DNA of 64,000 nt, taken from NCBI GenBank assembly GCA_021432655.1, contig MU271180.1, forward strand, positions 19,445 through 83,444, written 5' to 3'. This stretch comes from Atractiella rhizophila. Lineage: Eukaryota. The notes beneath the pieces are model-generated. The model did not search any database. It worked only from the letters and a program-made list of their open reading frames with translations, and had not been told where the DNA came from. The first letter of the stretch is position 1. Each line of letters opens with the position of its first letter. Of this stretch, positions 1 to 64,000 are shown piece after piece. Made by a program: the position numbers and the translations under genes.

Positions 1-2033
1 AATCGGTACTTGATCCAGACAATATCAGTTTGACATATTGTTTGGAGAGGAAGAACATACTTCAGTAGCTCCCATCTTCCGCCCACACCTTCATAGCATT
101 CCAAACCGCCTCCAATGCTCCTGCTTTTCTTAGCGCTTTCGCATTACTAACGATCTGTGCAAGGTGCTCTTTTGGAGTTCCTGCACTAGCGAATGAGCCT
201 TGTGCAACGTAAAGAAGGCGGCGCGAGCTCTCGAATCGAACTTCAGGATCGCGGTGCTCAAGCGACTCGGTGAGCGTGAGCAGAAGAGAATGTTTTTGGT
301 TGTCTGGGAGGGAAGAAAAATCTGTGCTTTCAAATCGTCAGAAATGATCGAGAATATGGGAAAAAGGCGGAGGACAACCTTCAATTCCTTTCCAGTTCCC
401 GATAGGCGAACTCTTTTCAAACGTCTTCCGATACTCAATGATCTACATTTATATTCAGCATTGTGTAGACTGAAGGCAGGCGAAACCGACATGAGATATT
501 TCCACATAAGAATAGAAGTCTTCGAGCTCCGTCATAAGCGCGTCGCTGTCAGGAGGTGGGTGGATTGGGAAGGTATATAGAGAGGGCTAGAAAAGTGTCA
601 GATTTCAGCATGATTCTAGGACGTCATATAGCAGTCCTCCTGCCCACGATCTTTCTCTTGCGTCCTAAGAATGAAGAGCGGTGTAATCATACGTCGTGAA
701 GCAAAACAGTCGATGATACTTATCGCAATATCGAAGAAATAGCTCGAGCACGCTTCATAGAGCGAGACCAACAGATAGCAACTAATGTAGCTAGCTCTCT
801 TGGGCACACAACAGGTGGTGTCGAACTATTTGCAAGTTGCTGGCTCTCTGATCAAACCCAAACACACATCTCAAAGTCCATGAAACACTAGATGCATACC
901 TTGACCTTGCCAGCCCCAGGTCTCATATCAGCACCAGGACCTAATCCTCCCATTCCAGCATGCGGTGCTCCCGGTGGCCCAATAAACCCAAACTCCATGC
1001 CTGCCTGCGCTGCTTGCGCGATCTGTGAGAGGGCGGATGGTCCATGAGAAGGCCCCAGAGTGGACATGGTCGTTATTACAACCAGCCCATTTGAGTCACG
1101 TGTCTGTAATGGATTGCGGCCAAGGGTATCCTTGTTCTTCCCATCCACTACACACTGCTACTGTGGCAGATCCTCATTTCCAAGCTTGCTCGTGCAAAGA
1201 GCTAGTCGGCCTTGCGTGGTCAGCTTTTACGTGGTCCCCTTGGGAGTGGAAATTATGCCTTTAGAACTATTATATTTACTTGATAGGCACCTTAGTGAAC
1301 GAGGTGAGGTGAGTAGGTTGCTGTTGTGTTCATTCAATGTCTCTTTACGCGGCAAGGCGAGAAAATGAAAATTTATTGCCCATACTTGCTTGAAGATCTT
1401 CCTGTGACGAGGGTAATGGTTAACGTTATTTCGTGACTTGAAGGAGTTGTTGATCCACACTATATATACTCTTCAAAGGGCTAAGTTCTTGAAATACGTG
1501 TGAATCTGAATACATGACTGCTCGCGAGGTTTTGGAATATCGAACCCTGAAGCCCTTGAATTGGCTGAGGAAGATTCACAAACATTCCAATATCTTGGAA
1601 TAACTTTGACTTTGAACAGTTTCAAACGTTGTCTCTGGACGGATCAGATGCGAAGTGGAATTCATCCTTGGTGAGCCTGATTATGACATCTCAGTCTTTT
1701 GCGGAGCTCTTCGGCGGCAGAGAACCGATCAATGCAAAAGCGGATACTTTTTCGGCAGTACCGGTACCCCTCAGAGCTCAAACGCTTCCAAAATCTTCTT
1801 CCATCAACCACAGCCATGCTACCCTCGCATCCTGGGATAGGGGTCACTTCTTTATCTTCTGGATTGCCTACAAAACACGGGGTACTTGTTAAAGGCCGGT
1901 GACAGCGGCCCTTGCATAAAGGCGCTCTCCGTCGACTACTCTCCTTCCCTTTTGTTTTAAGAGGCTTAGATACTAGCCCTACGAACTCACCTGACTTTTC
2001 TTGCCTTTTCGTTCGCGTCTCTGTCATTTATGC

Positions 2034-3610
2034 ATGAAGATGAGTAAGGAAGACGACCACACGTTTGTGGAATGGACTAAGGACGCATATCACGCCCACA
2101 TCTTCCCTATCATCATTGGAGCTAGCTTGGGATTTATTTTCTTCGGCATATCTCTGCACCAGTTCCTTCACGTTTTCAGGCTTTACCATGAGCGCAGTGT
2201 CACGTATTCCATTTCGTGGTGGATCCTGATGGGTCTTTTCTGGGTGAACCTCGGGGATACGTTAGTCCTCCATTCTCCTCCAAAGCATCTTGACGCCAGT
2301 TTATCTGTGAGCAGGATAAACAAATTCTTTTCCTTTGTGTCCTACATGGAAGATGCTGCCCGAGTCGGTCCTGTCCTCCTCCTTGCACCTCCAGTTCCCT
2401 CTACGCGTAAGCTCTCCAAGTTGTATCATCTCAGCTAAAACACAACAATTGCCTATCCAGTACCCGTTGCCGTGTTTCAAGGAACCCTTACCGCTTATGT
2501 CCAGCTGCTCTACATCTACAGGATTGTCCGCATCTCTCGGTTCGGATTTCTTGTCGCCCGAACCTTTCGCTCATGCATAAATGATAGTGGCATGCCAAAA
2601 TTTGGCTCGCTGGATCGTACCTCCAAGGCTATCACCTATTCGTTCGTTTTCCCGAGTCCTTTAGCTCTTGTTAAGCTAAATCAGCTGAAAAGGTTCCTCT
2701 GCCTTGCCGGTGCCTTAATAGTCACTTCGGTACAGCAGTTTTTCTTTCTAATTAATAGAATATCTAAGGTCGCCACGCTAGTTTGTTGGATTTGTGTTGT
2801 ACGGGATATGCCTCACATATCCGATTGACGATTATTTTCCGAAGATGCTGGTGCCGGGAAGCTTAGCGTTGGGTGGTAGGTTCCTCGTGCATTTCATCCC
2901 TTGGCACTTTGATTTGTGTCGGCATTTAGCTGCGTCCTTGGTCGATATTATACTTTGCGGTCTGATGGTCCATCATCTCCGACAGCACAAAGATAAATCT
3001 GGCTTTCAGAAGACTAATTTTATGGCGACGAGAGTATGAAGAATTTCCCTCTAAACCTGCAATAAACTGATGCAGTGGAGGCAGTTTATGTGCGCTGTCT
3101 TGGGTTCCAAAGCCCCGCATCTGACGACTCATGCAGAAAGCTGACATTGGAGACCGGTCTTATACCTACGATAACGCAGGTACGCAACCACCCCTAATAT
3201 CGAGACGAAAATCACTCTGTCTAAAGGTCCTAGAACTTCTGTTTCTTGTCATTGAGCCGGTTTGTCTACACTTTAGCTTTAAACCCCAACCGACGGCCGT
3301 CTGTAGAGAACAGGCTTGTGGGCAGGCATGGGGTATGTGGTAGCGAAGGTGTGCTATCCCTCTTTCCTTCTTTTTGGAATTAACAACATAATAGGTATAT
3401 GTCGTTGCCGCCTTGGTGCTGTTCGAAGCTGCATTATCAGGCAGCATCAACTCCTCGAATCAAGATCACGAAACTACGAAAGAAACTGCTCGCGTTTCTC
3501 GAGAGCTTTCACGGGTACGCTTTAGGGATCAGATTCTCGTAAGCATCTCCTTTCCCCATTTACCACCACGAGGTAACGGAACTACCCGTACAGCGAGAGG
3601 GCGTGACTGA
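2034..3610 (+). CDS. Multi-exon integral membrane protein (resembles basidiomycete DUF6534-type family)
   Basis: Hydrophobic exons: IFPIIIGASLGFIFFGISLHQF..., LVDIILCGLMVHHLRQHKDKSGFQKTN, KLTLETGLIPT, WAGMGYVVAK; GT-AG introns; clear paralogue at 9970-11503. Confidence 0.7.
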
Positions 3611-4299
3611 GCAGCCTGTTGGCTTGCAAGATATGCAAAGCCCAATAATTCCAAAGGAGGTTTGGGCGGAGAAGAATAGGATGTCTCCTTCGAGTCTACC
3701 GAGCTATGAGTCTTGAATACCATGCATTGCCGTTCGTTACGTTTTGGTGATTTTCGTGATATCTGTTTCCACCCTGATTGTAGCTAAATTTTTACCAATC
3801 CCAATACAAACCTAGGTTGTCGAAAACGAAGCAAGGGTCGCAATGGAACACAACTTCAAGGTAGCATATAATTAGCGTACCATCAGACAAGCGGGTCACT
3901 GGCCGCGATATACTGCCTAGAAAATATGAAGTCGGGATCGAGGGAGGAACGTCACACTCTGTCTCACTGGTAGTATGAATATCACAACCATAATTGTAGA
4001 CTGACAATACGATATCAGCCTCTATTTCAGTCTCTCTGAGGTCTAAGCTATCTCTCTAGAGTCTAATCAGCACAAGCACTCCTAATTGTTTCTTATTCTC
4101 TTCGCAAATTCCCTTCCCAGCGCATCCACCTTTTCTGCATCTACACTTTCCTCCGTCCCATCGACTTCCATGCCGAGAGCGCTCCAGCAAACTGTTTAAT
4201 TATAAGAATAAGTTAGTCGAGCAGTTTCACGTATTCAAACCAGAGGGGGAACAAGAAGGGGATGGCGCACCTCGCAAGCCCAAATCATCCTCGAAGACC

Positions 4300-5950
4300 T
4301 GCCTTTTTATTTCTTCATCCGTCCACACTCCTTTCTCGTCCCCAACATACGCTAGACACTGACTGCCGACCTCAAGGAACATCATTGGTTTTACCTATCC
4401 ACAAAATCCCCAAGCGCACCGGCCATATCAGAATATCTTCGTCTGTACACAAAGCAAGAGTGAACGACAAACGGGAGGGAACTCTTCCATCTTCTCACCT
4501 CTCTTCGGCTTTGGTCGTGGATCATGCGGACCATCATGGTATACAGGTTTCTTTCCCTCTTCTCCGGAGGGAGGTGGAAGGAGGGACCGATAGAGATTCC
4601 TCGCCGCCAAGGCACCCATCGCCATGCTCGTTCCTACACGCTTGATCCCTGGCCATCTCACTACATCTCCTGCACCATAGTGGGACTCCGCATTGGGAGC
4701 AGAGGGCGGGAATTGCATCCTGGGATGAATTTGTCAGGATTGGTGGACGATGGAAGAACGACGAACGTAGCCCGAACAGGGATGTAGCCTTCTTCGTCTT
4801 TCGCTTCCCTGGGCAAAAATGCACTGACTGGGCCAAATCCAGATGCGGTATTTAAGACCATATCCACACCATTGAACTTCCACCCCTCCTCATCCTTTTC
4901 CAGTCCATCTCCTAGCGTCGCACCTACGCCTTCCTTTTGCTCCAACCTCACCTCCTTCTTCTTCTCGTCGTACTCACCCACCCTCCAGCCGAGGAACACC
5001 TCAACACCTTCTTCCTTCGTCATCGTGAGAGCTTTGTCTTTGAATTCGTTTGGCAAAGGCTCGTTCGACAGGAGTGAAAGTCGAGAATGGAAGAGGAGCA
5101 CCCTAACGTTCGGGTAGTGTGTCTTCAGCGAAGTGGAGAGCTCCACACCAACCGCTCCACCTCCCAAAACAAGGACTGTCTTCGTAGAAGGAGCAATCGG
5201 CAGTAGTGCCTGGGAGACAAAGGAGGACTTGTGTGTCAACGAGCCGAGGGGTACGACAGGAGTGATTCTCTCTAAACCTGTCCCAACTACTCCGACAATA
5301 CGCTCAGCGACGTGTGCAGCTAGGAAGGAAGAAACTGTGAAGAAAGGGGCCAAACCGATAAGGAAGTCGTATTCCGCATTTTCCTTCCATCCCATAGCAC
5401 TCCCATCTACGAATGTATAAGAAACCATCTTATCCTCCATTCGCACTTCTTCCACTTCAGCATGCAAGAACTCAACCTTGACATTCCGGTTCTCTCCCTC
5501 CTTTGGAACCCACGGGATGTCCTTAAACAGCTTCCAGCTTTTCTGGGCATAACCTTCCTCTACTTGCGCCAATGGAGAACCGATGAGGTGTACTAGACGG
5601 CGAGGAATCAAGAGACCGAATCAGTCAGTCAGAACATGAAGAAGGAAGCGAAGGGGAGCTGAAAACACACGAATTCCGTCACGCCTGTCGATGACCTTGA
5701 TGGACACATTCCAATTTATCTGCTCTTGATCAACATTCCCAATAACCTTTCCATTGGCCGATAGGCTGTCGGGTAGGACGAAGATTGATGATGAGACAGA
5801 ACTCGAGAATAGCGAGATGAGGGTCCTGAGGGAAAAGAGACCAGCATAGGACGCTCCGACGAGGATGATACGTACACTGTGTGAGCAAATACAGCGTCAG
5901 TCAGTTAGAGCATTGGTATTACTGCTTAAAACTTTTGAAATTTAAGCATT
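4300..5950 (-). CDS. FAD/NAD(P)-dependent oxidoreductase, AIF/AMID (FSP1)-like; ends approximate
   Basis: N-terminal IILVGASYAG, second Rossmann motif VLVLGGGAVGVE, DEEGYIPV and AGDV motifs across ORFs 4661-5611 and 4428-4718. Confidence 0.8.
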
Positions 5951-6348
5951 GCTAGACGCTATCGCTTTACAGTAAGGCTTGGTAGAACAATGATTGAAAA
6001 CTTGAAGATGCCTTTGTGCTGCACAGGTTGCTTCCCTATGTATCTTGAAGCTTTCTATTGAGCTCGAAATTGACAGAGAAGCCACTGAAATGTCAATGCA
6101 CCAATGGACGCAAAAACTCACTTCATGGTTGTTTGTGCCATCAACTTCGGCAACGCAAGGAAGATCGTTCTTATCTAATCTGATAGTCGTTTATATATGT
6201 CAATTTTCCGACCGATGTGATTTCGGGAGCGAAGGAAACGGCGAAATTGATCTGAAAATTCTGTCCAATCAAGTCCAGTCCCAGTTCTGGTGAATCCGCA
6301 ACAGCAGGCCAAGCCAGACTAGATCCTATACAGCCCGCTCGAACCGCT

Positions 6349-8328
6349 ATGCCCTCTTGGTCTTCGTTCAACTTCAGCCTGCACTCAACACAAACGCGGC
6401 TGCTTCTCACTACTGCGCTCGTATCTTCCCTCGTTACCCTTTCCGCTGTTCAGCTCTATTCCTCCTTCACGAGCTCATCCCGAGCAAAGAAATCAAAAAC
6501 TCAGCGTCTTCCTTCTCGCGCTGAAGAGGAAGTTTCGGATACTCCCAAGGAACGTCAAAGGAATGTCGCGTTTTCAGAAGAGCTGATTCGCGAGTACCTC
6601 TCGCGGAATATCTCCTTTCTAGGGTTAGAAGGGGTGCACAAGCTGCGAGCGAGCAGCGTGGTCATCGTGGGAATGGGAGGGGTGGGAGCAAATGCCGCTA
6701 TCTCACTGGCGAGGTCAGGAGTAGGGAGGATGAAATTGGTGGATTTCGACCTTGTCTCCCTTAGTTCTCTCAACGTGAGTCTTTTCGTTCTCTATGCTAG
6801 GAAGTTGGTGAGGAGATTTGATGGAAGAGGCACACGCCGTCCACGATTGATGACGTCGGACTTCCCAAAGTTGAGGTGACGGCCAATTGGATCAAAAGAG
6901 TCGCACCATGGGTTAAGGTGGAGTCTGTGATTGGCGTGTATGGGAAGGAGGAACGTTTAGACGAGCAAATCATAAGTGGCGCCGATTGGGTTATTGGTTC
7001 GTCCCTTTCTTTCATTTGACGATAGTACAACTGACACCTTAACGTAGACTGCATTGACAACATCGACACCAAGGTCTGTCTTATTTCCACCTTTTCAGCG
7101 TCAATCAAAGCTCAATCTGAGAGCAGGTCAAGCTCCTCTCCGACTGTCACAAGCGTGGCATCAAGGTTCGTGTAATTTCTCTCCTGTCGATTGACAACTG
7201 ACGTTCTACACTCCAAAGGTCTTCTCAGCCATGGGCGCGGGCTCTAAGGTTGACCCAGCACGTATACAAATCGGGTACGTCCTCTTTTTCTACTCTGTTC
7301 GCCCTGTGGCTCCAGGTAGTCACAACACGGAAGTGTTTGTTTGCTAATATGATGCAATGTGATGCGACAGAGACATTTCCGCCACCTCTGAAGACCCTCT
7401 CTCTCGCTCTGTACGACGGCGTCTACGACTAGAAGGAATAGTGACGGGCATACCTACGATCGTTCGTCATCCTCTCTAACTACAAACCACGGATACTGAT
7501 GTATGTCGCTATGGGATCATGGAACAGTTCAGCACTGAAGTCCCAGACCGAGCAGTCTCCCTACTGCCTCTTCCAGAAGAACAATTCCAAGCCCAAAACA
7601 TCAATGAGCTTTCATCCTTGGACAACTTTCGAGTCCGCATCCTCCCAGTCCTGGGAATGTTACCGTGCATTGTTCGCCTCTTCCTCCCCACTATTTCACC
7701 AAATGCTGAGGTGGAATGTACAGTTCGGCAACGCAATAGCTGCCTACATCGTATGCAATATTGCAGATTGGGGACGTGCGAAGGAGTGGTTGGTGGTGCG
7801 AAATAGGCCGAAAGTCTATGACAAGTGTTGGGGGAGGCTGAAGGGAGCCGAACAAAAACTGGGGAATTCACAGGAAGGGGGAGAGTCCGTATTCTTACTC
7901 CTCTTGCTCTCACACGTCGATCGAGCTAAAGACTGTGGTTGGGTGTTCCGATAGTCCAAAAGGCGTGACGAAGGAAGAGCTCATATACGTATATGAAGAG
8001 GTTTTCGTTGGACGTTCCGCCGTCGACAGAACTTGCATTCCCATCAAACCAACTATTTTAAGGTGGGATGTAGGACAACCTCTCAGTTGGAGTAACCTGG
8101 TGTTGCTGGAGCGCAACGAGGCTGAAAAGTCCGTCTCTCATTCCTATTCCTTGCCCTGGTATACAGGGGAGCAAATTTGACGGCATGAAACGGGATAGGC
8201 ACGAAAAAGAGCATTACAAGGCTGGCTTGCCTTTGGAACATGTTTGGGGCGTTGAGATTGTTGACAGGGTGCGGAGGAGGCTGGAGGAGGAGAAGCGGTG
8301 GAGGGAGGGGTGGCAACGAGACTGGTGA
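6349..8328 (+). CDS. TCD1: tRNA threonylcarbamoyladenosine dehydratase (ThiF/E1-like, TCD1/TCD2 family)
   Basis: N-terminal TM segment; SRNISFLG, VVIVGMGGVG, LARSGVGRMKLVDFDLVSLSSLNRH, DCIDNIDTK, SAMGAGSKVDP, EDPLSRSVRRRL, FRVRILPVLG. Confidence 0.9.
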
Positions 8329-8827
8329 ATGGTCAAGCGGAATGTCCTGTCGTTGGCTCGAAGTTCCCCGCCTCTGTCGATCCCCTGTCAATCCCTGTAT
8401 GACGTCCTGAAATGGATGGTGCTAGCTCAAGCTTAGTTAGGTGGGTCGGTTCCGTGAAATTTTGTGCTTCCCGTTTTTGAACTCCGAGTGCTGCTAGTGC
8501 ACCATCGGGAACGTTGATGTTCCTTGGGAGGATGATACCTCGGTTCTAACAACATGAGTAATGTTGAAGTTGCTTCTTTTAGCTGCCCAATCTTTCCCGT
8601 TCTGCAACTGTTACTGCTTGTCCAGTTGTCCAGGTGTTTCCCTGCTTCCTCGCGATACCTGCTGCCTCTCATCATCACAATCATGAGAACCGATATTCCT
8701 TCATTCGCTTTTCCGCAGTTGCCTTTAGCTATAAAAGCTCCAGCAGCGAGCTCTCATAAGACACATTCAGATCCTTTTCTTCAATCGCACGGTTCTCTTC
8801 ACCCTCTCACCTACAATAACAACGACA

Positions 8828-9463
8828 ATGAAGCTCTTCACCGTCTTTTCGGCTCTTGTCACTCTCGCCTCCGCTTCTCCACTGTCTAAGCGAGTTGGAC
8901 CTTCTGGCCAGCTTATCACGCCATACGATGGTCTTCAGGTTGGTTTGAGACAGGGTGTGCTGATCAATTACAAACGCGTGAATGGAGACCAAGGCTTCTA
9001 CACCGAAACGATTGGTTCGTCTTCGTCTATGATTTCATCGTTGCCTTCGTCATGCTTATTCGCATCATCTCAAGACGTTGACTTCCAAGACAAATGCGGC
9101 AAGACATGGAGAGTAGCCTCGAACATCACTTCAGCCGGGAGGGACGAAAATATTGTTGGTTACTACGGTATCCCTCTGCCTTGCGACTTCCCCGGATATC
9201 CAAGTGCTGGAGTTGGGTCTGGCAACATTCAAGTCATCATGTGTGTCTTTCTGTCCATTCCATCAAAAGTGAAGGCTTGAACAAATGATTATTGCAGCAC
9301 GGAGCACCAGATCGGGCAGCATGGACGTGTTTCATTCAGAGCTGCAGCTCCTACTTTCCAACCCACCGTTTTCAGCGGCGATGAGTGTGCAACGTTAGCT
9401 GGCGCAGTGCGTTATTCTTCCCTCCTATTCGAAGTTGGCTCTTGGCTCATTCCATTCCGCTAA
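8828..9463 (+). CDS. Small secreted protein of unknown function (3' end approximate)
   Basis: Signal peptide MKLFTVFSALVTLASA followed by SPLSKR (Kex2-type site); short introns; TATAAAA at about 8730. Confidence 0.7.
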
Positions 9464-9969
9464 TAAAGTGCGGCAACACCGATGAATGGATGCTCCCCTA
9501 ATTCCTGGGACGAACGACACTACTACGGTCACAATGGACCCCTTCTTCAGTTTCAAACCACGTAGTAAATGAATGAACAGGCGATAAAAATTCAAAGTGC
9601 CTATATACAAAGTTACTGGGCACGTGACCCTCGAATTGCACACACAGAGCCAAGAAGAACCCCACCGAATACCAACTAGACTGGAAATTATGCAACGACG
9701 ATGTCGTCCAGTACAATCAACAATTCCACTACCACTGTCACATACAGCTTGCTTAAGAAATTAACGAGACACATTCAATGAGTTTGAAATTTGTTGCGGA
9801 TATTAGACGTCGTAGTCTGGTCGCTGCCCCTCTAACTGGTTCTTCTTGTCTGCTATGTCCAGCACAGGGGAAGGGGGACGCAGTTGACCGATGCGTATTG
9901 CTTGCTCGACGGTATCTTCATGTTGCATGGATGTCGATGTCACCTGGTCGCAAATCAGCCCTATGCATT

Positions 9970-11503
9970 CTACCGTAATAGGAAACTGACCAGGATTTGA
10001 TCTCGAAACCGCCCTCTTGATATATCTCTTGAAGTTTGTCTATTTCTTTCGTGTGAATGGCTTGAAGTAGGATGGCTTCCAGAAAGCGCCGCTTCGTAAA
10101 GCACCAATGCGGAAACAACATAGACCTTCCAGGAGTTGTGAGATGAGGAGCTAATATGAAAGATACAAACATACTCGGGCTACCACATAAGCTGTTCCTG
10201 CCCAATATGTCGATCGCTGTCCTTTATGTCACTTGTGCTTCCTACCGTGTTATAAAAGACAAACCGATTTGGTAAAGAAGAAGATCAATTCGAGAATCTA
10301 AGTTGACAGTGAGCATCGCACAACTGATTATAGTGGCTGGGTCATACCTGAGCTAATGTTGGTGCGAGGCCCGTTTCGAGCGTCAGCTTACTATGAGAGT
10401 TTTGAGTAACAGTACAGCGGCCACAGCAAACATTAGGATCGCGCACATGAACTACCCGCCAGACCAGTCAGATAGGTACATGGATTATAGTGAAGGTTGA
10501 ATTACCTTTGAAGCCATGAAATTAGTTTTTTCGAATCCAGATTTTCCCTTGTGCCGTTGAAGGTTGTAAACCATCAAAGCACAGAGGATTACGTCGGTAG
10601 TACAGGCGCCTGTCGAAAGGATCAACGGATGAGATAACAAGCACAGTGAGAAATAACATACAGCCCAAAGATATGCCTGCGGGAATGAGCATTTTTGGAA
10701 AGTACGTATTGATGGGATCCGTCAGGAGAACACCGTGGTATATGAATCCAACGAACTGACGAGAAAAGCGGTCAACACATGAACACATACTCGGCATGTC
10801 CAAACTCACAGAGGTGAGGATAAGCGCGCCGGCGATCCAAAGACAACTGCTCCTTGCTTAGACTTGAACACAACAAATGCAGGTAGGTCCCTTACGTGAA
10901 GGTGACGATCCTTGCACGCCTGTGGCTTGAATCGAATTTCGACATTCCCCTATACATTTCGTGTCACTGTCGATCGAAAAAGGACAGACAACAAACAAAC
11001 CTTGTAGTCCGCACGATTCTGTTCACGTAGATAAGTTGAACATAGTTCGTGAGGATTCCCTGAAACAAAGCAACCGGGACTGCAAGGCTACGTTTTCAGC
11101 TGCATTCATCCAAGATGGTGCTAACTCACGAGTTGCTGGTACCGGAGGTTTGAACAGCATAAGGGGGCCGACTAGGGCAGCATCTTCCAAGTACGTGACA
11201 AACGAGATGAGCTTGTTGATACTGCTCAGATGCAGGATCAAGGCGACAGAATAAAGATGGATGGATGGAAAGGACGAACGAGTCTCCGAGAGATAGCCAG
11301 AACAGGATCATTAAGACCCACCACGACTTCGAGTACACAGATCCTCGCTCACGGTATAGCTTGAAGACATGGAAGAATTGGTCCAAAGCGATTCCGTACA
11401 AGATGAATCCCAAACTTGAGCCGATGACAAGAGGCAAGATGTGGATGTGATAAAGGTCCTTAGTCCACGGAATGAAGAACCCTGTTGGCGCCTCTTCACT
11501 CAT
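9970..11503 (-). CDS. Integral membrane protein, paralogue of 2034-3610
   Basis: WTKDLYHIHILPLVIGSSLGFILYGIALDQF, KLTLETGLAPT, WAGTAYVVAR, RFRDQILVS match the first copy exon by exon. Confidence 0.7.
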
Positions 11504-13758
11504 TCTTGCCACAATTAATCAAAGAATTCGAGAGGAGAGCAGGCACCAAGCTTCGTCGAGGGAGGGTGTGAAAGATGAGAATCAGGCCGGAGTTTAAATA
11601 CCTAAAGCTGGGGAACAAGGTGTCTCCATGCCCCACCACGTTTCCATTGTGCCTCCAGCGGGAGCAGCGACCAAATTCCCTGTCATTGATTGACGCCAAA
11701 AGCGAAGTCCTGATCATTCATCAACATAGAGACATTTCTGGCGTGCGAGGCTCTCCGCGCTAAGCGGCGATTCAATCAAGTTTATTCAACTCGCAGCTTC
11801 GAATTGTGGAGCAAAGTCAAGCGACTCAGCTCCAGCTCCGAGCTGAAAGAGGGCCGAGGAGGAGGATAAATTTATTGGGATTCCCAAGAAAGCATGGCAG
11901 CATGCAGTCGAGAACCTAGGAGAACCAACGAAAACAGCTTCAAACCAGAGGGCAATTAGAACCTATAGAAATCAAGTCTTCGATCTCGTCCGAAGGTAGA
12001 GTGAATGGCGCCGAAATATGTCAGGCAGCACGGTTCCCCAAAGGTTGTGTTACGAAACTCAAGCGGACTCCACAATGTTCATTCTTTCAAAGCGTCAGTG
12101 AAGGTTAATCCCGATTGAGTAAAGTCGGTAACCAGAGTCCAAAAGCGTAAATCACGAGGTTAATCTAGAAACGGCGAGGCGACCAAGAATAAAACTGAAT
12201 TTCCAACTTTCACCTCGTGACCAAGACAATATATCCCAGGTAGCTCGATGAATGCACAGTTCTCAAGATTTTCCTAACCTTGTTTTTCAGAAGAGGTCGG
12301 GGAAAGAGAGATGGAACAATGCCTCTAATCGCGTCATTTCCATCGCTTGGCAGCCGCACCTCCCTGTGCCTTACCCACATGTCTCAACGTCAAATCAGTT
12401 ATTCGCTCAAAGATCAGTCAATGTCACTTCGGCATGCGCAGAGAGATCTCCTCGGCTTCCTCTGTCGAAGCCATGAGAAGACGAAGAAGGCGAAATTGGC
12501 GTGACCATCACTCATGTGCTCAAGACCAACTTGACGGGAAGGCTCCAGTTAGAGGCAGCGATCGAAAGCGAGGGCTGCCGAACTGTTCGACCATTCAACT
12601 TCAACCTTTCAACCTCTGATTCAAGCTTCACGCTGAAAACGAAAACACACAACGGGGTTACAATGGAAAGAGGCTACAGACATCAAGCACTAGGTGCGTA
12701 CAGAATCACTGTAAAGCGTGTCCATCCTCACTCAACAGCCCTCAGTTCTCAGAAGGAAACCATCGGAAGAGTGTGGAGCAAATTAGGCAGAACAGCAAGC
12801 AACACCTCTGTCGTCTCGCGCGTGCATCTTCCAAATCAGCCCAATTTCGATCAAGCAACGCCGTCGTCTCACCGGTGCCTCTTCGAGACCATTTCATTTC
12901 GATCAAGCAACACTTTGTCGCCTCACTCGTGTCTCTTTCAAATCATTTCGATCAATTTCCCATATTGGCAGCCTCAGACTATGTTCTCTTTTGCGAAATT
13001 AGAAAAGCACACGGCGCAATCAATATGAATGGATCGACTGCCGAATTTCGCCCTTGGATCCACTTCGCACGGCCAAGCATCCCCTCAACACCGAAAGCAT
13101 TGATATTTTCTTACAAAGTAGGTCTCGATCGTCTCGCGGCAAACCGCACCTGCCTGCCCTGCTCGACTTTCCTGCTCCCAAGCAGCTTCCTCGTTGCGGC
13201 GTATTTCGCAGATACGTAGCCACTTTCCAGAAGAACAAGTAGAGCCGCTGTTGATGCGTGCAACTGTTGAAACACGACGCGACGGTGATGCTAGGAAAGT
13301 TCAGGGATTGCCATTTATTCGAGATCTGCGCTCTTCCCGACTCTTGCTTCACCCGATGTAGACAGAAAGTTCCAAGATCCAAAATAACGCAGTTCCTTCA
13401 ATGCCACAAGGAAGGACTCACCACCCCCAAGCTCTGTAGGGCCCAATACTCTATTCAAATTCTGCTAGACTGAGTGTCTCTCTGTCACCCACAACCAAAC
13501 ATGTGAATCGCCATCCACATCACCTGAGAGGTTGGGGAGCAAGGATCGAGCGTCCAAAAGGAGCAAGTTTTTTGGCTTGCCATAGTCTCTGCCATAGTCT
13601 GGTAGTCTGAGGTATCCGAAGCTGACGCGCCATTTGTTACTCTTCTTTTGAGGTGAGGTGGGACATCCGAGGATGTCGTGCAGTCATCAACCATCGTCAT
13701 CCTCCCTCACCATCAGCTGAGATCAAGATAAGATCAACAGGGAAAGAAGGAAAGAAAG

Positions 13759-14976
13759 ATGGCCAAAGTCCCGCGCTCTTTCCGGCTACTTGAAGAACTG
13801 GAGAAAGGGGAGAAGGGGATAGGGGACGGCACGTGCTCTTACGGGTTGGCGGATGGGGACGATATTGAGATGAGAGTCTGGAATGGAACCGTCATCGGGC
13901 CTGGTCATGTGGGTTTCTCTTTCCTCCTTGAATCTCGGAGGCAAGCGAGCGAGAGGTTGCGGTGGCCTTGACCGGATTGTGTGATACTGTGCACGACGGG
14001 CACATGCTTGTTGTTGATTGATGATCAGTGATTGAAGGAAACGGAAGAGCTCAGTGCGGTAGAATACAAGAAGTAGGTGAGATCCTACTCATGGGACAAC
14101 AGCTAAACGCCACCCTTCTTTCTCTCCACATATCCAACCTGGTCATCGTTCATAAAGAGCATGTTATTTTATCGTCCGAAGTGTCCAACAGAGGGCAGGG
14201 AACGGAAAGGCGATTCTGCTGAGCTCATTGTATTTTCAAAGAATGAGTCTGCTGTTGTTATTCGTCGGCCGTCCTCGTCTTATTTTAAGCACCATTTATC
14301 ACATAGCCTCTCTTCAACCTTGAGTCAGGCAAGGGAAGCGAAGGTTGAACGAGCAGTGTGAAACGAGCAGTGTGGACAAGTTCTAAATCGAAACATTATG
14401 TTTTCTAGTATAGTCGCTCAGGTCACTTGCTCGCTTCCGCCTCACACCCACAACTCAATGCAAAGTGTGAAACTCAAACACTTCTCTAAAGTATGGACTT
14501 CAACTCTTTGCATTCATTTATTTTGTTTCCAAAGCATTTTTCGACCTCGCTCTGGAACAAAAGGATTAAACTGTCGTTCTAATGATGCGACATGTAGTCT
14601 GTACACGAGAACCGAATCTATTCTTTAAAAATAACCTGTGGAGAGAACTACCCAGATGCGCCACCAACCGTCCAATTCCTAACCAAGATCAATCTCCCCT
14701 TCGTGAACCCACAAAACGGCAACGTAGGCTAATGACCGCTCTCGCTCCTCTAACCCGCTAACTCAAATGGTCAGGTCGACCCCTCTAGACTACCAGTGCT
14801 TGCGAGTTGGCGAAGGACGAGCACACTCGAGACTGTGCTCGTGGAAATTAGGAGGTATGTCTACACTCTCTTCTTAAACGAAGAAACGAACGAACTGATT
14901 TTGGACCATAAACAGAGAAATGGCCAGTTCTAGCAATAGGAAACTCCCCCAGCCGCCAGAAGGATCAATGTTTTGA
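13759..14976 (+). CDS. MMS2: Ubiquitin-conjugating enzyme variant MMS2/UEV1, copy 1 (4 exons)
   Basis: [20 protein letters not shown]...[10 protein letters not shown] / [23 protein letters not shown] / [12 protein letters not shown] / [13 protein letters not shown]; first intron 13909-14597. Confidence 0.95.
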
Positions 14977-15382
14977 GGAACTTGTAGATTGCGAATTGTG
15001 ACTCTTCAAGTATTTCTGGAGGAATGTCTCGGTTCTGTGTCTGATTGAGAAGTGTCTGCGTGAAAATTGTCGAGGAAATGCAATGTTGTTCTCCCACCCA
15101 TGCTACATAATCTTCCACATTGATATTGAGTCCCTTACCCCAGAGTTCCAAAAAAAAGTGGTAACTGGGTGACATTCCAATCTGATCGAAATGGTACGTA
15201 CAAGTGAAATAAGAGGAGCAGGATTTGTACAACCCTCCACGTTACGGGTACCGAGAGTTTGTCAGCCTTACTTTCGATTCGTGTTCAAGAGCAAGGTTTG
15301 AGCATATGTTGCGTGATGTCTGGCCACCAGTCGGAACATTCTCTTTATCATACCCCTATCATCCAGACATAAACCCTAAAGC

Positions 15383-16319
15383 CTAAAGCGTGACCTCAGC
15401 CTTCAAACCCTCCACCGCGCTCCTCACGCATCGTCCCTCCTTCAAAACCGCAAGCACGTTCTCGTCCGTCCTGTCGAAAATAGTGACATCCTCCAACGGA
15501 TTGGCAGCCAAAACGAGAATGTCGGCGAATGCGCCTTCCGTGAGTTGACCGATCTTGCCTTCCAATCCAACGATTTTGGCTAAGTTCGAGTAAGAGAGTG
15601 GGAAGGGCGGAATAGGAGCAGAGGAGACACACCGCCGTTTATTGTAGCTTGTTTTAAGATGGTCGGCGAGGATAGCACTTTGGACCGGACAACAAACTAC
15701 ACCATAGATCATTGTCAGCTATCTTTGCTCCTGCGCAAGGGATTCCGTACCTCTTGTGTGAGATATGGGTGGGTCGGTCCCACCATATCGCTACCGAGTC
15801 CTACTATGACCCCAGCCTTTTCAGCGTTCTGGATCCCGATCAATCCCTGCTCTTTGACAATCTTGTTCTTCTCTTTTGAACGTGGATGAAGCATTCTGTC
15901 GAACGGCGGGTTACCCATGATTTGATGCACTGCAAGCGTCGGGGTCCTTTCATTTGTTTTTTAGATTGAACAGCAGAGCGAGAGAGAAGTGGATGCACAG
16001 AAACATTCCGGCTTCCGCCATCAAGGCTGCTGTGGGCTCATCAACAAGGTTGCCATGTTCTATGCCTCCAAGTCCACCCTTTTTACAAACCCTTGGTCAA
16101 GATCATGCTTTCGCATACAATCAGATAGAAAAAACACACTGCGAGGGCGTGACGAATTCCGGCAGAAGTATAGCAATGAGCGGTGACCAATCTTCCACCC
16201 ATATTCTTCACCGTCGTAGATATAGCTTGCAGCTCCGGGACAGTGAACTGTGTCCCTTCGAGCTTGTCCGTCACGCTCCCTACGCCGCCGGAAGTGTGTA
16301 CCTGCATGCAATCCATTAA
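15383..16319 (-). pseudogene. 5'-truncated duplicate of the amidohydrolase (C-terminal half only)
   Basis: Begins at VHTSGGVGS at the duplication junction; lacks the N-terminal HxH metal-binding exons. Confidence 0.85.
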
Positions 16320-16410
16320 AAGGGATGTCGTGCAGTCATCAACCATCGTCATCCTCCCTCACCATCAGCTGAGATCAAGATAAGATCAACAGGGAAAGAA
16401 GGAAAGAAAG

Positions 16411-17632
16411 ATGGCCAAAGTCCCGCGCTCTTTCCGGCTACTTGAAGAACTGGAGAAAGGGGAGAAGGGGATAGGGGACGGCACGTGCTCTTACGGGTTG
16501 GCAGATGGGGACGATATTGAGATGAGAGTCTGGAATGGAACCGTCATCGGGCCTGGTCATGTGGGTTTCTCTTTCTTCCTTGAATCTCGGAGGCAAGCGA
16601 GCGAGAGGTTGCGGTGGCCTTGACCGGATTGTGTGATCTGCTGTACCATGGCGGACACATGCTTGCCGTTGATTGATGATCAGTGATTGAAGGAAACGGA
16701 AGAGCTCAGTGCGGTAGAATACAAGAAGTAGGTGAGATCCTACTCATGGGACAACAGCTAAACGCCACCCTTCTTTCTCTCCACATATCCAACCTGGTCA
16801 TCGTTCATAAAGAGCATGTTATTTTATCGTCCGAAGTGTCCAACAGAGGGCAGGGAACGGAAAGGCGATTCTGCTGAGCTCATTGTATTTTCAAAGAATG
16901 AGTCTGCTGTTGTTATTCGTCGGCCGTCCTCGTCTTATTTTAAGCACCATTTATCACATAGCCTCTCTTCAACCTTGAGTCAGGCAAGGGAAGCGAAGGT
17001 TGAACGAGCAGTGTGAAACGAGCAGTGTGGACAAGTTCTAAATCGAAACATTATGTTTTCTAGTATAGTCGCTACAGGTCACTTGCTCGCTTCCGCCTCA
17101 CACCCACAACTCAATGCAAAGTGTGAAACTCAAACACTTCTCTAAAGTATGGACTTCAACTCTTTGCATTCATTTATTTTGTTTCCAAAGTATTTTTCGA
17201 CCTCGCTCTGGAACAAAAGGATTAAACTGTCGTTCTAATGATGCGACATGTAGTCTGTACACGAGAACCGAATCTATTCTTTAAAAATAACCTGTGGAGA
17301 GAACTACCCAGATGCGCCACCGACCGTCCAATTCCTAACCAAGATCAATCTCCCCTTCGTGAACCCACAAAACGGCAACGTAGGCTAATGACCGCTCTCG
17401 CTCCTCTAACCCGCTAACTCAAATGGTCAGGTCGACCCCTCTAGACTACCAGTGCTTGCGAGTTGGCGAAGGACGAGCACACTCGAGACTGTGCTCGTGG
17501 AAATTAGGAGGTATGTCTACACTCTCTTCTTAAACGAAGAAACGAACGAACTGATTTTGGACCATAAACAGAGAAATGGCCAGTTCTAGCAATAGGAAAC
17601 TCCCCCAGCCGCCAGAAGGATCAATGTTTTGA
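16411..17632 (+). CDS. MMS2: MMS2/UEV1, copy 2
   Basis: Same four exons as copy 1, reading frame intact. Confidence 0.93.
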
Positions 17633-18038
17633 GGAACTTGTAGATTGCGAATTGTGACTCTTCAAGTATTTCTGGAGGAATGTCTCGGTTCTGTGTCTGA
17701 TTGAGAAGTGTCTGCGTGAAAATTGTCGAGGAAATGCAATGTTGTTCTCCCACCCATGCTACATAATCTTCCACATTGATATTGAGTCCCTTACCCCAGA
17801 GTTCCAAAAAAAAGTGGTAACTGGGTGACATTCCAATCTGATCGAAATGGTACGTACAAGTGAAATAAGAGGAGCAGGATTTGTACAACCCTCCACGTTA
17901 CGGGTACCGAGAGTTTGTCAGCCTTACTTTCGATTCGTGTTCAGGAGCAAGGTTTGAGCATATGTTGCGTGATGTCTGGCCACCAGTCGGAACATTCTCT
18001 TTATCATACCCCTATCATCCAGACATAAACCCTAAAGC

Positions 18039-19992
18039 CTAAAGCGTGACCTCAGCCTTCAAACCCTCCACCGCGCTCCTCACGCATCGTCCCTCCTTCA
18101 AAACCGCAAGCACGTTCTCGTCCGTCCTGTCGAAAATAGTGACATCCTCCAACGGATTGGCAGCCAAAACGAGAATGTCGGCGAATGCGCCTTCCGTGAG
18201 TTGACCGATCTTGCCTTCCAATCCAACGATTTTGGCTAAGTTCGAGTAAGAGAGTGGGAAGGGCGGAATAGGAGCAGAGGAGACACACCGCCGTTTATTG
18301 TAGCTTGTTTTAAGATGGTCGGCGAGGATAGCACTTTGGACCGGACAACAAACTACACCATAGATCATTGTCAGCTATCTTTGCTCCTGCGCAAGGGATT
18401 CCGTACCTCTTGTGTGAGATATGGGTGGGTCGGTCCCACCATATCGCTACCGAGTCCTACTATGACCCCAGCCTTTTCAGCGTTCTGGATACCGATCAAT
18501 CCCTGCTCTTTGACAATCTTGTTCTTCTCTTTTGAGCGTGGATGAAGCATTTTGTCGAACGGCGGGTTACCCATGATTTGATGCACTGCAAGCGTCGGGG
18601 TCCTTTTATTTGTTCTTTAGATCGAGTAGCAGAGCGAGAGAAGTGGACGCACAGAAACATTCCGGCTTCCGCCATCAAGGCTGCTGTGGGCTCATCAACA
18701 AGGTTGCCATGTTCTATGCCTCCAAGTCCACCCTTTTTACAAACCCTTGGTCAAGATCATGCTTTCGCATACGATCAGATAGAAAAAACACACTGCGAGG
18801 GCGTGACGAATTCCGGCAGACGTATAGCAATGTGCGGTAACCAATCTTCCGCCCATATTCTTCACCGTCGTAGATATCGCTTGCAGCTCCGGGATAGTGA
18901 ACTGTGTCCCTTCGAGCTTGTCCGTCACGCTCCCTACGCCGCCGGAAGTGTGTACCTGCATGCAATGCATTAAGTTGAGCATCCATATCGGAGCACAGAC
19001 AGCGAAATACTTTGATGTGGTCCGCTCCTTGCCGCATGTCTGTGCACAACCTCTCAACGAAAGATGGAGAAAGAGAAGACTAGCGTACGGGTCCGCGCCT
19101 CTCGAAGGCATGCATCCACACCATCGGCCACTACAGCTATGCCTCCTGTCCTTCCACCAGCGCAACATCCCGCGTTGTTTGCATAGGGATCGCCTCCATC
19201 TCCATGTCCACCAGTCTGGAGGAAGGTAAAGTCAGACCTCTTTCTTGCACTTAGGGAAGGAAAGCGAGCTGGACCTGAGAGATAGACGATCCGCCTTGGA
19301 AAATTCTTGGTCCCGGAATGAGCCATTCAGCTGTGGCGTCCGCTATTGGCCCATCAGTCAATTGTAAAAGGACTGCGGATGCAACTTACCGTGCGCTTTC
19401 GTCGCTCCTCCCACATCCCTAACAGTCGTGTAGCCTTTCGATAACATGAGCTTCAGCACCCAGGTCGAACGCAGGACACTCTTGTCCCTATCCATCGACC
19501 CAAGATCTGACATAGCACTATCTCCAGGAGCAGCGGTGATGTGGACCTTTCGCAATTATCAACACTGTTGGGTTCAATAAAAGAGAATAACACAGACGTG
19601 ACAATCTATGAGGCCGGGACAGAGGTACAATCCTTTAAGATCGACGACCGTAACTTCTTCCTCTTCCCTCGAAGAGACGGAGAGGTGTTCAAACTCCTCT
19701 TCCTCATTTGAAAGGACTCCGCTAATCACTCCATCTTTAACTATGAGCGAATACCCATCCAGAATCGAGAGCGTTGTAGTGTCCACGATGTTTGCATCTA
19801 CCCCCAAATGCCCAAATGAAAAGCGGTTTTCGAAACTGCATAACGAGGAGACAAACTGATGAACTTCAACGCCTTGGCAGCAGCAAGCTCCCAAGGCTTT
19901 GCACTCAAATCTGCTTTTGGATCTGGCGGATAAGCAAATGAATAGGCATTCTTCTTTTCATCCACCACATCTTTTGTTTGCGATAGATGCAT
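18039..19992 (-). CDS. Metal-dependent amidohydrolase (Xaa-Pro dipeptidase/ochratoxinase-like subgroup)
   Basis: PGLIDCHVH, GYTTVRDVGG, QTGGHGD, GADHIK, VTAHCY, IEHGN, GSDMVG, GAFADILVL motifs. Confidence 0.9.
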
Positions 19993-20828
19993 CGTGCCGC
20001 ACTAAGCTACTACGAGAAGAGAGCCTTTGCATCTCTATGATCAAATCAAACGGCTCCTTATGAAGTCGTATGCATTTTGAAATTGTGATACGCTCCACGG
20101 CACCCTCGGCTTGGCTTGCGGGAACAAGGTTACCACATATGCAAGCGCAGCAAACCAAATCTTCATTTCTTAAACTTTCCCAACAACAGGGGACGCGACA
20201 ATTTGGTATCACTGAAGAAAACGTTACCCGCTCTTGAGTGTCTCGTTCAAATCTGATTAATCTGATTCAGTATGAGAGAGATTAGAAATCGAGGCCAATA
20301 TGTCGAGAAATGGCTGTAAACCAGGAGAGTTTTCGAAACTGCATAACGAGGAGACAAACTGATGAACTTCAACGCCTTGGCAGCAGCAAGCTCCCAAGGC
20401 TTTGCACTCAAATCTGCTTTTGGATCTGGCGGATAAGCAAATGAATAGGCATTCTTCTTTTCATCCACCACATCTTTTGTTTGCGATAGATGCATCGTGC
20501 CGCACTAAGCTACTACGAGAAGAGAGGCTTTGCATCTCCATGATCAAATCAAACGGCTCCTTATGAAGTCGATGCATTTTGAAATTGTGATACGCTCCAC
20601 GGCACCGTCGGCTTGGTTGCGGGAACAAGGTTACCAGATATGCAAGCGCAGCAAACCAAATCTTCATTTCTTAAACTTTCCCAACAACGGGGGACGCGAC
20701 AATTTGGTATCACTGAAGAAAACGTTATCCGCTCTTGAGTGTCTCGTTCAAATCTGATTAATCTGATTCAGTATGAGAGAGACTAGAAATCGAGGCCAAT
20801 ATGTCGAGAAATGGCTGTAAACCAGGAG
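19827..20828. repeat. Tandem duplication of about 500 bp covering amidohydrolase exon 1 and its promoter
   Basis: 19827-20327 and 20330-20828 are near-identical; MHLSQTKDVV... exon appears twice. Confidence 0.95.
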
Positions 20829-20895
20829 TCAGTCCCAATTCTACAGTGAAAATAATTTTAAGTGACAAACCACCGTTGCTAAGCTTATGCTTGCA

Positions 20896-22531
20896 TCAAC
20901 TCCACCACTGTACCCCCACACCAGCACTTCTCACAACGCCCCCACTACCCATTCCTCCATCGCCCTGCAGAGCGGCCTTAACACCGACGCTCCAAATCGT
21001 GTGCTTCCATTTACCCTCCCACAAGATCGCAGCTTCCTACGCTTCCCGCAATCCCATTAGACTATCTGATAGAAGGGGGAAAAGAAGCAGGAAAGTTACG
21101 GCATTCGTCGATATTCGAGCACGAAGCACGGAAGTACGGTGCAGGAGGGGAGATCGGAAGAAGGAGGTCAAGAGGTCGTCGCTGTGTTTCTTTTGTTCTC
21201 TGTCCCCGATGGCCGTCGCAGATCCAGCTTCTATCTGTGCGAGCGATGATTTCGCGGATATGGAAGCTGAGGTAATAGCAGTTTTAGCTGGTAGCACTGT
21301 TTCGGAGGATGAGGATGAGGATGAGGATGAGGGGTACGGGGAGGGTAAATAAGACACTCCGAATGCGAGAGCAGAGTCGTATGAGAAGAGGTTGTATTCG
21401 AAGCTTCCCTCTAGATTCAACATCCTATTAGGCAGAAGAGAGAAAGGCTGACCGAGTTCCCACTGACAAAGAAGGCGTCACCGCTGTTGAATAAGTGGAG
21501 GACATGTTGCCCATTAATGGATTCAGGGTAAAGGTGATCACCGTTGGCGGCTGGTCGGGATGTGGAAGGGTACAGAATCGGAGCCCCGTCGACACTTTAA
21601 CCATGAAAGAACATGATCAACATGTTCTGCACACATCAAATCAGAAAAGGACAAAGGAGACCTACTCCCTCCGGATTTCTCGAGCAAAGAGAAGAAGATT
21701 TCTCCACCAACGCTCCAAACACCTTTCAATCCCCTCCCTGCATCCTCATCCCCTCCTTCTCTAGCGGCAGCTGGTGTGATTGCGTTCTGCGAAGGGGGGA
21801 AGTTGTAAAGGTGCTTTATACCCATCATTCCGTCTGCTAGGGAATAAGAGTATTCAGATGACCAGGTGCGTGTCATCTGCTGAAGGGATAGTAGGATCGA
21901 AGAGGTGTTTGCATTGATGGCGGAAGAGGAGGAAGAGGGAGGAAGGGAAACCATAGAGATCAATCCGTGTAGGGTAGGGCTGAGTCGACGGGCATAGAGA
22001 GCGTCGAGGCGTGAGGTAGGAAAGTAGAGTCTCCCATAGAGGAGGAAAGGTTTGTCACCGTCCTTTTCCGTAAGAGAAATGGATGGAGAACTTGAAGGTG
22101 GTGGAGGGACGGAAAAGAGGCGGAGGTGGGGTAGTGGACGGAGGGGTATGGAGGAGAAGATGTAGGTTAGCGAACTATGGAGCGGGGTTGAACTTGCATT
22201 AGCAGACGGAGAGAGGGCATCGAGGTGTAGAGATGAGTGAAAGAGTGGCGTCGGCGAGCGAGAGGTGGAAAGATGGAAACCGGTAGGAAGTGAGAAGTCC
22301 AGAATCCCTGCGGTTTGTTTCAACGTCAGCACAATGTCAAGGTCTCATCACCTTCATCCAATGATACAGTCAACTTTGTTGGTATGAAGGTTGAGCACAG
22401 GAACTAGGAACGGAAATGCAGTAAAAAAGCTCACTCTGCGACGGCAATAACAAGGAGGAATATGTCTGAGAATGCGGCCACCCTTGCGCAAAGTAGTAGG
22501 ATTCAAGCACAGATGAGGTGTAAGCTTCCAT
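20896..22531 (-). CDS. MDM10: Mitochondrial distribution and morphology protein 10 (ERMES/SAM beta-barrel)
   Basis: YYFAQGW..YSSL, ILDFSLPTG, LLYGRLYFPTSRLDALYARRLSPT, EYSYS..DGMMG, GGEIFFSLLEKSGG, TLNPLMGNMSSTY, NLFSYDS. Confidence 0.9.
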
Positions 22532-22968
22532 TTTGTAGCACAGTATCAACGGAACCTTCAGGAAGAACAAAGAAATATCGCAGCAAAAAACACCAGATTA
22601 GGTTTGCTGTAAGAAAATTGTTAAACCTAAACCATGTAAGCTCACCCTAACCTGGCGCCATAGCCCAAATTAATGGAAATCAGCCTTTCTCACCATCTCA
22701 GAAGTTTCGTGACTATTTCCATTGGTAAGTCACCTTCAAGTCGAGCGGTTCGTTCTTGCTCAGCGTCAGTGATTTCATTTCCAAGTTGCAACAAGATGGT
22801 TTTCAGATACCAGTACCAATTGCAACAGGTGGAAGTGTACAAAGATTCGCTGAAAATGGTGATTGTATTCATGAGGAAATACGCTCAAGCTCCATATAAA
22901 GTTTAGAAGTTCCTCAATATGTAATAGGATCACCTTCCGGCATAATTCCGCCACGTTTGCACATGAGG

Positions 22969-24018
22969 CTAGTAAACATAAGGGACAATCCTTCTTGTCA
23001 CAGTTTCTTTGTACTGGATCCACAGTGTTCCATACTTTCCATTCATATGCCTCTCAAAATCTTCAAAACCAGCCGAGAACTGTTTCAGCTGAATGACGGT
23101 ACACAAGGCAGAACTGGTCAAAGAGCCGGCTGAGATGAACAGACCGGCTCGCCACACAGTGTAACCGAGGTAGTTTGGGTGACGGCTGCATCGCGTTGGA
23201 CACTCGTACAAGCTCAAGGCAGAAAGAGGCAAAAGGACGTACACAAGTCCCCAAAGTTGCGAATTGTCAACCTTGCCCTTGTTCCTTGGATCACGCTTGA
23301 AATTCTTTCTCGTCTCTTCAGCATATAACTCAACGCCTAGCCCGATAAGTACTAAGGCGGCTCCAAAATACCTCCAGTTTCTTCGTCAAAAGCAGGTCAT
23401 CAGGGTGGATATTGACGCACTGTTTCCATCCCAGCGCATCGGGAGTGCCAGTCGCCAACAGATAGCTGCATATGGCGGATACGGTTGTGTCAAAAAGGTT
23501 GTTATAGACTGCGACGCCGATGGAGGATGCGACAGGGAATTTGATGCTGCAGGTCTGACTAATCCACCAAGCCTGACAAAACAGCAGTCAGGAACTGAAA
23601 GTCGCAGAGATGGAGGGATTTCGTACATGGCGCATGGCCGATAGGGAGTAAAGCACAACAAGCAGCGTTGGTAGTGTTCCAAGTCCTCGAAATGGGACTA
23701 TCTGGTAGCCGCGGACGCCAGAGTTCGACGATATTAGCCTGTCATCCATTGAAGGAGAAGAGTTCTACTTACATGGATGCCCAACTGCGCAATCCAGGTG
23801 TCTGAGTTGTGAGACAGCACAGGGAAGTCCTTTGAGGCTATTCCGACCTTTTGAAAGAGTTTTAAAAAAGTCGAATTTCTGAGGAGCACTGCCTGGATGA
23901 AAGGGGAGAAAGCGCGGCCCCCGACAAGACAAAGCTGGGAGAGAACGCTGGGATGACCAGTTTTAGACCGTGGCATCATTGGGTTGTCTTTCGACCCAGA
24001 CTGAGGAGTGCTGGACAT
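22969..24018 (-). CDS. DUF1295 / steroid 5-alpha-reductase C-terminal-like membrane protein
   Basis: SRHPNYLGYTVWRAG and C-terminal HMNGKYGTLWIQYKETVTRRIVPYVY. Confidence 0.75.
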
Positions 24019-25247
24019 GACTTTCTACAGGCAGATACCACGACCTGAAGGAAAGCTGTGAGCGGTTTTGGGCTTTAAACGCCACACTTGACGACAGGTG
24101 GTAAACGGGGATTGATGGCCATCGAGACAGACATGTCAGCTGCTGTCAGCAGCATGAGAGAGAGAACGGTTGTCGCCGCACGCCGCGCAACGCCGACTCT
24201 GATGTTGTCTAGCTGAAAGCTTGCGGTCTCCGGGACCAGACGGTAAAGAGATGGGAACAATCTAATCCTTCAGCCACAGTTTAAAAGTATTGTCCAAATA
24301 GATGAGTTCCTAAAAGCTTTTCACAGCTAGGGCTATTGAAGAATTTTCAAAGCAAGCTAAATAGGGGGTTTCAAAGCACCTCAGGTAGTTCCAGCACCAA
24401 GCAGGCAGCAAACTCTTCTAAGCAGGATGCGGCGAGATCGCTTGTAGTTTGGATGCAGCTTCTCCTCTCTTCAACTTTTCCATAAATTTCATCGCAATAA
24501 AATTGCCTCTATTACTTCCGAAGTTCTGATTTTAGTACCCAAACTTGGAGAAGCCAGCGGCTAATTCGGCAATCATACTTTTACTTTCACACAATTGCAG
24601 CTGGAGTTGCAAACGACACAGGGTTCGAACGTTCAGGAGAACCCCTCCCCAGTCGTGACCGTTCGTCGAAGAAGCGGAGAGACCGCTTCGACTCGCCTTG
24701 CAAACACCTTAACCGTTCTCTTGTTCAAGTACCCTGAGGATCAGCGATCCGCAGGTCAATACTGTGTGGAACTTGAATAAGAGCGGGAAAAAGGCGATAA
24801 AGTTGGGTGGATTAAACAGGATTTACCTTTCCGTCCACCGAGTGGAAAGTCATGGCCAGCATCATGACATCTGTTTGAGCTGGTTGAGAGGGGCTGAAGC
24901 ATCGATGAAAGCCCGCCAGATATTCCCTACAAACAAAGTTGGGTTATGATCCATTTCAACATCGGACTTGAGCAATTTGGGTACACATGAAAGTTCTGCC
25001 GAGTCCGCCTGCGTAAGTGCTATCTCCAAGCGTTTCCACGTGAAGATGGTGGTGATCATATCCAACCATATCCAACCCATCGAAACTTTGAGTAGCATGG
25101 CCGAACCAGACCTGTGCAAACGTTCAAAGAGAAGGTGAAACGAGAAACCACCACAGTCCCTCCACACCTTCCCCAGTGGAAGCAGCAGTTTATATACCTA
25201 CCGAAGTCTTGATAGCCTTCTTTCTCTTCCAGCTTTTCACCGTAAAC

Positions 25248-27070
25248 ATGGCCACATTTATCCCCGTCCCGACTAGTGTGAGTCTCCTTCATCTTCATCC
25301 CTCGTCGTCAACTGACATGGCTTTGGCAGGCGTACAACCAAGGAGTTTTGCCCATTGTCATAGCTGCACACATCTCTAATGGCACGTAACTCCAAAATTG
25401 TCTGAGTATGCGAGCTGACGCCTTGAATATCTTAGTGCTCCTTGGGGTCAACATTGCCCCAGTTGTACGCCTCCCTTCTCCTTCAACCCCAGAAAACCAT
25501 TGGGATTCATAATTTCATTGCAGCTTCGTCGTGTCACGATTGCTAGTGCGGAGATCAGATCCAAACAAATTCATTTGGGGCATCTTGACCTCGCTGCTGC
25601 TGTGGGGTCTTTGCGACAGGTCGCTCTCCCTCTTGATCCTTCAAGTCTACAGCTGACATCGACATCAACAGCATTGCGAAAGAACATTTCGTCACAGAGT
25701 ACGGTAGGAGGGCTGCGATCAGTGGTCTTCTCAGCTTCGCCGGACATCTACCAGAGTCGGTCAGTCTTCATTTAGCCATCCCCTTACGTCCCACGCGCAG
25801 TCTCAACTTACTTCCATCTTGACAACGCCGCCCTGCAGGTGGTTCCGTTTTTGGTCGCAGACGCTGGAATCGTGATCACGACTCATGTCGTGTACATCAC
25901 ACGGTAAGAATTCCCGATGTTTCTGTCAGTTTGGGCTAATGTGTGACGATGAAAGGATATGGAACATGCTTCCCGCTGTCGATATCTCTCGCGCCGTCAC
26001 TGGAACGAAACGAGGCCGACACATCTTCACCAAACTGTCAGTTCCTTGCATGACAGTCTGAATTTGATACCCATGATCTATGCCAGCACCCTCCTCTTAG
26101 CCGCCTGCCTCTCCCTAACTCAGGTATGACACACGTCACTGAGCCGTCATGTCATAATTGTTCCTTCTATCAGATTCCCTTCACCATCCTCGTCACCATA
26201 CGGCTCACCAACAAGCTTCCCAGCGAGTGGTTCCCAGGACTCACTGCCATCCTATCCTCCTACCTCGCCTGCGCTGGTACCCAACATTCTCTTCTTCGAC
26301 AAATTCTGATCTGATTATGTGTGACATCTAGCTGGAGCCGACTTGATTCTCTGCATCACCTTCGTCTACAATGTCAAAGCGCAAAAAGGAGGTTTCATGG
26401 ACGCTCACAGCTGGTGGGTTCAGGTGCGTCATTTTCCTTCCCACCACATTTTTCAGGCTCAACTCATTGTACTTTTTGTGCTCTGACAGTGGGCTCGTAT
26501 CGGAATGGAGTGTATGGGTATCCCAACTGTTCTGCAAATCGCTCGATGGGTCCTTGTTCAAACCATGCCTGTCTGTCTCTCTTTTCTTCAACGGAAGCTT
26601 ACTGAGGTGTGTCTCATATGTCACAGGAGAAAGCATACCATTACGCAGGTTTGTGCACATACTCTGTCCTTGAGGCGAGCGATCCTGAAATTGAATTGCA
26701 GTCACATACGTGATCACGAAGCTCTATACAGCTTCGGTGCTCGCACTCTACACAACTGTTCTCAGCAAACCCGAAGGAGGAAACATCAGCGAAAAGCGCT
26801 CGAAGATAGGCGGGACGACCTATGGAAACACGAGCCACATTCAGGCAAGTATTCCTCACTCCTCCTACGTCGCTAGGTGCAGTTATTGAACGAGGGTAGA
26901 TGTCGCAGGTGACTACCATCCCTCGGAACGGGGCAAGGTCAGCATTGGATGAGGATGAGATTGAGGTCGATAGGATTCACTTACAGCCTACTTCGAGACA
27001 AGTCGGAATGAAGTCGGATGAGGAGGAGTGGAAACACGATTCGTCCTCCTCAAGCCCTACTGCTTATTGA
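25248..27070 (+). CDS. Multi-exon membrane protein of unknown function
   Basis: Series of hydrophobic exons separated by short GT-AG introns (LLGVNIAQLY, YASTLLLAACLSLTQ, IPFTILVTIRL, WYRNGVYG); hydrophilic C-terminal tail. Confidence 0.55.
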
Positions 27071-27415
27071 TCCCTTTCTTCCTACTTGGCGTCCTCATAG
27101 AGGCAGAGCGGAAAGTCAAACTTGGACTTTGGGCTTGAATGCTTTTCGTGTTGTTATTTATCTCTGTGCTGGTATTCGTTGTAAGCAAGCTTCACGGCGT
27201 GCTGTTCTTGTGCATGTTGTGGCAGAAAGCAAATACATTCTTTTTAAAGTCAATGGCGTTGCAGCGAGCACACTTATATCCATCCATCGACGACTGAGAG
27301 ACTTGCAGAAACTTCCACTATCACAACCTTGGCACACACATCGTGCCCCTTGCCCCTTAGCCTCAACCAGCAATGAAAACAACCGACCATGGGTGCCTTT
27401 CAAATTGTACCATCC

Positions 27416-29042
27416 ATGAGTCCCACAGAAGGTGCCTTGAAGGAAGTCACCACTTTCCTTGACCAATGGCTTCTCAAATGGGGCAAAAGAGTCAAATTCG
27501 ACGGAACGGAGCCAGACCAAGAGCTGCAAAGAATGTGGTCCATGGTTTGTGAGGTGACTGCTACACTCTCGTACGCCACTCAAAATCGTTCAAAACAGCT
27601 AGTTGATCACAGTTACAATAAGTACATTTCTTGAATCGGAGCCTGAAGAGAGAAGGGAACTCGAACGGTGGCACCATGAACATAGCTCACTTTTGGACTC
27701 ATCATCACCTGATGCATTAGCTCTATGTCTACCTCAAGTGAATTCTGGACAAACTAGCAGCTTGGAGAGACTCCCAGACGAAATTTTGCAGATCATCTTC
27801 CATAAAGCGGTTCCTGAGTGGGACCAGCATTCATTCGAGCTCTTGTGTTTATCGAGGTCGTTGTATCCAGTTGTGCGCGCTCTTTCATTTGGTTAGATGA
27901 TGTTGCTTACCCCTAGAGGTTGAACTTAGGTTCGAAGAGCGTTATACCACACTCCTCCGACTCTGTTCACCGTGCACGACGCCTATTCCTTACTTCGAAA
28001 GCTCCAAACATGCCCTACGACCGCCACGTTTGTTCGACACCTTCGGTATGCTATACCTTCGAAGCCCCTCGATTTGTTGCAGCGTATTTCGATTTTCAAG
28101 CTTTTTTCAAAGTGCCGTTGTTTGAGTACAATGTCAGTATTTAGCAATCTGGCTGACGTGTTCCACAACCTACATTTCTTCGACGGTTACTCGCTCCTGA
28201 AGAGAAGGACCACATTAACGGAGCTTCAGGTTTTTGACCACAACGGACCTCAACTTTCGCAACTCATGGAATGCATGTACGGTTTAAAAACACTCAATAT
28301 TTTTGACTCCCACGGCTTCACTATCCCAACGCCATGGGTATCGCAACCTATCGAGCATTATAACCTTCCGGGTGGTAATCTCGTACCATATTCAGAGAGG
28401 TTGCCGCCGCCGTTCGAGACTCCACAACACGTCTCAACCAAGCCAATGTTCCCCGGTAGTCTTCAACAGTTTGTCATGCTACTTGATAGCTTCAATGGCA
28501 CCGACCCAAGGACTTCATTTATCGTAGAGGCTTTAACCAATACCATCCAGCAACACCAGCCACTGCCTCCGTTGAAACTTTTAGAACTCTTCCTCTTCGA
28601 TCAATCACTCGATACCTTTATTTACCCAATTGTACATGCTTGCAAAGGAACATTGGAAATCCTGCGACTCTCCCTCGCAGAGCCTCGTGTCAGGGGAGTC
28701 TATCGTTGGATGCCGGATCCTTTCCATCTCGACTACAAATTTTACAGGTTACTTGGACAATTATCCTGCTTGCAAGTGCTCGAACTCCATCAGTTCCCTT
28801 TGGACGATTGGGCGTTTCCCTGCACAGGTCCCTTCACTTCAACCATGCGAGAACTAGCCCTCAATTGTTGCTTTGGGACGGGCCAATACCCCGATATTTT
28901 GTACAATACGGCTGAGTCCTTCGCAGGTACTTTGCGCATGCTATACCTCATCGATCCAGATTGGCCAGACGAGTATGACTTATGGAGTGAATTACAGCAG
29001 TTGGCGACGAGATTGAGCCAAGTGGGCATAAAGCTTGTTTGA
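27416..29042 (+). CDS. F-box/LRR-like protein
   Basis: F-box-like LERLPDEILQIIF...LLCLSRSLYPVV followed by a 356-aa Leu-rich exon. Confidence 0.7.
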
Positions 29043-29240
29043 TATTCGGTTTGATATGAAATGACAACGACAGCTATCGCCCCTCCCCTCATTCATTGAT
29101 GAGTGGTTGTGAATACGGCGTATACGGAAAGGTTAAGGTTAGAAATGCTGGAGTGCTGAATATGAGGTTGAGACTAAGGAACGAGTCTGAATTTACATAG
29201 CTGTACGATAGGCCTTATATAAACATGAAATACCAATGAT

Positions 29241-29838
29241 AAGGATTTCATTTATTGTAGAGGCTTTAACCAATACCATCCAGCAACACCAGCCACTGCC
29301 TCCGTTGAAACTTTTAGAACTTTTCCTCTTCGATCAATCACTCGATACCTTTATTTACCCAATTGTACATGCTTGCAAAGGAACATTGGAAATCCTGCGA
29401 CTCTCCCTCGCAGAGCCTCGTGTCAGGGGAGTCTATCGTTGGATGCCGGATCCTTTCCATCTCGACTACAAATTTTACAGGCTACTTGGACAATTATCCT
29501 GCTTGCAAGTACTCGAACTCCATCAGTTCCCTTTGGAGGATAGGGCGTTTCCCTGCACTGGTCCCTTCACTTCAACCATGCGAGAACTAGCCCTCAATTG
29601 TTGCTTTGGGACGGGCCTATACCCCGACATTTTGTACAATACGGCTGAGTCCTTCGCAGGTACTTTGCGCATGCTATACCTCATCGATCCAGATTGGCCA
29701 GACGAATATGAGTTATGGAGTGAATTACAACAGTTGGCGACGAGATTGAGCCAAGTGGGCATAAAGCTTGTTTGATATTCGGTTTGATATGAAATGACAA
29801 CGACAGCTATCGCCCTCCTCTCATTCATTGATGAGTGG
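29241..29838 (+). pseudogene. Duplicate of the 3' half and 3' UTR of the F-box gene (source 28508-29106)
   Basis: Near-identical, offset 733 bp, separated by about 135 bp of unrelated sequence. Confidence 0.9.
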
Positions 29839-29932
29839 ATGTGGTCTTGCTGCGGATACCTTAAATTGAATAAGCTTTGACACATCTTCTTCTATTATAT
29901 TACCTAGTGTTCTTGCTACGACCAGGGCTACA

Positions 29933-31306
<1,374 letters not shown>

Positions 31307-31378
31307 ACAGATTCTATTCTTTCCATACAACAATTCTATACAGCACAATGACTTCTTCATTTCCGTCCAATCGAAAGC

Positions 31379-32490
31379 TCAGGTATTCTGAGCTCCGTTT
31401 TCTCCACCCTCTTTCGATCCAGCAGCCATTTTCCGCTTCTCCTCCTCCTCCTCCTCCTCCTCCACAACCTCGATATCCAGTGGATAATTCAGGATAGCAG
31501 CGACTCCCATAAGTTGGTTCAGCTCTGCAGCTCATAATTTCAGCTAAGAACATGGCGAGGACCAGGACATACGTTCACCAGTCTCATGCATGCTGCTAAA
31601 GACCATGACTTCGCCTCCAAATCCTCGAACGGTCTGCTGGAGTTCGACCCACTCCTTTCTCTCTCTCGGATCCGGGTTCCTATCCAATCCCACATCAATC
31701 GATCAGCCAATCTTTCCCTCTCCTTCTGTTTAGTAAAGCTGATTGGACGAACCGATAAACGTTATCGCTAATGAGGAGCGTCTTCACCGCCCCTCTCTTG
31801 ATCGCCAACTTTACGTGTTCGGTGGTGTACCATGCCCGTAGTGGATCTTTATCTAGGAGCTTGAAGAAGGTTTGGAGGGTTGTAGACTCGCGAGCGAATT
31901 TGGAAGTTGAGAGCTTGGCTGAGATCTCTGGGGTAGAGAGAAGGGATAGGAGGGAGTGGACGTGGTGTGACGGTGAGTGGAGGAGGAGGAACTTGGGCCG
32001 AGATTGTAAGAGGAGTTTGTTGTTTTGTTTCTGCGATGTCATGTAGGATTGGGTTAGGCATGGGTGTAATGTAAAGGTGACGCACCACTGCTTCGTTGAA
32101 GATGTAGGCACTTAATGCGTCCTTGTAGAATCCCGGACTAGCAAGGATGATAACCTTGAGGTCTTCCAACTTAAAATGTCGGGTAATAGCATCGTAAACC
32201 TGTTGGTGAAATCGTTCTGTAGCCTTGTGACTGCTATCAGGCTTGTGTTCGGAACAGTGGGGGAAAGGCTTTACTTTTTCTGTCCCACTCGATCCTGCTC
32301 CCTGCCGTTTACGAGGTATACTAACCTCGATCCGCTGCAGGACGACGGTGGTATGATCCGTGATCAAACACACATTAGCCGTTCCTAATCCCATTAGTTA
32401 GGTCAGATAATTTCCATCGAAAGCACAGAGAGGAAGGTGAGGAGGAAACGAACCATCACCACAAACGACAGCTCCGACCTCGGCGCCTTG
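31379..32490 (-). CDS. DOM34: Dom34/Pelota, middle and C-terminal domains only; N-terminal domain not found
   Basis: GAEVGAVVCGDG, TANVCLITDHTTVVLQRIEVSIPRKR, ILASPGFYKD, RAWY, VKTLLISD, FSSMHETG, GVAAILNYPL. Confidence 0.85.
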
Positions 32491-32888
32491 AAGCTTGAAA
32501 GCCCAATCTCAATTTTCAGCGTCTCACTTCTGCAGAAGCGTGAGTAAGTAAAATCACCACTAGAGAGCTTTAACAGCAATTCTCACCCTCAAGCTGTCAG
32601 CCCGTCAAGAGATCTTGGATAATGTTCCAGAGTTTTAACACGGGAACTGTTTCTGCGCTCGCGTACCAAGACTTGCTCTCTGAGATCGGGGTTTATTCGC
32701 CAGTAGAAGCAACTTGTGAACTCCAGAATAGATTATAAAAGTACAGCGAGACCTCAGTTTCTTTCTTTCAGTGGCAAGGATGGGAGGATATGGTTACATC
32801 ATTAACCTGCATCAACTCCGGCTGTCACAATTTTTCCACCGACACCTTCACCTTCGACGCTTGCTGTGACCCTTTGACAGGCGTAGAC

Positions 32889-34746
32889 ATGCTCCTTCCT
32901 ACCCTTCGCTCAACCTCTGGACTTCTCAAGGCCTCCTCGCCACTTGTGAGTCTTTCGGGCTCTTTGGGCCGTGAATTTTGCTAATCCATGTCTTCTTCAA
33001 GTCGGCACCTCTCAGGACGGCCACCACTCTTGGTCAGTCTGCATTCCATCTCATTCTTACTTGTGAGGTACTCATGCTAATTGGGGTGAAATTGTAGGCT
33101 TGAATGTCCCAAAAGTTGGTGCCCGAGTGCGTTCCTTCCTTTCTTTACTAGAACTTCGTCTCATGCAAGGACTAGGCGCCAACGAAATACGGCGGCGTTT
33201 ACACCGTTACCCTCATCCCTGGTGATGGAGTAGGAAAAGAAATCACGAATTCAGTTAAAGAGATTTTCGAGCACACCAACACGCCAATTGAGTTCGAGGA
33301 ATTCAATATTTCGGGTGACACTAGCGCAGACGAGAGTCTGTTCAAGAAGTCCATGGACTCTTTGAGACGAAACAAAGTGGGATTGAAAGGTATGTACACC
33401 GTCGTCGTAAACTGCCTTTGTGACGTATCGTCTTTGTCCTCGAATTATAGGCATTCTGTACACCCCAGTCGAACGCTCCGGTCACACTTCCTGGAACGTA
33501 GCCATGCGCCAACAACTCGACATCTACGCCTCCGTCTCCCTCTGCAAGTCTGTTCCAGGCTACCCAACCCGCCATGCAGGTGTGGACTTTGCTATTATTA
33601 GGGAGAATACGGAAGGGGAGTACAGCGGTTTGGAGCACTCGGTATGTCACCCTCCCTTCCTTTCTCTCCTTTGCGTCTTTCCCACCGCGGTATTCAGAGA
33701 TCTGATGAAATTGTGATCGCCTGGGGAACAGAGCTACCCTGGTGTTGTCGAGAGCTTGAAGATCATGACGCGCGCCAAAAGCGAACGGATAGCACGTTTC
33801 GCTTTGGACTTCGCACTGAAGAATGACCGCAAAGTGAGTCCTCCGTTCCACCTTCCCTTCCACGCCAATGCCAATGCCTACGCCAAAGATTTTCCCAATC
33901 ATGAAATGAACTGAGCTGATGGAGTGTTGCATTTGGAATGGCGGAGCAGAAAGTAACTTGTGTTCACAAGGCCAACATCATGAAACTCGGAGACGGTCTC
34001 TTCCTCAACACCTGTCGAGAGGTGGCGAAGGAGTACGAAGCTAGCGGAATTGCGTTCAGCGATATGATTGTTGACAACACGTATGCAACCCCCTTTTCTC
34101 TTCAATGTTCATCTCCAGCTCAAAGTGAACGTGACGGGTGAAGGTCCATGCAGCTTGTAGCCAAGCCCCAACAATTCGACGTGATGGTCATGCCCAACCT
34201 GTATGTTTCCCTATTCTCCATCCCGTCCCCCACGTTTTCATTTGCTCAACTGCATTGGACGGAAACGTAAGGTACGGTTCCATCGTCTCCAACATCGGTG
34301 CCGCCCTCGTAGGAGGACCAGGGATCGTTCCTGGAGCTAACATTGGGAGGGAATATGCGCTGTTCGAGCCTGGATGTCGACACGTGGCGAAGGATATCCA
34401 GGGACAAGACGTTGCGAATCCCGCCGCGATGATCTTGAGCGCGACTATGATGTTGAGGCATCTTGGGTATGTCTTTCCTCACCTATCCCTCTTCCTGCTT
34501 TCTGTATCGTTTGGTGGAACTTTGCTAATGAGGTCCTGCTGTATTTTGATTTGGCCCGTAGGCTCGACCACCATGCTAATCAAATCGCCAAGGCGGTTTA
34601 CGACGTTATCAAGGAGGGAAAGATTAGGACGCCCGATATGGGAGGTGAGTTACTTTGTGACGTTTTCGTGGGAAAGATATTGAATGGGTCGCGCAGGTCA
34701 TAATCACACGAGCGACTTCACTTTTGCTGTCATTAAGAACCTCTGA
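32889..34746 (+). CDS. IDH1: NAD-dependent isocitrate dehydrogenase, regulatory subunit 1
   Basis: [77 protein letters not shown]. Confidence 0.96.
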
Positions 34747-34956
34747 GCATTTGTGGAGCGGAAGGAGACAGGAGGAGGAAGGTGGCATTCTCAAAATTCG
34801 AGGAGATAGGATATCTAGACTGATTGTGTTGTTGTTCGCAATACTTATCACTACCATTGTGATGCGATACCAAAAAAAGCAAACCAAAAACAAAATTGAA
34901 TCAGTGAATACGCTCAATGTCTAACAATGAGTCCAGAATAATTGTATAGTAACCCT

Positions 34957-36251
34957 CTACTTCCTAGGCTTGACCACTTTCCTCCTCCTCCCTCCGGCCC
35001 TGCCCGCAACTCCAATAACCTTCTTCTTCTCCCCCTCCCCCTCTTCTCCCTCCACCTCCTCCCCAAGCTTCAAAGCCACGCCCTCCTCCTCCTCCTCACT
35101 AACCCCATCCTCGGTCTCTCCCTCCACCTTTTTCGTGAACAGCTTCCCCACAAGCACTCGAAAGAGCGAGGGTATCCACGTTCGCCTCCACGACGGAGAG
35201 GAGGCACTCGTCTCATCCAATACGATGGAGTCCCCGTCGTCGGTTAGGATCCAGACGGAAGAACCTTCCACCGCCATCCGAAGGTAGTTGGCCGGTGGGG
35301 GACCACGACGACGAGGAGTCGCGTCTGAGTCTTCGTCAGAGTCTTCGAACGAGCGCATGTTGCCTCCCAGGGGAACCTATGTTGTCGACGTAGACGATGG
35401 TCAGACGCCGATGGGAGGGGCTTTTTGGGCTTAGATAAGGAGGAGATGGTTACGGACCTTGACTATCTTCCTGCCCTCCTGAGGTTTGAGACGCGGACCC
35501 CACGCGACCATCCTCGCGCTCTGTCTGAACCGGTCGATCCTCTTCAGGTCCTGCATACGGTTCAGGTGGAGGATGAGGTAGTGGATTCCGTTGGTGAGGA
35601 AGGCGAGGAAGAGCAGCACGCTCCCTAGACCCGGTCGGAATCGCGAATAGTAGTATCCCGTTCCTCGCCAGGTTGGTACGCCCGCGTCGTGGAAGTAGTC
35701 GTAGCTGTCATAGAGGTATTTCAGTGTCATGGAACACTCCAGGGCAAGGTGTGTCCAAAGGTGGGGGAAGATAGGAGGGAGGATGAGAGGAAAGAACACG
35801 AACCGTTTCCTTTTTTCGGAATCCTTCAAGATATCCTTAATAACCCCAAGTCTAGCGAATCTCTCCTGAGCTTTCTGGTGCGGCACGTCAGGGTTTTTGT
35901 CGGGATGCAACTGCAGACTCCTTTTCTTGTAAGCTGTGTTAATGTCCTTGAGGGATGCGCCTTTCGTGAGGTTTAGGAAGGTGTAGAAGGTTGTTCCCTT
36001 CCCTTCTGCTGACTCGAGGGCGGAGACAAGGTCGAATATCTCACTGTTTCTCCAAGAGAGTGGTGGTCATGCGTGGAAGTTGGAGAGACATAAGGAACGC
36101 ACTAGTCTTGTTGGTCCCATGCGAGGAGTGGTAGGAAGAGGCTGCACCACATCCATTCATCAGTTATTTCCATTAAGCAGTAGAGGTTGGTTACCATGCG
36201 GGAAGCAGGGAACACGAACGTAAAAGCCAGCAGCACAGAGAGCCACTTCAT
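34957..36251 (-). CDS. ERJ5: ER-membrane J-domain co-chaperone (ERj5-like)
   Basis: Signal peptide, AWDQQD-EIFDLV, HPDKNP, RYDYFHDAGVPTWRGTGYYYSRFRPGLGSV, TM segment. Confidence 0.88.
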
Positions 36252-36429
36252 TATTCCAATCTTCAACAGCTCAGCTAAGCTCAAAAATAATCCACGAAAT
36301 CTGCCACAAAATCCTAAAAGTCAAATCAACGAATGCTTCACGAGTCCAAAAGAATGTTGGTCGAATTTTTATGTTCTGAAGTCACGTGAGACACGAAAGA
36401 AAACCAACCACGAAAGCAGCGAGCAAACG

Positions 36430-37063
36430 ATGGCTTCCCTGTTCCCCCGCTTCCGCCATTTCTCCACGTCCTCCCGCGCCTTTCTCATCTCCCGTCGCCC
36501 CCTTCCCAGTCGTCGGCGCAGACCGTGAAAGGACCCAAACTGTGGCAGATGGGCCAAGCGGTATACACCAGAAGAGGGTGCGAAAATACCTCTGGCGGCC
36601 TTACATTCAGGAGCTGGCTAAGCTGGACAAGGAGGAGGAGGTAGTGAAGAGAATGAAGGAGGAGGGTGCGGATGGGTATCGCTGGTTGAAGGTCACACAG
36701 AAGAGGAGTAGCATAGGACTGCCTCCCAAGACTAAGGCGATTCTTAAGGTGTTGCGGCTCAAAAGGCGGCTGGGGTCGTGCGTCTTCTCTCCCTCATGTA
36801 ACGGAAGCCTTGATTGTGTTTGCACAGATCATACCACCCACCTACTCCGAGTGTCCTTGGACAAATTCTCCATCCTTTCCTCCTCCCCATCCTCCGCGTC
36901 GAGTCCGTCCCATTTTTGAGGTTATAGAGGATATGAGGAATGGGAGGGCTGAAGGGAGAGGCCGAAAAGCTCAAGGAGAGGAGAGGGGCTATGTCGTGCT
37001 GAGACGGTTAAGCAGTAGGGAGATTACTAGTAAGAGCTTGGGTTACGTAGAATGCAAGAGATA
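36430..37063 (+). CDS. MRPL33: Mitochondrial ribosomal protein uL30m (apparent 1-bp frameshift near 36482)
   Basis: Presequence-like MASLFPRFRHFSTSSRA; L30 motif LKVTQKRSSIGLPPKTKAILKVLRLKRR. Confidence 0.8.
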
Positions 37064-38227
37064 GGTGAGGTCAGCTCTTTGCTGTTTCGGTTAATGGGGA
37101 GTCGGAAAAGTAGTTACATATGACTAATGGGAGACTAAGTTGCTGTGTTAAGCAATATAGCCATTCTGAGGGTCGGAGAACTTGACTCTGATGTCAAAGG
37201 TTGTGGCATCCCTGAAAATAAACATGCACTTTCGCTTTCTGTTTTATTGAGTTCAGCTTAGGATGAAGAAGCAACGCTTGTGCGGTTTTTTTTTTTTCGT
37301 GGAAAAGGGTCCCTTCTACAAAGGAGTAGTTCTGCTGATGACATTCCATCTTAATCTTACCTCTGCTGTCATCACTCGATGCTTTGAAGAAGCGACAAAT
37401 GCTGGTATTTATTAACGACCTAAGTGGCCGTTCTTCCAACTTGTTATTTGAGACCGTTCGTTTGCCATGCATATTGTTTCGAATCTACACCTACGCAATA
37501 GGTTGGGAGTGCAGGTACGGAGCACTGTGCATTCCTGGTAATGGTGGTACCGAAAATATCCGCTCTGGAAACAACCGACCAACTAAGGAGAATTCGTCGC
37601 GGCTCATGTGAGGCGAAAATCCACCAGTCAGAATATTGAGATGAGAACTCGCAGAACTGATTTCCGGTTGCGTTTCTACAGTCTACATCGATCCAGTCAG
37701 CTGATGTTCTTCCTTTGTACCTCATCCCCGTCAAGCAAGCATCAGACCAACCGTCCTACGTGGACATTTCTGAGCTTGCCCTTTTAGGTGCTGGAAACCG
37801 CAGTCTGTTAATCACCTTCCTGTGCTGAATGGTACACTCAGCCAGGATACTTCATAACCGATACAGAAACTAAGAGTCCTGGAGTCATTGTTAGATTTGA
37901 AAGGAGTTTGTGCCTGTTGAAGTAGGTTGCAGGTTCAGGGGCAGCATCAGCGGTGTGGGGACCTACTATGATTGAGGTCTCCTGAGTTCCCGCAGTCACT
38001 GCGTGACCGGTTGGTGAACTTTCTGCTGGAGAAACGTTGAGGAAATCAGAAACACCTTGTTCTCCTCAGTCTTATAAGGCAAAGTTTTCTTCACAACCTT
38101 TCGAAGTCTCCTCATACCTCGCTTCAGCAGACGACCTAACAGCAACTCCCCAACACGAAAACTGTTCGTCCCCCCTTTCATCTACCACCTTTCACTCACA
38201 TCTCTGTTCTCAATCAGCAATAACAAG

Positions 38228-38419
38228 ATGGATTCTGTTTCCTGCGACTCTCCGGGATGCAACAAAACCCACCCACACCACCATTGTGGAAAATGCAGAG
38301 AACATTGTCCTGAGCAGGCCCAGTATCACTGTGCCGAGTGCGGCAAGTGTCTGGAGACCGTTTGCAAGAATTGCGGCAAGGGGGTTGGATGCTGCCACGA
38401 GAAGGGGTCTTGCGCTTGA
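38228..38419 (+). CDS. Cys/His-rich metallothionein-like peptide (63 aa)
   Basis: 13 Cys and 7 His in CxxC/CC clusters; AACAAGATGG start context; pyrimidine-rich leader. Confidence 0.6.
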   Translation: MDSVSCDSPGCNKTHPHHHCGKCREHCPEQAQYHCAECGKCLETVCKNCGKGVGCCHEKGSCA

Positions 38420-38544
38420 ATAGTCAGTCTTTCCTATTCGTCGCTTTAGGAGACCGTTTGCAAGAATTGCGGCAAGGGGGTTGGATGCTGCCACGAGAAG
38501 GGGTCTTGCGCTTGAATAGTCAGTCTTTCCTATTCGTCGCTTTA
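38353..38544. repeat. Perfect 96-bp tandem duplication of the 3' end of the Cys-rich ORF
   Basis: 38353-38448 equals 38449-38544. Confidence 0.97.
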
Positions 38545-39827
38545 CAACCTACAAAGCAACGCTTTCAGGTCCAAGAAACGCGATTTCGATACGCAGGAAT
38601 CGACAGATTTGTTGTTGACTGCGTTCTGACACGAATGATGTACGGAATCGCATGATGACTGAATGTTTTGGTAACCAATATGTAGGGACTGTTGATTGAC
38701 TATCATTATGCTTTGAATTATGCCAGCCGTATCCTAGATAATGGCTATCATCAGGAACCTCCTTCTTTGAATCAGCAGAATGATGCTTTCTCGTGAGCGC
38801 TTGGATGAAGAAGTTAAGTCAGGTGCCACAAACTTGGGTCCATTGGTTTTTATTTTTCCGCAGTAAGATAGATCGCCCCAGCAAACTCAATCTGATTTCA
38901 ACGATGCAAAAAGCTCTTTAAGCGAGGGTTTACAAAACTGGTACAAGTACGAAAGAAAAAGAAACTGGAAGTGGAAGCATCCCAATTCTAGCCACTTTCA
39001 TGCGGCCACTTGCATTGCGCAAGACACGTGCAGCGGCTGCAATATCCAAGAATGCCTTTACTTTTCAAAGGATTGATGAATAATTATTACTATTATGTAT
39101 TGCTTGACATAGGGCTAATATCAAAAGACGAGCAGAGATATAAAGAAAACATTGGAATGGCATGGCGACAGCATGCCTTGAATGAATAATGAACGATAAA
39201 GCACCATATTTGATGCTGCTGAATCAAAATGAAGGGCTTAGCATGGTCCGAATCATAGACACCTTCAGTGACATCCCCATCATCAACACCAAGGATTCCG
39301 AGCTCCCGCTACAACAAAGTTACACCGTCAGTGCAGAAAGGAAGAGGAAGATAGAACGGACTTTCTTGCGATAATCCAGCTGTTGTAGACGAGGGTGGAA
39401 CTTTGTGTCAGTTGCCTTGTGTCCCTCTGTTGCAAATCCCACACGGAATCCGCCTTCGTGTCTTCTTCAGAGCTGGAGCAGCAGGAGGGGGAGGCGGGAC
39501 AGGGATGGCAGGTGGTCCCGTAGCAACCCTTCCTTCATTTGCATAATTGAGCACATTTCTCTAAATTGTCCAGGTGCTGTTGGAGGTCTGCATTTGTCCT
39601 TGTGCCGAGACTGCTCAATTTTTCCATTGGGTGGCACATCGCAAAGCATTTCTGCTAGCACGGTGGTTGTCATTACGGCGGCGAAGCTGGGATTGCTCCA
39701 TTCGAGGTTGTGTTGGGATACCGAAGGTGTCGTGAACGGGTATGAAGATGATTCTTATCGAATGCCTTGCAATGCCGGCTATGCCATGCTACGAGGGTCG
39801 CAATCGGCGTTTTAAGGTTCGGATCGT

Positions 39828-40572
39828 AAGATATAGGGTTGGAAACTAGAACAAGCGATCGTTTAAACCTAGAGCAGAGAACCTTCCACTTCTATAATAC
39901 TTGTACCAGTTTCCTATATACTCCTTTAAGCAAAGCGCTCTGTGATCTGGTTTATCTGGGTTGGCAGCCGCGGCCGTCATCTGTTCTCACCCTCTTTGTT
40001 TCCGCTCGCTGGACACAGTCACGGTGTGTGGACGGAGTTGTGAAATCGCAAAGGTACCGTCTTTGCTTTGACATCTGATTGATTGTGTTCCATTGTGCAA
40101 GGAGTTATACAACGTGCATTACGCATCCCTAATCCATTACTCCTAGTTGTTATTAGACCATTTTGACATTGTCTCTTCAAATTCAATAATATCCCCTCCA
40201 TATTGATATCACATGCCTTGATAGAAGTCCATTGATACTTTTCTTCATTACTGTGATGTCGCATCATATAACTGGAGCCCTAACCCGTTCTTTTAACGGC
40301 AAAATAGGACTAGGCAACGACACATCACGCGTTGAACGACAATTCCACAACATGACCGTTCCCTATCCAGTGCGGGAGCGGGTTCAAGCTTCACTTCAAT
40401 CGCGTTCGTCCCGCGGAATGCTTCGAGAGCTCAAAGATGGCTCGACATCGCTCGTCGACTTCTCCTCAAACGACTAAAGATATATGGTTGGAAACTGGAA
40501 CAAGCGATCGTTTAAACCTAGAGCAGAGAACCTTCCACTTCTATAATACTTGTACCAGTTTCCTATATACTC
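39828..40572. repeat. Two ~96-bp direct repeats (39828-39923, 40477-40572) each with an internal inverted repeat
   Basis: GGAAACT(A/G)GAACAAG ... CTTGTACCAGTTTCC; two substitutions seen between copies. Confidence 0.9.
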
Positions 40573-41429
40573 TCCTTGAGGGACGCCAAAGTCTTTGTTT
40601 CGCACGGATGAACATGTAAATAGAAATGCATCGCATGTGTGACGACGAATATTTTCACAAGCCGCGCCTGCGGCGCTTGAACGATTCAGAAAACGTTTCG
40701 TCATGATGCCAGGTTATAACATAACTCAACTCTATACAAATACAACCTCAGACCTAAAGCGACAAATATCAGGGTATGGTTACGTTGCGTTGAATTCTCT
40801 ATACCGCTCGTGTGGCTTCGCTACTTCGTCGCTGCCGCTGTGGCTTCGGGAAGAGCAGTCGCCACAAGCAGGATAACAGTCACGTAAGACGGAGTTGTCT
40901 TGGAGAATCAGTTAGGGATGTCCGCTTCGTGCCTTCATTCAAACCGTCGAAGCGGACGACATGAGCGCGAGGCAGCGGACTGGACACTCCCGTCTCATCC
41001 ATCATTCCCAAGATAAAGCCGTGACGTCTGCGCTTCATACAGCAAGGAGAGCCTGCGTTCAATTCGGTGAATTCAAATCCCGTCTTCCAGTTCGGCAACT
41101 TGCCAAATTTGATAGTTGTGAGCGAAAAATATCCAAATTTAGCTTCGTGGAGGAGGAGAGTGATGAATGAATAGTATTGCGCAAGTTATGCATCCATCCT
41201 ATGCCCTTCCTGCCTCCAACCACGACAGAAGCTTCGTGTTCCAGGCTGAAGAGGTTCTGAAAGGAGTCGGCAGCTCTGCCTCATCTCCTCATGAAATTCC
41301 TTTCAGTCCTCGTGATCTCTGAACAGAACTCTCCAAAACGGAGGGAACAGAATGAGAACGGTTAGTAAATCTTGACTAGAGGACTTTTTCAATGGACTTG
41401 CAAAGGAGATCAAAGAGACGCGTGCAACA

Positions 41430-41483
41430 TCCAAGTTACGTCTGATGGATCCAACTTCCAAGTTACGTCTGATGGATCCAACT
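41430..41483. repeat. 27-bp tandem repeat x2
   Basis: TCCAAGTTACGTCTGATGGATCCAACT twice. Confidence 0.95.
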
Positions 41484-42052
41484 CCCGTTTGAACACATAT
41501 CTAGCAGGCTTGGATTGCAATAGTAGCATGGCTAACCGCCGCCCTCCAAGTGGAATGAAATCCAGCAGAAATACAACTTGCTAAACCGCAAGCTCTAATT
41601 TGCCCCTGACCTAGAAACTGCCACGACATCCTCAGAAGATCACCTGGAAATCGTGAGGTGAAGAACTAGACTGTCACGGATTCGATTCTGTAAGGATTAT
41701 TTAATCATTAGTCCCCCATCCACCCTCAAATCAGCAAATGAAGCGTGACAGATCCACCCATTCAAGGTTCAGGGGAATGTCGACGATTTCAGACTGAAAG
41801 CTCGTTACCCAGATTAAGAAACTAACGATGTCGCTATTCCGAAACTCGTGGATCAGTGATTCCTGTGGCAAAGGCTAGGGCAAAACCTTAATTTCCGCCT
41901 TCTATGCGTTAAAGTTTGGAGGGACAGAGGGACAGTCAGAGGGACATTTAGCGCCAAAAATTTTTGAAAAATTTTATATCCGTGAGTTCCGGTAAACTCC
42001 ACCCATCTGTGAAAGGTTGAAAAGTGCGCCGTACTCCTGAGCCATATCACCC

Positions 42053-44376
42053 TCAGCTGCCTGAATGCATTTGGTTGTTGGGGAACCGGAAACCAGCACA
42101 ACGCGGTCTTGAGGAAGGCGAAAAGAATTCTGTTACTGAGATTACAGAACTGATTGAGGTGACCGTGCGTACTGAGGCTGAAGAAGGAGGAAGGGATGGA
42201 GTGATCGAGATATGCGAATTGGAGACGAGTGTATTCGACGTATCATGTCGATCACCGGTGCTCCTGTTCGCTCTCTTAGCTGATGCGCAAACTCGTAGAT
42301 TCTGTGGGAAGACAACATACCTGCTATCTCTGGCAGTAATCTGTTTGCACGCATAACTGAACTGGCGGTGCTTAGCGAGATGTCCCTTCTTCACCATGGC
42401 ACCACAAATCGAGCAGGCTTCTTGATCCTACGACTGTCTATTAGCTTCCATTGCACCAATTAGAGGAAGGCACAAACCTCGCTTGGATGTAGAGAATGGG
42501 CTCGAGCTCGTTGCCGCCTCTTGCGCTCTCTCTCGTAAGAGGCGGACCGCGTATTCTTGCTCCGCTCATCATCGTCTAATCTTCTCTTTCTCCCTCTATT
42601 TTGTAGGCCGATGCTTTCCACTTCGGTTCCACCTCCTCTCCTCCCTACCGCCACTTGCATTCCCCCACTCCCTTTACGACGACTAACTTCAACAGACCTA
42701 ACTTTCCCCCTACTTTCCGCACGATCTTGATGCCTATCTGTCCTCTCTCCGCAAGTCCCAACCTCCACCGGCATCTGTTCATCTTCTGGGTAACTTCCTT
42801 CTGCCCTCGCAATGTCCTCCTCTACCTCCATTTCCTCGTTTTCAGCCTCCGGATGCGTCGCGTTGCAACGTCCATTGGCGCCGCCTTGCTGCCTTTGCGG
42901 AAGAGGAGCAATAGCTCCGAAAGACGATGGGGTCCCCTCAGATTCGTCATATCGGATGGTGACCGTAGTTTGACAGATGAGCTGGGGGTGGCTGACAGCA
43001 TATGGATAAAAAGAGATTGTTGGGATGGTTGGCGTTGATGGTTTGCGTTGAGTCTGACGAGAAGGGCTCGATGGAGAGCCGAGAGGAGGAGCAGGTGAGG
43101 AGGGTCGTGCGGTCCTGTGGGAGGGACCACGAGAGTGATGTTGTTGAAGCGCAAGTCCAGTCGTTTGCTGAAGGTTGCTGTTCTCGTCATTGGCACCGTG
43201 GTTGAGGTGAGTAACAGAGCTGGAACCGGGAGAGAGATTTGGCAAAACATTTGACAAGAATGAAGGGGATGTAGCCGCATGTTTATCAACAGAAAGGTTA
43301 TCCACACTATCCACATTCCGTATGAAGGATACCCTAGAAATTGGAGATCAGAGGGGCAACTGCCCCAAGATGTTTAGAAGCCTGAGTTGTGCGGCAATGC
43401 TGAGCGAGGGTACGATATCGCGATGGAGAGGGAAACAGAGGATGATAGATTGAATGAATTTGCGAACGGGAGAGTGGAAGGCGTCGGGGGATGTGTGGAG
43501 GCGCGTAAACGACTACAGAGGCGTCACTTAATTGTCTCATCTCGTACACAACCAGTGAAACTGGGAAGGAAATGCCTTACAATTCCTCAGCACCGTCACT
43601 CAGACCCACGCTGGAGTTGAAGCGTGCCCCTCTCAGCCCTTAAGACTTCCTGGCACGCCGTACAGCTGTTGTGACTTTCAATCCCTCTCACTGAAGCTGA
43701 TTGTGACCTGTTATACTGAAGACTGGTGGGTTGAATGCTTCTCGTTGGTTGATAACTGGGTTGATAAAATGTGCTGAGCTCGACGTTGACTTTCTGTTGT
43801 ACGCTGACTTGTTCACAAGAAGTTCACAATTCTTTCACCGCTATTTCACTGTGGGACAAACTTTCAGCCGCATTTCTTGGTATGTCCCTCCAGAACTGTG
43901 TTTTGTCGGAAATTTTGAGTTTGTCCTCCCCTTGGAAATGGTTGTACTAAATGATAACCCCCTGTCAAAAGTCCTTTCCGACATTTTCCCTTATTCCTAG
44001 CTTTTCGCGGCAAATTCAGACAAAGTTCCCGCATTTTCCTGCATGCACATAGTCCGATAACTGTGAAGAAATATTTTCTCATGCTGAGCTGGAAATTGAT
44101 GGAATTTCCTTCCTGTTGTTTCCTTTCAATGTCGTACTACGTCACAGACGACGCGCAGAACTCTGATTTTTCAGTTCTCAGTCACTTTCTCGAGTTCTCG
44201 AGGATATTCAAGAAGCAGTCACCGTCAATTGCGATCAGCGCAAAACCTAGGGTGCAGAAGAGGTGCTTTACAATTCTTTCTGGTTTGTTGTCTCTTCTAT
44301 TCACGATGTGAAATGGACTGCTAACCAACACGCTTCTAGTGGCAGCTTCCAGCAAAGCGATCGCGCGGCTTTTCAT
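42053..44376 (-). CDS. Possible CACTA accessory gene, low-complexity product
   Basis: 284-aa Ser/Pro/Glu/Arg-rich ORF 42460-43314 plus flanking exon-like ORFs, co-oriented and just downstream of the transposase; no recognisable domain. Confidence 0.35.
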
Positions 44377-44868
44377 GACATAGTATAGTCCCTAACAACT
44401 TGATGACACATTCCCTCTACCATCTTCCTCCTCTTGGCCAATCTCCGCAAGGTCTCCCTGTCTGTCAGTCTATAAGGCTTGTTAACTCCACCTCCACCTT
44501 AGCTTTCCAGCAAAGTCAGCCCATCAATCCGACCCCTCGTATCAACCGAATGAAGGACAGCTTTACTGCCCATCTGATGGTTCCAAGGTGTACGTGTGAA
44601 TGGCAATCAAACGAAATTTGCATGTGCATGCTGATTCATTACTTAACAGGTTCTTTGGCTACCGGTCAGTGTCACATACTACCGTAAGAACAACCTTGCA
44701 TAGGAAAGCCCCGGTCAGTCTCCCTCTTGTGTCTAATGCTGCACTAAAGTATTTACTCCAAGAGTCACATTGTATGGTGGAATGGAGTGGAAGATGAATG
44801 ACTTCTCGACGGTACATGATCAGAACTTATGTTATTATCAGCAGGCCACGAACTTGTGGATGATAAAA

Positions 44869-47800
44869 TTAATCACTTTCTACATCCAAACCTAGTTTAT
44901 GCACAATGAACCAATCCTCAAACCATGGTCTGGGAACCACCGCAACCATTTCAGTAATGTTATGAACAGGAATCACAACAAGTACACCTGCCGGTGCAGG
45001 CTTACAAGTCACCACAACACCGTAACGATCACGGCTCTCATACTCTTGGAATGGTCGAACTAGAGCAAGATGGTGGGTAACTGAGGCCGTGGTCAGTTCC
45101 AAGAAGTAACTGACCTCACCATATTCAACTTCCATTTTTGAGGTAGGGGAGCTGCGTCGTGTATACATGATGTTCCGACTGATGCGAACCTCATTCTGAG
45201 GGCGTTGCAGTTCCTTCCATCAAGTACGCACTCGCTCCCCATTTGGCAGTTGAAGACGTGCCCATTTTGTAAAGTTACCATTCCATGCCGACAGCTCCAC
45301 TTCAGTGTGAAGCTGTCGCAGATAATTCAAAGTGACATCCCTCTCAGGTCCATCGGTAAAGACCGCAGGTTCAGAGGCACGTAACAATGCAAAGGAACCG
45401 CCTAATTCGAGAGCGCCTTTAGGGAGTGTACGGAGCATTCGTTTCTCCATGAGTGTGGTGTCAATGGAGCGTAACGCTTGACACTGTGCTTGCTGAATAC
45501 ACTGCTTTGAAAGGTTCTGGTAAGGCTTTGATGGTTGACGTATTCTTGAGCCCAAAATGCCGATAGTTCGCTCGAGAGTCCACTGAGTGACGTAGATAAA
45601 TGGTCCAACTCGACGAGTTTGAGCCGCAAGATGCAAAAACTTGTGCAGGGACATTCGACAGAAATTGACACGATGGATGTCCTTTTGATAATACAGCTGT
45701 TCAAACTCTTTAACATATTCAATAATTAGTCCCTCAGCTAAGTCCAGCTCCCTTCGAGAGATTCGACGCTTTCGCAGAATTCGAATGCAGTAAACGATTT
45801 TGACGTAGTGTGAGTAGAACGGTTCAGGAATGTACCCTTCGAGCAATCCTGGTCCAAGTCCATAGAAATAAGTCTCCCACTCCTTCGCCTTATAATCAGA
45901 GTACTTGATATCAATGTTCCGAAGAAATTTGTCCCATGACGAAGGGATGTGTGTGCGAGTATTCGCACCTTCAATACCGTGCTGTTGCCAAGCTTCGCCC
46001 AAAAGAACCTCCCATTCCTGTCGATCTTCTGGCAGGATAGATGATTGAAAAGATGCGTCCTTTCCACGTTTGCGTTTGCCTGTTTTCGCTCTTATCATGT
46101 TGGACGGATGAATCATGCCTCGCCAGAGACCCAGCATCAATTCAGGAAAATTGAGATTTGGGTGATGCATTCCATCAACAATGAAACAGAAAGGAGGACC
46201 GTCACCAAACGTGGGTATTTCGGCGAAAGGTGTATCACGGACAATGCCATATTTTCGCTGGAGGGCTGCTGCTTTTCGAAGTCGACCAGCACGGCGCGCT
46301 GCCTGAAGTTGTTCCAAATGGGTTCGATATTCCTGGGCAGTTTCGGTGGGAAGATTATGAGGAACATAATCTGGTCGCTCAACTTCAGACTCTTGATAGT
46401 TTGTCGGCCGGCTGAGAGGATGATAGTAGATTGAATGTCCAGGCTCATGTACTCCGATTAAGGCACAGCCGTTAATATGACAGCCTCGACGACCTGTATG
46501 GCCAACTTCTCCCGCCATCTCACTAGCACAGATGGTATCGAAAAGTCCAAGTGCGATAAAAGGACGGGAACGGAACCAGATATTACACTCAGAGTCGTGG
46601 ATAGGAAAACCACTGATAGACAGCTTTTTGACACGTTGGAAAATTGGATAAAGAAAGGAATTCTGGTCCCAAGGTTTGTTCAGTCCTGGAATAATTGCGA
46701 TAGGAATAACATATTGCTGTTTGTAGCGGATCTCTGGTGGAAGGTTGTAGTCGATCATGACGATAAATATTGCATCTGAAGGTTTTTTGTTATTGAACAC
46801 CTGAGCACCATCGAGCGAGAAGGCGAGCAGTGTGTCAGAAGGGAGAATCTTTTTCTTGTGTACCAGCTTCAAGTAATCTGAACCACAATAAATATCGTCA
46901 AACTCGTCTGGAACCATTCCTGGTAATGGATATTTCGTAAGCAGAGCTTTTGTCCGTCTCGCTCGATGTTTCGAAGCAGAAGATCCTTGAGGTGTTGCCC
47001 AACGTGCCTGAAGAGGAGTCTCAAAAGGAACAAGGAAGAACTGTTGCTGGGAAACATCCTTAGTTCGTCCACTTCGCATAGTCTTTTGTCGATAGCGAGG
47101 AAGATGGCATTTAGGGCACTCTTGAAGATCAGATCGACTACCGGTATAAGCAATGCAGGTGTTTGGACACATATCGAAAGCGCTATAGCACTCCGTCTAG
47201 AACCACCCTAACTACCTATACTCCTCCTCCTCCTTCCTCTCTACCGCTCATTGTCGCTTCCACTCCTCCTCGTTCTAAGGATACGTGCGTGCAAGTTATC
47301 TCCTTGGTCGTATTCCTAAACTGACTTTCTATGGAAACGGATTTAGGAGACAATCCGACAAGTAAGGTGACTACGAGGGTGATGTCGAGGGCTTCCACTT
47401 GTCCTGGGATAACTCCGGTAAGAACGACTCCACCTCGCCCAGCTTAACGCTTCGGAACATGCACTACCGAAACGTGCTGGTTGACAACCTTTACTTCCTC
47501 TCCTTCTTGGATTCCTGCTGAATAGCCTTTTTTCTGAGTTGTCTAGATCTTCTCCTGCTGAGAAGTCTACCTCTCCTCCTTTGACCGGACCGTCCTCAGC
47601 CTCTCTACCTACTCGCACCCGGCTAGTTGACTTATTTTAGAACTTCAAACGACTAATAAGGCCTTGTCACCTACTATACCAAAGATTGGAGAACGACTCA
47701 CTGCTCGTCGAACATGCGGAAAACGTGCTCGTCTTTCACCAAGTCCTTCGACTCACAACTCAAGTGCTGCAATTTCTGCTTCTTTTCATGCCTATATGTG

Positions 47801-47976
47801 GAAATAGAGCACTTGTTTAGTATAGGGAGCTCGAAAAGTACTACACGGTACCAGCACGACGACCTACGGAAATACTGCTAGACACAGAGACCTAGCTCCT
47901 AGCTAAAGTTTGAGGATGGGAGAGAGAACTGGTTTAGTTCGCGGAACAATCCTTAGTTTCGGCATAGTAAGGACTT
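44869..47976 (-). mobile_element. CACTA/EnSpm (Tnp2/Transposase_21-type) transposase, copy 1; one premature stop; N-terminus lies in the mirrored block 47182-47976
   Basis: MCPNTCIAYTG..CPKC..PRY, FSLDGAQVF, YNLPPEIRY, IIPG..KP, VDGMH, YKAKEW, HKFLHLA..RRVGP, QWTLERTIG; TGA at 45220-45222 is in frame with 44869-45168. Confidence 0.88.
47182..47976. other. Mirrored block 1 (reversed, not complemented)
   Basis: Read backwards without complementing it matches about 59026-59819 and continues ...GAAAGC|TTCAGGAATGATACGG in frame. Confidence 0.96.
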
Positions 47977-48001
47977 NNNNNNNNNNNNNNNNNNNNNNNN
48001 N
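47977..48001. other. Assembly gap, 25 N
   Basis: Run of 25 N. Confidence 1.
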
Positions 48002-51000
48002 CCAGTTTTTGAGACGGAATGACGGTGACACCTGATGTTCTTACCTTCGTACCGACCCTATGAACTACCCTTGTGGGAAGGACGAGGTCTTAAACGACCC
48101 TTTACGAAGATGTGACGGGTACCTACGAAGAGATACCGTGTCTTCTGAACCTGTAGAATTAATACTCCTGTAGTTCGCAGACTTCTCCTTCCTTGAACAC
48201 TTACCCTACTAAAACCTGGACCTCCTACTAGGTCTGGGATAAACACTCGGTACGGATCGACCCTTCGTCGTGTCCCAGAAGTTGTTCAGTCGTTGCTGAT
48301 CCCTCTTCCTCTATAACCCATCTTAGTCGAGTCTGGATGTACCTGGAGAAGGTCAGTGAAGGTCTCTTCCCATAGCTATAACCCAGTGGAAGTAGCTGCT
48401 TCGTTGTTTAGTAACGTGTTAACGGAAGGAGTTCTTCTTTAGTCTCCGGGGTCTTGAGAAGTTCTGGAAGTTCTTAACCCATCTCTTACAGTGACCCTTC
48501 TTCTAGTTCTTCAAATCTCTCCTGTTCCTTCCGCGAATAAGGAGATTCCTTAAGCTAGTTATGGAATTCCGGACACCATAGGTCGCACTTGTCTGCTAGT
48601 CCTTGAGAGGAGTGGTCTTGCCGTCTCGTCTTGCTCGGTTATCCTGCTAAGTCCTCTGATACCAGCGGTACAAACTTCTTAGACCCGAAGGCGAGAAAGA
48701 GACCGGTAGATAGCGAAGTCGCCAGCAGGTGTAAGCGTTGTCTAGAGGGAGTCGAAGCTAGTTGGTACGATAAGGGGTGTGCTTTGAGTGACCTGAATGA
48801 GGTTGGTAGAGTTCTAAGTCTTAGTAACCTACGTGACGGATGCAAGTTCAAGTCTTCCTACTTTCCGGTGTGTCGAATCCTAGAGTATGAGCTTTTACGC
48901 GTAAATATCCGATAAGGGAACGTCGCTTTCCCACCCTCAAGACCCTAGGACAACGTTTCTTCCAGATGCAAGCTCTACAACGGTCTAAACTACTCTCTCT
49001 CTACGAGACGTTCCAGTCCTTCCTCTTCTAATGCAACCTTCTCGGTGTCCCTGGTGAACTACTCACCTTCCTCGCAGTCCTAGTCCACCCTCTACCTGTC
49101 TTATTACGAGGTCGGCGAGGAGGTCGGTCCTAAAGCGATCTGCTGCTACTGCTTCTTCTTCTACCTACCTAAGTTGTCGGTCCTCGTGGAGGATGTGGAG
49201 TCCTTGTTGGGTCCGGCGAACCTTATGTCAGAGGTTTATCTAAAGTCGGGGAAGTCCAGCTTCTTCTTCTTCTTCTTCTTCTTTCTCTCGGCAGAGGTCT
49301 GGGTGATGTCGAAGACGGACTTGCGGGATCCTGTGGGTGGAGCAGTCATGTGGTACGTCTCTCTAGGAACCTGTCCTCAAGTGTACGGATCTAAGAGTCT
49401 CAGAGGTCTAGGTGAGGTCTAGGCGGGTTGTTGTGGTCTAGCTGGAGGAGGTCGTCGAAGCTGTGGAGGGGGACAGTGGTCCGGAAGTTCTTAAATAAGA
49501 TGCTCATCTCCTGCTGGACATCTGTCTAAATCCTGGGGTCTTCGCGGAGTTTTGTTACTGCTTCCCAGTTGTCTGCTCGAACCCTACAACCATTTCCTTA
49601 CACTGTAGGAGTGACTCGGTCTCCGCTACCTTATACCGATATACGAACAGTGTCTCGTACGGTACTCACGTCGTTGTCCTCATCTCCAGGGAGTCAGTAT
49701 AAGTTCTCGCTACCGTTCGGGATTACGCTTCCTTACCGTACTTCGCTGTCACTTCCTCTAAGTTAGGTGAACCTGTTGTTCTCAACCTAAGACCAGTTCG
49801 GCGGATTTCCTCGTTTTTAGCAACCAAGAGCTACCCACAAACGCCAATTCTTCTTCAGCCTACCAAGATAACTCGCGAAGTTCCGGTCTAAGCAGTAGTT
49901 CCCCAAGAGAGTTGCGGGACCTAAGCTGATGAAACTGTGAAAGCGTAGATGCCAGTTTACCCGCTGTGAATCCTGCTAAGAAAGCGAGCGAACACAGAAC
50001 CTGTACCTCAACCTCAGTCACCTATAGAGATGCCGTAAGGAGTTGCCGCTATACCTACGTCTCCAGATACGTGTTGTTGGTCTTCCAGTAGGTGTCCCAG
50101 GAGGTCTCATGCAAGAGTTCGATTAGTTCCGGTAGATACCGTGTTCCGTTCCTCCTGCAGTTACCGTCTTCTTTGAGCTATTCCTTGAACAGCTATACCC
50201 TAAATTCTTCTAGTTCTCGCTGAGATCAGACACCTAAATGAGCTTCCCCCTGTAGTTTCATGAACAGGGTCAGAAACACCTACTATAATGCTAGCGATCG
50301 TGTAGTTTCCCACGACATCTCCTGAAGTTCTCCCTCAACCCCTTCGCTAAGTTTGAGTCTCTGGAACCTGGTTGCCTTAAGGATGAACCCCAAGCATAAT
50401 CCTCCCTATCTTTCGCTTCTTACTACACCAACCTAGTTCTTGTCATACAATTCCTGGAGGATCTTGCGGTTGTCTACCTGTTAACGTTGGGACAGGAGTG
50501 AGGAGAGTTGCAACCTGTGCCAGAGTCGTTCGTCCTGACGGGAGTCTGTTTCCTTCTTGTTCTTCTTTACGCGTGTTAGGGAATGTCGTTGCAACAACCG
50601 AGGTACTACATGAACCGGTAGAGGTGAGCAGGTCTATAGCGAGTACGTCAGAGACAGGAGCCTTTTATGGAGAGATTGGGTCCTTTCTTCGTGACCCTTC
50701 GCCGGTTCGTAGAAGATGCTATGGAGTTTCCGTGAGTCTTGAATCCTTAGCTCATAAGACGTTGACCAAAACTGGAGTTCGTTGGAAAAGTGCGGAAGAC
50801 GCTACGTCTAAAACGACCCACGTTCCTATGACCTGCAAGATGCCCTCCGATAGAGGAGTTCTATCCGTTGCCCCGTCAGTCAACCTCGTCGTTTGATGTT
50901 AGGGAGCAACGGGAAAGATGATGGCTTCGTCTTATACAGAGTCCTCAGAGTCGTCCAGTTCTTCAACAGACCGATTCCTTAGAAAATCTTCTTTAACCGA

Positions 51001-51669
51001 AGCGAGGAGTTCCAGGATGAGGGGAGAAGTGTCTGTCGTCGTCGCGAGAGGTCCATAGGTTCTTGGGACTCGTGGTACCAGCTTACTTTGTGGACCTGGA
51101 AGCGAAAATAACCGAGTCCCTACAACAACTCTACCCGTTCTAGTCAGGTCAGAAGACAGGTCCACAGTTATACGGTCGTCTGGAGGAGTGGTTCCGTGAA
51201 GGTCATCGGTCGCACCTGTTCAAAGCTCAATACTACCCAAACGCGGGGATGGGTTCACAGACTCCGTCAATACCCCGCGTTATTTTAAGGAAAGGAGGAG
51301 ACACCCCAATATTCTGCGGCGAAATTCGCCACGCTCTTGAAAAGGAGAAGAAAAGTAACGTTTTGATTATACGAAAGACGAAATATAGCTCATATGTAAC
51401 ACACACTTAAGCCACCCTCTCAGAGACCTAAACCACCCTCGTAGTTCTCTGTCGACGGGTCCACCCTCACAATCAACATCACACAACAAAACCAGTAGAC
51501 GGGAGAATACTGAGAATACTGAGCATACTCAGTAGTGATACATCAAATCAAGACGGATCCTCACAACCACGAGTAATAACTGGTGGTTGGTGAGGATCCA
51601 TACCGAGAGATATGAAGAGATTACACGAATAATAACTGGTGGTTGGTGAGGATTGGAATCTAGGAATGT
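48002..51669. mobile_element. Copia element A, 3' part (integrase, RT, RNase H, PPT, 3' LTR 51469-51669), mirrored; true orientation minus
   Basis: Complement reading: LWHRRLGHLN, CEPCLAGKQHR, SDLHGPLP, GSRWVFAVKKKSDGSIERFKARFVIKGFSQ, VFVDDI, stop at 51261-51263, GGTGGGAG then TGTTAG...CCTTACA. Confidence 0.93.
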
Positions 51670-54516
51670 ATCGCAACCATCTCATTGGATATTTCCGTGT
51701 AGACGCACATACCCTACGGTCTGACATGGCAGAAAGAAGGAAGACTTGAACCTGTATCCGTCACCTCGGATCCTGAGACTTTGCACTTTATAGCTGGTTA
51801 ACAGGACAATTAAAACACATCCCTTACCTCACTAACTACCTCCTTCTCCCCCTAGACAAGGACTACACTTGTTGTCGGCTTCGTTCTACTCCGGTCTCCT
51901 TATCACCGTTTGGTCTAAGGAGGTCATAGCGGTGGTATGGGAGGACTTAGCAGGATAAACGAGAGAGACGAAAGGGTAAAACTACCCTCTCAAGGATTAG
52001 CAAACGAGTGCGACCTATGGTGTTAAAGCTTCCATAAGTAACTTTAGACAACTCCTCATCCGCGGAAGAAACAGGAGGGACTTAGAGAACTAAAAGGAAG
52101 GTCAGTTCCAGAGGTAGTATCGAAACATGAGGAATTTCGCAACTCCACGAAGACTGAAGAAGGACTCTTTTCGTTAGCAGGTCACTGAACAACGGAGCAG
52201 ATATTTGCAGTGGGTTATCGCTTTAGGAAGAGAACTTCGTTGACCCTCGCCAGGTACTTCTAGACTCGACTAGGAGGGATTTAAAAGGGCAGAGGGATAA
52301 GAGACGTCGGAACAACATCTAGGATACGACGAAGGGTCGCTACGTCCCGAGTGTCTACCCCAGTCCTCGCAGAAGACTCAGGTCTTAGTAAGGAAAGTGC
52401 TCAGGAAAAGAAGTCGTAAGCGAAATGTAGAAGTACTAAGTTCACCCGTTCAGAGGACACGGTGTCCTTCGCAAATCTCCCCATCACCTCCGTACACGTT
52501 GCTTAAGACTCCAGTACTCGCAAGAAGGTAGCTACTACCGTGAGTACGAAGGAGAGGACACCAGTTGCCAGCGATTCTTCGTCTCTAAAGGTCGGAACTC
52601 CTTCGCATGAGACGAGGGTTACTACCAGTGTCAATGTGGAAGCTTCTAACACTCGAACTTTTGTCTATCCTCTAACGACGTGTTAAACCCCTGCACATCC
52701 TGTAACACTTACCACTGGAAGAAGCTGAAAAATAGAAGGTTAAAGCGGAGTTAGTGGTGAAGAGGATAGGGTTATCTGGTCTAGTGAAGAGGTAAGTGTT
52801 GAGACTACCCATGTTGCACAAAAACTATCCTAAACTTCTTCACCCTTACACCTCAGTAACTACTTCAACGAGGACATAGCTATTAGGTCAGTCAGGGTCG
52901 AAAGACCGCTGATTACCATAGTAGATGGCGACGTATTGACCAGAGAGGTCGCTTAAGACCGAAAAGGGGAAGCTGAAACCGAAGGAAGTGGCGAAGGTCG
53001 AACGGTATGAAGCTAGACATGAAGAGATTGAGCTAGGATAACGCAGGTCTTCGTCAAAGACCCGTCACCCTCTGCTTCACCGGGAAGGACACCGTCATCA
53101 ACGTGTGTCTAACGCTTTTTAGAGCTCAAGGAGGAGAAGGTGGTGGAGACGACGACCAAAATCGGTTAACGTGATTTTACTGGTCAGTAAGGGTTGTCAC
53201 GTCTAATTGGGAAATATGGGTTCCAAGTTGTGGGAAGGGATTAGACATGACAGACGTTGGTGAAAGAGACGGTGTTGGTAAAGGAAGGTAGTAAATATCA
53301 CCCCTTCTCGTGGGTGAGTTGTCGAAAATATCACCAAAACGGGGTGAGAGTGTTATACCGATTTCACGAGTCTGTCCCCAAGTTTGGGCCCATACGTCCC
53401 AGTCGAGAGCGATGGTACGACCAAAATCGGTTAACGTGATTTTACTGGTCAGTAAGGGTTGTCACGTCTAATTGGGAAATATGGGTTCCAAGTTGTAGAC
53501 GGTGGAGACCCTACGGTAGGAGGAGCAGGAGACAACGACGACCTACGGACTAAACGGTAAACTAACAACCTCTACCGAAGGAGACTCAGGAACCACCGAA
53601 CCTAGTTCATCTTACGAACAAACTAACTAACCTCCAGTCACCTACAGTAGTCCCAATTCAAGACCTGCTTTGATCGCATAAGACCCGGATTCCTCGCTTA
53701 CTCTCGCTTCCTAACCTCTAGAAGGAAGTTTAGTAGTTTCCTCATCAGGAACCTCTCGCACAACCACTTCAGATCTTCGTCGACCAGCGAAGACCGTGTG
53801 TCCCATTAGTCTCTAAGCGAAAGGAAGAAGACCTCCCGTTCCTCCCACAACTCCCGTCACTTTGCTCAACTCCTCGCGAAGACAACCACCTAAAGAACTT
53901 CCCATCTGGTCTAGAACTGACCTAGAACTTCCTGTCTCTGCTGTACCCGAAAGACCCAGCGAAGATCCGATTCCTTGTCCTAGGGTCGGCGAAACCTCGA
54001 CAGGAAAACGGTGACAAAAACGAGGAAGTTTAGAAGACCAAAACAGAGATGAAGTCTCTGATAGAGGGTATTGGGGAAAGCGTAGTTAAGACGGACGTAT
54101 AGTTACGTGGTCCACGGTATCAAGAAGAGAGGTTCCCCCCATTAGTTTTAAAATGAAAGAAGTCGGTACCACTATTTTAAGCTCAAACCTAGCAGGCTAG
54201 AAGCATCTTTACCCATCTATATCCGCATTCCCCCAGAACAAATACTAGGGTTTCAAAGTTTGGCTAACCTGTTGCCTACCGACTCACTAGTTTTAAAAGT
54301 TGGTTCACCCACCGTTTTGACTAGACAGTTAGGGATCGGTGGAGAGAGCGATGGTACTCTCTTAGACTACGACCTACCTCGATCCCCTGTCTCTAACCAC
54401 CAGTTTCTACTACTGGCGGATTTGACGGGGGATCCCCCGATTTTGAGGCTTTACTTCGTTTGTGTTGTTTCCACCGACTGGTGTGTTGTGTTCTGGTGTA
54501 TTGTGGATTAGGTTGT
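51670..54516. mobile_element. Copia element B2, 5' part (LTR 54356-54516, PBS, gag from 54168, protease, integrase), mirrored; true orientation plus
   Basis: Reverse reading: TGTTGGATTAGG...TCTCA, TGGTAGCGAGAG, NYGTWCIDMQAELMRKGLWEIV, DWIIDTGATSSMTPH, LWHRRLAHLN, CAFIGYS. Confidence 0.9.
53152..53496. mobile_element. TRIM-like non-autonomous LTR retroelement, 345 bp, mirrored, inserted in B2 gag
   Basis: Identical 80-bp terminal repeats 53152-53231 and 53417-53496 (TG...CA when un-mirrored), PBS TGGTAGCGAGAGC, PPT AGGGAAGGG, 5-bp TSD (AGACG as written on both sides). Confidence 0.92.
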
Positions 54517-55030
54517 CAGGACGACGAAATCTCGCGAGGAAAAGGGTAACGAAAGGGAGGAAGTTTAGTCGTCCGACGAAGAGGAGAGGTGTGTGTTAGA
54601 GGGTATCGGGGAAAGTGTAATTAAGTCGAACGTATAGCTACGTGGTCCACGGTATCAAGAAGAGAGGTTCCCCCCACTAGTTTTAAAATGAAAGAAATCT
54701 GTACCGCTATTTAAGCTCAAACCTAGCTAGCTTTACCCCCCTATCCCGGTATCCTCCCAGAGCTAATACTAGGGTTTCAGAACTTAGATAATCTGTTTCC
54801 TACCGACTCACCAGTTTTTAAAAGTTGGTTCACCCGCCGTTTTAACTTTTAACGTTAAGGTTGACTAGACAGCTAGGGATCGGTGACGAGAGCGATGGTA
54901 CTCTCCTTATCTACGACCTACCTCGATCCCCTGTCCTCAACCACCAGTTTCTACTATCCTAACTACTCCTTTGTGTATGGATCCCCTGTCCTCAACCACC
55001 AGTTTCTACTACTGGTGGTTATGACGGGGG
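54517..55030. mobile_element. Copia element B1 fragment (partial LTR, PBS, gag start at 54703) interrupted by B2, mirrored
   Basis: Reverse reading repeats the B-type LTR end, TGGTAGCGAGAGC and MSKESKILITP..NYGTWCIDMQ. Confidence 0.85.
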
Positions 55031-56223
55031 ATCCCTCTGCTGGAAGAAGAGAACCTTGTTGTGCTTGATGGAGACCCTCATTCCCTTGTAGATGGTAAGC
55101 TTGAAGACTGATAGAAGGTTGTTGTAGAGCTTGGGGACATGTAGGACATCTGAGATGGTGATGGTGATGGTCTTCTTCTCCCCCAACTTGGCTTCAAAGA
55201 TCAAGCTCCCAATCCCAGCACTCCAAATCACTTCTCCACTTGCTACCCTGATAGGGATAACCTTCTTCTGATAGGTTTTGAACCAATGGCGATGGGGAGA
55301 CATGTGGGAAGTTGCACCAGTGTCTGCTATCCACTCAAGGCTTGCTTGAGGCATAGTGACATCATTTGCTGCAGCAGGACTGTTCAGCCCAGCAAATTCC
55401 AACCCATTAAGAGCCATTTCCATCCCAAACATCCTCCTAGACCCTGTGGTTGAGTCCTAAGATCCCCTGATGTGATGCAGAAAGGGTGATAGGGGCTGAT
55501 GTGATGATGATGTGATGGTGGCAAATTTCGAAATTTTGACTCTTCTGACCAAGGTGATCTGTTGTAGGATAGTAGAATAGCCTATTGTGAATCCAATGGC
55601 GATAAAATCGTCCAGATCAGACCAGATCTGACTTCAAAAAGTCGAAAAATGCGTTTTGGGTGTATGAAGGAGGTGATGGAGTGGCTATCTCGAAATTTTC
55701 GCTTATTGTGACCAAGATGGTTCCTAGTAAAGTTGTAGCGCAGTGTTTCACGATCAAAATAAGCCCTATAACGTCCAAATTCGTCAAAGTTTGAGTCCAG
55801 GTGGCAAAGTGCGTTTTGAGGCAGGTGATGGGTGGTAAGGTGATAGATTTCGATTTTTCTTGATTCCTGAGTAGGCAGAAACCTTCTAAGGTGGTAAAGG
55901 AATGTTTGAGGATCACAAATCTGTTCTGATCATCAAAATTGAGCGAAATTTGAGTGTGGGAGGGTGAAAATTGTGGGAGGGGGAAGGTGATAGGTGTGAC
56001 CAAATGTAATCCTAGCCACCAGCTCTCGCTACCATGTAAGGATCTAAGGCTAGGAGTAGTTGGTGGTCAATAATTGAGGCATTGATGAAGTATAGAGAGA
56101 CATACCTAGGAGTAGTTGGTGATCAACAATGAGCACCAACACTCCTAGGCAAAACTAAACTACATAGTGATGACTCATATGAGTCATACGAGGCAGATGA
56201 CCAACACAACACTACAAGTAACA
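55031..56223 (-). mobile_element. Copia element A, 5' part: LTR 56035-56223, PBS 56022-56034, protease; gag apparently deleted
   Basis: TGTTAC...CCTTACA followed by TGGTAGCGAGAGC; WIADTGATSHM, DVLHVPKLYNNLLSV. Confidence 0.9.
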
Positions 56224-58470
56224 GCCTCCTCATGCTATCCCAGCCCCTGCCGCTCCTCCACCAATCGAAAGACGCTGTCCTGAACGACAGAGGAGACCAC
56301 CAGTCGAGTTCTGGAAGGCAGCTGGCCCAACCCCAGGAGGAGAGCTCTGAGGACGAGTTGGCAATTCTGGCTAAGGATTGTTGGATTATTAGAGCCTGAA
56401 GCGTTGGAGTGTGGTTTTATGGAGGTTACTGAGCATGCCATGGCTGTAGGAGCGCAGGATCACATCCCCAAGACATATGCAGAAGCCATGAAGACTCCAG
56501 AGGCGAAACAATGGCACGAGGGGACAGTGAAGGAGGTTCAAGCGCACTTGGACAACAAGAGTTGGGTACTAGTAAAGCCACCAAAGGGAGCAAAGGTCAT
56601 TGGATCCAGATGGGTGTTTGCTATCAAGAAGAAGTCTGATGGCTCAATTGAGCGTTATAAGGCTAGATTCGTCATCAAGGGCTTCTCCCAACGTCCTGGA
56701 TTCGACTTCTTCGACACCTTTGCTTCCACAGTCAAATGGGCCACTCTCAGAACCATTCTTTCGCTTGCCTGTGTCCTGGACATGGAGCTGGAGTCAGTGG
56801 ACATCTCAACCGCTTTCTTGAATGGAGAAATGGATGCTGAAGTCTATGCCAAGCAGCCAGAAGGTCACCCTCAAGGTCCCCCAGAATACGCTCTCAAACT
56901 CCTCAAAGCAATCTATGGCACCAGGCAAGGAGGACGTCAATGGCAGAAGAAACTGGACAGGGAGCTCGTGTCCATGGGCTTCACCAAGGTCAAGTGTGAC
57001 AGCAGTCTCTGGATCTACTCGAATGGTGAAGTCAAAGTGATTGTCCCAGTCTTTGTGGACGATATAATGATGCTAGCACGTCCAGAAGCGCTGTGGAGGA
57101 GTTCAAGAAGGAGTTAGGGAAGAGATTCAAGCTGAGGACCTTGGAGCCACGGAATTTTTGCTTGGCGTGAGGATTAGGCGGGATAGGAAGCAGAAGAAGA
57201 TGTGGTTGGATCAGGAGCAATACGTTAAGGACCTTCTCTCTCGACAGAAGATGGATAGCTGCAAGCCTGTGCTCACTCCCCTCAGTGTTGGCCACAGTTT
57301 ATCGAAGCAAGACAAGACTGTCCTCAGACCAAGGAAGATGAAGCGAACCATTCCCTACAGCCATGTCGTCGGCTCTCTCATGTACCTTGCAGTTGCTACA
57401 CGCCCTGACATCGCCCACACTGTCTCTGTCCTCGGAAAATTCCTGTCCAATCCTGGCAAGAGGCACTGGGAAGCTGCCAAACACCTCATGCGCTATCTCA
57501 AGGGCACTCAGGACATGTGCATCGAGTACTCTGCCTCACATTTCGATACCTCTCAACCATTCAAGGCATATTGTGATGCAGACTTTGCGGGTTGCAAGGA
57601 TACTGGCCGGTCCACTGGAGGATACCTCTTAACTGTCAGAGGAGGAGCAGTTAGTTGGAGTAGCAAGTTGCAGTCTCTGGTGGCACTCTCAACCACGGAG
57701 GCAGAGTACATCTCAGGGGTAGGTGATTTGGCTCAGAAGTCTTCTGCAAGAGATTGGCTTCGCTCCAAAAGGTTTGACAACACTTTACACGGACAGCAAC
57801 AGCGCCTTGCAAGTCAGCAAGAATCTTGAGCCCCATGGACGCATGAAGCACTTGGATCTTCGCTTCTACTGGCTCAGGGACACAGTAGAATCTGGACTCA
57901 TCACCCCAGTCTTCTGCCCTGGCGAGTCTATGCCTGCAGACCTCCTCACCAAAGCCTTACCGGTTGCTGGCGTTACAAAATTCCGAGAAATGATGGGTCT
58001 GCGCCCCTACCCAAGTGTATGAGGCAGTTATGGGGCGCAATAAAACTCTGTCCTCCTTCTGGGGGTTATAAGACGCCGCTTTAAGCGGTACGAGGATCTC
58101 TCTACTGGTTTTAGACATTTAACTAATACGTTTTCTTTGTGTGATGTCACTTCATGATGCCTTCATTCGGTGGGAGCTTCATTGGATGGCTATTCTGGAT
58201 GGTTCTTGGATTTGGTGGGAGCTTCAAGAGGCGGCTGCCCAGGTGGGAGTGTTGGATTAGGTGTTATATTTCATGGTGTTATGTTTGTGTGGTCAGCCAC
58301 CTCTGTTTTGTTTGCTTCATTTCGGAGTTTTAGCCCCCTAGGGGCAGTTTAGGCGGTCATCATCTTTGACCACCAATCCCTGTCCCCTAGGTATGTGTTT
58401 CCCTATCAATGTCATCATCTTTGACCACCAATCCCTGTCCCCTAGCTCCATCCAGCATCAGATTCACTCA
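56224..58470 (+). mobile_element. Copia element B, 3' part: RT-RNase H (frameshifted), PPT, 3' LTR 58250-58470
   Basis: PKTYAEAM, SRWVFAIK..ERYKARFV, DISTAFLNG, VFVDDI, TRPDIA, YCDADFAG, ALSTTEAEY, MKHLDLRFYWLR, ADLLTKAL. Confidence 0.95.
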
Positions 58471-59820
58471 TTTAACACGTTGTAAAATTGGATAAAGAAA
58501 GGAATTCTGGTCCCAAGGTTTGTTCGGTCCTGGAATAATTGCGATAGGAATAACATATTGTTGTTTGTAGCGGATCTCTGGTGGAAGGTTGTAGTTGATC
58601 ATGACGATAAATATTGCATCTGAAGGTTTTTTGTTATTGAACACCTGAGCACCATCGAGTGAGAAGGCGAGCAGTGTGTCAGAAGGGAGAATCTTTTTCT
58701 CGTGTACCAGCTTCAAGTAATCTGAACCACAATAAATATCGTCAAACTCGTCTGGAACCATTCCTGGTAATGGATATTTCATAAGCAGAGCTTTTGTCCG
58801 TCTCGCCCGATGCTTCGAAGCAGAAGATCCTTGAGGAGTTGCCCAACGTGCCTGAAGAGGACTCTCAAAAGGAACAAGGAAGAACTGTTGCTGGGAAACA
58901 TCCTTAGTTCGTCCACTTCGCATGGTCTTTTGTCGATAGCGAGGAAGATGGCATTTAGGGCACTCTTGAGGATCAGATCGACTACCGGTATAAGCAATGC
59001 AGGTGTTTGGACACATATTGAAAGCTTCGCGAATGATACGGCTTTGATTCCTGACAAGGCGCTTGATTTGGTCAAGAGAGAGGGTAGGAGTTTGAAATTG
59101 ATCCTCTATCCAGAGACGCAGATCGTCATAAAGGCATCCAGCAGCACGACCATGGCACATCATGAAAAGCTCGAGGGATATGATTTGTTCACGAGATAAA
59201 GGTGTATATCCGTACTTTTCTTCGTCTTTAACGTCGTGAACTCAACACTCAGCTTCCTGAACCACTTTCTGCTCGTGCAAAAGGCGTACAAGCTGCTCGT
59301 CACTCAGCAAGAGGCTAGAAACCATATCATCCACTGTTCCGGAATAATCAGCAAACTTCAAGATTTTATTCAGTTGATCGGCCCACGCTCATCCATCTCT
59401 CCAACTCCTGCCAGCCCAGTTTCCTCCTCTCCATCTGAAGAGTCGTCCTCTTCTAGATCTGTTGAGTCTTTTTCCGATAAGTCGTCCTTAGGTTCTTCCT
59501 CTCCTTCATTTCCAACAGTTGGTCGTGCAAAGCCATCACGCACAAGGCTTCGCAATTCAACCCGCTCCACCTCAGCAAGAATGACCTCAATAGGGTCCTG
59601 TTCACCTTCGGGAGCTGTAGTGGGAGCATCAGTGGAATGAACAGCCTAACAGAGGATTTAGGCAAAGGTATCTTTCAGTCAAATCCTTACGCTGGTTCCT
59701 CTATTGAACGTGCGTGCATAGGAATCTTGCTCCTCCTCACCTTCGCTGTTACTCGCCATCTCTCCTTCCTCCTCCTCCTCATATCCATCAATCCCACCAA
59801 GATCTGCCTCACGATATCAT
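58471..59820 (-). mobile_element. CACTA/EnSpm transposase copy 2, N-terminal part, cut by the Copia B LTR
   Basis: Near-identical to 46627-47181 plus the un-mirrored block 1; ORF ends exactly at the LTR boundary. Confidence 0.9.
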
Positions 59821-60138
59821 GAGCAAGTTCACTTTGTATCCATTCCACAACTCCTCTCACTGCCTCAAGTCATATCATGGACAGTGCAGAAGATGCACTA
59901 GATTGGGCGTGCAACTGTGGCAGATACTGTGGGGGGGAGTGGCGAAGAGTAGCGAAGAGGACATTTGATCGGCATGCACTTCATTTTTTTTCAACTCAAC
60001 AATCTCCTTCATTCTGACATATACCTCTAAAGCTGAGAAGTACATGTCTGCTACTAAACGCTCAGATACTATATCCCTTTCAGATGATGAAGAAGAAATA
60101 TGGAGTGATAAAAATGGCTTGGATGATTTAGGGGAAGG

Positions 60139-62560
60139 CATGGTATCTTATCACATTCCCTTCGTATCATGAATTAATTGGTAGAATGTACAGGTTATGA
60201 CCCATATGAACATCTCAACGTCCTAACGCCAACACAATCTTCCCTGGCAGCCATTACGCCCCACAGCCATCTACCAGACTCTGCCATCGTGCCACCCTCC
60301 ATCAATACAACAGTCTTACGTGTTCAGACACCATTAAGCCACTTATCTCATTCTGAGATAACGTCGGTCGGAAATGCGGACAAGCATACCTTGGGAATAT
60401 CTGGAAATGTGGTATATCAACGTTTAGTCAAGGAGGTGGAACGGTTGAGAGGACTTAATGAATCTCTACAGTACGTGTCAACAAATCTTTTCTTTCGTTT
60501 AATCTATGGGGCATAACTATGGGCTGAAGGATGGCTATCTGTAACCTAACCTCCAATACTTCTCTTACACCTCCACTTTCCTCCACTACATCGCTCCAGA
60601 TGCCCAAACTAAATAACTTCGACATTCCACAACAGTATCGTGACTTCCAACTGCCTCCGCCTGCCCGAGAAAAGCCTGCTCATATTCCCTACTTCACTTT
60701 TGACAATTTCAAGAAATGGTGGACACTGTTCCCAAAGCTACCTCCTGGAGAGAAGGAAAAGTGCAAGTATGAATGGCTCAAGACTAAGAGCGGTGCACAG
60801 GTCACCACGGAGCGAATAGCTGATCTGAAGTGGGAAGCGAGGGAGATTCTTGAGGAAATGTATAACACTCCGCTATTCTGCCAGAAGACATGGTCTAAGA
60901 TCCCTCACGTACATCGGATTCATGGAATCGCAGTACTCGAGTGCAAGTTTCCTGAGCTTACACAGTGTCAAGGACATGCCATGGCGGACCACATCTTTTG
61001 TGAACTGAAGCATCGGCAGCTCGAGAACCTCAACGCGGTGGATAGGCAGGCAGCGAAGCGGGTTAAGGCAGAAGAGCAGGTGGAAAGCGTGACACAGGGG
61101 CACGATGGCTGCTTTCGAGAAGACACAACTGTGCCTGGAAGAAAGGAAGTGGAGAAGAAGAAGGTAGCGAAGTTGAAAGTCAAAGAGAATAAAGGAAGAA
61201 ATGTTGAAGTCTTTCCTCAATTGTGTGTCTTCTCTGTGAAACTCTTCCAATTGTCTGACAAAGTATGTAGAAGAACTACTTCCGAGGACATTCTAGGTCC
61301 TACCTTACGGAGTGCTGTCAGGTCCTCAGTCCAACCTCAAAATGAGCTTGCAAAGAAATCTGAAACCAGTAAGGTTTCCACCATCCACTTGACCGCTGTT
61401 CAAGGTATCATCAGCTATTCTGTCTTGCAATTTAAACGATAATCCCGCATCCCCCATGACCTCCATTGCCAGTAGCTACAGGTTACAGAATCCTACTGTC
61501 CCCGATGCTAATGGTTTGTCTACTTCTCCTCGATCGCAAGCTCACAGCGACAGCTAAAGTACCTTTGCTTTGAATAGGCTCGTCATGCCTAAGTCGGATT
61601 CAGTCAGGACCGACAGGTGGCATTTCTGCTGAAGGTGTCAAGGGGATGTTGAAATCAGTTTGTCTTTTCCCCTAGCTCAACCAAAGGATGTTCTCGAAAG
61701 GTGTTAACGGATAGCTGGTCTGTCAGTGTGTGGAATGTCGAGTTGGAGATTCCTGCTCCTGGTAGGACTTTGCATGCCATTTGACTAAGTCAATGTACGC
61801 TAACTCATGATGCACAGGCAATCCAGTTCCATCTTCTGCAGTGCCATTCACCCAGAAAACTGTGCTACTGGCGCGGTCATTTGGCAATGCCATGGCAGTC
61901 AACAACGTCATTGCAGCTTCCGCTTCTCTACATGCCAAGGTTCATTATTTCTTTGATTAACATGTGGATAACAGGCATGTGTAATGTAGGCAAATATGGG
62001 AGGAGCTGCCGTCTGTGCACCACCATCACTCAAGTGGATTCAAGGAGGGCGGTCAGATCCAGTTTCGTCTCAAGGCACATGAGGCTAACAGACCGCATTG
62101 TTCAGTGAGATGTATCGGCGGTCTCGAATCGAACAATGGGAAAAGGAACGTGCCGATGGCAGCAACATCTTGGAACCGAACTGGAAAGAGGAGTACAAGC
62201 GACTTTCTCAATCTGAAAAGCAGGTGAGGTATTGTTACTATCCCACAAACCTATTCGCTTACCAGTAACCGTTTCAGATGTGGAACAAACGATACAAAGA
62301 CCTCAACGTATCACTTCATGATCATAGCACGACTCCTGTCATTGCCCCCTCGACGACGGAGGGACAGTTATAATATGCTGCAAGACAGACTTGTATGGAA
62401 AAGCGTAGAAGAGTTGGGAAGATGGGTTTCAGAGGTACCTGCAGGGGATCTGATGACGGAGGAGGTGCGCACAGCCAGGAAAGAGGGGGGAGAGGGTGCA
62501 GGATAATACAGGGAAATGCAGCTATCCACAATCTATACATTTGATTTAATTCTATTATAC
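60139..62560 (+). CDS. Probable CACTA accessory gene divergent from the transposase, partly degraded
   Basis: Exon-like ORFs 60178-60516 and 60531-61442; later segment WKEEYKRLSQSEKQ-WNKRYK resembles an HMG-box helix; internal stops. Confidence 0.4.
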
Positions 62561-62717
62561 ATTCTCAATATGTTTTCTGCTTCGCGAGAATCCAGGAAAT
62601 AATCAGCAACCCAGGCCATAATTTTCAGTGTTTCCTGCATATTCCAGCAGGACGGAAATTGTTGTAAAAAGGTCGGGAAATGTCGACAAACGACAGAAAG
62701 GACTTTTGACAGGGCAC

Positions 62718-62922
62718 CAGCTCTCGCTACCTTGTAAGGATCTAAGGCTAGGAGTTGTTGGTGGTCAATAATGAGCAATTAGAGAAGTATAGAGAGACAT
62801 ACCTAGGAGTAGTCGGTGGTCAATAATGAGCACCAACACTCCTAGGCAGAACTAAACTACATAGTGATGACTCATAAGAGTCATAAGAGGCAGATGACCA
62901 AAACAACACACTACAACTAACA
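62718..62922 (-). mobile_element. Copia A-type LTR (62733-62922) with PBS remnant
   Basis: Homologous to 56019-56223. Confidence 0.92.
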
Positions 62923-62929
62923 TTATTGG

Positions 62930-63213
62930 GTGGTTATTTTGGATGGTTCTTGGATTTGGTGGGAGCTTCAAGAGGCAGCTGCCCAGGTGGGAGTGTTGGA
63001 TTAGGTGTTATATTTCATGGTGTTGTATTTGTGTGGTCAGCCACCTTTGCCATGTTTGCTCACTTCATAGTTTTTCTCCCTAGGGGGCAGTCTTGGTGGT
63101 TATCATCTTTGACCACCAACTCCTGTCCTCTAGGTATATGTTTCCTCATCAATCCTATCATCTTTGACCACCAATCTCTGTCCCCTAGCTCCATCCAGCA
63201 TCAGATTCTCTCA
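62930..63213 (+). mobile_element. Copia B-type 3' UTR, PPT and LTR (62994-63213)
   Basis: Homologous to 58190-58470; TG...CA ends. Confidence 0.92.
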
Positions 63214-64000
63214 CTTTTGTTGTAACCTTGACTAATTTCTATGTTTCCCCTGCAACAGCTTCTGCCTCTTTCTTTATATGTCCCCCTTTCAGTTTGTTAT
63301 GTTTGACACATTTCCTCTCATCCTAGTGGTGTATGTGCTCCCTCCCTTGCCTTGCTGCTTATTCTCACTAATTGTTACATAGTGTGTTGCTTGGCAGTTT
63401 CCGTGTCCTTGTCATGTCTTCTGCTCTTGCCACCTACCGTTACCATCACAAGGCAGCCACGGCAACAGCTGTGCTCACTGTCTTGTTCGTGCTAAGCGAA
63501 TCGCCTCCATCCTCGCACCACATCACATCAACCGCCTGGGCCAAAACACATGGACGAATCTGTCAAGGTCATATCCATCATGGTATGGGCTTGGGTTGAA
63601 ATGCTTCTGGTCATAGATGGATAAGGCTGCAGCACTTCATTTGGATAAAATTTGATTATGTAGCATTTGACCCACAATTCAAAAGATAATGGATGATGAA
63701 ATATTTCAAGTTAGGCTTGGAGACAACCATTGTATAAGGGATGGCTATGATTGCAGGATGATGCTGAAAAAGGGGGTGGTCTAGCTAGGTGAGTATTCTT
63801 CCATTGATGATGGCATCCATGCTCCTCTCCTATGTTCAACTGTTGCTGTAAAGCAGATACTTCTGGCCTTAAGGAATCGTACTCTGCTCCTAATGATGGT
63901 CACAGTCATAACCTTCGAAGATAGTAGTAAGCTTACAAACTGATAGCAGATCGATACAGAGCTTGGGAACGTGTAGGACATTGTGAATGGTGACATTCTT

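What the first reader, a model, noticed from the sequence alone, without database searches (positions are those of the whole stretch)
47182..55030. 7.8 kb of mirror-image DNA (reversed but not complemented) on both sides of a 25-N gap
Seen: this stretch has almost no meaningful six-frame ORFs, yet 47182-47976 read backwards matches about 59026-59819. The plain complement of about 49560-51330 matches the Copia RT/RNase H at about 56420-58090. Each block, when flipped, joins its own outer flank in frame: transposase IIPEAF|DMCPNTC on the left, and protease VLFFQQRD|GQKLCL...LWHRRLGH on the right (with one apparent 1-bp indel before LWHRR). Established: no known polymerase or recombination route makes kilobase mirror copies, because it would invert strand polarity. 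Inference: an orientation bug in long-read gap filling; the 25-N spacer is typical of such tools. It hides several elements from all standard annotation.
Basis: partly seen in the sequence, partly recalled or inferred. Interest (0 to 1): 0.85.

Follow-up and report, generated by a model that had tools for sequence, protein, structure and literature searches.

The report
Backwards-written DNA flanking an assembly gap
Two stretches (0.8 and 7.0 kb) on either side of a gap in this fungal genome record are written backwards without being complemented; turned round, each continues the ordinary transposon next to it, so this is a data error and not new biology.

Summary
The mirror is in the file, with one correction: it ends at 55039, not 55030. 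Blocks 47182-47976 and 48002-55039 flank 25 N. The block has no ordinary-strand match in the window, but read backwards 47183-47971 matches 59031-59818 at 98.5%. Sequence polarity is inverted in 15 of 15 bins inside, against 6 of 111 outside. Of seven arrangements tested, only 'each block reversed in place' lets outside proteins align across the junctions: 15 of 19 on the left and 2 of 3 on the right, 0 for all others. Contigs of a public run continue from 55040 into 20 letters that are exactly 48002-48021 read backwards. So real DNA (a Tnp2-type transposase and two nested Copia elements of an Atractiella-like fungus) was mis-oriented by software, most likely while extending both flanks into a gap. 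The program (PBJelly-like) is inferred, not shown. The scan has reported the same fault on other pieces of this genome (6 notes, not checked here). Seven paper searches found no description of it. It is not biology, but it is a useful assembly-quality warning.

The parts
45223..47181 (-). Tnp2 (PF02992, CACTA/Plavaka-like) transposase frame, normal polarity; its upstream part lies in the mirrored left block
   Evidence: Pfam E 9e-8; 19 homologues; 15 of 19 align across 47181/47182 only after reversal
47182..47976 (.). Left mirrored block, 795 bp: upstream part of the transposase copy, written backwards
   Evidence: Flank plus flipped block aligns to 58471-59818 as one 1349-column match, 97.9%, 1 gap; junction scan
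47977..48001 (.). 25-N spacer between the two blocks
48002..55039 (.). Right mirrored block, 7038 bp: nested Ty1/Copia sequence written backwards; its 48002 end is the true continuation of 55040
48054..49031 (.). Copia element A: gag-pre-integrase, integrase and SH3-like part (reads as the plain complement, left to right)
   Evidence: P0010 residues 155-479, 45% identity, E 1e-92; domains of P0010
49609..51260 (.). Copia element A: reverse transcriptase-RNase H; one 506-aa open frame at 49743-51260 in the complement
   Evidence: 88% and 74% identity to the window's unmirrored RT/RNase H frames; ORF
51469..51670 (.). LTR-like piece closing element A
   Evidence: Reversed, it matches 62733-62922 at 91% and 56034-56223 at 85%
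51683..54168 (.). Copia element B: gag (53518-54168), protease and integrase (51683-52894); reads right to left, with frame breaks, cut off at element A's LTR
   Evidence: P0010, P0011 and P0012 alignments
54355..55038 (.). Two LTR-end-like pieces (54355-54520, 54900-55038), each next to a mirrored copy of the primer-binding-site-like motif seen unmirrored at 56023 and 62721
   Evidence: motif mirrored at 53405, 54344, 54888; the PBS label is my inference from its place beside the LTR
55040..55456 (-). Copia element A protease (Pol_BBD), normal polarity; continues into the right block
   Evidence: Pfam PF22936 E 7e-22; 2 of 3 homologues span the junction after reversal
56284..57826 (+). Unmirrored Copia RT/RNase H copy used as internal reference
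   Evidence: Pfam RVT_2 E 6e-44 for 56284-57114
58471..59819 (-). Second, unmirrored copy of the transposase region used as internal reference

Best explanation
The DNA is real, but its orientation in the record is a software error. Shown: each block is the true continuation of its own outer flank and was reversed without being complemented, separately and in place, with 25 N between. Inferred: a gap filler extended both contig ends into a repeat-rich gap, could not join the two extensions and wrote a fixed spacer. Seen from the minus strand, the record reads right flank, complement of the right extension, N25, complement of the left extension, left flank. One missing reversal (order swapped and bases complemented, strings not reversed) would produce exactly this when a gap is walked against the scaffold direction. 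A PBJelly-type long-read filler is my lead candidate (about 0.6); the program was not identified.
For: Only 'each block reversed in place' gives protein alignments across the junctions: 15 of 19 left, 2 of 3 right; the six other arrangements give 0 of 19 and 0 of 3 (alike). The polarity index is negative in 15 of 15 inner 500-bp bins and 6 of 111 outer ones (all weak, down to -4.8); after flipping, 17 of 17 bins are positive. Dinucleotide signature: CpG 0.86 and GpC 0.51 as written, CpG 0.51 when reversed, like 0.49 in the right flank. Two X1 contigs carry a 20-letter loose end before 55040 that equals 48002-48021 read backwards and occurs nowhere in the window as written. Six retroelement motifs are found 7 times in the flipped block and 0 times as written. 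Differences from copy 2 are similar in flank (15 of 555) and flipped block (14 of 794). PBJelly's flank extension and 'overfilled' gaps are described in PMC3504050 (passages). Established chemistry: polymerases, reverse transcriptases and recombinases keep 5'-3' polarity, so a moved segment is reverse-complemented.
Against: No reads of the assembled individual were available. X1 and X2 are one sample, kept as contigs only, and differ from the window at about 1% of sites (21 of 1862 in the longest piece). No whole genome is held, so I could not test other gaps. No paper found ties 25 N or this error to a named program. No clear long-read error signature: 1 indel in 794 columns, and no homopolymer run of 4 or more at the protease-integrase frame switch. 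4 of 19 transposase homologues and 1 of 3 Copia proteins do not span the junctions.
Confidence: 0.9

Rival explanations
1. Same artefact, different step: a scaffolder, short-read gap closer, or in-house script placed two small contigs or graph paths beside the gap and oriented them with a faulty reverse-complement routine.
For: The left block ends where the sequence appears to branch. X1 and X2 contigs join 59818 to 59979 on opposite strands, and the block's last base matches that other path rather than copy 2 (one base, 1 in 4 by chance). The indel load is low.
Against: Each block joins its flank to the base, with no N or overlap at 47181/47182 or 55039/55040, as extension would give and contig placement would not. 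The 7 kb block crosses nested multi-copy repeats, which short reads rarely span (inference).
Confidence: 0.08
2. The mirror was introduced after assembly, in the handling of this data set (reformatting or window extraction), and is not in the deposited record.
Against: The reversal is confined to two blocks that end exactly at an internal N run and at in-frame junctions; a whole-record step would not respect those limits.
Confidence: 0.015
3. Biological mirror DNA: the fungus holds kilobase segments with base order reversed on the same strand, made by an unknown copying route.
For: Only that reads of the assembled individual were not seen.
Against: It needs parallel-strand templating or polarity inversion, which no known enzyme performs (established knowledge). 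Both blocks abut an N gap. Public contigs show the unmirrored continuation at 55040. The flipped block is no more diverged from copy 2 than its flank and keeps a 506-aa frame.
Confidence: 0.003
4. Ordinary inversion, or chance and low-complexity mirror repeats.
For: Short mirror matches of 23-37 bp do occur elsewhere in the window.
Against: Reverse-complement arrangements give 0 of 19 and 0 of 3 junction alignments. The block has no ordinary-strand match. The mirror matches run to 789 and 1896 columns with E 0.0.
Confidence: 0.002

Closest known systems
PBJelly flank extension and 'overfilled' gaps (English et al. 2012, PMC3504050; passages seen)
   Same: Two separate extensions, one from each contig end, that do not overlap and leave a residual gap; repeat-rich site. 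PBSuite's summary script uses 25 N as default minimum gap (PMC6240028, passage).
   Different: The passages I saw describe no reversed, uncomplemented output. That PBJelly writes exactly 25 N at overfilled gaps is my recall and comes from no call. The program used for this record is unknown.
Reversed-but-uncomplemented decoy sequence used by Dfam as a negative control (PMC3531169; passages seen)
   Same: Same transformation; it removes true transposon matches while keeping composition, which is why the block is invisible to annotation.
   Different: There it is deliberate; here it sits inside an assembly.
Ty1/Copia LTR retrotransposons (PF14223, PF22936, PF13976, PF00665, PF07727)
   Same: Hidden element A has protease, integrase, then RT-RNase H; element B has gag, protease, integrase.
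   Different: Both carry frame breaks, B is truncated, and the closest outside proteins are only 32-50% identical.
Tnp2/Transposase_21 (PF02992) transposases of CACTA/Plavaka-like fungal elements
   Same: Pfam hit above the curated cut-off; 19 homologues, several from fungi.
   Different: Terminal repeats and target-site duplication not tested; the superfamily label is recalled from the Pfam family.

Membership tests
Gap-filler flank-extension artefact (PBJelly-type overfilled gap) | Two separate extensions, each continuous with its own flank | tested here: met
   15 of 19 and 2 of 3 proteins span the junctions only with each block reversed in place; DNA continuity over 1349 and 1291 columns
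Gap-filler flank-extension artefact (PBJelly-type overfilled gap) | Extensions do not overlap and an N spacer remains | tested here: met
   25 N; no match between the two flipped blocks among the 21 self-matches listed
Gap-filler flank-extension artefact (PBJelly-type overfilled gap) | 25 N is the placeholder the program writes | tested here: inconclusive
   25 appears only as a default minimum gap and as read-support thresholds; one search found 0 papers
Gap-filler flank-extension artefact (PBJelly-type overfilled gap) | Long-read consensus error profile in the fill | tested here: inconclusive
   1 indel (in a T run) in 794 columns; no clear homopolymer link at frame switches
Gap-filler flank-extension artefact (PBJelly-type overfilled gap) | The assembly was processed with that program | not testable with these tools
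   No genome or methods record held
Biological inversion | Segment is the reverse complement of the original | tested here: not met
   0 of 19 and 0 of 3 for both reverse-complement arrangements; no ordinary-strand match
Mirror repeats / H-DNA | Short arms (low-complexity, adjacent; definition recalled) | tested here: not met
   Arms here are 0.8-1.9 kb of coding sequence, 5-12 kb from their partners; ordinary mirror matches in the window are 23-37 bp
Ty1/Copia (hidden element A) | Domain order protease, integrase, RT, RNase H | tested here: met
Ty1/Copia (hidden element A) | Uninterrupted pol frame | tested here: not met
   Frame switches between protease and integrase and before RT
Ty1/Copia (hidden element A) | Paired full LTRs and target-site duplication | tested here: inconclusive
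   LTR-like pieces at both ends match at 85% over 202 columns; target-site duplication not examined
Tnp2 (PF02992) transposase | Pfam domain above cut-off | tested here: met
   32 bits against 28.6
Tnp2 (PF02992) transposase | Terminal inverted repeats of a CACTA-type element | not tested
   none

The most novel reading that the evidence does not exclude
An undocumented fault of a widely used gap-filling step writes unjoined flank extensions backwards whenever a gap is walked against the scaffold direction. Many public hybrid assemblies would then hold kilobase mirror blocks beside 25-N gaps, hiding real genes (in this genome, by earlier notes, NLR-like, GTPase and folate genes) and producing false gene losses. 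A simple polarity scan would find and repair them.
Probability: 0.35. Interest if true: 0.45.

Novelty: not a real feature. Interest (0 to 1): 0.15.

Why it matters
As biology it does not matter: the content is ordinary fungal transposon sequence. As data quality it does. Reversed, uncomplemented DNA keeps GC content, so composition plots miss it, and it gives no BLAST, Pfam or repeat hit. Genes in such blocks look lost or truncated, and the block can yield spurious short ORFs. If the fault comes from common software, other assemblies carry it. The polarity index used here is a cheap screen.

Tried and rejected
Cover of the block by public contigs: X1 and X2 have depth in 19 of 30 bins and none in the 11 bins that lie wholly inside the block. 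The tool states that a hole proves nothing, so this is not counted as evidence. No whole genome was held, so other gaps could not be scanned. The metagenome scan with the protease returned 3 loci that match only 21 residues; they were dropped. The arrangements 'complemented in place', 'whole block reversed', 'whole block complemented' and both reverse-complement forms were rejected. No tRNA genes in the window. Literature: seven searches for the fault (listings only) found no description. Passages of PMC11659978, PMC7642942 and PMC6829135 held nothing relevant. Two searches on the fungus and its assembly methods (listings only) gave nothing usable. No supplements were read. Software trackers, forums and subscription journals are outside the library, so the fault may be known there. 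The flipped translations were not scanned against Pfam; domain names inside the block rest on alignment to outside proteins and to the window's unmirrored copies.

Full report
Observation. The window has one N run, 25 N at 47977-48001. BLASTN of the window read backwards against itself gave 32 rows (16 pairs); all but one pair link 47183-55038 to the unmirrored region 55090-64000. The longest are 47183-47971 to 59031-59818 (98.5%) and, as plain complement, 49615-51472 to 56392-58253 (74.6%). As written the block matches nothing else in the window on either ordinary strand, and the control outside the block gave 3 mirror matches of 23-37 bp. GC content does not mark the block.

Polarity. A Markov model trained on 1-46000 prefers the reversed reading in 8 of 8 kilobase bins from 47001 to 55000 and the written reading in 55 of 56 others (orders 2 and 3; the 10 outer bins not used in training are all positive). 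The change points fall near 47175 and 55018. With 500-bp bins, 15 of 15 inner bins are negative against 6 of 111 outer bins, and 17 of 17 bins are positive after flipping (the outer bins were used in training). The CpG deficit of the neighbouring transposon DNA (0.49) appears in the block as a GpC deficit (0.51).

Boundaries. The left junction is 47181/47182: 135 of 141 identities to the second transposase copy, against 74-88 at 19 other positions. Bases 55031-55038 continue the backwards match to the LTR at 63075 (8 of 8), and the X1 loose end is placed before 55040. P0011 aligns best there, while P0010 prefers 55042. The mirrored total is 795 + 7038 bases.

Which arrangement is right. I fetched 19 outside transposases and 3 outside Copia proteins with the unmirrored flanks as queries and aligned them to seven versions of the window. 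Only 'each block reversed in place' gave alignments that cross the junctions by 30 bases or more on each side: 15 of 19 on the left and 2 of 3 on the right. In that view flank plus left block align to 58471-59818 as one 1349-column match at 97.9% with one gap, and the two Copia elements align to each other across the right junction over 1291 columns. Differences from copy 2 are 15 of 555 in the flank and 14 of 794 in the block.

Public contigs. Five runs were listed and four laid on 42001-62000. X1 and X2 are one sample and differ from the window at about 1% of sites, so they count once and may be another strain. Two X1 contigs have a 20-letter loose end before 55040 that is letter for letter 48002-48021 read backwards, and that string does not occur in the window as written. 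200 more loose ends were not displayed. The lack of cover inside the block is listed under Tried and rejected and not counted.

What is hidden. The host is a basidiomycete close to Atractiella rhizophila (Mdm10 exon 97% identical, next hit 37%). The left block is the upstream part of a Tnp2-type transposase copy. The right block holds the integrase, RT-RNase H (a 506-aa frame) and LTR piece of Copia element A, whose protease lies unmirrored at 55040-55456. It also holds gag, protease and integrase of Copia element B in the opposite direction, and two LTR-end pieces. Six retroelement motifs occur 7 times in the flipped block and 0 times as written. Both elements have frame breaks.

Mechanism. 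Shown: two separately reversed blocks, each continuous with its own flank, separated by 25 N. Established: DNA-copying and recombining enzymes keep strand polarity, so they produce reverse complements and not mirrors. Inferred: a program extended both contig ends into a repeat-rich gap, could not join them, and mis-oriented both pieces. On the minus strand the layout equals 'swap the order and complement, but do not reverse', a single missing step. PBJelly's paper describes flank extension and overfilled gaps (PMC3504050, passages), and 25 N is PBSuite's default minimum gap in a summary script (PMC6240028, passage). That PBJelly writes 25 N at such gaps is my recall only. Against a confident attribution: the indel load is low, and the left block ends at what may be a branch point, which would also fit a graph-based tool.

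Comparison and novelty. Dfam uses reversed, uncomplemented DNA as a decoy because it removes true transposon matches (PMC3531169, passages), which explains why annotation misses the block. Seven searches found no paper describing this fault, within a library that lacks subscription journals and software trackers. Six earlier notes of this scan report backwards-written blocks on other pieces of the same genome, two of them explicitly next to gaps. I could not check them, some may describe the same block, and they are not independent support.

Verdict. It is an assembly artefact with probability about 0.99; the gap-extension route about 0.9; a named program is not shown. It is not a real biological feature. 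Interest 0.15, for its value as a quality-control warning.

Noticed in passing
window 13671-16319 / 16323-18973; 19826-20327 / 20329-20828; 38353-38448 / 38449-38544: Near-perfect head-to-tail duplications (98.7%, 98.2%, 100%) with spacers of 3, 1 and 0 bases. They may be false duplications at closed gaps or between haplotypes.
   Followed up: no
window 28508-29111 / 29241-29843 and 39828-39923 / 40477-40572: Further direct repeats at 97-98% identity with spacers of 129 and 553 bases.
   Followed up: no
window 59819-59979: X1 (3 contigs) and X2 (1 contig) join 59818 to 59979 on opposite strands, which suggests a 161-bp inversion in this transposon copy relative to others; the mirrored left block ends at the same point.
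   Followed up: partly
window 56034-56223 and 58181-58473: These two pieces match the two halves of the LTR-like unit at 62715-63216 (91% and 88%) and enclose about 2 kb of Copia RT/RNase H: an LTR split by, or recombined with, another element.
   Followed up: no
window 53152-53231 / 53417-53496: Perfect 80-bp direct repeat inside the mirrored block, one copy next to a PBS-like motif.
   Followed up: no
window 47182-64000: CpG is depleted in the transposon region (0.49-0.51) against 0.83 in the gene-rich part, which fits methylation-linked decay of repeats.
   Followed up: no
window 55799, 57070, 57135: X1 and X2 contigs carry single-base insertions relative to the window in the unmirrored Copia region; the window's frame breaks there may be consensus errors or differences between copies.
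   Followed up: no
window 4664-36916: Ordinary fungal gene pieces by Pfam: Pyr_redox, ThiF, MDM10, DUF1295, RNA cap methyltransferase, eRF1 domains, Iso_dh, DnaJ, ribosomal L30/L7. The public model P0001 joins DUF1295 and MDM10 in one protein, possibly a merged gene call.
   Followed up: no
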